A stretch of DNA of 56,492 bases, taken from positions 1 through 56,492 of IMG/VR virus record IMGVR_UViG_3300023284_000467; one strand, written 5' to 3'. The notes beneath the pieces were generated by a model, which was not told where the DNA came from, did not search any database, and saw only the letters and a program-made list of their open reading frames with translations. The stretch's first letter is position 1. Every line of letters starts with the position of its first letter. A program made the position numbers and the translations under genes. This document shows positions 1 to 56,492 of the stretch, one piece after another. This stretch comes from a virus (Duplodnaviria > Caudoviricetes).

Positions 1-133
1 ATCCATCTGAATCAATCCGTGATAACCACTGAATATCTCCCCATTGTCAGACATATCATCGATCAACCTCCGTAAATTCAACTCGCTCATCGGTCCCGGC
101 CAAGGTCCACCTATTGTCAAACGTGCCCAAAAC

Positions 134-580
134 CTATCGGACATTGTTCCTCCTGGACCAGTTTCTTGACTGGACGTTGTGACATGCCCGACATTGACGA
201 AATCCAGCTTCGGTGATAATCAAATTATTGCCATCATACCGATGACCCTGTGGGCAATGGGTTTTACGATGGTTCTTCCCACTCCACCCATCCCCACGAT
301 GCAGATTCTCTGTCAAACTAACAATTTCCAGATGCTCCGGATTGACACACAGCCGTACCTTACACAGATGGTCGATCGTGAGCCCTTTCGGAATCTCTGC
401 GACATTCAATTCGTACGAGAACCGATGCGCTAGAATGGTCATATGCTGATGCGGAAAGAAATGGCCGTATCCAGTATTTTTATCAATCGTTCCGGTCCAC
501 ATCCAGCAGTTATCCATTTTTCGCACTCTGTTCCAGAACGACGTCACCACATATTCAAACGATGAGAAGGGTCTTGGCAT
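134..580 (-). CDS. HNH homing endonuclease with C-terminal Zn-binding domain
   Basis: CWMWTG, AHRFSY, IDHLCKVRLCVNPEHLE, then KTHCPQGH...CRACH; paralog of 3373..3843. Confidence 0.9.
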   Translation of the reverse strand: MPRPFSSFEYVVTSFWNRVRKMDNCWMWTGTIDKNTGYGHFFPHQHMTILAHRFSYELNVAEIPKGLTIDHLCKVRLCVNPEHLEIVSLTENLHRGDGWSGKNHRKTHCPQGHRYDGNNLIITEAGFRQCRACHNVQSRNWSRRNNVR

Positions 581-1226
581 CGAAGACTATCTCCCTCCTT
601 ATTTCACCATCCTTGAGGAACTTAGCGACTGCCCTAGCAACGAACGCCCCAACGAAGAACGACGTATATATAACTGCCCTCGCAGTGCACGGGAGTTCAA
701 CCGCTTCCTCGTCCGAATACAGCGTGGTCTCGTAAAACGTCAGATCATCGGGATCGCATGGCCGGATGCTGTACAGACGTATGAACTCTCCACCCATACG
801 ACCATCAATCAGCAGTTGCACCTGCGGCTTATACCTCACACTCTCGAATATTTTCTTCCGGCCCTCCATGTTGTCGATGGCAGACACCACGATGCCTCTC
901 GGAACATCTCCGTTCCACTTCCAATTCATCGGATGCACCTTAGCCTCTGAAAACTGCTCTACCATGTTCTGAAATGCATCTACTTTCTGACGGCCAACCG
1001 AATCCATCGGGTAGATTTGATTTGGCAAATTATGTGTCTCTACCCTGTCATCATCGATAACAGTGATTTTCTGAATCCCCAGCTTGCCCAGCGCCAATCC
1101 AACCGGCGATCCAATGCCACCAGCACCCACAATCGTCACCGGACACATCTTTTCCATCGGATTAAAGATATCAGTCTGACGCGAATACAAATCCTCTCGC
1201 TTCCAATCATGCTTCTCCTCCATCAT
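555..1226 (-). CDS. ThiF/E1-like Ubl-activating adenylyltransferase
   Basis: YSRQ, IVGAGGIGS nucleotide-binding loop, DDDRVETHNLPNQ, KVDA, AIDN, IDGRMG; candidate catalytic Cys in ELPCT. Confidence 0.92.
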   Translation of the reverse strand: MMEEKHDWKREDLYSRQTDIFNPMEKMCPVTIVGAGGIGSPVGLALGKLGIQKITVIDDDRVETHNLPNQIYPMDSVGRQKVDAFQNMVEQFSEAKVHPMNWKWNGDVPRGIVVSAIDNMEGRKKIFESVRYKPQVQLLIDGRMGGEFIRLYSIRPCDPDDLTFYETTLYSDEEAVELPCTARAVIYTSFFVGAFVARAVAKFLKDGEIRREIVFDAKTLLIV

Positions 1227-2080
1227 TTTCCCCCCTTTGAAGCCATACCCAGATAACGTCGTAACCAGGACGGTTCCTTGCTAACTTCATCCTCGTCCTT
1301 GGACTCCAGTCGCTTCGTCTCAGTCGTCGCGGCCGTTTCATCCGTTTCATCGAAATACTTTTTCTGGATTCTCTCTCTCTCAACCATGTCATCCCACTCT
1401 GCAGTAGTGATGGTCTTTTTCGGCTTCAAATAATCAGGCAACTGAATCGGCTCCTCACCAGGAAACAGTGCGGCCTGTCCTTGGTTTGTTGCCTCATCGA
1501 TCCGATCACCAACATAATCCCTGTACAGATCACTACCTTTTGTCGGTGCAAATGTGGAGAAGACAGAGCGTCTCCCAAACCGCTCACTAACTTTTTCAGC
1601 AACCTCCTTTCGCAACTCATCTACGAAAGGGTCATCGGCATCCTCCACGACCTCCAGCGTGAGACTATCAATCGTCAAACGAAACGGCTTAAAAACATCC
1701 AACCGCATCCTGTAATTCCCTTCCTTGTTCACTACGATAGACACATACCAGGGCGCTGTCAGACCAAACTTGTCACACGTTCCATGGTCTGTCCCGCTCC
1801 AATACGCTTTCATGTTGGCGTGACTGTGCCACCATAATTTCAGCTCAGACGGATCTTTCTTTTCATCCATCATCTGCATGATCAACTTGGCTACCGAGCT
1901 CTCATCCAACTCGGTATGTGTCCCGCTTACGTCCTGCTCGAACAGCAAAATATCGTGGATTGTGAACTCTGACTTCCCATTCGTCCTAACTATCCCAAGT
2001 CCACCGATCTCACCGCTCACTAACTTTGGGTACGTGAACAGCTTCTTAAACGCGACTCTCGTGATCTTAATCGGTTCCAT
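1223..2080 (-). CDS. JAB/MPN metallo-isopeptidase with acidic C-terminal tail
   Basis: EIGGLG plus WWHSHANMKAYWSGTD (E...HxH...SxxD); start moved to MEPIK (2080, or 2086) after a GGGGG SD. Confidence 0.88.
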   Translation of the reverse strand: MEPIKITRVAFKKLFTYPKLVSGEIGGLGIVRTNGKSEFTIHDILLFEQDVSGTHTELDESSVAKLIMQMMDEKKDPSELKLWWHSHANMKAYWSGTDHGTCDKFGLTAPWYVSIVVNKEGNYRMRLDVFKPFRLTIDSLTLEVVEDADDPFVDELRKEVAEKVSERFGRRSVFSTFAPTKGSDLYRDYVGDRIDEATNQGQAALFPGEEPIQLPDYLKPKKTITTAEWDDMVERERIQKKYFDETDETAATTETKRLESKDEDEVSKEPSWLRRYLGMASKGGK

Positions 2081-3380
2081 CAGCATCCCCCTTCTTAATT
2101 TTATCATCCTTCCATAGCGGTATATGCTCCGCGCCCCACATATCATCCGGATTGTACGTCTGTAGATACGCCAACACGGTCTGCAACACAGCCCCAAACT
2201 CATAGTTACTAATCATCTTGATCACGCCACTTTGGATATTCCCCCAACAGGGCGTGTTCATTTTAACGTGCGGATGATCGATCGTCTCATACCCTCTCTT
2301 CTTTGCATTAGTCATGTTCCTGATCGCCACTTTACTATCTAACCCGATCTGAATCTCGAACGATCCAACCTTCCATTTCTGATCGATCAGCAACTCCGTC
2401 GTCAACGCCTTGATCCCGGCTGGATCAACAGCCAGACCAACTATCTCTTGCATCTCACAGATCTTATCGAACTCGCGTCTCGCCTTCGTATCAAAATCAC
2501 CGTTACGACTCGCCAGTCCACCGATCTGCAACTCCAAACTATCAATTTCACGAATCGCTTCAGTCAAACTCTTTGTGAGGTTGTCTCTCTCTATGACCAA
2601 TCCTTTCAGATCATTCTCAGCTCGTTTCATATCGCCCTGCGACCGGCTTTTCACCAACTGTACATACTGCTCTCTATAACGTTGTAGCCTGTGCCTCTTC
2701 TGCGACTCGAACTGCTCCTCCCACTTCTGTTCATTCAATGCCAGCGGCAGCGCTCGGTCAAAAATCCTGAGCAACACTGAAAACGACCAGAGGTTCTGTC
2801 GCTGCGTTACGGGAACAAGCAAAGCAATCAGATTAGGCATAACCTCCGCAATCCCGATTCCTTTATCATCAAACACGATGGCACCAGCACCAGCGGGACT
2901 AATCACATTTGAATGCGCTCCCATCGGATAGCGGGCTATATCAGCCGTCTGCCCATCACCAACATCAAAACTCAACGCATCAATGTGGCCACCCTGGTTG
3001 CTTCCAACGAGATTCCCATACGGGATCACTGTCACTCTGCCTTTCGCAGCCTCCGATCGCTGCGGTGACATATGACGTTGGACGTAGAACCACAGGTTAC
3101 AACGCTCCCCAAACGACTCCAGGAATTCGATCAGTGAGCTATTTGAAGTCCGAGGACCAAAATCACGATCAACTTCTACTCTCTGTGCCAACGCCCCTTT
3201 TTCCCTCTCAGCTTCAGGCGCAGCCACAGCAGCATCCAACATCTTCAACACTTCCTCCACCAAATGCTGATCACTCATCGGATAGCTAATCGCCGTACCA
3301 GCCCTGATAAACATGATCCGCCTTCGGCTTAGCTCACTGTCGAACCTGGGATCTAACTCGATTTGTCGCCAATCAGCCAT
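2067..3380 (-). CDS. Coiled-coil protein with C-terminal prokaryotic E2 (UBC-like) domain
   Basis: DHPHVKMNTPCWGN resembles the E2 HPH/N...C motif; central coiled coil; start MADWRQ overlaps the HNH stop. Confidence 0.72.
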   Translation of the reverse strand: MADWRQIELDPRFDSELSRRRIMFIRAGTAISYPMSDQHLVEEVLKMLDAAVAAPEAEREKGALAQRVEVDRDFGPRTSNSSLIEFLESFGERCNLWFYVQRHMSPQRSEAAKGRVTVIPYGNLVGSNQGGHIDALSFDVGDGQTADIARYPMGAHSNVISPAGAGAIVFDDKGIGIAEVMPNLIALLVPVTQRQNLWSFSVLLRIFDRALPLALNEQKWEEQFESQKRHRLQRYREQYVQLVKSRSQGDMKRAENDLKGLVIERDNLTKSLTEAIREIDSLELQIGGLASRNGDFDTKARREFDKICEMQEIVGLAVDPAGIKALTTELLIDQKWKVGSFEIQIGLDSKVAIRNMTNAKKRGYETIDHPHVKMNTPCWGNIQSGVIKMISNYEFGAVLQTVLAYLQTYNPDDMWGAEHIPLWKDDKIKKGDADGTD

Positions 3381-3843
3381 TGATTTGCTTCTTCCTCTGT
3401 TTTCTCTCTCGGTCACGGCGGGCATAACAGACTTTGCAGCGTCGATGCATATGGTCGTCTTTATCTTTATGCAGATACAGGTTCTCACCAGACAACGGGT
3501 GACCCCATATGCACTGGGTCTTGGCAACGTTGATGGCTGCATTTGTTTCAGCCCGCATCAAATTTTCCCTCGGCGTGACAACTTCCATGTGATCGGGCTT
3601 GACGCATCTTCGGACTTTACACAGATGATCAATTTGCCGACCAGCCGGTATTTCACCCCTGAACAAACGATATGAGGAGGTATGGGCATGACAACTATGA
3701 CCTTCGTACCAAAAATCCCCGTATCCATTCGGTGCGATGAATCCGGTCCACAGCCAACAGCCGTTGCGAAATTCGATGAACCGGAAGAACCGTTCATAGA
3801 CATTTTCTACAACCATCCTTCCGGTTATCTGATCCCTCTTCAT
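3373..3843 (-). CDS. HNH homing endonuclease inserted in the Ubl operon
   Basis: CWLWTG, IDHLCKVRRCVKPDHME, KTQCIWGH...CKVC. Confidence 0.88.
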   Translation of the reverse strand: MKRDQITGRMVVENVYERFFRFIEFRNGCWLWTGFIAPNGYGDFWYEGHSCHAHTSSYRLFRGEIPAGRQIDHLCKVRRCVKPDHMEVVTPRENLMRAETNAAINVAKTQCIWGHPLSGENLYLHKDKDDHMHRRCKVCYARRDRERKQRKKQING

Positions 3844-4142
3844 CGAATTCCGCCGCGTACTTTTGGCAGGGCAACCAGCGTATCGCCATCCTGCACAGGG
3901 TCTTGCAGGTTAGCGGGCTGACCATTTTTCCGAACCTCCAAACCTTGCGACACGTTAGCTCTCGTTAGAACCTCCTGGACGGTCGCACCTTCCACAACCG
4001 CAACCTCTGTCGGAGTCGCCCCTAACTCAGCAACCCTGACAAACAGTTGACGCCCGACAGCTTCCGTTTCTTCAACGGGAGTAACGTCGATTGGCTCCTC
4101 CTCATTTACTGCCACTGGGTCTCTATGCTCATCCCTTTCCAT
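3840..4142 (-). CDS. Ubiquitin-like (ThiS/MoaD beta-grasp) protein with acidic N-terminal extension
   Basis: GATVQEVL...VRKNG...VQDGDTLVALPKVRGG-IR; AGGAGG SD. Confidence 0.85.
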   Translation of the reverse strand: MERDEHRDPVAVNEEEPIDVTPVEETEAVGRQLFVRVAELGATPTEVAVVEGATVQEVLTRANVSQGLEVRKNGQPANLQDPVQDGDTLVALPKVRGGIR

Positions 4143-4153
4143 AAAACCTCCTT

Positions 4154-4384
4154 TCAGGCTTTTTCTTTCGAGATGACTCTCTCAACACTCCAACCATTCA
4201 GACACAACTTACCAATCTGGGCATAAAACTTCGTCAGGGCTGGCCCTAGATTCTTGTACTTCCCAATTCGCTCGGTCCCTGATCGAATTTCGAACGCCAC
4301 CAAATCTCCTCGGTCTTGTTCAGAGTTAAGACTAACATCAGTCTTCTTACCTCCGTTTCGCATTGCGACCTTAAACATTTCCAT
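4154..4384 (-). CDS. Hypothetical protein
   Basis: 76-aa ORF overlapping the clamp-like gene. Confidence 0.65.
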   Translation of the reverse strand: MEMFKVAMRNGGKKTDVSLNSEQDRGDLVAFEIRSGTERIGKYKNLGPALTKFYAQIGKLCLNGWSVERVISKEKA

Positions 4385-5828
4385 CTTTCACCTTCTTCTG
4401 CGGCAACTGATATACCGCTGTTTTGTCATATGAGCTAAGTCTATTTGTCCTTAGCTTTCCTGTCCTCCTCCATCTTCCGTCTAGCAACTCGAGCTTGATC
4501 ATATCCAGGTCCAGCGCAACCCACCAAACTAAGAATCTCTCCGCTCCTTTTTCAATAACATCACCGGAAATCAGAGACTTTGCACTAACAGCATTTCCAG
4601 TCTCTCTCTGGACAGCAATGCTCTCACTTCCAATCAGTGCAAACTCTTTCATCTCCGATACCGCTCTATCATCGAACACCGTCATTGCTGCTGGCATTAG
4701 ATACTGCTTTCGATCAACTCCACCCTCATTGGATCGAAACAAGATCGGACCCAGATCATTAGCGAATCGCACCGTGACAGCATTCATCCCAGCGAAATAC
4801 TTTGACGCGCATAGCATGTAATAAATCGGAAGCCCGAACGACCCTCGACCTTCAATCGGATCAGCCACCCTCATCTTCTTCGTCTGTGGCTGAAAATTCT
4901 TCCCCTCCATCATCCCAGCCAATGCCCAAACTCCTTCTTCTTCCAATGTGAACCGGAGCCATCTAGCACCATCTGACAATGCCATATCTACCAACTTCTC
5001 CAACCGCTGCCCGTTGATCATGAACTCCAAGCCACCTAGCTGCATCAACCTCCAATCGGGAATTTCGACCACCGCTTCCTGACTTGTAAACACACCGTAT
5101 GCTCCTCCACATTCAATCTGTATGGTCCGATCATTTACGAGATTCACTTTCAAATCATCTCCGAACGCCGCAATCACTTTCATCAACCAAATAGCTCCAG
5201 CATGAATTCTGGCTCTAACTAATGCTCCATCTGCTCTTGGACCGACGAGCCCGAGCTTGTGAATCATCAACTGGTGACTATCACAGGCGCAAACTTCATC
5301 TCGCAACGTGTCCAGGTAAAAGAAGTTGTGCGGTCTATCCGACGCTCTCAGCATCATCGACGCCATCTCCGTAAGAGACACCATGAGTTCTCGCTTATCT
5401 CCAACCACAGTCCCCGCATCCACCAGCGATATCATCGCTGTCCCAACCTGACGCTCAATCAGCACCGTCAGTGCCAGATCATACTGTCTGCCAGACTGTC
5501 GTACCCAACCAGTTGCAGCACTGACACCACCACTGCTCTGCAAATGCATCGTACAATTCGCGTCAGTAAGGAGTCGAGCTACTTTGTCAGCGATCTCTGC
5601 ATTGACCGCGTACACATGTCTATCAGCCGGAGCAGTCGGTTCAGAATGCAACAAGAACCAGAACGCGCCTAAGTCTCGTTTCGACTGAACATCTACAGCA
5701 GCAGTGACCTGGTTTTGACGAAATACGATCGACCGTTCATTAGATCCCGCCGTTTCGCCCACGCGACTGAAGGCGCGACCAACCTTAAAAACATTTTTCA
5801 ATTCAGTTCCTGATACAGTGAATTCCAT
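4371..5828 (-). CDS. Divergent beta sliding clamp-like protein with about 100-aa C-terminal extension
   Basis: MEFTVSGTEL start, ACDSHQL (cf. ATDGHRL), IPDWR (cf. YPDY), FGLPIYY...VRFANDLGPILF...QYLMP at about residue 380. Confidence 0.6.
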   Translation of the reverse strand: MEFTVSGTELKNVFKVGRAFSRVGETAGSNERSIVFRQNQVTAAVDVQSKRDLGAFWFLLHSEPTAPADRHVYAVNAEIADKVARLLTDANCTMHLQSSGGVSAATGWVRQSGRQYDLALTVLIERQVGTAMISLVDAGTVVGDKRELMVSLTEMASMMLRASDRPHNFFYLDTLRDEVCACDSHQLMIHKLGLVGPRADGALVRARIHAGAIWLMKVIAAFGDDLKVNLVNDRTIQIECGGAYGVFTSQEAVVEIPDWRLMQLGGLEFMINGQRLEKLVDMALSDGARWLRFTLEEEGVWALAGMMEGKNFQPQTKKMRVADPIEGRGSFGLPIYYMLCASKYFAGMNAVTVRFANDLGPILFRSNEGGVDRKQYLMPAAMTVFDDRAVSEMKEFALIGSESIAVQRETGNAVSAKSLISGDVIEKGAERFLVWWVALDLDMIKLELLDGRWRRTGKLRTNRLSSYDKTAVYQLPQKKVKDGNV

Positions 5829-5847
5829 TTCACGACCTTATAATCGA

Positions 5848-5885
5848 ATCCTAACATATACACCAACGTTGTCAAGTATTTTCGA
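5848..5885 (-). promoter_or_regulatory. Early sigma70-type promoter, copy 1
   Basis: TCGAAAATAC-TTGACA-16 nt-TAGGAT with extended TG. Confidence 0.8.
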
Positions 5886-5900
5886 CTAGAAATCCACACA

Positions 5901-6473
5901 CTATGCAATTTCTTCACTTTTCTGAAACAGACTCAACTCATCTTCTGCCGACACGCCTGTCTTCCAGCCATCAGTGTCCTTCCATCTCAAACGATACTGT
6001 CGATCACCCAGATACTCGTCCACGAACACTGTCTTGTTGCGCTTCTTGTCGAACACGATGTCGCTCTCAGCGAACAGCCCCTTCTCCTTCGTACGTACTA
6101 CGTGAGCGCGAAGCTGATTCATGAGTTCAGTAACTTCAAAAGCCGTAAGCTCTACCTCCACATCACACCACCCACAGAACTCCTTCAAGTTCGTCTCTAA
6201 CTCATCGAAATCGACCATATCTCCAGCTGTCAGCGACGGAATCTGACTCCACAAACTATCGACCATCTCCTCATCTTCGATCTCGTAGCCCTCATCCTTA
6301 CCTTCTCGCTCCTTATCAAGATCATCCATCGCGTCCTGGACGAGCCTCTCCATCGCCATGTGAATAGCGAGTGCATCATCGTGCAAATCTTTGTAACGTT
6401 TCAGTACATCGGTACACACGATTATAAGTTGACCCGCATCTCTGAACATTGCCTTTCTACTCTTTACTCCCAT
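5901..6473 (-). CDS. Hypothetical acidic protein
   Basis: Start MGVKSRK after AGGAGG SD. Confidence 0.7.
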   Translation of the reverse strand: MGVKSRKAMFRDAGQLIIVCTDVLKRYKDLHDDALAIHMAMERLVQDAMDDLDKEREGKDEGYEIEDEEMVDSLWSQIPSLTAGDMVDFDELETNLKEFCGWCDVEVELTAFEVTELMNQLRAHVVRTKEKGLFAESDIVFDKKRNKTVFVDEYLGDRQYRLRWKDTDGWKTGVSAEDELSLFQKSEEIA

Positions 6474-6481
6474 AATACCTC

Positions 6482-6712
6482 CTATCCGTAAGCGAATTTT
6501 CCCTTCGGCTGTACAGGCTTGATGCTTACTATCGATATCACACGCTTCATTGTCGCGGCAGAACCGCAGTCCATACAAATCTTCTTCTCTTCGGCTTTCC
6601 AGCCAGCTCTATGTCCTGGATTCCGCTCAGTCCAAACCCGCGTCTTGTTGCACCTGTAATAGGTCTTCCCGCACACATCGCAATAACGATTAAAGATTTT
6701 CTTACGCACCAT
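6482..6712 (-). CDS. Small Zn-ribbon protein
   Basis: CDVC...CMDC; GGAGG SD. Confidence 0.65.
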   Translation of the reverse strand: MVRKKIFNRYCDVCGKTYYRCNKTRVWTERNPGHRAGWKAEEKKICMDCGSAATMKRVISIVSIKPVQPKGKFAYG

Positions 6713-7055
6713 TTGACCTCCTACCTCTAGGTCTGCCTATACGCCTGCGTGTTCGCTTTAGATCACCATGCACTCTACGTTCATGCATCGATCTTCCTGC
6801 AGTGTTTCTAAACGGTCCCGCTCCACACCGCTTACGCTTGCAGTAGAACGCCTTATCACCTGGTCTAAGCGCACTACGGCGAGTCACCGGATCGAGCTCA
6901 GCCTTACCATCTTCCTTGGAACCACTCTTTGCTCGCGTCGATCTCTCAGCTTGCAGGACATGCTCTTGATCACCGACCTTGAACTCTATGGGCATCCCAC
7001 GACGCAAATTGAGCAGATCAATCTTGCTCAGCAGTAATAGACTTATTGGTCTCAT
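6702..7055 (-). CDS. Basic protein with C2H2-like zinc finger
   Basis: YCKRKRCGAGPFRNTAGRSMHERRVH and Arg-rich tail. Confidence 0.65.
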   Translation of the reverse strand: MRPISLLLLSKIDLLNLRRGMPIEFKVGDQEHVLQAERSTRAKSGSKEDGKAELDPVTRRSALRPGDKAFYCKRKRCGAGPFRNTAGRSMHERRVHGDLKRTRRRIGRPRGRRSNGA

Positions 7056-7860
7056 CTTCCTCTCCTTTTCCGACTAAATCTGGATACTCTGCTCTCAACT
7101 TCTTCATGTACGAGCCTTCTTTGTCGAGATACACCTTGCGAAAATCATAGAACAAACGCCAGTCAGTCCTGCCGAGCTCTTTCCCTCGGGCGGTGTGAGC
7201 ATCGACAGCATACTCAGGCACGGGTGGTCTCCATCCATGCTTTACTCTCAACTGTGTCAACACCTTGAGATCATCAACCTCTGTACTCTTCTTAGCACGT
7301 GAGAGCACCATGACGGCATGCACCAGCGGATCAGGATCGACAAAGAATCGTGACATCCACTTGCAAAAATCCCACCCCTGCGCCAACGATATTGCCGTCC
7401 GAACTGCCTCTGGATCTGCGAACCCAACATCCTCTGACGCCTGAATCACTACCCGCTTCCAGGTGTACCCTGGTGCAATCGTCGATGCCTCCATAGCCCA
7501 GAACACCGCCATTTCCTCATTCCCTAGACGGACTTCCTTGTGCATCGCCGAAATGACTTCATCCAGTCTGTACCCATTCTTCGTCACCGCTCTCGGCTTC
7601 TTGGCTCTGTGCTGTGCCTCAGTGATCACCACTCCTTCTTTATGTCGCTCCTTGTAGCTGAGCGACATCATCACTGCCTTGATGTGTTTACAAAACGTCC
7701 CTCGCTGACCTGCATAGCAATCACAGGTCAACCCACCCTGCTCACCATAATCAATCACCGTGTAGTCCATATCCTTGCGCGACTGAGACGGGACGACATA
7801 CTTATTAGGATCGTCGGTCGTCTCAACCTGGATCGTCTCTATCGGCTTTGCTTGTGCCAT
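7018..7860 (-). CDS. SWIM zinc finger fused to RarA/MgsA C-terminal-like domain (no ATPase)
   Basis: TCDC...FCKHIKAV; ISAMHKEVR, WKRVVIQASEDVGFADP, AKKS, DAHTARGK. Confidence 0.75.
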   Translation of the reverse strand: MAQAKPIETIQVETTDDPNKYVVPSQSRKDMDYTVIDYGEQGGLTCDCYAGQRGTFCKHIKAVMMSLSYKERHKEGVVITEAQHRAKKPRAVTKNGYRLDEVISAMHKEVRLGNEEMAVFWAMEASTIAPGYTWKRVVIQASEDVGFADPEAVRTAISLAQGWDFCKWMSRFFVDPDPLVHAVMVLSRAKKSTEVDDLKVLTQLRVKHGWRPPVPEYAVDAHTARGKELGRTDWRLFYDFRKVYLDKEGSYMKKLRAEYPDLVGKGEEDETNKSITAEQD

Positions 7861-7909
7861 AATTCCTCCTAACTACAAATATCAGCTCGAAAATTTCTCC
7901 ATTGAAAGA

Positions 7910-7947
7910 GGTATAACAGATACAACATTGTTGTCAAGGATTTTCGA
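7910..7947 (-). promoter_or_regulatory. Early sigma70-type promoter, copy 2
   Basis: TCGAAAATCC-TTGACA-16 nt-TATACC with extended TG. Confidence 0.7.
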
Positions 7948-7973
7948 TGGTATTTTATCCTTCCCAAATAGGC

Positions 7974-8171
7974 TCACCATGGCGTTACAGTCATCGGATG
8001 CTTCTCAGGAACCTGCACTCGGAGTTCAGGTGGTCCAACATGAAAAAGTAAGAGCATGTATGAGTTTCTCGACCTTCGAGCTGATCTTAGCAGCCACATT
8101 CGGTCATCCCGTGTGATTATGGAGGCCGGAGATTTCTCATTCAACCCAATGAACTTTTCTCGATAGCTCAT
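7974..8171 (-). CDS. Small hypothetical protein (MSYREKF..., 65 aa)
   Basis: TAATG coupling to the ligase stop; GGAGG SD. Confidence 0.5.
   Translation of the reverse strand: MSYREKFIGLNEKSPASIITRDDRMWLLRSARRSRNSYMLLLFHVGPPELRVQVPEKHPMTVTPW
8011..8031. repeat. Palindrome ACCTGCACTC-G-GAGTTCAGGT, copy 1 of 3
   Basis: Read directly; related copies at 12793 and 13771. Confidence 0.7.
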
Positions 8172-9115
8172 TACCTCTGATCCTCCAGAATGCAGTCTGT
8201 CTGCAGCTTGTCGTCTCTCCACTGTATGAAGCTCGCATGTCTCAATGCGCCTCCTGGCATCACGCCGTAGCACTTCACTTCCGCAACTTTTCCAACATGC
8301 TGCTCCAGATCAACTTTGTTGCCCCACTTCACTCCCTGGCCTACAGTCTTGACCTTCTCCTTTTTCGGATCGTAGTACCCATAGGTCAGTGCAGCCTCAC
8401 AGCCTTTGAACTCCTTGTTACCCGTCAAATAGCTCGGCTTGTCAGTGATCCCTGTCACTACGACGTCTACTGTCATCGTCACCTTCACCTTGAGCCAGTC
8501 ATGCGATCTGGTCGAGGTATAAGGAGCATCCGTCGCTTTGAGCATGATCCCTTCTCCGCCTTTATCCTCACACCAGAAATCCCACATCGCTTGCTTGTCT
8601 TTCCAGGCTGGAATCAACGTTACTCTCGGGTGGAAGTGGAGGCCAGCAAAGATTCGCTCTAACGCTGCCCGCCTCACCGCCCATGAATGACACCGCATAT
8701 TCCCGCCCTCTTCCATCAACAGATCAAAGACGACCACTAACTTTTCAGCCCCAGCACTCGAGCGACTATTCTTGACAGTCTTTCCACCCGTATTGGTTCC
8801 ATCTCCGGAAAATACTTCGCAGTCAAAGATCCCGCTCTCAAGCGGCCACTTCACATCAGCCAACCACTCGTGCCCTTTGTCATCAGAAATATCACGACCC
8901 GTCCTGCTGTAGCAGCCGACAGTCTTACCGCCCTTGACGTGCAACTGGAGACGACAGCCATCCAGCTTCGGCTCCGCGACAAAGCGGTCATCGGTCATTA
9001 CCTGATCGTCTTCTGGCAGGTGCGCTGCCATCGGCTTGATGAATTCCATCGGCTCCCTCCTTAACCAATTCTGATTCGCTTCAACAGCATCTGGATCTTC
9101 GGTGATCACCTTCAC
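8171..9115 (-). CDS. lig: ATP-dependent DNA ligase
   Basis: EPKLDG (motif I), FDCEV, VFDLL, EGIMLK, WLKVK, OB fold ending LRHASFIQWRDDK; second start at 9049. Confidence 0.92.
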   Translation of the reverse strand: MKVITEDPDAVEANQNWLRREPMEFIKPMAAHLPEDDQVMTDDRFVAEPKLDGCRLQLHVKGGKTVGCYSRTGRDISDDKGHEWLADVKWPLESGIFDCEVFSGDGTNTGGKTVKNSRSSAGAEKLVVVFDLLMEEGGNMRCHSWAVRRAALERIFAGLHFHPRVTLIPAWKDKQAMWDFWCEDKGGEGIMLKATDAPYTSTRSHDWLKVKVTMTVDVVVTGITDKPSYLTGNKEFKGCEAALTYGYYDPKKEKVKTVGQGVKWGNKVDLEQHVGKVAEVKCYGVMPGGALRHASFIQWRDDKLQTDCILEDQR

Positions 9116-9223
9116 CTACTTCTCCCTAGTCACTCCACGACACAGGTCGCAGATCATCCTTCGGATTTCGTCGAGAAACATCAGTCTCCGTCCACATCGC
9201 TTGCACAGGATGTAATTAGCCAT
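9116..9223 (-). CDS. 35-aa Zn-ribbon peptide, missing from the ORF track
   Basis: Hand translation MANYILCKRCGRRLMFLDEIRRMICDLCRGVTREK; its TAG abuts the ligase GTG. Confidence 0.6.
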   Translation of the reverse strand: MANYILCKRCGRRLMFLDEIRRMICDLCRGVTREK

Positions 9224-9665
9224 CTATCTGCTCCTTCTTGGATGCCCTTTTCGATAATACCGCTTCACGCAAGTCGCGAGCTCTGGCATCTTGGGTGTAA
9301 TGCAGGAACGGCCCCTTGCCCATTCGATCCGACGTAAAAGAAATACCTTTTGAGGCGAGGTATTGAGTCTCTGCACGAGATAGGTCCGTTGGCCCCTTGA
9401 CTGTCTCTGTTATTGGTTTCCCCTTTGCCTTCGCGATTAGCTCGTCTAATTTCTCCTGCTCCTTAAGTGTCATTGACAACACCTCCTGATGCTGATCTGA
9501 ATAGCATTCACAATCGGGATTCAAGCAGCTGTAGCACTCGGTACAGTTTCGATGCCATTTCAACTTGATGTGAGTATAAGGTGTCAGCTTCTGATCCTTG
9601 TGAAGACCTGCACAACCGTCGTTGCTCTTAATGAATTCGTGTTGGTTTTGTTTTTTTGTTTCCAT
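9216..9665 (-). CDS. Cys-rich early protein, possibly leaderless
   Basis: ATG 6 nt after the -10 box; alternative SD-led start MTLKEQ at 9473. Confidence 0.6.
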   Translation of the reverse strand: METKKQNQHEFIKSNDGCAGLHKDQKLTPYTHIKLKWHRNCTECYSCLNPDCECYSDQHQEVLSMTLKEQEKLDELIAKAKGKPITETVKGPTDLSRAETQYLASKGISFTSDRMGKGPFLHYTQDARARDLREAVLSKRASKKEQIDG

Positions 9666-9671
9666 ATAATA

Positions 9672-9710
9672 AACGTAACACATTTACAAAGTGTTGTCAA
9701 GTATTTTCGA
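9672..9710 (-). promoter_or_regulatory. Early sigma70-type promoter, copy 3
   Basis: TCGAAAATAC-TTGACA-17 nt-TACGTT with extended TG; GAAAT repeats upstream. Confidence 0.8.
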
Positions 9711-9735
9711 TCGCAAATTACATTTCATTTGCATT

Positions 9736-10044
9736 TCATTTCTTCGACAAGTGCTGTCTCGGCGTCTCCATGTGCGAGTTCGGCATCCCTGCATCCAACT
9801 GAGAATCCGTCAATAGGTTCTTCCCAACATCTAGCCAATACCTCAGCTCCTCCTTGGCCTCGGCAAGTTCCACCAATTCCAACCGCGCCAATCTAGCCTC
9901 CAATATGGAAATCGTGTTGCGCTGTTTCTCCTCATTGGCTTCCGAAGCAGTGAGTTGGGATTCAAGGTCAATCAACTTTGCCCTGCCAGGATGACAGCAA
10001 GAGGCGCTGTGCCAAATCTGACAGAAATCACAATGGCCACTCAT
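9736..10044 (-). CDS. Hypothetical protein, Cys/His N-terminus plus coiled coil
   Basis: MSGHCDFCQIWHSASCCHP; ATGA coupling. Confidence 0.6.
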   Translation of the reverse strand: MSGHCDFCQIWHSASCCHPGRAKLIDLESQLTASEANEEKQRNTISILEARLARLELVELAEAKEELRYWLDVGKNLLTDSQLDAGMPNSHMETPRQHLSKK

Positions 10045-10358
10045 CGCTTGCCCCTCACTGCCTGAAGTACCGCCTCGTAGGAACCTTGAACATCTATGAA
10101 GCACTCAGGCTCACCAAACCCGACGGTCGTCTCATTCTCAACTAGCTCAACACCATCTGGGGTTCGTTTGGACCCGGTCATAGATACTGGTCGTACGCAG
10201 CGAATGGAGTCACGTCTAATAGCAACTGGACGACCTCTGCTATCACGCCACTCTAACATTTCACAACCAGCGACCAATTCCGTGAGCTTCCTTATGAGCT
10301 CAGGCACCTGGCCCTCGAAGAACATCGCTCCCATACGGGTTTCATGAAATTCTGCCAT
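10041..10358 (-). CDS. Hypothetical protein
   Basis: GGAGGG SD; tightly packed with neighbours. Confidence 0.7.
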   Translation of the reverse strand: MAEFHETRMGAMFFEGQVPELIRKLTELVAGCEMLEWRDSRGRPVAIRRDSIRCVRPVSMTGSKRTPDGVELVENETTVGFGEPECFIDVQGSYEAVLQAVRGKR

Positions 10359-10369
10359 AATCCCTCCCC

Positions 10370-10540
10370 TTACAGGTGCCCGATCAGAAATCGAATCCGA
10401 TCTTCCAAGTACTCCGCTTCATCAGCCTTCATCACCTTGTTCCTCACCATGTCATCCACCTGACCTCTAATCCTAAGCTGAAGCACCTTAGCTTCATCGA
10501 CCGCTACACTCTCCAACTGGTTTCTTCTCACTTCGTCCAT
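10370..10540 (-). CDS. Small hypothetical protein
   Basis: TAAGGAGG SD before MDEVRR. Confidence 0.6.
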   Translation of the reverse strand: MDEVRRNQLESVAVDEAKVLQLRIRGQVDDMVRNKVMKADEAEYLEDRIRFLIGHL

Positions 10541-10550
10541 TTGATCCTCC

Positions 10551-10793
10551 TTACCGCACTCGCATTGCACCCCTGACATCGTGTTCTGCATCAGCTTCTG
10601 GAAAACTCAACTTGTCCAACCACCGTAATTCCCTTTCGCTAAGCCTCGTATCCAACACCTTCTTTCTCCTTCTCAGGAAGGCGAGGGTCGCAACGGGGCT
10701 TGACGAAAAAGACTTGCCTCCGTCCCATGAGTAACACTCCAACGTCGTCACAGTCACCTTTCCATTCACAACAACTCTTACTTGCTTGATCAT
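10551..10793 (-). CDS. Hypothetical protein
   Basis: ATGA coupling. Confidence 0.6.
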   Translation of the reverse strand: MIKQVRVVVNGKVTVTTLECYSWDGGKSFSSSPVATLAFLRRRKKVLDTRLSERELRWLDKLSFPEADAEHDVRGAMRVR

Positions 10794-11119
10794 CTATGTC
10801 TCCTGACCTTCTTCGTTACGAACTTTGTCTTTCCTGCAGCCACTCTCTCCTTTAATCGAGCAACATCCACCAAGTAGTATGCCTTGGTCTTTCGCCCGAA
10901 CACCGGCACCATCTTTCCACTCTCCATGGCACGGTACTTATCTGCCGTCACCTTCAACTTGATCTGGCAGTTCATCTTCCTGTACCAGTAAAGCCCCTTC
11001 TCCGCTCTCCGGTTGTTAGCGATTCTTAGTAGGATCGGATTCTTCGGCTCTGTCATCAACGCCTGCTCTGCTGCGACCAACTCGTTGTCGATCTCTTCGA
11101 TTGGTCTTAATTTCTGCAT
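10790..11119 (-). CDS. Basic hypothetical protein
   Basis: AAGGAG SD. Confidence 0.65.
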   Translation of the reverse strand: MQKLRPIEEIDNELVAAEQALMTEPKNPILLRIANNRRAEKGLYWYRKMNCQIKLKVTADKYRAMESGKMVPVFGRKTKAYYLVDVARLKERVAAGKTKFVTKKVRRHR

Positions 11120-11134
11120 CTACCGCTCCTTCTC

Positions 11135-11698
11135 CTACGCCCTTAGCAACCAATTCTGTGGAACGAAGTAACAACGACCATCATCTATATTCACTCTCGC
11201 TCTGCATCCAGAATACGCTGAGATGACTATCCCTTTCTGATGACCGAACCGAGGCGAGCTCCACATCACCTGATCTCCACGACGGAATCCGCCACTCACT
11301 GTCGTCACGTTCTTGATCGACCTGTGATGGATCTTGTCAGTCAGTCCCTCTTTCTTCGCATAGTTCCACAGGGTCCAGTACTCCTTGTCCCACTCATACG
11401 ATCTCACTTCGCCTCTCCACGCATGGATAACTTCCTTGAGACACCTGTAAAACGGCTGCTCATGGCGGAAGCTCTTATATCTCAACCAACAGAGAACATG
11501 CGCAAACTCATGCAGTGTTGCGCCCTCAATCCCATGCCAGTCATTCACACTAATCGTCAGCCACAACACTCCATTCGTGCGGTGGCACCAACTTGTGCGA
11601 CCCGTCCCTCTTTGGACTCTAGGAACATCGATCTTGAACTCAGCCGACAGGAGTTCGACCATCTTGTGAACCTCAAGCATTCCTAATGGTGTTGCCAT
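11135..11698 (-). CDS. HExxH zinc metalloprotease (SprT-like) with C-terminal SH3/KOW-like domain
   Basis: LHEFAHVL...HEQPF; GFRRGDQVMW...GIVI; start MATPLG after GGAGG. Confidence 0.7.
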   Translation of the reverse strand: MATPLGMLEVHKMVELLSAEFKIDVPRVQRGTGRTSWCHRTNGVLWLTISVNDWHGIEGATLHEFAHVLCWLRYKSFRHEQPFYRCLKEVIHAWRGEVRSYEWDKEYWTLWNYAKKEGLTDKIHHRSIKNVTTVSGGFRRGDQVMWSSPRFGHQKGIVISAYSGCRARVNIDDGRCYFVPQNWLLRA

Positions 11699-11717
11699 CA
11701 CGCCTCCCTCTTGCATT

Positions 11718-12125
11718 TCATTTGGCCTTCCGAATCGACAGTCCCTCATCTCGCATGCACCGTAACTCGTAGCCTTTCTGGACGCACGCTGGGCAGATAT
11801 AGTAAGGAGCATCGATCCCGTTCTCCACCCGCTTTGCTTCATGACCATCAAACAACTTTCCGCACTTGTCACAGAGCTCCAGGGGAAAAGAAGCTGAAGA
11901 ACCCACAATGCACCCCACTCTCTTGAATGCCACGCAGGAGCTCGCGCATGCACTTACTCGTACGTGGTGAGTCTGCCGGTGGTGGGACTGGCTACCCTGT
12001 TTTATGCCTTTTTGCCTCTGTGTGGCCTCCTGGCTGCGGGTCGGTCCCGCTTTAGATACGCCAGGCACACGGCTTCCACCGCTTGTTAGGCTACTCGTTT
12101 TAAGGTGCATTCTGGGTTCTTTCAT
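11718..12125 (-). CDS. Hypothetical protein with C-terminal Zn ribbon
   Basis: CDKC...CPAC; AGGAGG upstream. Confidence 0.55.
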   Translation of the reverse strand: MKEPRMHLKTSSLTSGGSRVPGVSKAGPTRSQEATQRQKGIKQGSQSHHRQTHHVRVSACASSCVAFKRVGCIVGSSASFPLELCDKCGKLFDGHEAKRVENGIDAPYYICPACVQKGYELRCMRDEGLSIRKAK

Positions 12126-12139
12126 TAAAATCTTTCCTC

Positions 12140-12493
12140 CTAATTGACCTTTATATTGATGAACAACTTAGCAAACTCATTCTTCCCAGCCTCCAGCTCC
12201 TCCACCAACTTCTCCTGGTGAAATTCTTCGGCAAATTTGTCAATCTCACCTGACCTTACAGCGTTGGCTAACACTCCCAACTGCTCAGTCACCATCGCCT
12301 TGGTATGGGTGCAACCTCTTACCTGGCCAGAAAAAATCCAACCCTTACAGTTGCAGCTAATTGACCCATCATTCCAGATCACCGTCTCATACACCGTGCT
12401 AGATGACTTCGACGGATTCTCCTTGATGATCTTCTTCTCTCTCTTTATTTTTTCCATGCTATCCTCCTTAGAATTTTGTTTTTTTGTGTCCAT
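12140..12493 (-). CDS. SWIM zinc finger protein
   Basis: ISCNCKGW...CTH; alternative start MEKIK after TAAGGAGG. Confidence 0.7.
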   Translation of the reverse strand: MDTKKQNSKEDSMEKIKREKKIIKENPSKSSSTVYETVIWNDGSISCNCKGWIFSGQVRGCTHTKAMVTEQLGVLANAVRSGEIDKFAEEFHQEKLVEELEAGKNEFAKLFINIKVN

Positions 12494-12500
12494 TAAGATA

Positions 12501-12538
12501 AGAGTAACATTTACATAATGGTTGTCAAGTATTTTCGA
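12501..12538 (-). promoter_or_regulatory. Early sigma70-type promoter, copy 4
   Basis: TCGAAAATAC-TTGACA-16 nt-TACTCT with extended TG; GAAAT repeats upstream. Confidence 0.8.
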
Positions 12539-12582
12539 TGATATATTTCATTTCATTGCATTTCTTTCAGAGCCTGGCTGTC

Positions 12583-12725
12583 AGCAACCACCGTGCCCAA
12601 TCAGTTTCTTAACAATTTCATTGATTTGGCACGCGGCGTGAATAGCATCCACCGTGCCAATCTAGACTCTTCAAAAATTTCATTGATTTAGCACGCCGCG
12701 TGATAGCAAACGTCGTGCCCAAATC
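12583..12725. repeat. 61-bp-period tandem repeat of inverted sigma54-like sites
   Basis: Units start at 12583, 12644 and 12705; minus strand reads GGCACG-N4-(T/A)TGCT. Confidence 0.8.
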
Positions 12726-12792
12726 ATTTCCAACAAAGATCTACATAGTCCCGTAACAGGCCCATACATGACACGGCACACCCAACATGGAA

Positions 12793-12810
12793 ACCTGCAC
12801 TCGGAGTGCA
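12793..12810. repeat. Palindrome TGCACTC-G-GAGTGCA, copy 2 of 3
   Basis: Read directly. Confidence 0.75.
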
Positions 12811-12934
12811 CTTCAACCACGTAACCTATGGAAATATTTAGAAAACTAGACTTGATACAGACGCTGTAGCTGAACTGGCGGCAACCCGTGTGTGTTTATA
12901 TATCGCCGGGAGCAGCTAACTTCTTGAAATCATT

Positions 12935-12950
12935 AGCAAACGTCGTGCCC
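12935..12950 (-). promoter_or_regulatory. sigma54-like -24/-12 site
   Basis: GGGCACGACGTTTGCT, identical to 12705..12720. Confidence 0.6.
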
Positions 12951-12985
12951 TGGTGTCAATAGTCAAGACGTGAGACTATGGACGG

Positions 12986-13321
12986 ATGCGCTACCTCATT
13001 CTTTGCCTAATGGCGATATTCTTCCTCACCGCTAACCACCCAGTCGGAGAACCCAAACTTGAGCAGTCGCAAATCTGGAAAACATGCTGTGAACACAACG
13101 ATTGTTTCGTCCAGCAGGTACAGATCCTCACCATAGACACCAGCGAAGCAACCCTGCTAGTCGACGGCTACAGCACATCCGTTCCCAGTGACCGCATCTC
13201 ACCGGCTCCTACTTCCAACTGGTGGGTCTGCTATTTCGACAGAAATGGCGATCTAACACCAAAGAACATCCGCTGTATCCTCTATCCAGACCAAATGCGT
13301 CTAGGCGCTAGACAGCCGTAA
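12986..13321 (+). CDS. Secreted Cys-rich protein; the only convincing plus-strand gene
   Basis: Signal peptide MRYLILCLMAIFFLTA; CCEHNDC...WWVCY...RCILYP; does not overlap minus-strand genes. Confidence 0.75.
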   Translation: MRYLILCLMAIFFLTANHPVGEPKLEQSQIWKTCCEHNDCFVQQVQILTIDTSEATLLVDGYSTSVPSDRISPAPTSNWWVCYFDRNGDLTPKNIRCILYPDQMRLGARQP

Positions 13322-13365
13322 AGACCCTACACGGCCTTTTCTTGTAATAATGAGGAATAGTAACC

Positions 13366-13407
13366 GAGGACGCCCAAAGCTGCCAGCATGGGCAGCCCAG
13401 GCGTCTC
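13366..13407. terminator. Hairpin between convergent genes
   Basis: GACGCC..GCTGCC-loop-GGCAGC..GGCGTC; no U tract. Confidence 0.45.
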
Positions 13408-13435
13408 AGTGGCGGGATCTAGGCGGAGAGTAGCC

Positions 13436-13753
13436 TTACGGTACGAGCGGTATCTTCAACGTCGCATCTAGCAGATCCTTGAGCTGCTGCTCAATCTTCG
13501 CAGTAACTCCCTGCTCCGACTTGGTCGTATAGTTGATTACGATACTCCCTGGCCCTATACACATCTTCTTTCCCGCAGCATCATCAATGTCCATATACTC
13601 CCCACCCTCTGCCTGCGGCATCGCATCAACAATGACGTACACGTTCTTGTTCAGGTGGATGTTCGGTGACCCGGGCGACATCATCCCTTGGCCACACCCA
13701 CCCAAACCTCCTAAAAAGAGACACAAAAATACCCTAACGGCCAATATATTCAT
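13436..13753 (-). CDS. Lipoprotein in lysis cassette (o-spanin candidate)
   Basis: Hydrophobic leader with lipobox LGGC; GGGGAG SD before MNILAV. Confidence 0.6.
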   Translation of the reverse strand: MNILAVRVFLCLFLGGLGGCGQGMMSPGSPNIHLNKNVYVIVDAMPQAEGGEYMDIDDAAGKKMCIGPGSIVINYTTKSEQGVTAKIEQQLKDLLDATLKIPLVP

Positions 13754-13770
13754 TTTAACTCCCCACCAGA

Positions 13771-13789
13771 ACCTGCACTCCGAGTGCAG
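13771..13789. repeat. Palindrome CTGCACTC-C-GAGTGCAG, copy 3 of 3
   Basis: Read directly; intergenic. Confidence 0.75.
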
Positions 13790-13797
13790 CATGGTAA

Positions 13798-14046
13798 TCA
13801 AGCGGCATCAAGCTTCTTCTCGACTCGCTGCAGGGTGTCCTTCATGGCCTCGAACCTCGCATCATCGAGTGCCTCATGCCCACTGCTCCAAGTGAACAAT
13901 TTTCCAATCGATCCATTCGTCTTTGCCAACTCATGTCGGACACCATTGCTCGATCGAAGCACTAAGGCGAGAACCACTACAATCACTCCCTGAACAGACG
14001 TTATGATAATCGGCCACCAACTAGTTACCGACTGAATCTCCGACAT
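13798..14046 (-). CDS. Single-TM coiled-coil protein (holin or i-spanin candidate)
   Basis: WWPIIITSVQGVIVVVLALVL; follows the endolysin. Confidence 0.55.
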   Translation of the reverse strand: MSEIQSVTSWWPIIITSVQGVIVVVLALVLRSSNGVRHELAKTNGSIGKLFTWSSGHEALDDARFEAMKDTLQRVEKKLDAA

Positions 14047-14602
14047 TGCCTTCCCCCTTGAGGTAGTCTTCGACGCCATCAGCGATACATCGAGCAATCT
14101 CGAGCTGCAAACCCTGGACTAGCATGAGCCAGGACTTTTCTGTGTCGATGAACGCAAGTTCAACAAGCACAGCAGGCATGGCCGTCCTTCTTAGAACAGC
14201 AAAATTCGCTTCTTTGATCCCTCGAAATTTTCTACCGGGGAAATGCTTTGGAACTTGGTCAGCAATCGCCTGGGCGAGCCTTCGACCCTTGACACTACCA
14301 GGATAAATCCAAATCTCACTACCATGAGCTTCCGGATCATCGGCCCCATCGGGGTCACGATCCGCGTTCGTATGAATCGACACAAATACTGAACCTGACC
14401 ATATGTTCGCCAACTGCGCCCGCCTGTTCAGAGCCAACGCATAGTCACCTGAGCGCGTAATTAACTGCACATGGCCTCGACGTTTAAATTCTACAGAAAG
14501 CTTCTTCGATACAGCGAGACATATATCCTTCTCGAGCAGATCGCCAAACACAGCTCCAGTATCAACACCACCATGACCCGGATCAATGACGACCCTAGCC
14601 AT
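14021..14602 (-). CDS. Endolysin, N-acetylmuramoyl-L-alanine amidase (Amidase_3)
   Basis: IDPGHGG, EK, FVSIHTNA, PAVLVELAFI. Confidence 0.95.
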   Translation of the reverse strand: MARVVIDPGHGGVDTGAVFGDLLEKDICLAVSKKLSVEFKRRGHVQLITRSGDYALALNRRAQLANIWSGSVFVSIHTNADRDPDGADDPEAHGSEIWIYPGSVKGRRLAQAIADQVPKHFPGRKFRGIKEANFAVLRRTAMPAVLVELAFIDTEKSWLMLVQGLQLEIARCIADGVEDYLKGEGNVGDSVGN

Positions 14603-14919
14603 TACGGAGCCTTCCTCGGCTTGATATTGAACTCGATATCAGTCAGCGAAGTCGTTACGTCCCCACCGGCACCTGTGATCTCCACTTCACCCCTGAACGG
14701 TCCTGGTGAGAGCTCACCAGCTAAAAACTGATACGTAGCTTTGCCAGTAGTCGGCACTGCATCAATCGTCATCGTCTTTTCGACAGCAAGCGCGGTCTTA
14801 ATCTTGTATCTAAGCTTGACGGTTGATCCTGTTAGATTAATAACCACACCAGTCACATCATCAGTCGCAGTGATTTCAAGAACGGAGCCAGTATCATTTT
14901 CAACAAATTGTACAGCCAT
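14602..14919 (-). CDS. BppU N-terminal-like virion protein
   Basis: NDTG...INLTGSTV...GKATYQF...GEVEIT. Confidence 0.6.
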   Translation of the reverse strand: MAVQFVENDTGSVLEITATDDVTGVVINLTGSTVKLRYKIKTALAVEKTMTIDAVPTTGKATYQFLAGELSPGPFRGEVEITGAGGDVTTSLTDIEFNIKPRKAP

Positions 14920-15128
14920 CAGAACTTCCCCGTATGACTCTGTTTCTGTCCATATTTGAGGGTCTTACTTTGAGTCTGTGCAAAATTCAGCGAATAGCCT
15001 CGTAGCACATTAAACCCAAAGCTGAGTGGACGCAACACCGTAAATCTCACAGTGACCTTGAGCGCTTCGAACACCTTGCCCCAGATCTGGTCGTGTAGGA
15101 ACCATTTTGCTGCTATAGTCGGCAACAA
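14919..15128 (-). CDS. Small virion-associated protein
   Basis: Abuts both neighbours; C-terminus resembles 23185..23337. Confidence 0.55.
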   Translation of the reverse strand: MLPTIAAKWFLHDQIWGKVFEALKVTVRFTVLRPLSFGFNVLRGYSLNFAQTQSKTLKYGQKQSHTGKF

Positions 15129-16190
15129 TCACCTCAAATAAGGAATAATCCCCGAACCACCGATCATATCACGGATCGCCGTTGCGGCGGCCAAGCTTCT
15201 CTCGGCGTATTTAACCGTTGCTATGTCCAGATACAGGTAAGCCAGGACCAATGAGCCTCTGGTATAGACATTGCACGAAATTCTGTTACAGGTGACGGCA
15301 TCTTTTTCTTCTGTATCTGTACCCCATCCGCCGTCGTCGTCGTTTTCATCATGGAAAATATCGAGGGTAGCACTGTCCGACCACAAAAGATGTAGGGTTG
15401 CCCCATCTACGCTCAGGCAGATTATGGTGTTCCCGTTTATTGCGCTGGTTCCGGCAGCGGTGACCCCGGCGTCTGTGGTGATTGTTGGGTCTGCCCCGCT
15501 GTCGAATTTCGCTATAGAAATTCTCGCGTTGAAATCTCCGTATGGCACACGGACTTTTGTCGCCCCCGAAACATAGGACACCCCGTGATTGTGGGGTAAC
15601 TTTAATCCGAACGCGCCAGTCGCATCAATGACTTGGTCCGCCGTGTCCAAAACATTTGTGGAACTAAGGGAACGGTGGAGGAAATCGTCAAGCGTATCAT
15701 TGAAATAAAAAAAGTGCATTCGATCCGATAGGCCCAAGACGATTACGATTCCCGAATAATCGTTAGTAGATGCCGCTCCGTCCACCTGAACATTTGTTGT
15801 CCAACCAGCCCCCTCTTCCCTCGCATAAAAGATTGCACCGTCACCTCCATCTTGACCCGCATAGCCGATTATAACATCTCCGTCTGACCTAACAGCAATT
15901 GAACACGCCTCAACGCCAGCAAGAGGTGCATTCGTTACAACCACTTCATTCTTAGTCGTAAACGTATCCGTCCCGGGATCGAAAACATGGTAGCGAACAA
16001 TGCCACCCGCACCTTGGGTGGCGATGTGGATATCCCCACTGTCCTCAAAGCACCACATGGAAACGACAAGCTCACCCGTCAAAGAGAAATCAACGTCCGC
16101 CCAATTTCCATCAACGGCTGGGTCACTAGTCGCCTTCATTGCAACTATGGCAGTAAGACATGGATGCCGCATGATCGTATAAGTAGCCAC
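15129..16190 (-). CDS. Beta-rich (propeller-like) virion protein, paralog 3
   Basis: Shared VAMKA.SDP, HRSLSS, SYVSGATKV, DSGADPT. Confidence 0.75.
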   Translation of the reverse strand: MATYTIMRHPCLTAIVAMKATSDPAVDGNWADVDFSLTGELVVSMWCFEDSGDIHIATQGAGGIVRYHVFDPGTDTFTTKNEVVVTNAPLAGVEACSIAVRSDGDVIIGYAGQDGGDGAIFYAREEGAGWTTNVQVDGAASTNDYSGIVIVLGLSDRMHFFYFNDTLDDFLHRSLSSTNVLDTADQVIDATGAFGLKLPHNHGVSYVSGATKVRVPYGDFNARISIAKFDSGADPTITTDAGVTAAGTSAINGNTIICLSVDGATLHLLWSDSATLDIFHDENDDDGGWGTDTEEKDAVTCNRISCNVYTRGSLVLAYLYLDIATVKYAERSLAAATAIRDMIGGSGIIPYLR

Positions 16191-16192
16191 GA

Positions 16193-17281
16193 TTAAATCT
16201 CGAACGGTCCCACGTAATAGTTTTGGTCCGGAAACTCTACCAGTGAGAGTTTACCAATAGAACCGCCAGCTAGAGGATACTCACAATATTTAGCTGTAGT
16301 CCCGTCTAGAAACAGAAACGCCAGAACCTTCGCCCCCCTCGTATAGACGTTGCAGCTGATACGGTTGATGGTTGCTGCGTCAATTATTTCCTCGTCTGTT
16401 CCCCATCCTGCGTCATCGGCGTTTTCATCGTGAAAAACATCCGTGTCGGTAATATCAGAAAAAAGCAAGTGAATCGTGGTTCCATCAACGGCTAAGCACA
16501 TCACGGGTGTTCCATTGTTAACCTTAACGTCAAGCGCAGAGACTACCGTATCTGTAGTAAGCGTGGGATCAGCTCCGCTGTCTAGCTTCGCGATAGAAAT
16601 TGAGCCGTCAGCATCTACATAAGGAATACGAACCTTTGTTGCTCCTGAGACGTAAGACACTGCCTGCCCGAACGGATGGTTCGTGTTCACAACAATAGTG
16701 GTGTCTATCGCCTGGTCAACAGTGTCCAAAGAATTGCTGGAGCTTAGTGAACGGTGGTATGCCGTAGCCGCTGAACCGCTGTCCTCATTATAAAAGAAGT
16801 GCATCCTGTCCGACACTCCAAGAATAACGACCGCACCAGTAAAATGTTCTGCGCTCCCCCCGTCAACACGTATATTCGTAGTCCAGGTGGTCACTTCACG
16901 GCGAGCATAAAACACGGCGTCGTCATTCGCATCATCTCCAGTATAAAGAATTATTCTGTCCCCGTCTGACCTCTCAGAAATCGAAACTCCGACTCCCTCT
17001 GCAAGATTTGGTTTATTTGTGACCACAAAGTCCGGTGCGAAAAAAAACCGTCCTACCCCAACATCAAATATATGGTTGTAGATTTTTCCGTCCGCATCCA
17101 CTGATGCTATCCTAATATCACCGCCAGTAGTCTCAAAACACCACAAGCTAACAGTGTCTCGACCATTATTCGTAGTATAATCAACCTGACTCCAATTCGC
17201 GTCAACATTAGGATCAGCTGTAGCCTTCATTGCTACAATGAACCTGGACTTATATAGCATTATTGCGTAAGTATCAGCCAT
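16193..17281 (-). CDS. Beta-rich (propeller-like) virion protein, paralog 2
   Basis: Same motifs; ends FPDQNYYVGPFEI. Confidence 0.75.
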   Translation of the reverse strand: MADTYAIMLYKSRFIVAMKATADPNVDANWSQVDYTTNNGRDTVSLWCFETTGGDIRIASVDADGKIYNHIFDVGVGRFFFAPDFVVTNKPNLAEGVGVSISERSDGDRIILYTGDDANDDAVFYARREVTTWTTNIRVDGGSAEHFTGAVVILGVSDRMHFFYNEDSGSAATAYHRSLSSSNSLDTVDQAIDTTIVVNTNHPFGQAVSYVSGATKVRIPYVDADGSISIAKLDSGADPTLTTDTVVSALDVKVNNGTPVMCLAVDGTTIHLLFSDITDTDVFHDENADDAGWGTDEEIIDAATINRISCNVYTRGAKVLAFLFLDGTTAKYCEYPLAGGSIGKLSLVEFPDQNYYVGPFEI

Positions 17282-17283
17282 AA

Positions 17284-19539
17284 TTATAGTTGGAATGGTC
17301 CGCAGTAATAGTTCTGGGTCGGAAATTCCGTAACACTCAGTTTATCGAGTCCTACCGGAACCTCACTGTACTTCATTGTCCCTCCGTCAGAATAGACAAT
17401 CCCCATAACATCACCGTCACCCCGATCGAAAATCGCGCAGGACAATCGGTCGGTTGTTGTGTGGCCGGTTTGGACATCGTTAATATTTAGCGCGGTTCGC
17501 CAAAAAGCTTCGCTCTCAACCCTCCTAGAAATCCAAGTTTCAAACGTGAGCCTGTCACTCCATACAACATAAGCGGTTGTGCCGTTCGTCGCCATACACG
17601 CTACCGCAGTCCCATTTTGAATCCTAGAATCCGAATTGGAGAGCGAAGCGTCGCTAATTAGAGTGGGATCTGCTCCGCTATCAAGCCTAGTAAAAGTCGT
17701 CGTGGATGTATCTCGATAGCAACAAAACACTTTCGTTGCGCCTGAAACATAGGAAATGCCTCGTACAAACAAGTGTGCTTGGCCTATAAAGGCTGTTGAA
17801 TCTATTTGTGCTTGTGTGTCCAGTGAGTTACCGCTGCTTAAAGACCTGTGGTAAACACGCGAGACGCTAAAAATCGCGTGTTCTTTATAAAAGAAGTGCA
17901 TTCGGTCTGATGCGCCTCGAACAACAGCAGCACCCTGAAAATCATTGGCGCTCCCTCCGTCAACACGCACGTCAGTGGTCCAGGAGCCTTCTTTTCTAGC
18001 GTAGTATACGGCGTCGTCACTAGCATCAGCGCCGGTGTACAAAATTATTATGTCACCGTCGGATCTCAGTGCTATAGAACATCCTTCGGATGCACTAACT
18101 GGATTATTAGTGACTACGGTCTCATCTTTGGTCGTCCAGGTATCTGTACCTGGATCAAAAAGATGGTAAGCAACACGACCATTCAGTTGCTGGGTAGCTA
18201 TATGGATGTCTTGGCCATCCTCAATGCACCAAAGACTTTGAATAGTATCTGTCCCTGTGATTGTAACCGAATCGTCCTGGTTGCTCCAATTGTTGTCTAA
18301 TAGAGGGTCACTGCTTGCCTTCATCGCAACAATTTTTAAGAGGTCTGCGGTCAAAGCAAACGTATAACTTGCACCGCCGATAAAAAATGGGCCGACGTAA
18401 TAATTGGCGGGGACCCAGGTGGCGTCACTCAACGCGGTAAAATCAACTGGTAACACGAATTGAATGACCTCATAGCTAACTATAGAGGTTGTGATGGTCG
18501 CTACCCGCATCCGATATCGAACCAGGTTAGACGCCGAGAAGTCTGCGGCACTCTGAATATCATCGATCTGGTTGCCGTCAATACTGTCATTCCGCCCGAC
18601 TGAGAACGGGTGACTCGCATGGTCTAGGCAGTTAATTATTGACCGTGCTTCATCGATGGTCGTTATACTGTCGGTTACTGACGCGCTGGTAAGGGCCACC
18701 GCTGCCTCCCTTTGCACGTCCCACTCCGTCCCTTGACATTCGACCACAGCAATACTGTGGGTTGAGGTGGCATTTTGGCCAGAAGGTGAAGCGTCTCCCC
18801 GTCTGACTCGGACTGTGGTAGAATTCTGGAGATCCGCTTGCCAGGCTCCATCCCGCATGTCGTCAGCACCTTCAGATGTTTCGTAGCTGTGTACCAAGAA
18901 GGTTTTTGTTTCAACGGTAGTTCCGATCGTATCTGTCCCAGAAGTAGCCGAGCTAGACGTAACATCAATCTCCCTGTGATCAACGATAAATTCAGTCGAG
19001 CTGCATTTGATTACATAGAGTGTTCCGTTGCAGTCTCCCACACTAGCTCGCCGAGAAAGAGTGACCGAAGTCGTTGATCCACCGTTATATCTAACTTGTA
19101 CAGCCGCATCGTTCCAATCATCGTCACTGGATTGGGGTGAAGTATACTGATAGGAGTAAATCATGAACGCGGTAGATTGCGTGGTTACGTTGTTAATTGT
19201 TTGATTAAAGGAGGCGGTCCCGTCAGTTAATCCAGTGACGGTTCTCTTCTCGATGGTTATTGACGTGTCCCATTCGACGATAAATATTTGGAATATAGAA
19301 GCGTCCGTATCAGCTCTGGCTGACGCGGATACCCGTACAGCAGCTGTCCCCGAATTATCGATGATCTCAACTTCACCAAGTCGATCTTGGTGTTGGTCGG
19401 TGATTGTGCCAGTATTCCTGACGGACCAGAAGGGTGTGCATTGGGCGTGAGCTTGTCCCTTAGAAAGATTTACGGCGGTGCCTTCAGTAGCAGCAGTAAT
19501 CGAAACTTCTTTGTATTCAACGGATTTTACGACGGCCAT
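17284..19539 (-). CDS. Two-part virion protein: N-terminal beta repeats plus propeller-like paralog 1
   Basis: C-terminal half homologous to the next two genes; ends FPTQNYYCGPFQL. Confidence 0.75.
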   Translation of the reverse strand: MAVVKSVEYKEVSITAATEGTAVNLSKGQAHAQCTPFWSVRNTGTITDQHQDRLGEVEIIDNSGTAAVRVSASARADTDASIFQIFIVEWDTSITIEKRTVTGLTDGTASFNQTINNVTTQSTAFMIYSYQYTSPQSSDDDWNDAAVQVRYNGGSTTSVTLSRRASVGDCNGTLYVIKCSSTEFIVDHREIDVTSSSATSGTDTIGTTVETKTFLVHSYETSEGADDMRDGAWQADLQNSTTVRVRRGDASPSGQNATSTHSIAVVECQGTEWDVQREAAVALTSASVTDSITTIDEARSIINCLDHASHPFSVGRNDSIDGNQIDDIQSAADFSASNLVRYRMRVATITTSIVSYEVIQFVLPVDFTALSDATWVPANYYVGPFFIGGASYTFALTADLLKIVAMKASSDPLLDNNWSNQDDSVTITGTDTIQSLWCIEDGQDIHIATQQLNGRVAYHLFDPGTDTWTTKDETVVTNNPVSASEGCSIALRSDGDIIILYTGADASDDAVYYARKEGSWTTDVRVDGGSANDFQGAAVVRGASDRMHFFYKEHAIFSVSRVYHRSLSSGNSLDTQAQIDSTAFIGQAHLFVRGISYVSGATKVFCCYRDTSTTTFTRLDSGADPTLISDASLSNSDSRIQNGTAVACMATNGTTAYVVWSDRLTFETWISRRVESEAFWRTALNINDVQTGHTTTDRLSCAIFDRGDGDVMGIVYSDGGTMKYSEVPVGLDKLSVTEFPTQNYYCGPFQL

Positions 19540-19546
19540 TTTGCAT

Positions 19547-19864
19547 CTAAGGAACTAGATCTTGGCCGGTAACCCCTGCAACGTCGTCCCAAACTGCAAC
19601 AATTCGGGCTTCTATTACTGAGTCGATTGAGGTAGCGTCTATAGTAACATCAGCCGCAACTGCCAGAGAAAATGGCAAAATCCATTCATGGGGTCGAGTC
19701 AACACTCTTGTCGCTAGATTCCCTCGTCTTGACCATTGAATATCCGTTAGTGAAGTCTTCGCTTCCCCTTGAACATCGGTAGCGACCTTGGCGATAGCGA
19801 TTTTTATCTTGCTCCGAAAATCGCTTGTTTCAGAAAAGTTGAATGATTCCAAGAAAGACGCCAT
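19547..19864 (-). CDS. Hypothetical protein in tail-fibre region
   Basis: AAGGAGA SD. Confidence 0.65.
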   Translation of the reverse strand: MASFLESFNFSETSDFRSKIKIAIAKVATDVQGEAKTSLTDIQWSRRGNLATRVLTRPHEWILPFSLAVAADVTIDATSIDSVIEARIVAVWDDVAGVTGQDLVP

Positions 19865-19875
19865 AATCTCTCCTT

Positions 19876-20439
19876 CTAGCTTTCAATCACGTAGTGACTG
19901 ACCAGAACTCTCAATCTTCCACCTGTTGGAACTTCATTCGTAATTCGCAGGTCTGCATCGTCGGCACCCACACCGACAATACCGGCCCCATTACCCCTTA
20001 CAATTCCAGACCCAGCGGCAATACCAGCATGAGACAGGACAACTCCGTCGACCGTATTACCATCGGTTGGTTCAGTGGGAACAGCAGTGGTACCGAACCC
20101 AATTCGAACTCCGACGTCAACTGAAACTGCATTGTCAATCGTAGCCTCGATCATCGTGACGACGATTTTATTCCCTGTGGCGATGGTAATTATCGGGTCA
20201 TCTGTTTGCGCCGTCGTTGCGACGTATTCCCGCGAAACAACGTTCGGGTGGCCGCCAATGACCCAAGGAATCCCGTGACGGTTTGCATACCAATCAGTTC
20301 TATCATTGGCAGCTACGGCGGTTGGACTTGCACCATGCGCGAGTGCCTTTTGACCAACCTTAACAGGGTTGTCTCCATCGGCGGCATCATGCGCTCTGGT
20401 GCCGTGGGTCTGTTGACCTTGGCCGGTTACATCAGCCAT
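19876..20439 (-). CDS. Fibre-like virion protein
   Basis: NPVKVG...PTAVAAND motif shared with 20445..22052. Confidence 0.65.
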   Translation of the reverse strand: MADVTGQGQQTHGTRAHDAADGDNPVKVGQKALAHGASPTAVAANDRTDWYANRHGIPWVIGGHPNVVSREYVATTAQTDDPIITIATGNKIVVTMIEATIDNAVSVDVGVRIGFGTTAVPTEPTDGNTVDGVVLSHAGIAAGSGIVRGNGAGIVGVGADDADLRITNEVPTGGRLRVLVSHYVIES

Positions 20440-20444
20440 TCAAC

Positions 20445-22052
20445 TTAGTCCTCGTAGTACATCGTTACATAGAAGTCTGCCGACTCACTTGTGTCCATGT
20501 TTTGAACAAGAACTTCAAAGCCATCGAAGCCCGCAGTACCCGCCCATATTTTCTCGTTATAATCTCTCTGAGGTGGGCGATATTGCAGAGGCTCGCCGGA
20601 GCGACCAAACAGAGTCGTGATCCTTGTCTTAACATCGTTATCCACGATGTTGATCGAAGCCTTGAAAGGCACAGAAGCCGACACATCAACACCAGCAAGG
20701 CGAAAAGTGTCAGCTCCAAAATCCACAGTACGAAATTCAGTTGTGGATTCCACGCCAGCCGCGAGAGTAACCGCGCTACTTCCTGCCTCATCTCTTGCCG
20801 GTGTGCTTGGAGAACCGGCTCCCGCATTTGGATCTGTTACATGCAAGCGGCCAAGTGAATCGGTTGTCAATGGAATGTACTGCCCATCGGCCGCAAGACC
20901 CACTGGCGTGTCATCCCGGACAGCAAGGGCGAGAACTCCAACGTCCCCCGAAGTGTGCGCGCCAGATTCCGCTTTGCCCAAGTTGGTCGCACCTGTTAGC
21001 GGAACAACACTAGTAACATCCACATCACCAATGTCGATGCCGCTGTTAGGATCATCTAATTTCCAAAGGCCAGATTGACTAGATGGAACAACATCGTCTG
21101 TTGCAACGGTTACTCTGAGACTGTCCGCCGTTCTCACGCCAGTATTTGTTTCAAGGGGGTTCGCTCCCGTTCCACGTAACTGAACGTGCATCGCCTTGTT
21201 GGGTGTGATTCTTACTGGCGATACGTTGCCCTCAGTCGCTACGACTGGTCCAGTGTCATCCATCATACCACCGATTGCATTGGCCTCTTTGAAAAGTTCG
21301 TTGGCGGTGTGCGCTGCGATGGAAAGGAAATCACCAGTGCCAGCATTTGCAGTCACGGTTCCAGAGACTGCCACGGTGTCATCTGTTGATACAGTAACCC
21401 GCAGCGTATCAACCCCGCTCGTGCCAGCGTCCAGATCTAACGGGTTGGCACCAGTGCCGCGCAGCGTTGTATGCATAGCTTTTTGCGCGGTGATCCTCAC
21501 TGGGGAAACGTTGCCTTCAGTTGCGACAACCACGGAAGCGTCGTCCATCATGCCGCCGAAAGCACCTGCCTCTTTGAAAACTTCGTTGGCAGTATGTCCA
21601 ATGACGGTAAGAAAATCGCCAGTACCTGCGTCCGCCGTTACGGTTCCGGTGATTGTTACCGTCGCGGTAGCTGTAGCAATGTCGATGGGCAATGCGGTGC
21701 CGCCAGTGAAGACTAGCAAGTCTCCGGTTTCATCTGTGAGCGTCACCCGCACAGCACCCTCACGGGACAGCCAAGCATCAACAACGTCGCCATCCGCACT
21801 AACGGGAGTTGGTACGGCATCGCTCGCTCGGCCTCCAATCGTTACCGGATCGTTTGCAATGGGGACATCCCCGGCGGTGCCACCTGCAATGTCGATGGGA
21901 TTTAAGGCTTGCGCCGCAATATCGACATTGACAGTCACACTCGATGCGCCGATATCGACTTGTAAAAATCCACCCGAATCAACTGCCGCTTGCTGTGAAG
22001 TCGTTGTTGGATCAACGATCTTCATCGCTTGTACTACTCGTTCGTCAGCCAT
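20445..22052 (-). CDS. Fibre-like virion protein with about 95-aa internal duplication
   Basis: AGTGDFL..HTANE.FKEA...TEGNVSPVRIT..KAMH occurs twice; C-terminal domain paralogous to 22608..23171. Confidence 0.7.
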   Translation of the reverse strand: MADERVVQAMKIVDPTTTSQQAAVDSGGFLQVDIGASSVTVNVDIAAQALNPIDIAGGTAGDVPIANDPVTIGGRASDAVPTPVSADGDVVDAWLSREGAVRVTLTDETGDLLVFTGGTALPIDIATATATVTITGTVTADAGTGDFLTVIGHTANEVFKEAGAFGGMMDDASVVVATEGNVSPVRITAQKAMHTTLRGTGANPLDLDAGTSGVDTLRVTVSTDDTVAVSGTVTANAGTGDFLSIAAHTANELFKEANAIGGMMDDTGPVVATEGNVSPVRITPNKAMHVQLRGTGANPLETNTGVRTADSLRVTVATDDVVPSSQSGLWKLDDPNSGIDIGDVDVTSVVPLTGATNLGKAESGAHTSGDVGVLALAVRDDTPVGLAADGQYIPLTTDSLGRLHVTDPNAGAGSPSTPARDEAGSSAVTLAAGVESTTEFRTVDFGADTFRLAGVDVSASVPFKASINIVDNDVKTRITTLFGRSGEPLQYRPPQRDYNEKIWAGTAGFDGFEVLVQNMDTSESADFYVTMYYED

Positions 22053-22055
22053 GGT

Positions 22056-22280
22056 TTAGCCCTCCTTGAGTTTTCCGTGAGCCTGTTCCAGGCTCGCAAG
22101 TGATTTTTTGTATCCAGCAATCGCATCCTTCGCTGCATTCATGTTTTCAAGGTGCCTTTGTTTACGGTCTTCCATCTCCATGATATCGAGTTTGTTTTTC
22201 TCAATCGCTTGTTCCTGTGTGACGATCTGGAATCTCAACCGTTGCTGTTCAAGCTGGTAATTTGGCATAACATCTGCCAT
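22056..22280 (-). CDS. Small coiled-coil protein
   Basis: TAATG coupling; heptad pattern. Confidence 0.65.
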   Translation of the reverse strand: MADVMPNYQLEQQRLRFQIVTQEQAIEKNKLDIMEMEDRKQRHLENMNAAKDAIAGYKKSLASLEQAHGKLKEG

Positions 22281-22618
22281 TATTTTTTGTCCTTCTCGCT
22301 TTCCTTTGATTTCGGAAACAACTCTCCGGTACTGTAGTTAACATCGATTTCATCCGGTAGTTTATAGCGTTGCTGGAAGCCGAACCAAAGGGCGTTCACT
22401 CCCCGAATCATCAAGTCGTATTCGTTTTTCTTGTATTGAAGGCAGAGTTTGGCCAGCTTCGCTTGCTCTAATTCCGTGGGGTTTAAGATGGCGAGCGGAA
22501 CTATTCTGGGTTCGGACTTCGAATCAGTTGATTCTTTACCGTTCCCAGAGTGTTCCTTCTTGTTCTCTGCGACTTTCGCAGGCACGCGTTTGACCATGTT
22601 TGGGGTCTTATACTTCAT
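22280..22618 (-). CDS. Hypothetical protein
   Basis: Overlaps the upstream stop. Confidence 0.6.
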   Translation of the reverse strand: MKYKTPNMVKRVPAKVAENKKEHSGNGKESTDSKSEPRIVPLAILNPTELEQAKLAKLCLQYKKNEYDLMIRGVNALWFGFQQRYKLPDEIDVNYSTGELFPKSKESEKDKK

Positions 22619-23171
22619 CGAAAAAGAAGGCTCCGTAGAGATCCGCTGGCTGACTGGTATCCAAGTTTACCACTATTGCCCGAAACCCGTCAAACCCCGC
22701 CCCAGCGTTTTGAGCTTGCTGGACAAATTCCCTGGCTGGCGTTTTCCAATTCCACTTCCTATCTGCTGAGAATGCTGTCACTTTATTAGTCGCGACCCCA
22801 TTCAAGACGGTTTGGATTGTGGCCTTGAAAGGGACGGAGCTGCTAATCACGGCCCCGAGCAATTTCCCAGTAAGACCGGACCCAATTTGATCGCTGTCCA
22901 GGTTGGCAGAAGATCCGGCTGCAATAGTTGTGGCTGTGACATAAGTGACCTTGGGAGACTTTGTCTCAATCAGTCGGGCAAGTAAAGCGTATTCTGAACC
23001 GGCTGGATCTACATTTAAAACCTCAGCAAGCGCCGCAATAACAGCACCCGCGATTTGCATCCGCTCGCGGTGTACGATGTCACTACCACCAGCACCACCG
23101 CCAGTTACTCTCTCGGAGTCTAGCTTTTTACCCGACCCATCAGGCGGAACTTGTACGAAATCGTTTGACAC
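22608..23171 (-). CDS. Virion protein
   Basis: VQVPPDGSGKKLD N-terminus; SVPFKA...GFDGF...DTS..AD.Y C-terminal domain. Confidence 0.65.
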   Translation of the reverse strand: MSNDFVQVPPDGSGKKLDSERVTGGGAGGSDIVHRERMQIAGAVIAALAEVLNVDPAGSEYALLARLIETKSPKVTYVTATTIAAGSSANLDSDQIGSGLTGKLLGAVISSSVPFKATIQTVLNGVATNKVTAFSADRKWNWKTPAREFVQQAQNAGAGFDGFRAIVVNLDTSQPADLYGAFFFDEV

Positions 23172-23184
23172 CTTGTTCCTTCAA

Positions 23185-23337
23185 CTAGCCCCGAAAGAGG
23201 AGACTATAAAGTTGCTTAACAGAAAACCGTAGAACAAATCCAACGACCTTGAAAGCCGCTACTATTGTTCGGTGCCAATAGTTTAGATTCCAATAATTCG
23301 TGTTCCAGTAATCATCTCGCCAATAATTACCAGGCAT
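23185..23337 (-). CDS. 50-aa protein with YW pentapeptide repeats, missing from the ORF track
   Basis: Hand translation MPGNYWRDDYWNTNYWNLNYWHRTIVAAFKVVGFVLRFSVKQLYSLLFRG. Confidence 0.7.
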   Translation of the reverse strand: MPGNYWRDDYWNTNYWNLNYWHRTIVAAFKVVGFVLRFSVKQLYSLLFRG

Positions 23338-23338
23338 T

Positions 23339-23953
23339 CTAACTACTCGGTGTCAGCGTAATCGACGTCCGGTTATTGCTTGTGTCAACTACCGCAACAA
23401 TACGGGTTGCAACTCCATCGGACGACTTAAAAGTCAAACCATTTCCGCTGGTCTCTCCAGCAACAGCAGCCAGAACTATACTCATCGCCTGCTGAAAAGT
23501 AATCGACGTCTGTGTTTCAACAATTTCCGCCATTACAGCCGCAGCAGCAGCAGAAGCATCTCCAGAGGCGATCGTTGCGGACGACGATTGAGCGATGACA
23601 ACCTGCGTGAACGCCGTCGTCTGGACGGGGTCAATAATAGCCTGGACAGCGTCTACGGCAACCAGATTGCCACCAGACACGGTGCATTGAACGAAAGATG
23701 GTCCAGCCCTGGCCGCAAACGCGACCTTCGCATTCTGGAGTGTCAGGGTGATTCCAACCTGGACTCCACCACCAAGAGCTTCCTTGCCTCCAGCCGAAAC
23801 CAGAATCAGTTGGCTCATATTTCGGGGCTTCTTCTCGATGTCTCGGAGCGTATCGTACAGATCCTGAATGGTCAGGACAACACTCGGCGCAGCAACGGTG
23901 ATGATCCTTGGCGCCACCGTGAAATCAACAGTAATATCAGTTCGGACCGCCAT
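23339..23953 (-). CDS. Virion structural protein
   Basis: TIQDLYD..R...SAGGKEALGGG; ends RIVAVVDTSNNRTSITL. Confidence 0.65.
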   Translation of the reverse strand: MAVRTDITVDFTVAPRIITVAAPSVVLTIQDLYDTLRDIEKKPRNMSQLILVSAGGKEALGGGVQVGITLTLQNAKVAFAARAGPSFVQCTVSGGNLVAVDAVQAIIDPVQTTAFTQVVIAQSSSATIASGDASAAAAAVMAEIVETQTSITFQQAMSIVLAAVAGETSGNGLTFKSSDGVATRIVAVVDTSNNRTSITLTPSS

Positions 23954-24104
23954 TTTTCTTAGCCTCCGCGACGGCTATATGCTTTTCGTATTCAGCCCTT
24001 CGTCTCTTCAGCTCAGTGATAGCCTTTTCATACGTTTCGATATCTCCTGAGATCGCGATCACGCCCCTTCGGAGGGCATTTATGTCATAACCAGGATCAG
24101 CCAT
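23937..24104 (-). CDS. 55-aa coiled-coil protein, missing from the ORF track
   Basis: Hand translation MADPGYDINALRRGVIAISGDIETYEKAITELKRRRAEYEKHIAVAEAKKNGGPN; TAATG coupling. Confidence 0.6.
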   Translation of the reverse strand: MADPGYDINALRRGVIAISGDIETYEKAITELKRRRAEYEKHIAVAEAKKNGGPN

Positions 24105-27100
24105 TAAGTGATAATCGTGTCGGTCGTGCGAATGGCTGCGATCGACCTCCCTGTCGAAATCACCGAGCTATCCTGCGTGAACGGTAAAATAGACGTTGCA
24201 GCAGTCCTTCGGACATCCGCTCTGATATCAATATCAGTCGAGTACGTGATGGTCGTAGTCTCAGAAGTCGCGTCTGCAACCCTCTCAATCAGCGGAACAA
24301 AGGCACTGTCCAGCCCATAATTCTCAACCAGCGTATTGATATTGTACGAATCACCATCCCACTCACTCACACCAGAAAGCTGTTCGGTATCGAGTTCCGT
24401 TGCACTCACGACGACCGTTACGCGGACAAATTCATCTTGCGTAATGTTCCGAACATAATCGCCAACCTCAATCGCCGGAGCCGTGGTGAACGTCCCGGTC
24501 GTATCATGCAGTCGGGTGTTGCTAGAATTGCCTCCATCCGCCGTTCCGGTCTTGGCAGCATCTAGCGTGAAAGTCGCTGATGAGAACGAAGCATAACGGT
24601 AGCGATGTTCTTCACCACTGCTACTTATGATACGAATCTTGGTGCTAGCAATAGACGGGTTGTCAGACGGGATCGAAGCATCAACCACAACAGTCGTATC
24701 CCCCTTGTTGTTTCCAGCAGCCAGCGTGAACTGGGTCTTGTTGATCACCAACGCGGTACGCCTCATGATCGAGACGGTGTCTCCTGATATCAGATTCGTA
24801 AGCTCGACTGTCTGTTTGTTTGGCGGGTTCCTAGTTACACCGTTGTCATCGATCGTGGAATACGCTTGCGCTTCACCAGCCGCCATTTCAGCCGGGGTCG
24901 GAGCCAGACCAGGAGCCATGAAAAACTTCGAGGCTCCAGGAAATGTACCGAACGGTGCAGATGTGATCGGCGCAACCGTTCTTACTGACGCAATCGTAGC
25001 TGTCACAAAATCCTGAATCCCAATCGTGTCATATGTTGGATTCGTGCTGTAGACAGTGGTTACTCGGAACCGAACCATATACAGAGCCTGCGACGATTGG
25101 ACAGTCCCATCACTGATGCCCCTGGTCTGCCAATCAACCGGCGGATAAAAATCAACATTCACTGCTCCAACAGCATTCGTAAAATCCGACGTTCCATCTG
25201 AGAAGCCAGGAGCAGTCTCCAAATCCACCCAGGCCGCACCATCCCAATATTCCCAAGCACCTACTCCACCGACACCCTGGATGCCTCCAGTGTTATCCAG
25301 GGTGATTCGAGCGAACGGCTTCTTTGCAGCCATGATGAAATAATCACCTGTGGCCTCAGTCGCCGGAAAAGGCAGCACGTCGCCAACACCAGCCGACAGT
25401 GCATCAGCAGATTCATCGACAACGCCAAGCGGCGAAGCATCGACCTGAAATACGAACGAATCCGTATCCATTACCTGGGTCGGGTCGGGACTGTCAGACA
25501 CGACATTCGTGCCAAAAGTTCCTCTGACACTTCTTACGATCAAATCTCCAGTCGCGCCATCATCATGGTCAGCAACAATTACACCCACAGCATCGGTGGT
25601 CTGATCGTAGACCCTACGACCTTCAGCGAAGTTTCCACCAGCCTGCCCTGTGTATTCGATCTGCAACTCAGAGCCTATATAAAAACGGCCTTCCTGACCA
25701 TCCGTCGATGCGGTCGCCGTCTCAGCACGTCGAGCCAGATATTTTGCCCGTTCATAAGCTAACGCCATGGTCTTTGACGAAGCGTTGCTCAAATCAATGC
25801 TGTACGGATCAGCAGTACCATTTTCGTTGATGTCGCGGGTAAACTGTCCATGCGCGAACGTTATATCGGTATCCGAGGACGGCCCAACGTTTGTCGGCCC
25901 ACCAGCCACATCGAAATTCTTTCGTGATCCAGCCGACGTGGTCAATGCAACAACAACATCATTATCGACCAAATCAGCAACAGGATCACCGATCAGATAA
26001 TAGTCGGCATTTCCAGTGGCTCCAGCAGGAGTTATAATGGCCGTATCAGCGACCCGAGCTTTCAACTGTAATTCCCCACCAACCCAGCAGGTATCAAGAA
26101 TCGGCTCGGTTGTCAGATTACCGACAACAGACAGTCTGATTCTCACGTAGTACAAATTCGTCGGTGCAGTCGCCGGTTGGTTCGTGATATTCGTTCTTGC
26201 CCAATCAGAAGGAGGTGTAAACGTGATCAGACCACGGCCTAACGTGTCAAAGGCACCATTACCTCCATCGGTATCATCTGTCACTGTCAGGGTTTGCCAG
26301 GTCGTCCCATCGAAGTACTCCCACACCTGCGTACTGGTTGTACCATTGTGGACAGTGCCGACATCAATCATCAACAGCCTGAAAATGTTATCTTTTCCGA
26401 AATACAAAGCATCGCTCGCCGCAGCCGGATCTTCGTACACATTGACATCCCCAGTCGCCGTACTGTTCGCATCTGTGGTGTCATCACTAAACACTCCGCC
26501 GTTGTCTTGAACAACAGCATCCATGTTACCTGCACCAACCGCACCGACGACATACAGCAGCTCCTCATCGACAAGCGTGGTGCCAGTATCGCCGTTATCC
26601 CACACCAAATTTCTCGTTCCGGTCGTGTTATCCAGATCATCACCAGTCGACAACGGGACAACGGTGTTTCCACCAGCGGTCGCCAAGCCAGTCGCTATGA
26701 AATGCGAGTACGTCTTCGAGTACTGGCGAGCGAACACTGTTGCCACAGCGGTCACCGGAGAGCTGTTTGGCAACGGACCAAAAACACTATCAGCCTCCTT
26801 AACTTTCACCAGAATGTCTAACTGGCCATCATTCCACCAGTCAGCAGTCCCCTTGGTCGCCACAACAAGATTTTCTTCGTTGATCAAATCAGGATCTTCC
26901 TGCGAAATATAATTATGCGTGTCAGTCTCGACAGTACCAATCGTAGTAATTCCGACCCAAGCACTCTCGCCGCCCCTAGACGCTGCTCCGTGACGATTAT
27001 GGTCAGCGAAGGCTCCTGCTCCAACACCACTCATAAAAATCTGACTCATGGTCGGCTCAGTACTATAAATCGTGGTGACCCGGAACCGTACCCAGTACAA

Positions 27101-27988
27101 CTGAGCGCCGCTGTCTACGCTATCAGTTACCCAATCGGTCGGAACCGTAAACGTGATCGCATCAGTATCCGCAAGCACGGCATTTCCAAATCCTCCACCA
27201 GTAGCGGTTGCATCTGATACACCCGCCAGGGTTCCCCATACACCTCCGCCCTGGCTGTACTCATACGCGGTTACACCACCAACTCCTTGAACCCCGCCAA
27301 GCCTATCGCAAATAATCTTGCTGAACTTCAAGGAAAAACCAAGATAAAACGCATCATTAGCAGCCGAAGTCGCCGGAAAGCAGATGATATCTCCATCACC
27401 CACGCTGTTGCTGGAAGCTGTCTGGTCCACAAATCCAGCCGGAGAGGCATCTTCTTGCTCAGCTTGGGCAACCGCATCTCCGTTGGCCGCAGCTCCAATC
27501 GAATAGCTTTCAGTACCGTTATCGAATTCATCACCAGTCGAGAGAGGGTCAACCGGCCGAATAAAGATCAGATTACGGTCTGTGTTGAAGTCCAGGATCG
27601 TGCCGGTATCAGTGGTCGTTGCACCCAGAATCGTCCGCCCAATATCAGCATCGTTAAACTCGGTAGTCTGAGCGTAACCGATCACCAGAATATGCTCAGT
27701 CGTTCCATCAATCCACTTATCGCTGAACAGTGATCCACCTGTAAGGTGTTCAACGGTCGTGTCATCAATGAACCACTGGTTGATAAACCTATAAATATCA
27801 GGCGTATCAGCTCTGATCGGCACCAGATCATCCATCTGGGACGGATCATCGAACAGCTTTTGAAGCTCAGAATACAGCTCATTCATAGTTCTGGTCCCTG
27901 TCGAGGAGCCAGTCCAGACAACCCGTTTCTGGTTATTCTCAGCAGCGTAGAAAATCGTGAAATCACCGCCCAAAATTGTGCTTGACAT
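24104..27988 (-). CDS. Large virion protein with three copies of an about 140-aa beta module
   Basis: Repeated EY..G..W..L...D.T...P.DW...LY.VR.R motif; G/T/D-rich. Confidence 0.7.
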   Translation of the reverse strand: MSSTILGGDFTIFYAAENNQKRVVWTGSSTGTRTMNELYSELQKLFDDPSQMDDLVPIRADTPDIYRFINQWFIDDTTVEHLTGGSLFSDKWIDGTTEHILVIGYAQTTEFNDADIGRTILGATTTDTGTILDFNTDRNLIFIRPVDPLSTGDEFDNGTESYSIGAAANGDAVAQAEQEDASPAGFVDQTASSNSVGDGDIICFPATSAANDAFYLGFSLKFSKIICDRLGGVQGVGGVTAYEYSQGGGVWGTLAGVSDATATGGGFGNAVLADTDAITFTVPTDWVTDSVDSGAQLYWVRFRVTTIYSTEPTMSQIFMSGVGAGAFADHNRHGAASRGGESAWVGITTIGTVETDTHNYISQEDPDLINEENLVVATKGTADWWNDGQLDILVKVKEADSVFGPLPNSSPVTAVATVFARQYSKTYSHFIATGLATAGGNTVVPLSTGDDLDNTTGTRNLVWDNGDTGTTLVDEELLYVVGAVGAGNMDAVVQDNGGVFSDDTTDANSTATGDVNVYEDPAAASDALYFGKDNIFRLLMIDVGTVHNGTTSTQVWEYFDGTTWQTLTVTDDTDGGNGAFDTLGRGLITFTPPSDWARTNITNQPATAPTNLYYVRIRLSVVGNLTTEPILDTCWVGGELQLKARVADTAIITPAGATGNADYYLIGDPVADLVDNDVVVALTTSAGSRKNFDVAGGPTNVGPSSDTDITFAHGQFTRDINENGTADPYSIDLSNASSKTMALAYERAKYLARRAETATASTDGQEGRFYIGSELQIEYTGQAGGNFAEGRRVYDQTTDAVGVIVADHDDGATGDLIVRSVRGTFGTNVVSDSPDPTQVMDTDSFVFQVDASPLGVVDESADALSAGVGDVLPFPATEATGDYFIMAAKKPFARITLDNTGGIQGVGGVGAWEYWDGAAWVDLETAPGFSDGTSDFTNAVGAVNVDFYPPVDWQTRGISDGTVQSSQALYMVRFRVTTVYSTNPTYDTIGIQDFVTATIASVRTVAPITSAPFGTFPGASKFFMAPGLAPTPAEMAAGEAQAYSTIDDNGVTRNPPNKQTVELTNLISGDTVSIMRRTALVINKTQFTLAAGNNKGDTTVVVDASIPSDNPSIASTKIRIISSSGEEHRYRYASFSSATFTLDAAKTGTADGGNSSNTRLHDTTGTFTTAPAIEVGDYVRNITQDEFVRVTVVVSATELDTEQLSGVSEWDGDSYNINTLVENYGLDSAFVPLIERVADATSETTTITYSTDIDIRADVRRTAATSILPFTQDSSVISTGRSIAAIRTTDTIIT

Positions 27989-28040
27989 CGTTAGTCTCCT
28001 TTTCGAATCTGTTTATTGTATCCCCAATCACCCTATTTGT

Positions 28041-30599
28041 CTACGAACTATTAACAGTGTCTACTATCATGGTAACTGTCGTCGTTAAGCCGCCAGACGT
28101 AATCGTCTGAGGCGAATTGACCGGCAAATACTGAGTCTGTGCGCCGATAAATCCCTGATCGTACACCGGATTGGTCGTGTACACTGTGGTGATACGTGCG
28201 CGAATATAATACAAATTCTCTGAGCCGTTCAAAATCATGCGGCTCCAATCAGTCGGAATCGTATAGTCTAGCGTCTGCCCATCAGCTACAGCAGCCGTAA
28301 ATCCACTCGTGCCATCAGTTACTTCCGTCAGCACGGACCAAGCAGTTCCATTCCAGTATTCCCAGACTACAACACCACCTGAACCAGCCGTACCATTCGC
28401 GTTATCAAAAACAACCTTACCGAAGGGATCGCTGTTCCCGATCGCCACATAATCACCAACCTCCTCGCTGGTTGGAAACACTGTCCAGTTAGCATCTGTA
28501 GCATCATTCGCTTCATCGGTCTGATCATCAAACGTTGCCGGACCTGTTACGTCAACCTGCCATACCTGCCCAAAAGTCGGACTATTCGCTTCCGGTCCAG
28601 ATCCTTTTCGAACTCGCACACTGACGGCAGTGTCAGAGACGAATGCAAACGATTCAGTTGCTATGCCATTAGCAAGCGTAGCCCTATTCATCAGTTGTGC
28701 GCCAGTATCGTCCCGAAAGATGCCAACAAACGCATTTCGGACAGCTACGCCAGCTACGTCTTTCACAGTCACCTGGAGCGTTACAGTATTCTGAACAACA
28801 ACAGTCGAGCTGTTTACGTTGTCAATCGTCGGCGTGTCACCACCCTCCAGGACATTGATCGTTACAGTATCACCGCTACCAAAATCGACACGAACATCAT
28901 TCGTGTTGTTTGAAAACTTAATGTTTCGGAAATTGTACGTGACGTTTCCGCTGCCCTTGAGCAGAATGCCCTTCAAGCAATTCTGTACAGTCAGATCTCG
29001 GACTGTATCTGTAGTCGGATCAGCACCGCCTAAATCGATAGCTGCGTGTTTAGTGGCAACGACGCTGTCGGTGATAACGCACTTCTTGAGAAAAGCACCA
29101 TTCCGAACGCGAATCGATCCCATCTGACTGAAAACACAACGGATAGCCTCGATACTAGACACTTCCAGTCGTACATCCCCAGCCATTTTCACTGATCCTT
29201 CATCAGCAGACGGTGTCGTGCCAGCAGAGGTAAACGACGAAATCCTAAAACGAATCCAGTATTGTGTCCTACTGTTGACAGCTCGCGTCACCCAATCATC
29301 GGGGATTGAATACGTGACCGCCTGTACACCTAGAGTCGACAGATCACTCGTTCCATCCGTGACATCAGTCAGAGACGACCAACCCGCAGCCGTCGAATAT
29401 TCCCATGTCCCCGTCCACACTCCACCCTTCGCGGTTCCAAGATCAATGGTTATTTCGTAGAATCGTTCGAGGTTCCCGAAATAACAAGCATCATTTACCG
29501 CCTCTGTACCGGGCATCATTGGCGTGTCAGTTGCGCCAGGGTCGTTAAAATCTGTCGTGTCATCCGTGAATGACGGAGCCGAATTATCTTCAACGACAAA
29601 ATCGCGAACAAAATCATCATAGAGAGCAGCAGGGCCAATGAAATTACAGCCCATAAAATCAACGTCGATATTTGCATCAAGACAGTCAAAACGGAAGGGA
29701 ACAGCACCAGCCGATAAGAAAGTGTTTCCTCCACTACCTTCCTTTGTTGGACCGCTACCACTTGGAGTTCCAAAATTAGCGAGAGTGGTTTGTCCTGAGT
29801 TGCCGACGAAAGCAACCTTATAAAAAGTTCCGGCTACACTCTGCGCTTCAAAAACCCAAGTCTCTCCTGCGTCCTCAAAGAAACTGTCTGCCGCCGCTGT
29901 ATTGCCGATTATCAATCCAGTGAGCAGATAAAAAACTCCGACTACATTTTTGAAACAACCGTAGGCAGTACCGGATGCCTCATCTGCCGTGGCGATCTCC
30001 GTAGAGTTCCCCCTGGCCCCTGTCGTGCCGCCAGTAACAGTAATGATACCGCCATCGATTGCCGTATGCTTTATAATGTCGAGAAAAAATGTGGATTGAC
30101 CAGACCCGGAAAGCATATCGCCGCCGAATCCAATACTGTCATAGCTAGTAACCGCTTTTACTCCGGACGGAATTGTACCCGATTCAAAATCAAATGGACG
30201 ACGGGTATCGATACAGACAATTCCGAAACCCTTAATAAAGACGCGCCGAGTGTCACCACCGCCAACCGACCATTCGCCAAAGTTCGTATCGCTGCTAAGA
30301 TTATCATCAGCAATACGAATCCGATAGCCGTCGTTTACTTCGGTGTTAAATTGGTCGAGGGTTAAAAACCAGACGTAGATATGACGGTACTCGCTATTGA
30401 AATTGTTACCGGAATTAAAATAGCCAGCGGCGCCGACACCTGCGGCCTTGGCTTGGTACTTGTTTGAGTTTGAGCCTTCGATAAAAAACGTAGAATCAAG
30501 CGCGCCAGTTGTGCCAAGAACGGTGTTATCGGCAGCCTGGTCCGTTGCGGATTCTGCATCCTCTATAGTGGTATGATCGTCGGCCAGGGTTACAGCCAT
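28041..30599 (-). CDS. Virion protein with two copies of the same module
   Basis: WEYSTAAGW...PDDW...YWIRFR and WEYWNGTAW...PTDW...LYYIRAR. Confidence 0.7.
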   Translation of the reverse strand: MAVTLADDHTTIEDAESATDQAADNTVLGTTGALDSTFFIEGSNSNKYQAKAAGVGAAGYFNSGNNFNSEYRHIYVWFLTLDQFNTEVNDGYRIRIADDNLSSDTNFGEWSVGGGDTRRVFIKGFGIVCIDTRRPFDFESGTIPSGVKAVTSYDSIGFGGDMLSGSGQSTFFLDIIKHTAIDGGIITVTGGTTGARGNSTEIATADEASGTAYGCFKNVVGVFYLLTGLIIGNTAAADSFFEDAGETWVFEAQSVAGTFYKVAFVGNSGQTTLANFGTPSGSGPTKEGSGGNTFLSAGAVPFRFDCLDANIDVDFMGCNFIGPAALYDDFVRDFVVEDNSAPSFTDDTTDFNDPGATDTPMMPGTEAVNDACYFGNLERFYEITIDLGTAKGGVWTGTWEYSTAAGWSSLTDVTDGTSDLSTLGVQAVTYSIPDDWVTRAVNSRTQYWIRFRISSFTSAGTTPSADEGSVKMAGDVRLEVSSIEAIRCVFSQMGSIRVRNGAFLKKCVITDSVVATKHAAIDLGGADPTTDTVRDLTVQNCLKGILLKGSGNVTYNFRNIKFSNNTNDVRVDFGSGDTVTINVLEGGDTPTIDNVNSSTVVVQNTVTLQVTVKDVAGVAVRNAFVGIFRDDTGAQLMNRATLANGIATESFAFVSDTAVSVRVRKGSGPEANSPTFGQVWQVDVTGPATFDDQTDEANDATDANWTVFPTSEEVGDYVAIGNSDPFGKVVFDNANGTAGSGGVVVWEYWNGTAWSVLTEVTDGTSGFTAAVADGQTLDYTIPTDWSRMILNGSENLYYIRARITTVYTTNPVYDQGFIGAQTQYLPVNSPQTITSGGLTTTVTMIVDTVNSS

Positions 30600-30617
30600 C
30601 AGTCGTTTCCATTTCTC

Positions 30618-30818
30618 CTATCCAACGTTCAGCAGCAACTTCCTTGCCGACCCACCAGGCCCTAACCCAGCAAACGGTATACCACTATAGCAGTCGAGAG
30701 CATGTTGCTTATCGTCACCGTCTACAGATCCGTCAGCTTCGAAAAGAGTAACCGAATTGGACCCCGCTGAGTCCATGCTCATCATGGACATTCTTTTGTG
30801 TCTCGTATCAACAGCCAT
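30618..30818 (-). CDS. Small virion-associated protein
   Basis: TAATG coupling. Confidence 0.6.
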   Translation of the reverse strand: MAVDTRHKRMSMMSMDSAGSNSVTLFEADGSVDGDDKQHALDCYSGIPFAGLGPGGSARKLLLNVG

Positions 30819-31723
30819 TATGGACCTGTCTCAATCTCCTGCTTGATAGCAGTAGTCGCATCATCGGATACGGTTGCCTTAGCATCCACAGTCGTTTCGT
30901 TATCAGCCATAAGCTGCCAAAGGGTAGCAGTCTGCGTTTTACGGTTACGCAGAACCTTGTACAGCCAGCCGAGTATTTGCCGCGTGGTCGGTGCCAACGG
31001 AGGTGCCTCTTGCCCTGGAAGCGTTACAGTGTCTACGTTCGCCACGTCGAGGACTTCCGTATTAATGCTAGCTTTCTGCGTGGCACCGAAATCAATATTG
31101 TCTTGAGTTTCAACGTTTACATCGAGTCTGGAACCACTGACTGTAGCAGCCACATCAACATGGTGAGTCAGATTTACGTCAGGTACTCCCGTTACCGCAG
31201 GCGCAGGGATCACTCCGTCGCCTTGATGCGTTACGTTCACATCTGGAACACCTGTAATGGCAGGTACTGGGATCGCCCCGCCACCTTGATGAGTAACATC
31301 CACTTCCGGTACTCCGGCCACTGTCGGGGTAGCAGCCGCCGTCCCGAGCCAAGATCCAACATCAACTCGCCCGCTGGCATCGAATCCCGTTGCCGCTGCG
31401 CCGTAAATTGCATCATAAACCGCTTCCTCTATAACCCACCAACGAATCCAAATCGGCAAAGCATTTGCGGGTTGGTGAACATTTAAAATTAACTCTCCCA
31501 CAGTAGCGGTATCGGTTGCATCCAACGTGGTGTTATACCAACCGTCACTATCATGGGTTGCATTACCCGTCGCATTTTTTTGAGCAAAGGCTCCACCGTC
31601 TTTTGAAAGACGCATATCTGCCTGGGCAAGAGTGAGTGCGGTTTCTTCTGTTACTCCATCAGCAATATCAAGCATTGGCCCAAATAAAATCACCTGCGAA
31701 GTGCTTTGTCTCAAAAAAGGCAT
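30818..31723 (-). CDS. Virion protein with 21-aa P.V.GVP.V..TH repeats
   Basis: LRQST...GP.....DG...ETALT...LSKDGG...GWY; three tandem repeats. Confidence 0.65.
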   Translation of the reverse strand: MPFLRQSTSQVILFGPMLDIADGVTEETALTLAQADMRLSKDGGAFAQKNATGNATHDSDGWYNTTLDATDTATVGELILNVHQPANALPIWIRWWVIEEAVYDAIYGAAATGFDASGRVDVGSWLGTAAATPTVAGVPEVDVTHQGGGAIPVPAITGVPDVNVTHQGDGVIPAPAVTGVPDVNLTHHVDVAATVSGSRLDVNVETQDNIDFGATQKASINTEVLDVANVDTVTLPGQEAPPLAPTTRQILGWLYKVLRNRKTQTATLWQLMADNETTVDAKATVSDDATTAIKQEIETGP

Positions 31724-31732
31724 CAGTTCTCC

Positions 31733-32918
31733 TTACATAACCGCCTGTCGTCGATGGCGATACGATTGCACTATTGGGATAATTGCACCACCCAAATCGC
31801 CCGCCTCAAAAACATCCCATTCTTTAGTCGCCTGTTCACAGAAAAGTCCACACCGTAAATTCCCAGTAAGATCCGTATCCGTCGTGGTTACTCGGGACAC
31901 TGCATCCCAAAACACCTCCAAGTTAGATCCGTCAGCCTCTAATCTTATCAACTGACCAGTGGTATCGCCCCCCCCCAGTAGCCGCACTGTTTAATACTGA
32001 GGTGCCAGGATTTCTTTTTATTATCTCCCAGAGGTTGCCTGAATTATTGTGCATTCCTCCATATACAGAAGTGGAAAACGCCTGCCTGCAACCAGTCCCA
32101 ACTCTTGCCGCTGTTCCTTGATCGTTCCACACCAGAGCCTCGGAATAATGATCGTCGGTAGCTAAATTAGTAGTTGCTTGTGCGGCGTTTATACCTCCTC
32201 CTGTCGAACGCGCTCGATTGGTAACGATGTCTATATCGCCGTCTTGTTCGGTCCATGATAAGTCTGGTCCCAGTATATCGCTATCACCCGTATTGAAACT
32301 TTCATTAATAACCGTGGCAGGATTCAAGAAACCGTCTTTCCTATATGGAAATGGCAGGATCGCGCTTGAATTTTCGCCTAACCGAAAGTTTCTCAGAACA
32401 CCACCAGTATATTTGCGAAGCGCAATAAATTGGGCATCAGCCTCTTTCACCGGAAGTCTATCAATTTCAACCTTATGTTTTCGATAATCGACTTGAAACA
32501 CCTCACGGACGTTTCTGAAAACCTGATGCGCCAAATCAAACCGTTCTTTCCAAATCATCCCGCCCAGATAAATCGGTATTCCTTTTTTGAATCCTCCACG
32601 TAAAGGCTTCCATCTCTTCTGACCAGTAGGGTCGCCATGTGAGATTAATAATTCGGCAATCACTTCTCTTAGACTAGTCGATTCAACCGCATTATTAGGA
32701 AGACCGAGGAATGAACTTACGCGGGATCTCGTTTGCTTCATCGCGCTGGCCAGATCATCTCCCAACTCAAGACCATCTGGAATCGTTTGTCTGCTTGAGA
32801 ATACAGCAAAACCAAACCCATCTTCCCGCCCACAGCGTAAATCGATACACCCAGTCGCTCCAGGTACAGCCCAAAAATTCCCCATCCAAGTCCACGGAGT
32901 CAAATAATAAAAAGGCAT
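31733..32918 (-). CDS. Tail-associated protein interrupted by a frameshift in a G9 tract
   Basis: ORFs 31932..32918 and 31733..31987 join as SAATGGG-DTTGQLIRLEADGS if G9 (31968..31976) is read as G8, giving 394 aa. Confidence 0.7.
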
Positions 32919-33632
32919 TTAATCTTCTTCAGTATAACTCACGGCAACGCTAACGGTTATCGCCCCGCTCAAATTCAATGTGAGATCGGTGTTCGCCGTT
33001 CCTTCCCAAAGCATCGTCCCGTTGTTCGGAGTTGTGACACCTTCACGATCCTGAAATTTCCATAGCGGACTTTTCTGCGTACCAGCCGCGCCATCTGTGA
33101 ACTTGGAGTTCACTGTGCCGTGCGCCTGCAATTCATACGAGAACACCCGCAGTTTCTTAGCCGATACAGCAGCAATAATCTGATTGTCCCCGCTGGTCGA
33201 TACTTCCTTAGCTTCTCGTTTCGTAATTAACTGTCCCACGGATGACCCTCCTGTTCCGGCGGCTTGGACGACGTTGGTTCCATCGGCATAAAGGATCGAA
33301 GTATCCCCATTGACCAAAGCAATGCCGTTGCCTGACGGATGTTTGACCGTGATTGTAAAACCGCCCGTGGCCGTGTGATCGACCACATAAAACTTTTTAT
33401 TTGTTGCAGGGACAATCAGATCAATGTTTGCCGTTTGCGTTCCGGTCATTCTGAAAAATGCGTTGTCCAAAGCCTCCGCATCAGTCAACGTTATGTCTAC
33501 TCCCGCAACAGTCTTTGATAAAAGATCCGTTACCGCCCCATCTATCTTATCAAAAGCGGCGTTAGCAGTAACCTCCTTCTGCGATTGTGAGGAAACTATA
33601 TGAGCGATTTCGAGGTTCGGACTTGTAGCCAT
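32919..33632 (-). CDS. Tail fibre or adaptor with DUF2793-like N-terminus
   Basis: SPNLEIAHIVSSQSQKEVTANAAFDKID directly after the tail tip gene. Confidence 0.65.
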   Translation of the reverse strand: MATSPNLEIAHIVSSQSQKEVTANAAFDKIDGAVTDLLSKTVAGVDITLTDAEALDNAFFRMTGTQTANIDLIVPATNKKFYVVDHTATGGFTITVKHPSGNGIALVNGDTSILYADGTNVVQAAGTGGSSVGQLITKREAKEVSTSGDNQIIAAVSAKKLRVFSYELQAHGTVNSKFTDGAAGTQKSPLWKFQDREGVTTPNNGTMLWEGTANTDLTLNLSGAITVSVAVSYTEED

Positions 33633-33635
33633 AAT

Positions 33636-36600
33636 TTATCCCGTGAAATCTGTTTCAAACCCCCTGCCAACATCGGCACTGATCTGGAATATCTTAACAT
33701 GAACCGAGGATTGAGGGGAACCGAAATCCGTTGTCTGTTGAGCCGAAGTGTAAACTACCGATTCGCTGGTGCTTGTTAAGATTCGCAAGACAGTCCCGTT
33801 GTCAAATACGTCGATGGAATAGGATTCAGTGTCTTCGCCCAAGGGAACGTCAACCAGATCCCTCCACTCTGGACCAATGCGGCCGCGCCTGATCCAGGCA
33901 AAAGTAATATCATCCGTCGCTGGAACATTTCTTGTAGCCGTGACATGAACAACGCTTAAAGGTTTGAGACTCGCACCCGTGTCTGTAAAGGCAATCTGAT
34001 CGGCATCTACAAGCCTCAATCCAATAGTTGGCGCTTTGAAAGTGCGAGCAACATTGATTTCAGTTAATGCATTCGGTACTCGTTCGACAGAAGTGCCTTG
34101 CAATAAAACAAAACAATCATTCGTTATATGGGTGCCAATGTGTTGCTCGGTCCCTCGTCGCGCTCTCAAGAAACCCGACAAATCATAATCACCATCGCCG
34201 GTCAAAGTAGCCGTCTTGAATTGCAAGATTTCTTTTCCGATAACGCAAGCATTCGACCCGTTCAAGACTTGCAACTCTGTTGCGCTACTCAATACCCCAC
34301 CGACTAGACGGACAGTAACCGTGCTAACTTCATCGAATATGGTTGTCAGCCCAGAAGCTAAAACTGTTGTGGCATGACCAAGCGGCGTCGTGTTTACAAC
34401 TGGTGTTATCTCAACGAAAGACTCACCCCCATCAGGTGATCGAAACAATATACATCCAGGCCAATTCGCGGTATAGCCTCTAGCAGCCATATAGAAGCCC
34501 GCTCCATCGTCTGAATCTCTCAACAGAGGAAGATCAAGCAATATAGCTCGCGTTGAACCGATAAGAGCTGGCGGAGTTTCTGTCGGATCTGCCACACCAC
34601 CTGTAGCGACTGAAACAAACGCCGCTGCCGATTCATCAACTCCCCGTACACTCAAAACCCCAGGCTCACCAAAAGCCGTTTCTCCAATACGAATCACAAA
34701 AGTAGCTGAAGCGGTGGTGACAGTTATAACATCAGCTGGGTCTAGGAAAAGATAACGCCGCGACAATTTGATTTCTCTCAAGTGCCGAGTCAACCATGAC
34801 TCGTAGAGCAAAACGTCTGCGATCTGTCGCGCCTCATTGTCTGTCATCGAAATCGCAAGCTCAATCGAGTTTACTAGATCAGATTTTGTTATCAGTCGCG
34901 TCGCTCGTTGCATCCCCTGTTGATGATCTGACCCACTGTTCGCGTAGCCGACTTCTACGGATCTGGGCAATTCTTTCTCGTTAGTTCGTCTCGATGTAAC
35001 TAAATCTGGAATCTCTGCGCTCGGCTCTCGCGCTGAGAGTTGAGTTTCAGGAATCGTCTCAATGGAAGACCCGCCACGTTTCACGAATTTGATTTTACCA
35101 TCTGACTCTACACCATCGAAGCTGAAAGCAATTTGCAACGGCGAGAGGGCTTGTCTTGAGGTCGCTTCCCTTGCCACGGAATAACCGCCTACGTTGGTCG
35201 ATGCAAGTGCAGTTACATCTATATCAGAAGCTGTGAGGCCCGCATTTACGCAGAGATTTGAAACGATAGTGGACAGCGTGATCGGCGTGCTACTCAGATC
35301 CTTCGTGACAAAATTTATTGTGCCAAGAACTGTCGGTGGTGAATCACCGCCCCAGATAACGAGAGAACCCGAAAGGTGAAACATTTTATTGAGAGCCTGA
35401 TTAGCCTGCAAAGCTGTCACTGAAAAATCAGCGTCATTTATAATCTCGGTAGTGATTGCGGTGTTAGCTGTGTTGTCAATCTCTATTTTAAAGACGCTTA
35501 ATTTAGTCGCTGAAACTCCTTGTGTTACATAAATGAGGGTATCGCTTTTCACGTCCATGTTACCAAGTGCCGAAGCACTCACAGCCGAGATATCAATAGT
35601 CGCATCGGTCGCAAGATCAGTTTTTCTCACTCGGAACAGTCGACCACCAGATCCTTTATCCAAGATCCAAAACCAATTTGCCGAGATTCCAATATCAACT
35701 GCATTGCCATTCGCCGCACCTGTTCCAATGCGACTACCTTCAGACGTGTATTGTTGGATGGCCGATCCAAAAAGAAAGATTGCGTCGCCGCCTCTTTGGG
35801 CAAACACAAAAGCATCAGCAACGCCAGAAAACTTAGTCCAAGTCTGAGTGTCCCAATGCCCAACCCAACTCTCTGTTCCGCTGCCATAGCCGAGCATAAA
35901 TCCGTGGTGATCCATGTGACTTTTAAATGGCATACGTGCGTCGGCGGCGGGCGATGTTGTCCCTGCCGGTTTTGTCCCCGGCAATGGTGGAATCTTCGAT
36001 ATATCAACAAGGGTTGATCCGATCAGTCGCATCATCTTAAATGTGGTTGACGTATAGAATCCACCAATCATAGGGTCTTCCATCAAGCAAACCACTTCGC
36101 CGTTCCCATCGAGGAATGGGCCTTGAATCCGCTCGTAAGTAACTCCGTCACTAATTGGTACGGTGATTGATGCAATCTCCGAAGTTGTTTCTGTCCCGGC
36201 AAAAACTACCTCAAAGGAAAAATTCGGAATCCTGTTACCGAAATTCGCCAGTTGAAAATCATCAAAGACCACATAACACAGGCCACGATATGCTGGCACG
36301 TTGCCCACTCCCTTGTCAGCTTCGATCAACGGCTCAGGCTTTGCTGTTTGCGTGCCAGGATAGATTTTCATTGCCCCGAGACTACCCGGAGTTAAACCAA
36401 AAAGGGCTTCTTTAATTGCTGCTTCCTGATCTATTTCTACACTGAGTTGAATTTGGCTGGCGAGTTGTTCATCAACAGTTGCATCATCGGCAGAATCATA
36501 AATCAATTTCGTATCGCCCCAAACTTTACGAATACCAATGATCGGCCCTTCGCAAATACCAACAGCACAATCGATTGAATTAGTATAGGTGACGGTTGTT

Positions 36601-36923
36601 TGTGAGGATTGACCGCCCTTGCCGCCAGTATTCACTTTCGCTTCTCTTCTTGTCTCTTTAATCGGTGGCGCCCAAATAACATTTCCAGCAAGTCGAACCG
36701 TACCAAACACTAAGGCAACAGGAAGACCATAGGCCGATGATTGAACATCAAGGTCGCGCAAACGTGGCCCTTCAACCACTGGCCCTTTTTCTGGAAACAC
36801 AGCCGCACCAACGCCACCACCAACTAAAAAACCGAGCTGTGCGCCTAACATTGGCTGACCAAAAGGCAATCCAATAATTGCGCCGACTACGCCGCCAAAC
36901 ACCGCAAGTCCTGTTCTAGCCAT
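33636..36923 (-). CDS. GTA-like tail tip (host-specificity) protein
   Basis: EGPRL.DL.VQSSAYG, VPAYRGLCYVVF, FGNRIPNFSFEV, LRARRGTE, WIRRGR. Confidence 0.88.
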   Translation of the reverse strand: MARTGLAVFGGVVGAIIGLPFGQPMLGAQLGFLVGGGVGAAVFPEKGPVVEGPRLRDLDVQSSAYGLPVALVFGTVRLAGNVIWAPPIKETRREAKVNTGGKGGQSSQTTVTYTNSIDCAVGICEGPIIGIRKVWGDTKLIYDSADDATVDEQLASQIQLSVEIDQEAAIKEALFGLTPGSLGAMKIYPGTQTAKPEPLIEADKGVGNVPAYRGLCYVVFDDFQLANFGNRIPNFSFEVVFAGTETTSEIASITVPISDGVTYERIQGPFLDGNGEVVCLMEDPMIGGFYTSTTFKMMRLIGSTLVDISKIPPLPGTKPAGTTSPAADARMPFKSHMDHHGFMLGYGSGTESWVGHWDTQTWTKFSGVADAFVFAQRGGDAIFLFGSAIQQYTSEGSRIGTGAANGNAVDIGISANWFWILDKGSGGRLFRVRKTDLATDATIDISAVSASALGNMDVKSDTLIYVTQGVSATKLSVFKIEIDNTANTAITTEIINDADFSVTALQANQALNKMFHLSGSLVIWGGDSPPTVLGTINFVTKDLSSTPITLSTIVSNLCVNAGLTASDIDVTALASTNVGGYSVAREATSRQALSPLQIAFSFDGVESDGKIKFVKRGGSSIETIPETQLSAREPSAEIPDLVTSRRTNEKELPRSVEVGYANSGSDHQQGMQRATRLITKSDLVNSIELAISMTDNEARQIADVLLYESWLTRHLREIKLSRRYLFLDPADVITVTTASATFVIRIGETAFGEPGVLSVRGVDESAAAFVSVATGGVADPTETPPALIGSTRAILLDLPLLRDSDDGAGFYMAARGYTANWPGCILFRSPDGGESFVEITPVVNTTPLGHATTVLASGLTTIFDEVSTVTVRLVGGVLSSATELQVLNGSNACVIGKEILQFKTATLTGDGDYDLSGFLRARRGTEQHIGTHITNDCFVLLQGTSVERVPNALTEINVARTFKAPTIGLRLVDADQIAFTDTGASLKPLSVVHVTATRNVPATDDITFAWIRRGRIGPEWRDLVDVPLGEDTESYSIDVFDNGTVLRILTSTSESVVYTSAQQTTDFGSPQSSVHVKIFQISADVGRGFETDFTG

Positions 36924-37359
36924 CGCTCAAGCCTTTATATCGATATACACCAACGATACGCTGCCGCCACATATTACTTAGTCTATGCTCGACGCAGCGA
37001 CCCATCTGCTCCTCTCTTTTTCTTGGCGCAATTCTTTCATTTATGTGAATGATCGTATCGTCTTCTGTCAGCAAGGCGAGATGTTGAGGAAGAGAGAATC
37101 TTAAATATAAAATATCCCCTGGCTTCATCTCTTTTGGATCGACCGTTATCATCTGCTCATCGAGTAATTGTTTCATCATGCCTGGCAACGGGTCACGGTT
37201 ATATGTCTGATAATCCCAGTCGGTAAGATTGAGCGCATGGGCCACACCGATAATTAAGCCGACGCAATCGGCTCCCCTGCCTTTGATCCGTCCTTGATGG
37301 TGAAACGGAGTATCAATCCAAGTCCGCGCTTCTTTAATTACATCTTTAACCGTCGCCAT
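36916..37359 (-). CDS. NlpC/P60 tail peptidase
   Basis: ARTWIDTPFHHQGR...DCVGL, QHLAL. Confidence 0.92.
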   Translation of the reverse strand: MATVKDVIKEARTWIDTPFHHQGRIKGRGADCVGLIIGVAHALNLTDWDYQTYNRDPLPGMMKQLLDEQMITVDPKEMKPGDILYLRFSLPQHLALLTEDDTIIHINERIAPRKREEQMGRCVEHRLSNMWRQRIVGVYRYKGLSDG

Positions 37360-37361
37360 CT

Positions 37362-38639
37362 TTATCTCGAATCTGGGTATCTGAATAGATGATCCTGTCC
37401 AGGTACGTGAGGTTCACCGCGAAAGTTAAACACGTTGTCAAATTTAGTTTTACAGGTGGTCAACTTCTTATCGCATCCCGCATGAACTTCATAAGTATCC
37501 CCGCTAACAACCGTGAACGGCATCGCCGTATAAAGTTCAAATGCCCCTGTTGAAAGCGTATAGTCTTTGACCTCGATACCGATGCCGATATTATTTCCAG
37601 TCGTGAAAGTCAGAAGCCCGAACGTCCAGAAATCATCTGCCTCTGTTCGGCTTGTGTCAGCAAAGTTTGAACTATCTGTAACGCCCGTTAGCGTTCCGGT
37701 TAAAGTCAGGGCCTGAATAGTCGTCCAAACAACTGAACCATCAGCCGTTGTATTTCCAATGGTCAAATCCCAAGAAGGTTCGCTGCCACCTGAGGTTCCA
37801 GCCGTTGTGCATTTAAAATGCCTGCCGTTCTCCGTCGTTGGTCTCACCACCGACCCGGCCCCCGCATCGCCTGTCGGCCTCACGGTGAAAGCTGTTGTCG
37901 CTGTCCACACCGGAGGCTCAAGACGGACCGAGCATTCTGTATCTCGGAGTTCCACTCTGCAAGTAACTGAATAGCGGTTTACTCTTCTTTGCTGTAAAAA
38001 ATCTGCCATGCCTCGGAGTTCGGCAACAAAACTATCCCGTTTCGTTGAGATCTCCCCCAGGTTTCCTTTTCTAAGAATCATCTCACCGTCTGCCAGCACG
38101 TTATAATTAAACAAAGCAATCTCGATTTCTGCGAAATCATATCTTCCTGCGTCGATATCACTGTCAGTGATTGTCGTGGAGTCCAAAGTTCCAAGCACGT
38201 CGAGATTATCAACTGAGAGATCCCCCGCGCTTTTTATTTCCGTCGCTTCGTAAGAAAGAGCTGCTTTATAAGTTACCTTTCCTATAACCACGTCTGAAGA
38301 GTTCGAGGTAAATCCAAGAATTTTCTCGGCCACGCCGCCAGAAATATAAGCCGTATCGCCCGTTGTGTTCCTGTCGATTTCAAAAGTTGTCGTAGTCAAC
38401 ACCGTGATCTTAAATTCCAAATTATTTACTTCTGTCATTCCCACCACATCAACGATTCTCACGGGATCATTAGTGGAATAACCATGCGCCCATCGAGTCG
38501 TCACAACCCCAGGATTGGCTTGCGTGATGTTATTGATCTTGGGCTGATGCTGGCGCAATGTGATCTTCCACCGCTGAGCAACCGTGGTTGATTCCAGGGC
38601 AAGGTGAGTTTTAAGATTTGCGCCTATGGTTTTACTCAT
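37362..38639 (-). CDS. Baseplate hub protein (DUF2163/BR0599) with two inserted domains
   Basis: GRYDFAEI, AELRG, CRVELRDTEC, GCDK...CKTKFDNVFNFRGEPHVPG. Confidence 0.88.
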   Translation of the reverse strand: MSKTIGANLKTHLALESTTVAQRWKITLRQHQPKINNITQANPGVVTTRWAHGYSTNDPVRIVDVVGMTEVNNLEFKITVLTTTTFEIDRNTTGDTAYISGGVAEKILGFTSNSSDVVIGKVTYKAALSYEATEIKSAGDLSVDNLDVLGTLDSTTITDSDIDAGRYDFAEIEIALFNYNVLADGEMILRKGNLGEISTKRDSFVAELRGMADFLQQRRVNRYSVTCRVELRDTECSVRLEPPVWTATTAFTVRPTGDAGAGSVVRPTTENGRHFKCTTAGTSGGSEPSWDLTIGNTTADGSVVWTTIQALTLTGTLTGVTDSSNFADTSRTEADDFWTFGLLTFTTGNNIGIGIEVKDYTLSTGAFELYTAMPFTVVSGDTYEVHAGCDKKLTTCKTKFDNVFNFRGEPHVPGQDHLFRYPDSR

Positions 38640-39265
38640 AACCGAATTTCTCTCACTGGCATTGCGGGTAAATTCCTTGCCTGGAATGCTGTCAACGATA
38701 TTTCAAGGTTGTCCATATCGAAGCGAACCGGAACATCGTATTCATAGCCAGCTTTGACAACTACACCAACCCCAGGGGCAACCGAAAAAGTAATCGTTCC
38801 CAAGTTATTATCAATCGTAAAGCCAGCCCCTTGCACAACGTCATCAAGGGTAACGATGACGGTTCCAGAAACCAATTTTTTTATCGTCTTAACTTGCGTC
38901 AAGCTTCCAGTGATATAGTTCTTCACCACTTGAAAGACGGTCTTAGCTGCGTCACCTGTTCCAAGGGTTTGATCGCTACCCCCGACTGTGGCTTGAGGCG
39001 ACACGCTTTTAAAATCTGTGAAATCTTTAAACCGGAATCCATGAGTCTTACCCTGCATCGCATTGAAAAATAAAAGCAACGTGTTCATGTCAGCTTCAGT
39101 TTTGATGCCTTGCGATACGTCCCACCGTCTTAAAGGTTCAGCCCAATTTGCATTTCTTTGCTCGAAGCCGCTGCTCAATATGATAACGGAAGTGTCAAAG
39201 ATCGGACCGCCTGAAGATCCGAAAGCGATAGCCGAGGGAAATCTTGGTGTCTCGATGAAGCTCAC
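38636..39265 (-). CDS. Distal tail protein (DUF2460)
   Basis: FP..IAFGSSGGP, SGFEQRNANW, GFRFKDFTDF, YDVPVRFD. Confidence 0.9.
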   Translation of the reverse strand: MSFIETPRFPSAIAFGSSGGPIFDTSVIILSSGFEQRNANWAEPLRRWDVSQGIKTEADMNTLLLFFNAMQGKTHGFRFKDFTDFKSVSPQATVGGSDQTLGTGDAAKTVFQVVKNYITGSLTQVKTIKKLVSGTVIVTLDDVVQGAGFTIDNNLGTITFSVAPGVGVVVKAGYEYDVPVRFDMDNLEISLTAFQARNLPAMPVREIRL

Positions 39266-42200
39266 AGATTGCGCCTCGCCCTGTCTATGGTCCTTGCCAT
39301 TTGCGCTGTGATCTGAGCTTCAGACCTTTGAAAACCCCCGACATCAGGTGTCGTTACATTAAAATTGACAGTGACCGTACCAGACTCTCCTGCGGGTGTC
39401 ACCGTTTCACCTCTGTGCAAAATAGTCGGGAATTCATCAGACTTCAGACCCGCAATCCCTCCTAATTGCATTCTCCGCGCATTCGCGAAGGCATTCAATG
39501 GAACCATTCGACTCGGGAAATCAGTCTTACCGACAACTCCACCCTTTTTGGCAAAAAACGATGGGATAAATTGTACTAGAGTGTCAAGAATTCCACCACC
39601 CCCACCACCACCTCCACCCTTAAACAGATTCGCTAAAAAATCACCAAGACCAGTTGTCGCGGAACTCAAACCCTTAAGAAATCCACCAAAACCCCCAGTC
39701 GCCTGTGTCGAAGCAGCAGCGGTGCCTTCGAGACTCGCGGACGCTGCAGCTGAAGACTGACCGAGCTTTTCAACTGGGTCCTTGACCCATCCTCTCAGCC
39801 GCTGCCTTCAAATCAACAGCAGCCATTTTCAGCTGCGAAGCCGCATTCATCAGGCCCTGTCCAGCGGTGGTAACAGTCTGAGACGAGGTCTGTACGGCAA
39901 CCTTGGAAGCTTCAGCGGTAGCCTGAACGACATCCTGCGAAGCAACAATCTTTTCAGCATTCCTTCAGTTTATCAGCAGCAGCCGCTAACTTTTCAGCTT
40001 GGTTGCCAGGTTCATCTGGCTTGGTCTTAACACCGAACACCTTGTTCAAGGTGTCCCTAAAACTTCCAGCCTTAGCCACTCCCGCTGTTTTGTTCTTGGC
40101 TTCCAGAGCAGCCTGAGCAACATCGGTCAGCTTCTTCTCAAGTGCATCCAGAACCCCGGTGATCGCCCGTTCCTGGAATTTCAACAATATCGAATCAGCA
40201 AGATTACTAAATGCAGACTGGAGACTAGTCGTTCCACGGATCACACCATCGACCGAAGTTCGGATCGCAGACTTTACATCCTCAAATGCTCCGGATACGA
40301 CCTTGGCGGTATCGACCGACTGCTTTTTCCATTCCTTTAGTTGCTCGACCAATCGCGTCATTGCAGCTTCAGCTTTCGGCGTACCGATTTCAGCTAAGTC
40401 GTCCAACGCATTCTCGATCGCCCGAGTAGCAGCTCCAGCGCCATCAAAATCCTTTCCCAGCACCTTTGCTAATCGACTAGACTTCTCCAGTTCAGCACTA
40501 AGTTCCTTCAGGACATCAGCGGTCGTCCGTACAGCAACGCTCGTCTTTTTGGCTGCCTTCGCCGCAGCCTCGTCTCTTTTCTTTTTGGCTGCCGCCCTTC
40601 GATCAGACCGTTCCGCGATCTGCTTTAGTACCTCGTCTATCTCCTCCTGAGTCTCAATATCATCTTCGAGATCCTCTGTTTCTTCTCGTCGCTCAGCGAA
40701 TTGACGGCTTGATTCCGCCATGAGCTTCAATCTTTCTTCAGCTAGAACTTTCAGGCGTTTCTCAAGCATTTCAATTTTCGCCCGTTTCTCAGCCTCCGCT
40801 TCCAACAGCGGAATCATCGGATTCAGAGCCGCAACCCGCTGTCTTTCCAGCTCAATGTTCAGCCTGATTCGTTCCGTATTAATTTCAGCCAAACCAACCT
40901 TAAGCTGCGCCTTACTAAAATCTTCAAGCGCCAGACCAGCTTCTCGCGCAGACTTTTTCGTCTCATCGAACGCACCGGAAGATTTGAGCAACAACGCTGC
41001 CAAAGCAACCAATCCGATGAAAAGCGCACCAGCAGGCGTAAACAACAGAGCCAACGCACCGATCAAAACGGTCAGACCCTTGATAGCTAACAAGATTGGG
41101 CCGATAGCAGCGAGTACGGTTGCGAAAACCGCTATGTTCTTCTGGATACTAGGCGGGAGCTCAGCAAATGCCTGAGCCAGCTTTCTGATCACCTCTGCGA
41201 CCTTCCTCACAGCCGGAGCCAATGTCCTGCCAAAACTTATGCTTGCACCTTCAACAGCTGACTTAAGCTTAACGAGAGCACCTTGGATGCCAGCAAACTG
41301 CACCTTCTCCACTTCAGCAGCTGTTCCACCAGAATTTCTCAACTCCTCCGTAAACTCTTTTAATGCATCTTGCCCTACGGAAAGCAGGGCAGCCATGACT
41401 CTACCACCCTGGTCACCAAAGATCCGAAACAGCTTACCAACAGCTACTGCGCCACCACCTGCATCCTCCATAGCATCCTGCAGTTGACCCAGAATGTCCT
41501 GCAGCGGTCGCATCTTGCCAGTAGCATCAGTGGTACTAATACCCAACTCATCCAGTCTTTCAGCCTGCTGCTTAGTCGGACCTAACAGAACAGAGATCGT
41601 TCTTGCTAAACCAGCACCAGCCCTAGAACCCTGGAGACCCTTATCTCCTAATCGACCAAGAGCCGCAGCTACCTCTTCAAATTCCAGCCCTGCCGCTGCC
41701 GCGACCGGAGACACCAACTTCAGTGATTCATTCAATGTGCTAAGCGTCGTATTCGAACTAATGAAGGTCTTAGCTAGAACATCGTTGACCCGTCCTATCT
41801 CCTCAACATCCAGACTAAATCCACGAAGAACTTTCGATGCAACATCAGCTGCCTCCTCCAGCGTGACAGCACCAGCACCAGCCAACTGTAAGACACCAGG
41901 CAGTGCTTTCATCGCCTCAGTAGCGTCGAAACCCGCAACAGCCAGACTTGTCATGGCCGTCGCTGCCTGCTTAGCTGTGAACTGAGTTGTACGACCCAAT
42001 TCCAACGCCAGATCAGTCATTTCCTTAAACCGTTCACCAGTCGCCTGTGTAACAGCTTGGACACGTCTCATCTGGAAGTCGAAACTGGCAAACTGCTTTA
42101 CTGCAAGACCACCAACCAGAGCTAAAGGTGCACTCAAGCGAAGCGTCAGCGTCTTACCTAGCGCACCTACCCGATCGCCGAATGACCTCAAGCTCTGATT

Positions 42201-42275
42201 CGCCGATCTCAGAGCGCGATTCAGGCCACTCGTGTTACCAGTTAATTTTACTCTTGCTTCTCCAACAACAGCCAT
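39262..42275 (-). CDS. Tape measure protein (TP901-like core) with two apparent extra bases
   Basis: ALELGRTTQFTAKQAA, GLQGSRAG; the frame continues across shifts near 39961 and 39787 to GLKSDEFPTILHRGETV; about 1003 aa if corrected. Confidence 0.85.
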
Positions 42276-42282
42276 GATTTAC

Positions 42283-43028
42283 CTATGCAGCTTCCGTACG
42301 AAGATCCTTACCACCGAACATTGCGTTCATATTCACAACCCTCGTCAACAATATAGACGCAGCCTCGGATGCTTTCCGCACCGGAGCCTTCGTCGGCATG
42401 AAATCTTCGGCAGTAAAAGGCTTGCGATTTCTAGGTCTATGAGCGTTAGCAAACACCGATGCAACTATCCCCGATCTCTGATAGCGCCTGTCCTCATCGG
42501 CTTGCCAACGCCTAACTAAGGCGTGATATTCAATCGGCGTGAGCGACCAGAATTCGTCCTCCGACAGGTTTAAATCGTACCTGCCGATGGACCAGATTTC
42601 GAGCCAGTCGACTCCTTCATTGGAAAAGGGTCTTGGACCGGCCCATCCCCCTTTTCCGGAGCAGGAGTCTGTGCGTTGAAAGCTTCTGCAATTTTATCAC
42701 TGATAGCTTCTATGTTTGTGAAGTTCATCCATTCACCAACCTCAATCAAGGTTGGCGGATTCTTTTCGTGTTGGACGGCACCCCAAATCAAAGCACGCAT
42801 GTCGCTTACCCCTAGCTGCGCCGTTCCGACCACAACGTCGTTGTTGCAGGAGAGACATTTTACAGTCGTCTCACTACCCCCGATGATGGCTGTGATCGGA
42901 GTCCACCGTCCACGAAAGCTTGATACGGCCTTTTCTGCTAATGAAAGGCCATTAAAATCGAACTTCAGCTCCAGCTTTCGCTCGCCGATATCTATCTCTA
43001 CAAGCCGAACAGCACTCGCTTTGGCCAT
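42283..43028 (-). CDS. Tail assembly chaperone G (42570..43028) and -1 frameshift product GT
   Basis: Slippery C CCT TTT at 42624..42630; the -1 frame reads WLEIWSIGRYDLNLSEDEFWSLTPIEY...PFTAEDFMP to a stop at 42283. Confidence 0.85.
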
Positions 43029-43038
43029 CAGTCACCTA

Positions 43039-43479
43039 TTATCCGGTCAGAGTTGGCTGACCAGTCAACTTAATCGTCACATCCATCGTCAACTGGGCAG
43101 CGACTGGAGCCGATGGACTTACGTTCGTAACATATCCAGAAATGCTCCAGGTCGTAGCCGGAGTATCGGTGAACACAAGCTGAAAATTCCGATTTGTACG
43201 ATTCTCAAAGTCATTGATCAAACCAGCCGTCGAGCTTTGAGTTGTATTTGTCGGCAGGAAGTTCACCGAAAATGTGATTTCACCAGACCGGAGAATGGTC
43301 GGTAACGATTCCTCCCAGGAAGCCGCCGAATCCATGTTTGTAATATCCACCAGATCAGAGGTCAAACCCGGACCCGTAATATCCAACACCTCGGCGATGG
43401 TCGTAAAGACTTCCGGAGTCGCAGCATCACCGATTTTGAGTAAAGTTCCAATACCAGCAGTTGCAGCACTCGCAGCCAT
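43039..43479 (-). CDS. Major tail tube protein
   Basis: IAEVLDITGPG...DITNMDS...WEE...SGEITF...TIKLTGQP. Confidence 0.88.
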   Translation of the reverse strand: MAASAATAGIGTLLKIGDAATPEVFTTIAEVLDITGPGLTSDLVDITNMDSAASWEESLPTILRSGEITFSVNFLPTNTTQSSTAGLINDFENRTNRNFQLVFTDTPATTWSISGYVTNVSPSAPVAAQLTMDVTIKLTGQPTLTG

Positions 43480-43494
43480 AATAGTACCTCCTTA

Positions 43495-43860
43495 TCAGAA
43501 TCCTACAGGAAGACGGATGACCGCGAAGGTTAACCCCACAGCCGACCCGGAAAAGTACAGATTTCCATCAGTTTGAATCCATCCTGTCAGTTCAAACGGA
43601 CCAAACATTGCAAAACCATTCGCATCAACTGAGTAAGCAGCTATATTCCCAGTTCTTCCAAATGTATCATTGACGCTGGTAAACGTCGCGGTCAATGCTC
43701 CACCAGTCGTATTACGACCAAGGACAATCTCTCTGCCAGTCAACGACGTTTCTTCATTATTCACGGTATCAGCAGCGAGAAAAGTCAAATCAGCAGTGTT
43801 GCCAGTATACACTCCATAAGCGCCTAGAAGAACCTGCGCAGTGTGAATCTGTCTTGCCAT
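43495..43860 (-). CDS. Virion-associated hypothetical protein
   Basis: Beta-rich; lies between neck and tube genes. Confidence 0.6.
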   Translation of the reverse strand: MARQIHTAQVLLGAYGVYTGNTADLTFLAADTVNNEETSLTGREIVLGRNTTGGALTATFTSVNDTFGRTGNIAAYSVDANGFAMFGPFELTGWIQTDGNLYFSGSAVGLTFAVIRLPVGF

Positions 43861-43863
43861 TTG

Positions 43864-44076
43864 TTATCCCTCCTTGTAGCCAATTACCTTACCGAACCGA
43901 GTCTTAATCGGAATCATCGGACGAGGCTTCGGTGGAGGTTTCGGCATGTGACAAATCTCCCAGTGGTTCACAGCCTGTGCTGGCTCGACCGTATCGAAAT
44001 TACACTCTTCAGCATCACAGACGTACATATCGTAGCTTTTCCATTTCTGAACCTTAAAACCCGGAATTTCCATCAC
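43864..44076 (-). CDS. Small C2H2-like Zn-finger, Pro-rich protein
   Basis: YVCDAEECNF...NHWEICH. Confidence 0.6.
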   Translation of the reverse strand: MMEIPGFKVQKWKSYDMYVCDAEECNFDTVEPAQAVNHWEICHMPKPPPKPRPMIPIKTRFGKVIGYKEG

Positions 44077-44465
44077 GCCACCGCCTTTACGACATCAAAA
44101 TTAACCACCAGCCGGGATCTCTTGTTCTCATCATCTCCCATATCAAACGGACTCTGTCGCGGCATGATCATCAGGTAAAACGCATCCGTGATCGAGGTAT
44201 TCTTGATCGCCCCCAATGTCTTCCAAATACTGTTGATTTTATTACGGGCCGCCACATAGCTGGGATCTCTGGCTATCACTTGAAACATCGGCCTTTCATA
44301 CGCCTGTAGCGGTGAACTATGCGTGTACATCGGTGCCTGACCACCAGTCTCATACAGAGTAACGACAGTATCCGGCGTCGGTGGCATCTGAGACAGAAAC
44401 AAATCTGTCCCTGTGGTCCCAAGACCAGCGCCAACCAGTATAATCGCTATGTCATCCAACAGCAT
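44073..44465 (-). CDS. Tail terminator protein
   Basis: MPPTPD...YETGG...ERPMFQVIAR...D.NKR...VNF; position. Confidence 0.75.
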   Translation of the reverse strand: MLLDDIAIILVGAGLGTTGTDLFLSQMPPTPDTVVTLYETGGQAPMYTHSSPLQAYERPMFQVIARDPSYVAARNKINSIWKTLGAIKNTSITDAFYLMIMPRQSPFDMGDDENKRSRLVVNFDVVKAVA

Positions 44466-44863
44466 TAGCTAACTCCGCGAAGCACGATCTTGTCAGCAAC
44501 CCTACGTTCGAAATCGGCCATCGCACGATTGAACGGATCTTCCAAGTACTTTGCTTTCGTCGGCGGACTGTGCGAGATCCCCAAGTTCTCATGCACTGCC
44601 AATGCATACGGAGCTGCCGGTCCACCGTAACCAGCCTCAACAGTAACCGCTCCTCCAAATGCTATGACCGTGGGCAATACGACACCACTAGCTCTCAAAG
44701 CACCAGTCTTGACAGGAACCTCCAGCTTAGATTCTCCTATGATCTCTTCGGCCTCTTCAGTCAGAGCGCGCGCCAGTGCAGTTGGAGCATTTCGACCGAC
44801 TCTCCTCAGAGCATCCTGCACTAAAGGCAACCCGGTCACAGTCATTCTAAATGCTACTGCCAT
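44465..44863 (-). CDS. HK97 gp10-like neck protein
   Basis: VPVKTGALRAS, YALAVHE, AKYLEDP. Confidence 0.85.
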   Translation of the reverse strand: MAVAFRMTVTGLPLVQDALRRVGRNAPTALARALTEEAEEIIGESKLEVPVKTGALRASGVVLPTVIAFGGAVTVEAGYGGPAAPYALAVHENLGISHSPPTKAKYLEDPFNRAMADFERRVADKIVLRGVS

Positions 44864-45186
44864 TAGACAAATAACACCGTATGGTGCGCTCCTATTTCAT
44901 CTGGAAAGCTCGACACCGCCAATATCGGCGGAGTCAACGGAACGCTCCCAACTGGCAATGTGAGCCGATCTTCGGGATCGAACATATCAGCCGTAGCCAG
45001 ATAAACAGTCTTCGTTGACACCCGCTCCTCGCCTTTTGAATCTCTCACCATCTTCACCTTGCCGACAACCCTTGCCGTAATCGACTGCGCCGTACCATAT
45101 GTCGCTTCGTTGTACGCATTGCGACTGGCAAATGGCTCAATCGTTACAGTCTCCGTCATGAAATCAAGAAAATCTGTTACGCCCAT
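44863..45186 (-). CDS. Head closure (stopper) protein
   Basis: Size, position and NAYNEATYG...V.D..GEE.VS motif. Confidence 0.7.
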   Translation of the reverse strand: MGVTDFLDFMTETVTIEPFASRNAYNEATYGTAQSITARVVGKVKMVRDSKGEERVSTKTVYLATADMFDPEDRLTLPVGSVPLTPPILAVSSFPDEIGAHHTVLFV

Positions 45187-45459
45187 CTATCTCCAAGCAA
45201 CGACACGAACCGTCGCCGTTTCTGCGGCATCACAGATCAGGCCCATTCCTTCAGTGGGGGAAGCCGTGTACTTAATTGTCTCGTTTGCAGCTAGATCGAA
45301 GTCAGTAAGAACAGCAACAGTACTCTTAAACGTAATATGAACCGGATTCGTTCCATCGTTGGTTACATGAACCTCCGTCGCTGCAAACAGAAAAGACAAA
45401 ACAGAATTTACCGCTGTAGCTGAAACCGTAGAAGCGAATTCATCCGCCGCTCTTGCCAT
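45187..45459 (-). CDS. Small beta-rich virion protein
   Basis: TAATG coupling. Confidence 0.6.
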   Translation of the reverse strand: MARAADEFASTVSATAVNSVLSFLFAATEVHVTNDGTNPVHITFKSTVAVLTDFDLAANETIKYTASPTEGMGLICDAAETATVRVVAWR

Positions 45460-46118
45460 TAAACAACCCTCCTCCAGCGTTCTAGCAGCGCAAGCGATCG
45501 TGGCGGCAATCGCGTAAATCCTTCAGCAGCAGCTGTTACGGTTCCATACGTAATCGCCAAATCACCAACTCTCTTGCTCTTGATCGGTCCCGTTGTTGCC
45601 GTCTGACCCCGGACCAGCCACATATCTTTGACCATCTCGATAGCAGCCCTCTCAACGTCAAACGGCAGTGTCGGAGTTGCATCATCACTCAACTCATACC
45701 CTGCCGTGTACGCTACCGTGAACTTCGGGAGTTCGCTATTTGCTATGGTGTACCCAGTCAAATTCCATCCTGTTGCGGCAGTCCAACTCCAACCTGCTTC
45801 TCTTAACAGCAGCCCAGCTTCTGGATTCTCAATCGTAAAATCGGTGATCGTGTCGCCATTTCTAATCACAGACGACACAGCGGTGACCGGAGTCCTGCTC
45901 AGCATCAGATAGATCGAACCGAACCCGGCTACTGTCTCCTTATAGACTTCTTCAGCAAATGGGCGCTCGCAATAACGAACGATAGCTGCACTCGACTGAT
46001 CAATCAGCCGACGGATCAGGTCATCATCAACGTTTGAGTTTGCTATCCCCAGCTCGATCTTGACCCTTGTCAAACTGACTAGCCTTGTCTCTGTCGCTGG
46101 GGTCGTTACTGTCAGCAT
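45459..46118 (-). CDS. Head-tail adaptor
   Basis: LVSLTRVK..L...DDDLI..LI...YCER; YTAGY...LP.DV..A; RVGD. Confidence 0.8.
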   Translation of the reverse strand: MLTVTTPATETRLVSLTRVKIELGIANSNVDDDLIRRLIDQSSAAIVRYCERPFAEEVYKETVAGFGSIYLMLSRTPVTAVSSVIRNGDTITDFTIENPEAGLLLREAGWSWTAATGWNLTGYTIANSELPKFTVAYTAGYELSDDATPTLPFDVERAAIEMVKDMWLVRGQTATTGPIKSKRVGDLAITYGTVTAAAEGFTRLPPRSLALLERWRRVV

Positions 46119-46314
46119 CTTTCACCCTCGGAGCTCCCTTGACCATCTTATCGACCACCGGCGCACTTAACGCCTTTTCAACGACCGGCGCTATCAATTC
46201 AGCCACGCCGTGTTGGAGCAAACTGTCTATTGTCCTTTTATCGAACGACGCCCGCTCCCCAGGATGGTATCCCTGATACGGTTTCAAGAACCGAACAACG
46301 ATCGTAGGCTCCAT
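46027..46314 (-). CDS. Small protein following the capsid genes
   Basis: VRFLKPYQGYHPGE...L...GVAE...DKMV. Confidence 0.6.
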   Translation of the reverse strand: MEPTIVVRFLKPYQGYHPGERASFDKRTIDSLLQHGVAELIAPVVEKALSAPVVDKMVKGAPRVKDADSNDPSDRDKASQFDKGQDRAGDSKLKR

Positions 46315-46320
46315 GCGTCA

Positions 46321-46794
46321 CTACGCTGCCGGTAACTGATCAGCACCACCGAACACAAAGACAGCAGCGATATCTACCGTATCGGTTGCGCCCCTGCTCA
46401 AATCGGAAGTCGACTGAAGCCTGAGATAACGATTGGCAGCCTGAATATCCACATCCATCTCGATCACACCGTTAAACGTCTCAGCCGATGGCGCAGTCCG
46501 TACAATCGTAGCAGGCAAGAAGTCACCAGTCTCCGCTTCGTGATAGTCCGCGAAGGTCGAGTCATCTGCGCTGTCCTGCATGTTCGCTGTGATCGTCAGC
46601 GTTTCCGCCGTGTCAAGCGTCGCACTGAAGCAAATAATGACCTTGAGGCTGTGGTAACTGCTCGTGAAACTCTGACGGTCAATCGATGGCCCATCGATCT
46701 CCGTGTTATCATTACCAGCAGCCGCTGTGATCAGTTCCGGAATCCTGGCGAGTCCGCCTTTAATCATCGCACCAATATCTAGCTGTACACCCAT
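46321..46794 (-). CDS. Capsid decoration (cement) protein
   Basis: G..IDR...QDSAD...FAD...RYLRL; follows the capsid gene. Confidence 0.7.
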   Translation of the reverse strand: MGVQLDIGAMIKGGLARIPELITAAAGNDNTEIDGPSIDRQSFTSSYHSLKVIICFSATLDTAETLTITANMQDSADDSTFADYHEAETGDFLPATIVRTAPSAETFNGVIEMDVDIQAANRYLRLQSTSDLSRGATDTVDIAAVFVFGGADQLPAA

Positions 46795-46851
46795 GTACGT
46801 TTCCTCCCTTCGAAACTCCTATTCACGATCGAACCACTAGCCCATCAAGGC

Positions 46852-48027
46852 TTACGGAATCCAATCAACATCGATCAACACGGCCACGGACGGACTATGC
46901 CGCATAACAAAATCATGCTGTGCGATCGCCCTGACCACTGTCTGGTCAAGCGAGAACGCTGCAACGACATTCGTTCCATCGTGATACGCTGCCTCACCGG
47001 AAGCATCTAGTACCAACGAGGTGAAATCGCCGATGACGGCGTCAGCGAAATCGACCAGATAAATCTCCGACTCGAGCGTGTCAGTCACTGCCAGATTGAT
47101 CGGAATCTGCGTGGTCGAACCAAACGGCCATCCCCAGAACGTGCCACGTTGCACCATCTCGTCGCGGAACGCATAGTTGCCATTTCCGTCCCGAATCGTA
47201 GCTAGAAACATTTCTGTTCTCGGTGCCCAAAGCCAACCAGGCCGGAGCATACGAACATCGTTGTTTCTGAGCTGCAGAACCAGCGCGGCCAGATCACCCG
47301 TCACATTTGACAGGTTGACGGTTGCGTTCACATTCAACAGGTTTGCAGCCGGTGCCCAAAAACGAAGTCCCTTCGGTGTGTCGGCAGTCCCATCATCTCT
47401 GATGAAAGCCAGATCCTGCCGCTGGGCCATTGCCGCTACAAGGTCATCTCTGACAATGTTGTCTGCGCCAACGGTGGGCATCCTTAGCAGATCATTGGAG
47501 ATCGGAACCAAGGCAGCGAGCTTCTTGAACGTCAACACCACCTGGCCGAATGTCGGCTCTGTCTTGGTGATGTTCACATTCTCACCCACGTACGCAGCAG
47601 CAGCTCCACCGGAAATCGTCGGCAATCGCAGCGTTCCAGTATCCATCGGTATCGTCACCGGATTCATCCTCCGGACCACCGATTGCGGTCTGAGCAATTC
47701 GATGATTTCCGAAGCCAGCGCCTCGGGAACCAAGAAGCCACCAGCGGTAGCATCTCCGGCAGCCAGAGCTTTCGCTACGTTGCTATCCTTCCACTGCTTC
47801 TCCGCCCAGGCTGCAGCTCGTTGCGGATCTCCTTTACCAGCCGCTAGTGCGCGGATGATCCGGGCGCAGGTTTGACCCTTGGGTGCTTCTTCTTCTTTGT
47901 GTGGCACATTCCCGATCAGATTCTGCATCCACTGGGTCTGCTGACTCGATTGCTGCTTAAGAGGCTCGATCTGTGTACCAACAACCTCTTTGATCAAATC
48001 GTAGAGCTTATCTCTCGTTAGCTCCAT
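46852..48027 (-). CDS. Major capsid protein, HK97 fold
   Basis: AGGFLVPE, YVGEN, KKLAALVPISNDLL, DGNGNY. Confidence 0.95.
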   Translation of the reverse strand: MELTRDKLYDLIKEVVGTQIEPLKQQSSQQTQWMQNLIGNVPHKEEEAPKGQTCARIIRALAAGKGDPQRAAAWAEKQWKDSNVAKALAAGDATAGGFLVPEALASEIIELLRPQSVVRRMNPVTIPMDTGTLRLPTISGGAAAAYVGENVNITKTEPTFGQVVLTFKKLAALVPISNDLLRMPTVGADNIVRDDLVAAMAQRQDLAFIRDDGTADTPKGLRFWAPAANLLNVNATVNLSNVTGDLAALVLQLRNNDVRMLRPGWLWAPRTEMFLATIRDGNGNYAFRDEMVQRGTFWGWPFGSTTQIPINLAVTDTLESEIYLVDFADAVIGDFTSLVLDASGEAAYHDGTNVVAAFSLDQTVVRAIAQHDFVMRHSPSVAVLIDVDWIP

Positions 48028-48058
48028 TTTGCTCCCTCCCTCTCTTGTTAATACTCAA

Positions 48059-49489
48059 TCAGAATATCTTGCCAGTCGCCATCGTAAGCTCTTTTTTTAC
48101 AACGTCAGACAGCGTTTCCTTCAGTACGTTTATGTCCACGTCGAACGTCTCTTCCTTTTCAACAATCGGATCATCCTCCAGCAGCACCAGAACCTCATCC
48201 CCGTCTGGTTCATTTATTTCCTGCACTTCAAGTTCAGGTTTCGCTACTACTGGCTCCTGTATGGTCTCTTGTTCGGGTTCGGCCTCACGCTCTGCTTCTG
48301 CCAGAATCTCTTGAAGCGCAGTAATCGCTTTCCCGAGACGCTCACGGTTCTTCTTGGACAACACCTGGCCGGATTTCTCTACTTCCTCAATCTCACAAAG
48401 CGCACCACCGGAGGCTTCTATCACCGAGAAATGTCCATTTTCACCAGGAATTACAAAATTCTTACGACGGGAGCAACTCTCGAAATCAGACAGCGGTCGC
48501 TGGCGTAATTCAATGAAATCACCGTCTTCAGTGATCACATCGGTCTCAGCCTGCGACCACTCCAGCACCTGCTCCATCGTCCACTTACTGATCGGGAAGT
48601 ACAGACATTCGATCTCGAAAAGCTCCTCTTCCAGTGCTTCGATCTGTTCTTCAGCCTTCACTACCACTTCAGGCTCTGGGACTTTTTCAGGCTCTAGCTC
48701 GGGTTTCTTTTCAACGACTTCCTCAACCTCTTCCTCCACTTTCATACCAACGCTGATAATCTTCTTCCCATTCAACAAAAGCACCATGTTTTCTATGTCT
48801 TTGCGGGGAAGCCAGATTCCACCACCATCTTCATCAAGCACCTTCTGACACCACTCCAGATACGGCCCCGTGTTGATCCCAGCAGATCTAGCTTCTATCA
48901 ATGCTTCAGGGTTGGACGGAACCGGCACAATCGAATACTCCAGCAATTCTTGTTTGCTGAAGTCGACTCCTTTGCGCTCCTCGTTAAACACCCACTCCTT
49001 CGGCTGAAATCCAACAGACGTGGCATTCAAGAATCCACCCTTCAACATCTGATGAACCATATGCGACTTTTCGTTCATCTCTTGAGGCATGAACTCAGCG
49101 GTACTGATCAGCTTACTGCTCTTGTCCGGCCCAGCGGCCTTAACCTCCACGATTTTATGCTGGATGCTACGAGCAACGGGTGGTTCATGGTAATTGTGCG
49201 CCCACAAAACAACGGGATTCTTCTTGAAATTCTTCAGATCCCAGCCCTGCGGATCAATCGTGTCACGGTCCCGATCAACCGCTGCAGTCGAGATCGTAAA
49301 TCGAAGAATGCGGCTGGCATCAACTCCAGAGGCTTTAAAATCATCCGACAATTCGGAAGGCTCGATCTCCTCGATCGATTCCGTCTCACCGCACGGCAAG
49401 ACAACATCCTTCGAAGCTTCATTCGTGCGGGCTTGTTCACGCCAATTCTCGATGGGCATAAAAGAAACATTTACATTTTTTCTTTTCAT
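48059..49489 (-). CDS. HK97-type prohead protease with long acidic C-terminal extension
   Basis: DRDRD, NPVVLWAHN, SVGFQP, LLEYSIVPVPSNPEA; start moved to MKRK. Confidence 0.92.
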   Translation of the reverse strand: MKRKNVNVSFMPIENWREQARTNEASKDVVLPCGETESIEEIEPSELSDDFKASGVDASRILRFTISTAAVDRDRDTIDPQGWDLKNFKKNPVVLWAHNYHEPPVARSIQHKIVEVKAAGPDKSSKLISTAEFMPQEMNEKSHMVHQMLKGGFLNATSVGFQPKEWVFNEERKGVDFSKQELLEYSIVPVPSNPEALIEARSAGINTGPYLEWCQKVLDEDGGGIWLPRKDIENMVLLLNGKKIISVGMKVEEEVEEVVEKKPELEPEKVPEPEVVVKAEEQIEALEEELFEIECLYFPISKWTMEQVLEWSQAETDVITEDGDFIELRQRPLSDFESCSRRKNFVIPGENGHFSVIEASGGALCEIEEVEKSGQVLSKKNRERLGKAITALQEILAEAEREAEPEQETIQEPVVAKPELEVQEINEPDGDEVLVLLEDDPIVEKEETFDVDINVLKETLSDVVKKELTMATGKIF

Positions 49490-49498
49490 ATCCTCACC

Positions 49499-49534
49499 AA
49501 AAAAAAGCCCCACACTGGATGCAGTGCAGGGCTT
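49499..49534 (-). terminator. Intrinsic terminator
   Basis: AAGCCCTGCACTG-CATC-CAGTGTGGGGCTT, a 13-bp stem running into T8. Confidence 0.8.
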
Positions 49535-49567
49535 CGCTAAGTTGCGGTTGGCCGGACGACAGATTTT

Positions 49568-49759
49568 CTACAATGCTATACGCTTTTCTGTTCTGTTGTC
49601 AAACGCTTTCTGGGCACCAACCTCAACCGAGGATTCCAGGTGCTCCCTGGTATCAACAGACTTAAGTCGGCCATTGAAAAAATTCAACGTAATCTGGCCG
49701 GTTCTACCCCCTGTCATAAACTTTGTCAAGAGTTCTTTAACAAAATCGGGTAGAATCAT
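49568..49759 (-). CDS. Small protein (DUF2292-like) coupled to the portal fusion
   Basis: TGQITLNFFNG; ATGA overlap. Confidence 0.6.
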   Translation of the reverse strand: MILPDFVKELLTKFMTGGRTGQITLNFFNGRLKSVDTREHLESSVEVGAQKAFDNRTEKRIAL

Positions 49760-52700
49760 TCGCCCTCAACCGGATCGCGCTTCGCTCGCAGGATCTGAAG
49801 CCACTCTTGATTCTCTTCGACTGAATCTGGATCTTCTGTTATCACTGCAACATCCTGCTTCGTTACCCCTACCGCGTCACGCCTAGCTCGTCTCGTACTC
49901 AAAACCCTGGCCTTGAACTGCGTCTTATCGCCCAATATCACGTACTCACCCTCCCTAACGACACCAAATCCGGTCTTATACCAGCCCATAATATTTTCAG
50001 CCGGAACTTCCATCTCATAAACAAACGAACCGAAATCTCTTGCCACTTTCAACTTATCAGAGTAACTGGTCGCTGTCCCATTCTTCGCCTGGATAAACGG
50101 ATCTTGGACCAGCAACTTTGAATACTGAGAATCCCGTGGCGCTGCTGTGCCCTCGAACATCCCACGCTTCAACTTAATTTTTTTAATCTTACGAGTCTGC
50201 AATATTCGTTGCGTCACCTCATACCGAGCCTGCACCCACCGCTTTTGGATATTTATCCAATCCTGAATGTTAGCATTACTTAGTCTTCCAACAACAGGCA
50301 GACCCTGAGTCGTCCCCTGAAATTTACCCGCTTTATCTACGAGCCTCGTCAACGAAACACGCAGCGAGGCTCTGAGCCGCTCAGTCTCAATCAGTTCTCC
50401 GCCCCTCCAAAGTTGCCCGCCCCACAACTCCTGGGTCGCAGCTCGTATGGTGAATCCCATGTCTCCGCTCGGCGAACCATTCCAAGCCCTGGCATTTCTG
50501 AACACCGCAGCCGAACTATTTCGATCCGTGCCCCTCCAAATTTCAGCCATACGCAACATCGAATTGTTCGGATCTTCAGCCCGCGTCACATTTAAGGCGA
50601 TATCATCAATCTTGTCCTGTAATCGCCAGAATTGATCCTCGGTCAGACTCTTTTTCTTACTAGCCTCGGCCCATTTCTTTATCTCGTCTTTATCAAAATT
50701 GTCATCCACGTTCGTTCGAACAGCCCGATCAACACCAAATCTCCCGCCGCCAGTATCTGCTGTGATCTGCACTAGTCGCATGGCGCAACGACACATTGGA
50801 TGCAAAGGCGGATGATCTATGCCTTGAGAAAACGCTACATTTATCGGTGCTTCTTCACCATCTAACGTGAGACAATTCGGATCGGCTCGATCATCCGGCG
50901 TAGTGATCCATTTCTTGCCAGAATTCAACGGGATCAGACGGTCATCTTTAGCTTGCTTCCACAGCTCCATCTGACCACCATTCGCCGCAGCAATCATTTC
51001 CGTCCGAGCGATCGTCGTAGCTCGATCGCTGATCTTTTTACGAACAAATCCACGCATCAATCTATCTTGTCTGACACCAGTTATCCCACGGCCAGTGAGC
51101 GTTTCTCTTAGTCGCAGTCCTTGAGCTACCTGGGCCTGATTCAACCCGATCATTCCTCTGATCCGGCGAGCTGTTACATCAGGTGTCCCTCCTTGAACAA
51201 ACGATCGTTCCACAACCTCCGCAATCCCGCGCCTTGTTTCCGCCGTCACATCCCTAACCAATCTAGCTGTATTGTCCTGTATCCATTCTACGGATCTCGG
51301 GTTGACAACATCAAAAGCGAAAGTTACTTCCTGTTTGCTAACTGAGTCATCAATGGACAATTCTTCAACTTCCGGCGCGGACTCAAAAAGGACATCAATC
51401 GCACCTTCACCAGCCGCTGTAAAAGCTGCTTGCAGAACATTCTCCGCATCACCCATCTTTTCTTCAAACCCATCCACCGGGATAGCCTCTATCGCTATTT
51501 GCAGAGTCCCTGTCCCACTAAACGCATTTTCAAATGCTTGGACATCCATATCCAGGCGAGCTTGTCGAACAGCAACGAGAAACACATTCTCCATTCGACG
51601 CTGTAACTTGTTCGCTACTACATGAGTCAACTCATATGATTCATCATCGACCAGATCGAGATCGACCGGCAGCTCCTGCTTAACTTGACCATTCACCTTA
51701 ACGTTCCCATTCTTACTCTCGAGCGACTCCAGCATTGGATCAGGCGCCCTTGGCCCAATCGCCAGTCCCTCGAACTTCGTAGGCACCAGATTCATCGGAA
51801 CCATGTGAACATCACCAGCATCATTCTCCATCGGCTTGTGGCCTTGTAGCCGTCGCCACTCATCAGCACTCAAACTCCAAGGCGCTGCTTTCGCAGCATT
51901 CAACTGGTGCGCCTTATCCTCGGCAATCGGCGAAACGAAACTTAAAATCAATCTCTCATCGTATTCAGGCACAAGTCTCGTCTGCATGACCGATCGCAAA
52001 AACTCCAGTCTTGGCAGGAGCACCCATCTGGAAAATAAGAAATCAGCCGCATCAATCGTTGCACGGTTACTACTAGTCAGGATTCCAATCAGCTCCGGCG
52101 GTACACCGAACACCTGAACAATGGTGTCCCTTTCATGCTTCCGCAATTCGATCAACTGCATGTTGCGGAACTCTTGCGAAATCACCTGCACGTCGAGTTT
52201 CCGGTTCACAAAATGCGGCTTGAACGATCGCCAGAAACCCTGATGCTTGTTCAACCAGTCCTGCTCCATTCGCGCAGTTTCATCCTTCTGCAGACCATCC
52301 GCCGAAATAATCAGGTCCGGCCTCGCCTTATTGTAAAACCACGCCTTCGTATGCTTCGCCGCATATTCATCCGTCTCTAACTCATCTGCCAGTGAGCGTG
52401 CGGTTCCACTACCGCGGCCATACGGATTTTCTGGATTCGGATCACAAAACCATAGAATCTCCGTGTCGGGAATCTCGCCGCGCCATGAACGAAAGTTCAG
52501 AACAAAACTTCGTCGCTGCGGTGTTGGCGTCTCCGTTACCCAGCTCGGCGGTACAGGCCAAATCGCAACGGGAATACCGAACGCATTACGTTCCTTGATC
52601 CAGAACGCTTCGCCCACAAGATCTATATAAACCTGCGTGAGTTTCCGGGCGGACAGCCCATCTATAAACGGATTAGCACTATGCAGCAGATTCAGCAGCG

Positions 52701-53079
52701 GGTGCTCAACAACCTCTTCTAATTCCCCGTCATGTCTTTTTTCAGCCAGCAATCGCTCCCTGGTAACAATATCAGCGCGTTGCAATACCTGATTACGCTC
52801 CGGCTTACCATTCTTTCTGACAATAAACAGTTGCCACTGCACTGAAGCAATCGAATTCGCAACTTTGGTCGTCACCGCACGAAGCCAAGGCATCGTCGAA
52901 TACGCCTGCAGAAAATCTTTTGTGCCTCTATTCGGCGGTTCTCCAGTCGTACGACCAAGCGAAATGCCAGACAGCATACCGAATGCCGCTGAAGACGCAT
53001 CGCTACTAAATACACCGACCAGCGCCTTCCCTGCTAACGCCAGCCTTTGTCTAAACGAGAGCGATTCTACTTCGGCCAT
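49756..53079 (-). CDS. Portal + MuF minor head domain + ADP-ribosyltransferase-like fusion
   Basis: Portal: DLVGEAFW, FGVPPELIG. MuF: RATTIARTE, KKWIT..D, HPPLHPMCRC. ART: LKRG...SYS...AR.FG...EGEYVILG. Confidence 0.85.
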   Translation of the reverse strand: MAEVESLSFRQRLALAGKALVGVFSSDASSAAFGMLSGISLGRTTGEPPNRGTKDFLQAYSTMPWLRAVTTKVANSIASVQWQLFIVRKNGKPERNQVLQRADIVTRERLLAEKRHDGELEEVVEHPLLNLLHSANPFIDGLSARKLTQVYIDLVGEAFWIKERNAFGIPVAIWPVPPSWVTETPTPQRRSFVLNFRSWRGEIPDTEILWFCDPNPENPYGRGSGTARSLADELETDEYAAKHTKAWFYNKARPDLIISADGLQKDETARMEQDWLNKHQGFWRSFKPHFVNRKLDVQVISQEFRNMQLIELRKHERDTIVQVFGVPPELIGILTSSNRATIDAADFLFSRWVLLPRLEFLRSVMQTRLVPEYDERLILSFVSPIAEDKAHQLNAAKAAPWSLSADEWRRLQGHKPMENDAGDVHMVPMNLVPTKFEGLAIGPRAPDPMLESLESKNGNVKVNGQVKQELPVDLDLVDDESYELTHVVANKLQRRMENVFLVAVRQARLDMDVQAFENAFSGTGTLQIAIEAIPVDGFEEKMGDAENVLQAAFTAAGEGAIDVLFESAPEVEELSIDDSVSKQEVTFAFDVVNPRSVEWIQDNTARLVRDVTAETRRGIAEVVERSFVQGGTPDVTARRIRGMIGLNQAQVAQGLRLRETLTGRGITGVRQDRLMRGFVRKKISDRATTIARTEMIAAANGGQMELWKQAKDDRLIPLNSGKKWITTPDDRADPNCLTLDGEEAPINVAFSQGIDHPPLHPMCRCAMRLVQITADTGGGRFGVDRAVRTNVDDNFDKDEIKKWAEASKKKSLTEDQFWRLQDKIDDIALNVTRAEDPNNSMLRMAEIWRGTDRNSSAAVFRNARAWNGSPSGDMGFTIRAATQELWGGQLWRGGELIETERLRASLRVSLTRLVDKAGKFQGTTQGLPVVGRLSNANIQDWINIQKRWVQARYEVTQRILQTRKIKKIKLKRGMFEGTAAPRDSQYSKLLVQDPFIQAKNGTATSYSDKLKVARDFGSFVYEMEVPAENIMGWYKTGFGVVREGEYVILGDKTQFKARVLSTRRARRDAVGVTKQDVAVITEDPDSVEENQEWLQILRAKRDPVEGE

Positions 53080-53112
53080 TCTAAATACGCTACTCCAATC
53101 AACATCTTTTGT

Positions 53113-54951
53113 CTACCAAGTTTCTGCCGACGGCAACACACTCTCTCCGAATCGCGAATCGACACACTGTATCACTACCCCTGCAACAGCATCAGTCACA
53201 CCCTTATCTCCACCGGACGGATGATCAACCTTGCACTTCAATCGATCAAGCTCCAGTCTAACAGCCTCGTCCATAAACGGCTTATACTGATACAAGTTCA
53301 ATCGATTCTCGTTGATCGCAGCTTTCAGCTCCAGATACGGTTTCATATCAGCATCAACAGACAACGTGTACGATTCTATCCCGCGTTTACGCATCTCTTG
53401 CTGACCTTCAGCCGACTGGTAGCTATCGAACGTGACCTGCTTCATTCGGAAGCCGTATTTCTGAAGCTGATACAGAATCCCGCGCACTCCCTCCAGATCG
53501 ATTTCTCCACCAATCGGTGGCACAATTCTTAGCATCAAATCTATATGGATCAGCGGCACTTGCTCCTCATACAATTCACCATCGGGGTTGCGCCGCTCGA
53601 TCGCGATAACTCCGCCAAGACAACCTACGGCCAAACCGCACTCATCATTGCTAAGCGCGTAGTCAATATGTGCGTACCGCCACACCTCAGAAAACATCTT
53701 CGGATGCCATTTATCAGTCCTCTTATCAAGCTCAGCCAGACGCTCAGGCATCAGTTTGACCCCATCTTGGAGCGTCGTTTCCAGCGACGTAAACGGATGC
53801 TCCCTCAAACGATCAACGCAGTCATGCACACGAGTAAAATCCGTCAAAAACGGATTCATCGTCGACGTCGGCCTGCCAGCTATGTCTCTGATCGCAGCAT
53901 CAAGATCCTTCTCGAAGTCCCGCTTGAATTCAATCGGAACATCTACCACCTCGCCCTCAATCGTTGACTGTTCCTCATCACCAGTCAGCAACCGCGAGCG
54001 ACCATACATCCCGCCGATCTCAACTCGGAACGTCTCTCCAGAAAATACCTGATTCTTGGCATCCCACAGCGTATGAGACCTAGCAAAAATCTTGTCATCC
54101 GTCTTCGCTTCGACCTTCTTTTTCGCTGTAAAGTCGTCCGGATACTGAGACGATGACAACGCCAACACCTTACCCGGAATATACCCGCCCGCCATTAAAA
54201 ACCGGGACTTGATACGCCTACTGATCGTCTCATACAGTCGTTTCGGCGTATCGTACAGATCATTCACAGAACGGACCCGCGTCGAGCCTCGGATCACAGG
54301 CATGAAATTTATTTCATCAATACAACCCCCGTAAATATTCAAACCCAGAGCCGACGTATCGAGCGAGGCTAACGGGAGAACCTCTATGTTCTTGGGGAAT
54401 CTAAGCTCGATGATAATGTACGGATCGGGCTGGAACTGTTCCCTAAAATACGGCGACGCATCGATTCTGGCCTTGATCTCACCGAATACGACTTTCTTCG
54501 CCAGCGTCTTATTCACCGACTGGTTGACCAGATAAATTTTCGACCCCGGCATCATGCCATAAAACGCCTGCGGATCAGCGATACAACTCAGCCGATAAAT
54601 CATGTACGAGAACGCCAGGGACACGAACGTCGATTTTCCCCATCCGATAGCTCCGTCAATCACCCCTTCGACATAATCGCCCGTATCAAACAACTCGATC
54701 AAATCATCTCTGATCACGTCCCTGATGTTCTCAACATCTCCCAGGTAGTACGGATCTTCCAGAAACATCTTCATCGTCACAGGTTCCCGCTCGTATCCGA
54801 CCGGAGCCTGAATCTTTTTCAGCGTCTCACTATCACCTTGTTGCAGGAACTCCCCAACGATCTGTTCGGCAAGGTCACGAGCATCTTCGCTCGTAAGCTG
54901 GCTGATCATATGGTACAGTTCCTTCTGCTCGTCAGCGTCAAGAGATACCAT
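53113..54951 (-). CDS. terL: Terminase large subunit
   Basis: Walker A GAIGWGKS, Walker B CIDE, nuclease HIDYALSND, TFDSYQS, DHP...KGVTDAVAG; start likely MVSLD. Confidence 0.9.
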   Translation of the reverse strand: MVSLDADEQKELYHMISQLTSEDARDLAEQIVGEFLQQGDSETLKKIQAPVGYEREPVTMKMFLEDPYYLGDVENIRDVIRDDLIELFDTGDYVEGVIDGAIGWGKSTFVSLAFSYMIYRLSCIADPQAFYGMMPGSKIYLVNQSVNKTLAKKVVFGEIKARIDASPYFREQFQPDPYIIIELRFPKNIEVLPLASLDTSALGLNIYGGCIDEINFMPVIRGSTRVRSVNDLYDTPKRLYETISRRIKSRFLMAGGYIPGKVLALSSSQYPDDFTAKKKVEAKTDDKIFARSHTLWDAKNQVFSGETFRVEIGGMYGRSRLLTGDEEQSTIEGEVVDVPIEFKRDFEKDLDAAIRDIAGRPTSTMNPFLTDFTRVHDCVDRLREHPFTSLETTLQDGVKLMPERLAELDKRTDKWHPKMFSEVWRYAHIDYALSNDECGLAVGCLGGVIAIERRNPDGELYEEQVPLIHIDLMLRIVPPIGGEIDLEGVRGILYQLQKYGFRMKQVTFDSYQSAEGQQEMRKRGIESYTLSVDADMKPYLELKAAINENRLNLYQYKPFMDEAVRLELDRLKCKVDHPSGGDKGVTDAVAGVVIQCVDSRFGESVLPSAETW

Positions 54952-55327
54952 ACGTAATCCCAACACCCCCAGTAAACACTGCATCATCAGCCACGCCAGA
55001 TACCGTGGTCACCGATGTCGCGTCAGTGCCATTACTTGTACTTATTGTGATCGTGTCACCGACATCGATGATCGTCGGTTCAAAGATAATCGGCTGATAC
55101 TCCTGGTACGGCTGGACAGGCGTAAGCGGTGGATCAAATCTGATCACCGGATCGACTGGCGGCGGGTCAATCCAGATCTCCGAATCGACCATCGACTCCC
55201 CCACGATATCTGACAGTCCCTGAATCAATTCCCGATCCTTCTTCTGCGCAGGACTCTCCTCGGGCTGATGGGCCTCCTCCTCGATCCTTTTCAGAAAATC
55301 AAGCAACAACCACGGGTTCATTTTCAT
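54938..55327 (-). CDS. Hypothetical Pro-rich acidic protein
   Basis: AGGAGG SD; abuts upstream stop. Confidence 0.6.
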   Translation of the reverse strand: MKMNPWLLLDFLKRIEEEAHQPEESPAQKKDRELIQGLSDIVGESMVDSEIWIDPPPVDPVIRFDPPLTPVQPYQEYQPIIFEPTIIDVGDTITISTSNGTDATSVTTVSGVADDAVFTGGVGITYGIS

Positions 55328-55957
55328 TTAACCTCCTAACAACGGTAAAATCGTAGACAATCTATCATACCAGTCCATTTCTTCTTCACATATAACTTGA
55401 TGCACGGTTGTTCTCGACGGCAGAGCACCAGTCTCGCATCTGTACGTCGACTCCAAGAGATCAAAGCCCATTATATCAAGAAACTCCAAATCCGATTCCA
55501 CGATCCTACCATTAATCATCGAATTGACAACGATCGTATCGGTTCCATTCAGCGACTTCAATAACTCAAGCTCGTAAACAGTTCTCCCCATCAGATCACG
55601 TCCGACCAACGCGAACGGTCCCCTGATTCCGCCCCTCATATGATCTGGCATTTTGACATGTGGCTCCGCAATACCAGGCCAGTGAATCTTATGCAACTGA
55701 CTAGCACACTGGCGGTCGCTTTCCGTCAAACACTTTACGACGAGCGACAGATTCATTACAACCTGGTCATCTACTTGCGTCGCAGTCACCGTAGCTACGA
55801 TGATCATCTTCGGCACTGTACGAAACGTATTTGGGAATACCCACAGGAAAACAAGCCCCACCATCGTCAAACCAATCTTCAGGTTCGATAAATGGAGCAA
55901 CCATCCCTTTACTTTTTCGAATTTCGTCTGCGGTGGTGTCGACTTGCCATCCGCCAT
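55328..55957 (-). CDS. Membrane-anchored hypothetical protein
   Basis: N-terminal TM IGLTMVGLVFLWVF; TGATG coupling. Confidence 0.65.
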   Translation of the reverse strand: MADGKSTPPQTKFEKVKGWLLHLSNLKIGLTMVGLVFLWVFPNTFRTVPKMIIVATVTATQVDDQVVMNLSLVVKCLTESDRQCASQLHKIHWPGIAEPHVKMPDHMRGGIRGPFALVGRDLMGRTVYELELLKSLNGTDTIVVNSMINGRIVESDLEFLDIMGFDLLESTYRCETGALPSRTTVHQVICEEEMDWYDRLSTILPLLGG

Positions 55958-56172
55958 CAGTTACACCTATACCTCGGATGCTGACAAGGCACCCGATGCG
56001 GGACAGAACCACACTGACCCCACGCATTACAGACGTTGACGTACACGACATCGTACGGATGCTGGAATCCAGTGACCCAACAACCACCAAACACTCTGGC
56101 AGCAATAATCAGAATCGCAATGCTCAACCCCACCGCGATCCAGATTTTCATCCAATTCATCGGTGGAACCAA
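55957..56172 (-). CDS. Small Cys-rich membrane protein or lipoprotein
   Basis: Hydrophobic leader, VFGGC, four further Cys. Confidence 0.55.
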   Translation of the reverse strand: MVPPMNWMKIWIAVGLSIAILIIAARVFGGCWVTGFQHPYDVVYVNVCNAWGQCGSVPHRVPCQHPRYRCN

Positions 56173-56235
56173 CTACTCGAACCTCGCCCACACTGCAGAC
56201 AGGGCATGTACCGAACAGGATCTAACGCACCCTCC

Positions 56236-56469
56236 TTAAACCGATGCGGCAACCACCTCCTGACTATCGGGTTCCCGTACAGCAGGGTCCAAACCCAGTA
56301 CTTCGCGAAGCTTCTCCAGATCTCTGTCATAAGTAACTCCTTGATAGGGTCCGCGAATACCCTGAGCCACTTCCCACACGTCCTTATAATCAGGATCTTG
56401 GTGCACCTTGTCAAGCCATTGAATCAACGTCACTGCAGCATCATGCTCGGTCGTCTCTAACTGGGTCAA
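56236..56469 (-). CDS. Hypothetical protein
   Basis: AGGAGAG SD before TTG. Confidence 0.55.
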   Translation of the reverse strand: MTQLETTEHDAAVTLIQWLDKVHQDPDYKDVWEVAQGIRGPYQGVTYDRDLEKLREVLGLDPAVREPDSQEVVAASV

Positions 56470-56492
56470 CTCTCCTAGCCTTTTTCTGAGCC

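What the first reader, a model, noticed from the sequence alone, without database searches (positions are those of the whole stretch)
555..4142. Complete phage-encoded ubiquitin-like conjugation operon (Ubl, E2, JAB, E1)
Seen: overlapping genes for a beta-grasp protein ending GG-IR, a coiled-coil protein with an HPHV...CWGN motif, a JAB peptidase (HSH...SGTD) and a ThiF/E1 enzyme. Known: this set defines prokaryotic ubiquitin-like conjugation systems, such as the host anti-phage Bil systems. The window has no ThiG, MoaE or cysteine synthase to suggest sulfur transfer. Inference: the phage expresses its own protein-tagging pathway early. JAB would trim IR to expose GG, and the E2's large N-terminal region may replace an E3 in choosing targets.
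Basis: partly seen in the sequence, partly recalled or inferred. Interest (0 to 1): 0.92.

Follow-up and report, generated by a model that had tools for sequence, protein, structure and literature searches.

The report
Phage-borne ubiquitin-like protein-tagging operon
A bacteriophage genome fragment carries, next to its DNA-replication genes, its own set of four genes for attaching a small ubiquitin-like tag to proteins, a kind of system so far described in bacteria as a defence against phages and not in phages themselves.

Summary
On the minus strand of 555-4142 lie a SAMP2/ThiS-type beta-grasp protein ending GG-IR, a 437-aa protein whose C-terminal 145 residues are a UBC (E2) domain with an invariant HPH...C motif, a JAMM/JAB peptidase with a complete E...HxHx7SxxD site, and a minimal 223-aa ThiF-type E1. 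The proposed check was run. The domain model matches only UBC/RWD folds, and a sequence profile aligns the motif to the HPN...Cys site of UbcH7 (E 2.9e-4). The window is a whole phage record with head, tail and endolysin genes. The operon follows a beta-sliding-clamp gene in the replication module. The E2 family has no Pfam or PHROG model. It has 1276 representative clusters in metagenomes and was found in 1 of 1203 sampled cellular genomes. In 5 of 6 other loci it sits beside JAB and E1. CrAss-like and Flavobacterium phages carry the same JAB-E1 pair, annotated "thiamine biosynthesis". It is not a Bil member, because the E1 architecture differs. Early expression, the E3-replacing role of the N-terminal region and the target are untested. 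Verdict: a real, probably undescribed phage variant of Ubl conjugation.

The parts
3840..4142 (-). Ubl: 100-aa SAMP2/ThiS-type beta-grasp protein with an acidic N-terminal tail of about 30 aa. It ends GG (97-98) followed by I-R.
   Evidence: ThiS E 5.9e-4, below the cut-off. A profile of 4 orthologues matches SAMP2 chain 5lda_B end to end at E 2.3e-8, with GG on GG. Strong AAGGAGG ribosome site.
3373..3843 (-). HNH_3 homing endonuclease gene inserted between Ubl and E2. It is not part of the pathway. Its ATG overlaps the Ubl stop (ATT CGA TGA).
   Evidence: HNH_3 E 4.5e-11. phrog_826 E 1.6e-45. No ORF lies between Ubl and E2 in L002, L003/L004 or L029. Junction read.
2787..3380 (-). E2-like protein, residues 1-198: alpha/beta N-terminal region of unknown fold, found only in the closer relatives.
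   Evidence: Confident model. No usable match in the ESM Atlas, and no fold-search row led on this region. Most profile hits start at about position 150-230.
2505..2786 (-). E2-like protein, residues 199-292: two helices, of which 217-292 is one long helix of coiled-coil type.
   Evidence: DSSP H199-215 and H217-292. Coiled-coil chains match residues 231-295.
2067..2504 (-). E2-like protein, residues 293-437 plus stop: UBC-fold domain. HPH at 2268-2276 and the candidate catalytic Cys378 at 2247-2249.
   Evidence: Profile A4 matches UBE2L3 at E 2.9e-4, with HPH on HPN and Cys on Cys. Domain model has pLDDT 88.2. All 45 Foldseek rows shown are UBC E2s. All 50 VIA rows are E2, RWD or related chains, best Z 7.3. 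Invariant residues. Coordinates checked.
1223..2086 (-). JAB/JAMM metallopeptidase, about 287 aa (start at 2086, or 2080 by ribosome-site spacing). Glu in GEIGG. HSHANMKAYWSGTD at 1787-1828. C-terminal half unknown.
   Evidence: Prok-JAB E 5.1e-4, below the cut-off. Rpn11-like 6fjv_A at E 3.8e-4 with the motif aligned. The motif is present in 7 of the 8 proteins scanned, 7 of 7 candidate JAB ORFs.
555..1226 (-). Minimal E1: 223-aa protein with a single ThiF-type adenylation domain. GAGGIGS, NLPNQ, D118, and Cys180 (687-689) as the only Cys kept in all 3 aligned orthologues.
   Evidence: ThiF 65.8 bits. PADLOC Cap2 E1-E2 models match residues 29-101 only. phrog_15670. PDB hits are MccB, ThiF, Uba4, Uba5 and MoeB. 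Alignment A6.
134..580 (-). Second HNH_3 homing endonuclease, paralogue of 3373-3843, overlapping the E1 stop.
   Evidence: HNH_3 E 1.4e-9. 39% identity, E 4e-30. These are the only two HNH_3 matches in the record.
4154..4384 (-). 76-aa ORF of unknown function between the clamp and the Ubl, overlapping the clamp gene end.
   Evidence: No Pfam or PHROG match.
4371..5828 (-). Context: beta sliding clamp-like protein (485 aa, about 95 aa longer than cellular clamps), first gene after the best promoter-like site of the region.
   Evidence: ESM Atlas structure search: TM 0.84 by target and 0.66 by query over residues 1-389 against clusters carrying DNA_pol3_beta. TTGACA-16-TAGGAT with TG at 5875-5848. 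The number of promoter-like sites equals chance.

Best explanation
The phage encodes a self-contained ubiquitin-like conjugation cascade as one translationally coupled operon in its replication module.

Proposed steps:
1. The JAB peptidase removes the two residues after Gly98 of the Ubl. It probably also reverses conjugates.
2. The small ThiF-type E1, probably a homodimer like MoeB, ThiF and Uba5, adenylates Gly98. It may hold the Ubl on Cys180.
3. The Ubl passes to Cys378 of the UBC domain of the 437-aa E2-like protein.
4. With no E3 encoded, the E2 transfers it directly to a lysine of a target. The target is chosen by the long helix and the N-terminal region of the E2.

Shown here: the identity of the four folds, their intact active-site motifs, their conserved linkage and their residence in phages.

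Inferred: every chemical step, the dimer, and the nature of the target, which could be a phage replisome protein or a host protein.
For: Folds and sites:
- Ubl: the profile matches SAMP2 at E 2.3e-8 with the C-terminal GG aligned.
- E1: ThiF above threshold, with nucleotide-binding and Asp motifs. One Cys is kept in 3 of 3 orthologues. By eye a Cys also stands at the equivalent place in the L029, cr85_1 and FpV4 proteins.
- JAB: full JAMM motif.
- E2: profile A4 hits 18 UBE2L3 sequence sets, the best at E 2.9e-4. It aligns the family's HPHv..g.pCl on HPNID.KGQVCL.
- 2 of 45 family members scanned reach UQ_con at E 2.9e-5 and 7.1e-5, both below the cut-off.
- The domain model matches only UBC-superfold chains.
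- P370, H371, C378 and G380 are invariant in the 89-sequence alignment.

Linkage:
- Of 6 other loci with an E2 hit (L002, L003, L004, L006, L029, L032; L003 and L004 are near-identical), 5 have JAB and E1 adjacent and 4 have a Ubl by HMM.
- L032 has a 78-aa ORF ending KVSSGSK in the Ubl position.
- The order Ubl-E2-JAB-E1 recurs in L002 and L029, and in L032 if its 78-aa ORF is a Ubl. L003/L004 have Ubl-E2-E1-JAB.
- Genes overlap and carry ribosome sites.

No sulfur partners: 0 matches for ThiG, MoaE, PALP, rhodanese, Aminotran_5 and ATP_bind_3.

Phage residence:
- Portal, capsid, tape measure and tail genes lie on the same strand, and an Amidase_3 endolysin is present.
- The E2 family was found in 1 of 401, 0 of 401 and 0 of 401 sampled cellular genomes.
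Against: - No biochemical evidence of any kind.
- The window's Ubl, JAB and E2 proteins each fall below, or miss, the Pfam gathering thresholds.
- Fold-match strength for the E2 is moderate: best Foldseek E 3.1e-3 with TM 0.42-0.52, and best Z 7.3. The tool warns that Z under 8 can arise from a common arrangement.
- The third residue of HPN, the Asn of canonical E2s (its catalytic role is recalled), is His in this family.
- The E1 has Asn where MoeB and ThiF have Arg in NLxRQ (the motif is recalled; the residue is seen), so full adenylation activity is not assured.
- SAMP-type Ubls in archaea are conjugated without any E2 and also carry sulfur (recalled), so an E2-dependent route is not forced by the Ubl type.
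- The record is about 57% complete, so partner genes could lie in the missing part.
Confidence: 0.65

Rival explanations
1. It is a sulfur-carrier system. The E1 adenylates and then thiocarboxylates the Ubl, which donates sulfur to a nucleic-acid or metabolite modification. JAB only matures the carrier, as in the CysO/Mec+ and QbsE/QbsD systems (recalled). The E2-like protein acts as a scaffold or persulfide relay.
For: The Ubl is of the ThiS/MoaD/SAMP2 type. The E1 is the small MoeB/ThiF-like form, with its conserved Cys at the ThiF/MoeB crossover position. Databases annotate the phage homologues as thiamine biosynthesis protein ThiF.
Against: No ThiG, MoaE, PALP, rhodanese, NifS-type desulfurase or PP-loop ATPase is in the record. 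A UBC domain with invariant HPH...C is tightly linked to the set in 5 of 6 other loci, and sulfur-carrier systems do not need one. The record is incomplete and host enzymes could serve, so this rival is weakened, not excluded.
Confidence: 0.1
2. The biochemistry is as in the best explanation, but the role is that of a defence cargo. In this view it is a Bil-like anti-phage or superinfection-exclusion system carried by the phage to tag proteins of competing phages. It would not be part of the phage's own infection programme.
For: The parts list and gene order are the same as BilA-B-C-D (passages of PMC11601596). All characterised bacterial relatives (CBASS Cap2/Cap3, Bil) are immune systems (same passages; abstract of 10.1101/2023.09.04.556158 in the listing). 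Phages commonly carry defence genes (recalled).
Against: The operon sits inside the replication module after a sliding clamp, ligase and MgsA_C/SWIM protein, not in a moron-like spot. The homologous JAB-E1 pair lies in the replication modules of crAss-like cr85_1 and FpV4, between primase, UDG and exonuclease genes. No PADLOC model matched the Ubl or E2. JAB had only one weak match (E 0.045), and E1 matched only the nucleotide-binding part of Cap2 models. The family is almost absent from sampled cellular genomes. No integrase was found among the proteins scanned, but not all 73 ORFs were scanned.
Confidence: 0.15
3. It is a counter-defence deconjugation or decoy module. The JAB strips host Ubl or CD-NTase conjugates made by Bil or CBASS, and the phage Ubl, E1 and E2 compete with or jam the host cascade.
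For: Host Bil tags phage tail proteins (abstract of 10.1101/2023.09.04.556158). Multicopy JAMM peptidases on Borg elements have been proposed to counter host tagging (PMC12660748 passages).
Against: A deconjugase alone would suffice for this role. The conserved four-gene set, with intact E1 and E2 sites, argues for making conjugates rather than only removing them. Nothing here tests host systems.
Confidence: 0.07

Closest known systems
Bil (BilABCD) bacterial ISG15-like anti-phage conjugation system
   Same: Four parts: a Ubl with a C-terminal Gly and a short removable tail, a UBC-type E2 with a Cys, a JAB peptidase and an E1. The gene order Ubl-E2-JAB-E1 is the same. No E3 is encoded, and the E2 is thought to pick targets (PMC11601596 passages; 10.1101/2023.09.26.559546 passages).
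   Different: [quoted passage not shown] Here there is one 223-aa domain. The Ubl here is SAMP2/ThiS-like. The E2 carries a 290-residue N-terminal region and long helix, keeps an HPx motif, and is closest to eukaryotic E2s. No PADLOC model matched the Ubl or E2. It is encoded by a phage, not in a bacterial defence locus.
Archaeal SAMP / UbaA / HvJAMM1 (SAMPylation)
   Same: Ubl of the SAMP2 type ending GG. Single-domain MoeB-like E1. JAMM peptidase that matures and removes the tag (abstract of PMC4443979 in the listings).
   Different: SAMPylation uses no E2 (recalled). Here a UBC-domain protein is conserved in the operon. The host range also differs: this is a phage with an Amidase_3 endolysin, so its host is bacterial.
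Eukaryote-like Ub systems of Caldiarchaeum and Asgard archaea (E1, E2, RING E3, Rpn11)
   Same: A canonical-looking UBC E2 with an HPx...Cys site. The window JAB's best solved relative is the Caldiarchaeum Rpn11-like protein 6fjv. Operon organisation is similar (PMC5654768 and PMC3082918, abstracts only, listing).
   Different: No RING E3 and no true ubiquitin are present. The E1 is about half the size. The E2 is fused to a coiled coil.
Type II CBASS Cap2 (E1-E2 fusion) / Cap3 (JAB)
   Same: E1, E2 and JAB chemistry. The window E1 matches PADLOC Cap2 models at up to E 3.2e-15. Cap2 appears among E1 and E2 structural relatives.
   Different: CBASS has no Ubl; the CD-NTase itself is conjugated (abstract of PMC10097602, listing). 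The matches cover only residues 29-101 of E1.
Phage lambda/T1 tail assembly TAPI (Ubl) with TAPK (JAB + NlpC)
   Same: This was the only phage Ubl-plus-JAB pairing found in the papers read (PMC1779556 passages).
   Different: No E1 or E2 is present. It is a tail-assembly module. Here the set lies in the replication module and has E1 and E2.
JAB + 'ThiF' gene pair of crAss-like phages (cr85_1, phiCrAss001 group) and Flavobacterium phage FpV4 group
   Same: The E1 and JAB are homologous to the window's. Local HMM E values: E1 5.2e-31 and 1.2e-34; JAB 2.7e-8 and 1.3e-12. tblastn with E1 finds 87 phage records. The position in the replication module is the same. The two upstream genes look like a Ubl with an internal ...KSG(G) and a protein with YMHSH...PCLG.
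   Different: The E2-like assignment there is only suggestive: hhalign probability 26%, E 7.3e-4 over 95 columns. The Ubl is the N-terminal part of a 218-289-aa protein. The records annotate these genes as thiamine biosynthesis, metalloprotease and hypothetical proteins.

Membership tests
Bil (BilABCD) | [quoted passage not shown] | tested here: not met
   The E1 is 223 aa with one ThiF match, residues 30-129. The alignment with two orthologues of 221 and 251 aa shows a single domain. The definition comes from PMC11601596 passages.
Bil (BilABCD) | Ubl with a conserved C-terminal Gly, an E2 with a catalytic Cys, a JAB peptidase, and no E3 | tested here: met
   No RING or HECT family appeared among the proteins scanned.
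Bil (BilABCD) | Recognised by defence-system profile models | tested here: inconclusive
   PADLOC gave 0 families for the Ubl and E2, one weak unrelated hit for JAB, and only Cap2 E1-E2 models for E1. I did not verify which Bil models PADLOC v2 holds.
Bil (BilABCD) | Encoded in bacterial genomes and protects against phage | tested here: not met
   The operon is encoded on a phage record with structural genes. The E2 family was found in 1 of 1203 sampled cellular genomes. Protection itself is not testable here.
UBC / E2 superfamily (Pfam UQ_con PF00179) | UBC alpha/beta fold | tested here: met
   Domain model pLDDT 88.2, pTM 0.81. All 45 Foldseek rows shown are E2s, probability 0.82-1.00, best E 3.1e-3. 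In the search of 48,161 chains, all 50 rows shown are E2, RWD or related chains, best Z 7.3, rmsd 4.0, 119 residues aligned.
UBC / E2 superfamily (Pfam UQ_con PF00179) | HPN motif followed by the catalytic Cys | tested here: met
   The family's HPH...C aligns on HPN...C of UBE2L3. Pro, the second His and Cys are invariant in 89 sequences. The Asn position is His.
UBC / E2 superfamily (Pfam UQ_con PF00179) | Reaches the Pfam gathering score | tested here: not met
   The window protein has no UQ_con hit. 2 of 45 relatives score 22.9 and 24.1 bits against a cut-off of 27.
UBC / E2 superfamily (Pfam UQ_con PF00179) | Forms a Ubl thioester on the Cys | not testable with these tools
   This needs biochemistry.
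ThiF/MoeB/E1 adenylating enzymes (PF00899) | Pfam gathering score, a GxGxxG nucleotide loop and a conserved Asp | tested here: met
   65.8 bits against a cut-off of 28.1. GAGGIGS, D58 and D118 are invariant in 3 of 3 sequences. PDB relatives are MccB, ThiF, Uba4, Uba5 and MoeB.
JAMM/MPN+ peptidases (Prok-JAB PF14464) | E ... HxHx7SxxD metal site | tested here: met
   GEIGG and HSHANMKAYWSGTD. They align to Rpn11-like 6fjv.
JAMM/MPN+ peptidases (Prok-JAB PF14464) | Reaches the Pfam gathering score | tested here: not met
   20.3 bits against a cut-off of 25.
ThiS/MoaD/SAMP beta-grasp modifiers | Beta-grasp domain ending in Gly-Gly at the activation site | tested here: met
   The profile of 4 sequences matches SAMP2 at E 2.3e-8 over the full length, with GG aligned. 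3 of 4 members match ThiS, best E 1.1e-7. The window protein alone scores 20.8 bits against a cut-off of 22.5. No structure model was made for it.
Archaeal SAMPylation | E2-independent conjugation | tested here: not met
   A conserved UBC-domain gene is part of the operon in 5 of 6 other loci. That SAMPylation lacks an E2 is recalled.

The most novel reading that the evidence does not exclude
A large family of UBC-type E2 enzymes, almost exclusive to phages and paired with a minimal E1, a JAB and a SAMP-like tag, forms a viral ubiquitin-like signalling system built into phage replication modules. It would reach the crAss-like gut phages in a diverged form. It would tag a replisome component such as the neighbouring sliding clamp, as eukaryotes tag PCNA, or a host protein, in order to control replication or disarm the host. 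In that case ubiquitin-like conjugation in the phage-bacterium conflict is used by both sides. Phages would also hold some of the most eukaryote-like E2 domains known outside eukaryotes and archaea.
Probability: 0.2. Interest if true: 0.92.

Novelty: new variant of a known kind. Interest (0 to 1): 0.78.

Why it matters
Ubiquitin-like conjugation in bacteria has recently been established as an anti-phage weapon (Bil, type II CBASS, probably Bub). A complete cascade carried by phages in their replication modules would show that viruses of bacteria also write such tags, as eukaryotic viruses manipulate ubiquitin.

The E2 family has no Pfam, PHROG or PADLOC model and its members are named hypothetical. 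Even so, it has 1276 representative clusters at 50% identity. Its E1 and JAB partners are mis-annotated as thiamine biosynthesis genes in cultured crAss-like and Flavobacterium phages. Those phages offer tractable systems for experiment.

The minimal E1 (about 220 aa) together with an E2 bearing its own targeting region would be one of the smallest E1-E2 cascades. It is also a useful comparison for the origin of eukaryotic E2s.

Tried and rejected
**Searches that found nothing**
- Megablast of window 1-8000 and tblastn of the E2 against the phage collection gave no match.
- The search for related loci with the single E2 and with E1 in viral contigs gave none.
- Alignment A1 in metagenome contigs gave none.
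- A back-translated motif pattern gave 0 matches in viral and in metagenome contigs.
- Alignment A3 in genome contigs gave none.
- A looser motif pattern in genome contigs gave 16 loci, about the number expected by chance. 0 of 16 hold a family member by local HMM.
- The same looser pattern gave 0 in viral contigs. A stricter one gave 1 locus, L032.
- The word-index search with A2 returned only 4 proteins and added nothing.
- The cluster look-up of 10 relatives gave only 'hypothetical protein' names. One is assigned to a Parcubacteria MAG on a 14-kb contig.
- The sequencing-run search listed no run, so there is no RNA holder and no read laying.
- An earlier-findings look-up returned nothing.

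**Weak or noisy results**
- Full-length profiles A1 and A2 against PDB sequences were dominated by coiled-coil noise, with UBE2L3 only at E 0.34. Cutting the profile to the domain resolved this.
- L005, one of the 5 viral loci, was not confirmed by HMM, so I dropped it from the synteny count.
- For the N-terminal region of the E2, the ESM Atlas gave no usable hit. Whole-model fold searches gave no row led by that region except one weak fucosidase row, Z 5.9.

**Complex prediction**
- The complex prediction of an E1 dimer with the UBC domain returned no verdict: score 0.31 against a mark of 0.32, controls 0.00. It is not used as evidence either way.

**Readings rejected**
- Membership in Bil is rejected because the E1 architecture differs.
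- A pseudogene remnant is rejected because the frames are intact, the motifs are present and ribosome sites exist.
- An archaeal virus is rejected because an Amidase_3 endolysin is present.

**Literature**
- Searches found no paper describing a phage-encoded Ubl-E2-JAB-E1 set.
- Passages of PMC1779556, PMC7824862 and the two 2023 Bil preprints mention none.
- An Asgard-virus preprint reports viral ThiF/E1-like genes only (10.1101/2021.07.29.454249 passages).
- Subscription journals, bioRxiv supplements and very recent papers were not searchable.

Full report
**What is there**

The window is an entire IMG/VR virus record of 56,492 bp, linear and about 57% complete. Its genes run almost all on the minus strand, and GC skew is negative throughout.

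PHROGs name a portal, a head protease, a major capsid protein, a tape measure and tail proteins. Pfam adds a BppU_N baseplate protein, an Amidase_3 endolysin, an ATP-dependent DNA ligase and an MgsA_C/SWIM protein. So this is a tailed phage of a bacterium with peptidoglycan.

At the 3' end of this array, reading 5' to 3' on the minus strand, the genes are:

| Coordinates | Gene | Evidence |
|---|---|---|
| 4371-5828 | 485-aa protein resembling a beta sliding clamp in the ESM Atlas (TM 0.84 by target over residues 1-389) | |
| 4154-4384 | 76-aa ORF, unknown | |
| 3840-4142 | Ubl | |
| 3373-3843 | HNH_3 endonuclease | |
| 2067-3380 | E2-like gene | |
| 1223-2086 | JAB | |
| 555-1226 | E1 | |
| 134-580 | second HNH_3 endonuclease | |

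Neighbouring genes overlap by 4 to 20 nt, and most have purine-rich ribosome sites. The best sigma-70-like site of the first 9.5 kb lies just upstream of the clamp gene. The total number of such sites equals the chance expectation, so this is only a hint.

**The four parts**

- **Ubl.** The window protein alone matches ThiS weakly (E 5.9e-4, under the cut-off). A profile of the four orthologues matches Pyrococcus SAMP2 end to end at E 2.3e-8. The family's ...KVRGG falls on the terminal ...VSGG. The window protein has two extra residues, I-R. Relatives end GG, GG-NN and G-A.
- **E1.** It is a clear ThiF-family protein (65.8 bits) of only 223 aa. It is related to MccB, ThiF, Uba4, Uba5 and MoeB. 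It carries GAGGIGS, two invariant Asp, and Cys180 as the only Cys kept in all three aligned orthologues. By eye a Cys also stands at the equivalent place in the L029, cr85_1 and FpV4 proteins.
- **JAB.** It has the full JAMM site (GEIGG; HSHANMKAYWSGTD). Its best solved relative is the Rpn11-like protein of Caldiarchaeum (E 3.8e-4).
- **E2-like protein.** It has no Pfam, PHROG or PADLOC match and only two close relatives in the word-indexed search.

**Testing the UBC claim**

An exhaustive profile search found 1276 representative proteins at E <= 1e-3 and 311 at E <= 1e-10. I aligned the window protein with 88 of them. G339, P370, H371, C378 and G380 are invariant.

Of 45 relatives scanned against Pfam, 2 touch UQ_con below threshold. 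A profile restricted to the C-terminal domain (23 sequences, A4) hits UBE2L3 in the PDB at E 2.9e-4. It places the family's HPHv..g.pCl on HPNID.KGQVCL.

The structure evidence is as follows:
- AlphaFold models are confident: whole protein pLDDT 88.7, domain alone pLDDT 88.2 with pTM 0.81.
- With the domain model, all 45 Foldseek rows shown are canonical E2s (probability 0.82-1.00, best E 3.1e-3, TM 0.42-0.52).
- In a search of all 48,161 representative chains that does not depend on Foldseek, the 50 rows shown are all E2, RWD or related chains (best Z 7.3, rmsd 4.0, 119 residues). Bacterial Cap2 and CdnG-E2 rank lower, at Z 5.2-5.7.

The scores are moderate, and the tool warns that Z under 8 can be a common arrangement. 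Three independent lines agree, however: a sequence profile, the motif register and the exclusive fold family. I accept a UBC domain with Cys378 as the candidate active site. The Asn of HPN is replaced by an invariant His.

Residues 217-292 form one long helix of coiled-coil type. Residues 1-198 form an alpha/beta region for which nothing was found.

**Linkage and distribution**

Six other loci hold a family member by local HMM: viral contigs L002, L003, L004 (near-identical to L003), L006 and L032, and the bacterial genome locus L029.
- Five of them have JAB and E1 adjacent, and four have a Ubl by HMM.
- L032 has a 78-aa ORF ending KVSSGSK in the Ubl position. There the UBC domain is at the N-terminus of a 589-aa protein (hhalign probability 95%).
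- L006 has a lone 164-aa E2-like gene.
- L029, in a Bacteroidota genome, is a frameshifted copy next to a DNA ligase.

The family was found in 1 of 401, 0 of 401 and 0 of 401 genomes sampled from three phyla. Named relatives are all 'hypothetical protein'.

The E1 finds 87 phage records by tblastn, all under 60% identity. They are mainly the Flavobacterium FpV4 group, Bacteroides phages of the phiCrAss001 group and uncultured crAss-like phages. The gene is annotated there as thiamine biosynthesis protein ThiF.

In cr85_1 and FpV4 the gene before it is a JAMM peptidase. The gene before that carries YMHSH...PCLG or YMHSH...FCIG. The gene before that begins with a Ubl-like domain that has an internal ...KSG or ...KSGG. 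A profile of the crAss protein family aligns to the E2 domain profile over 95 columns with the motifs in register, but only at probability 26% and E 7.3e-4. I call this suggestive.

**Mechanism and rivals**

The most economical reading is a Ubl conjugation cascade: JAB maturation, E1 adenylation, E2 thioester, then direct transfer. No step has been shown biochemically.

- **Sulfur carrier.** This reading is weakened by the conserved E2 and by the absence of ThiG, MoaE, PALP, rhodanese, desulfurase and PP-loop families. The record is incomplete, though, and host enzymes exist.
- **Defence cargo.** This reading is weakened by the position in the replication module, here and in crAss-like and FpV4 phages.
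- **Expression timing.** 'Early' expression is not addressed by any data.

The IR tail is coded exactly at the junction with the inserted HNH gene. It may therefore owe its form to that insertion. Short tails also occur in relatives that lack the HNH gene.

**Comparison with known systems and novelty**

It works like Bil: same parts, same order, no E3. It fails the Bil E1 architecture, and no defence model recognises it.
- Its Ubl and E1 resemble the archaeal SAMP system, which uses no E2 (recalled).
- Its E2 and JAB look most like eukaryotic and Caldiarchaeum proteins.
- In the papers I could search and read, phages were credited only with the TAPI/TAPK tail pair (PMC1779556), and Asgard viruses with ThiF-like genes.
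- Nine searches found no report of a phage-encoded Ubl-E2-JAB-E1 set.

I rate it a new variant of a known kind, of high interest. The caveat is that function and target are inferred.

Noticed in passing
window 134-580 and 3373-3843 (- strand): Two HNH_3 homing-endonuclease paralogues (39% identity) are the only two in the record. Both lie in or at the edge of the Ubl operon. The start codon of one overlaps the Ubl stop, so the I-R tail is coded at the insertion junction.
   Followed up: partly
window 4371-5828 (- strand): A 485-aa protein with no Pfam or PHROG match resembles a beta sliding clamp by structure (TM 0.84 by target over residues 1-389). It has an extra C-terminal 95 aa or so and lies two genes upstream of the Ubl.
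   Followed up: partly
window 7018-7860 and 8171-9115 (- strand): A protein with an MgsA_C lid domain and a SWIM zinc finger, and an ATP-dependent DNA ligase. Together with the clamp they mark a replication/repair module. The degraded copy in L029 also lies near a ligase-like ORF, judged by eye from its sequence and not scanned.
   Followed up: no
L007 (NC_055883.1, crAss-like cr85_1) 1936-5651; L008 (NC_041872.1, FpV4) 1607-5618: Four consecutive genes: a protein with a Ubl-like N-terminus and an internal KSG(G), a protein with YMHSH...PCLG or YMHSH...FCIG, a JAMM peptidase, and a ThiF-like E1. They mirror the window's operon but are annotated as hypothetical, metalloprotease and thiamine biosynthesis proteins.
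   Followed up: partly
L002 9435-11966: In a 152-kb viral contig, a ClpB-like double AAA+ chaperone (843 aa) lies 0.6 kb downstream of the Ubl-E2-JAB-E1 set. NrdD/NrdG-like and HAD/PNKP phosphatase genes lie upstream. The radical-SAM and HAD genes were scanned; NrdD is named by eye.
   Followed up: no
L029 (G078 contig 3, 1101000-1120999) 8593-11611: A Bacteroidota genome holds a copy of the operon with the E2 and E1 genes each split by a frameshift. It is probably a decaying prophage or integrated element.
   Followed up: partly
L032 5232-8774: A variant architecture. The UBC domain lies at residues 104-194 of a 589-aa protein, followed by JAB and E1. It is preceded by a 78-aa ORF ending KVSSGSK, which the Ubl HMM did not detect.
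   Followed up: partly
window 15129-30599 (- strand): A run of large ORFs (353, 362, 751, 535, 1294 and 852 aa) between the tail genes and the endolysin has no Pfam or PHROG match. They are presumably tail-fibre or baseplate proteins.
   Followed up: no
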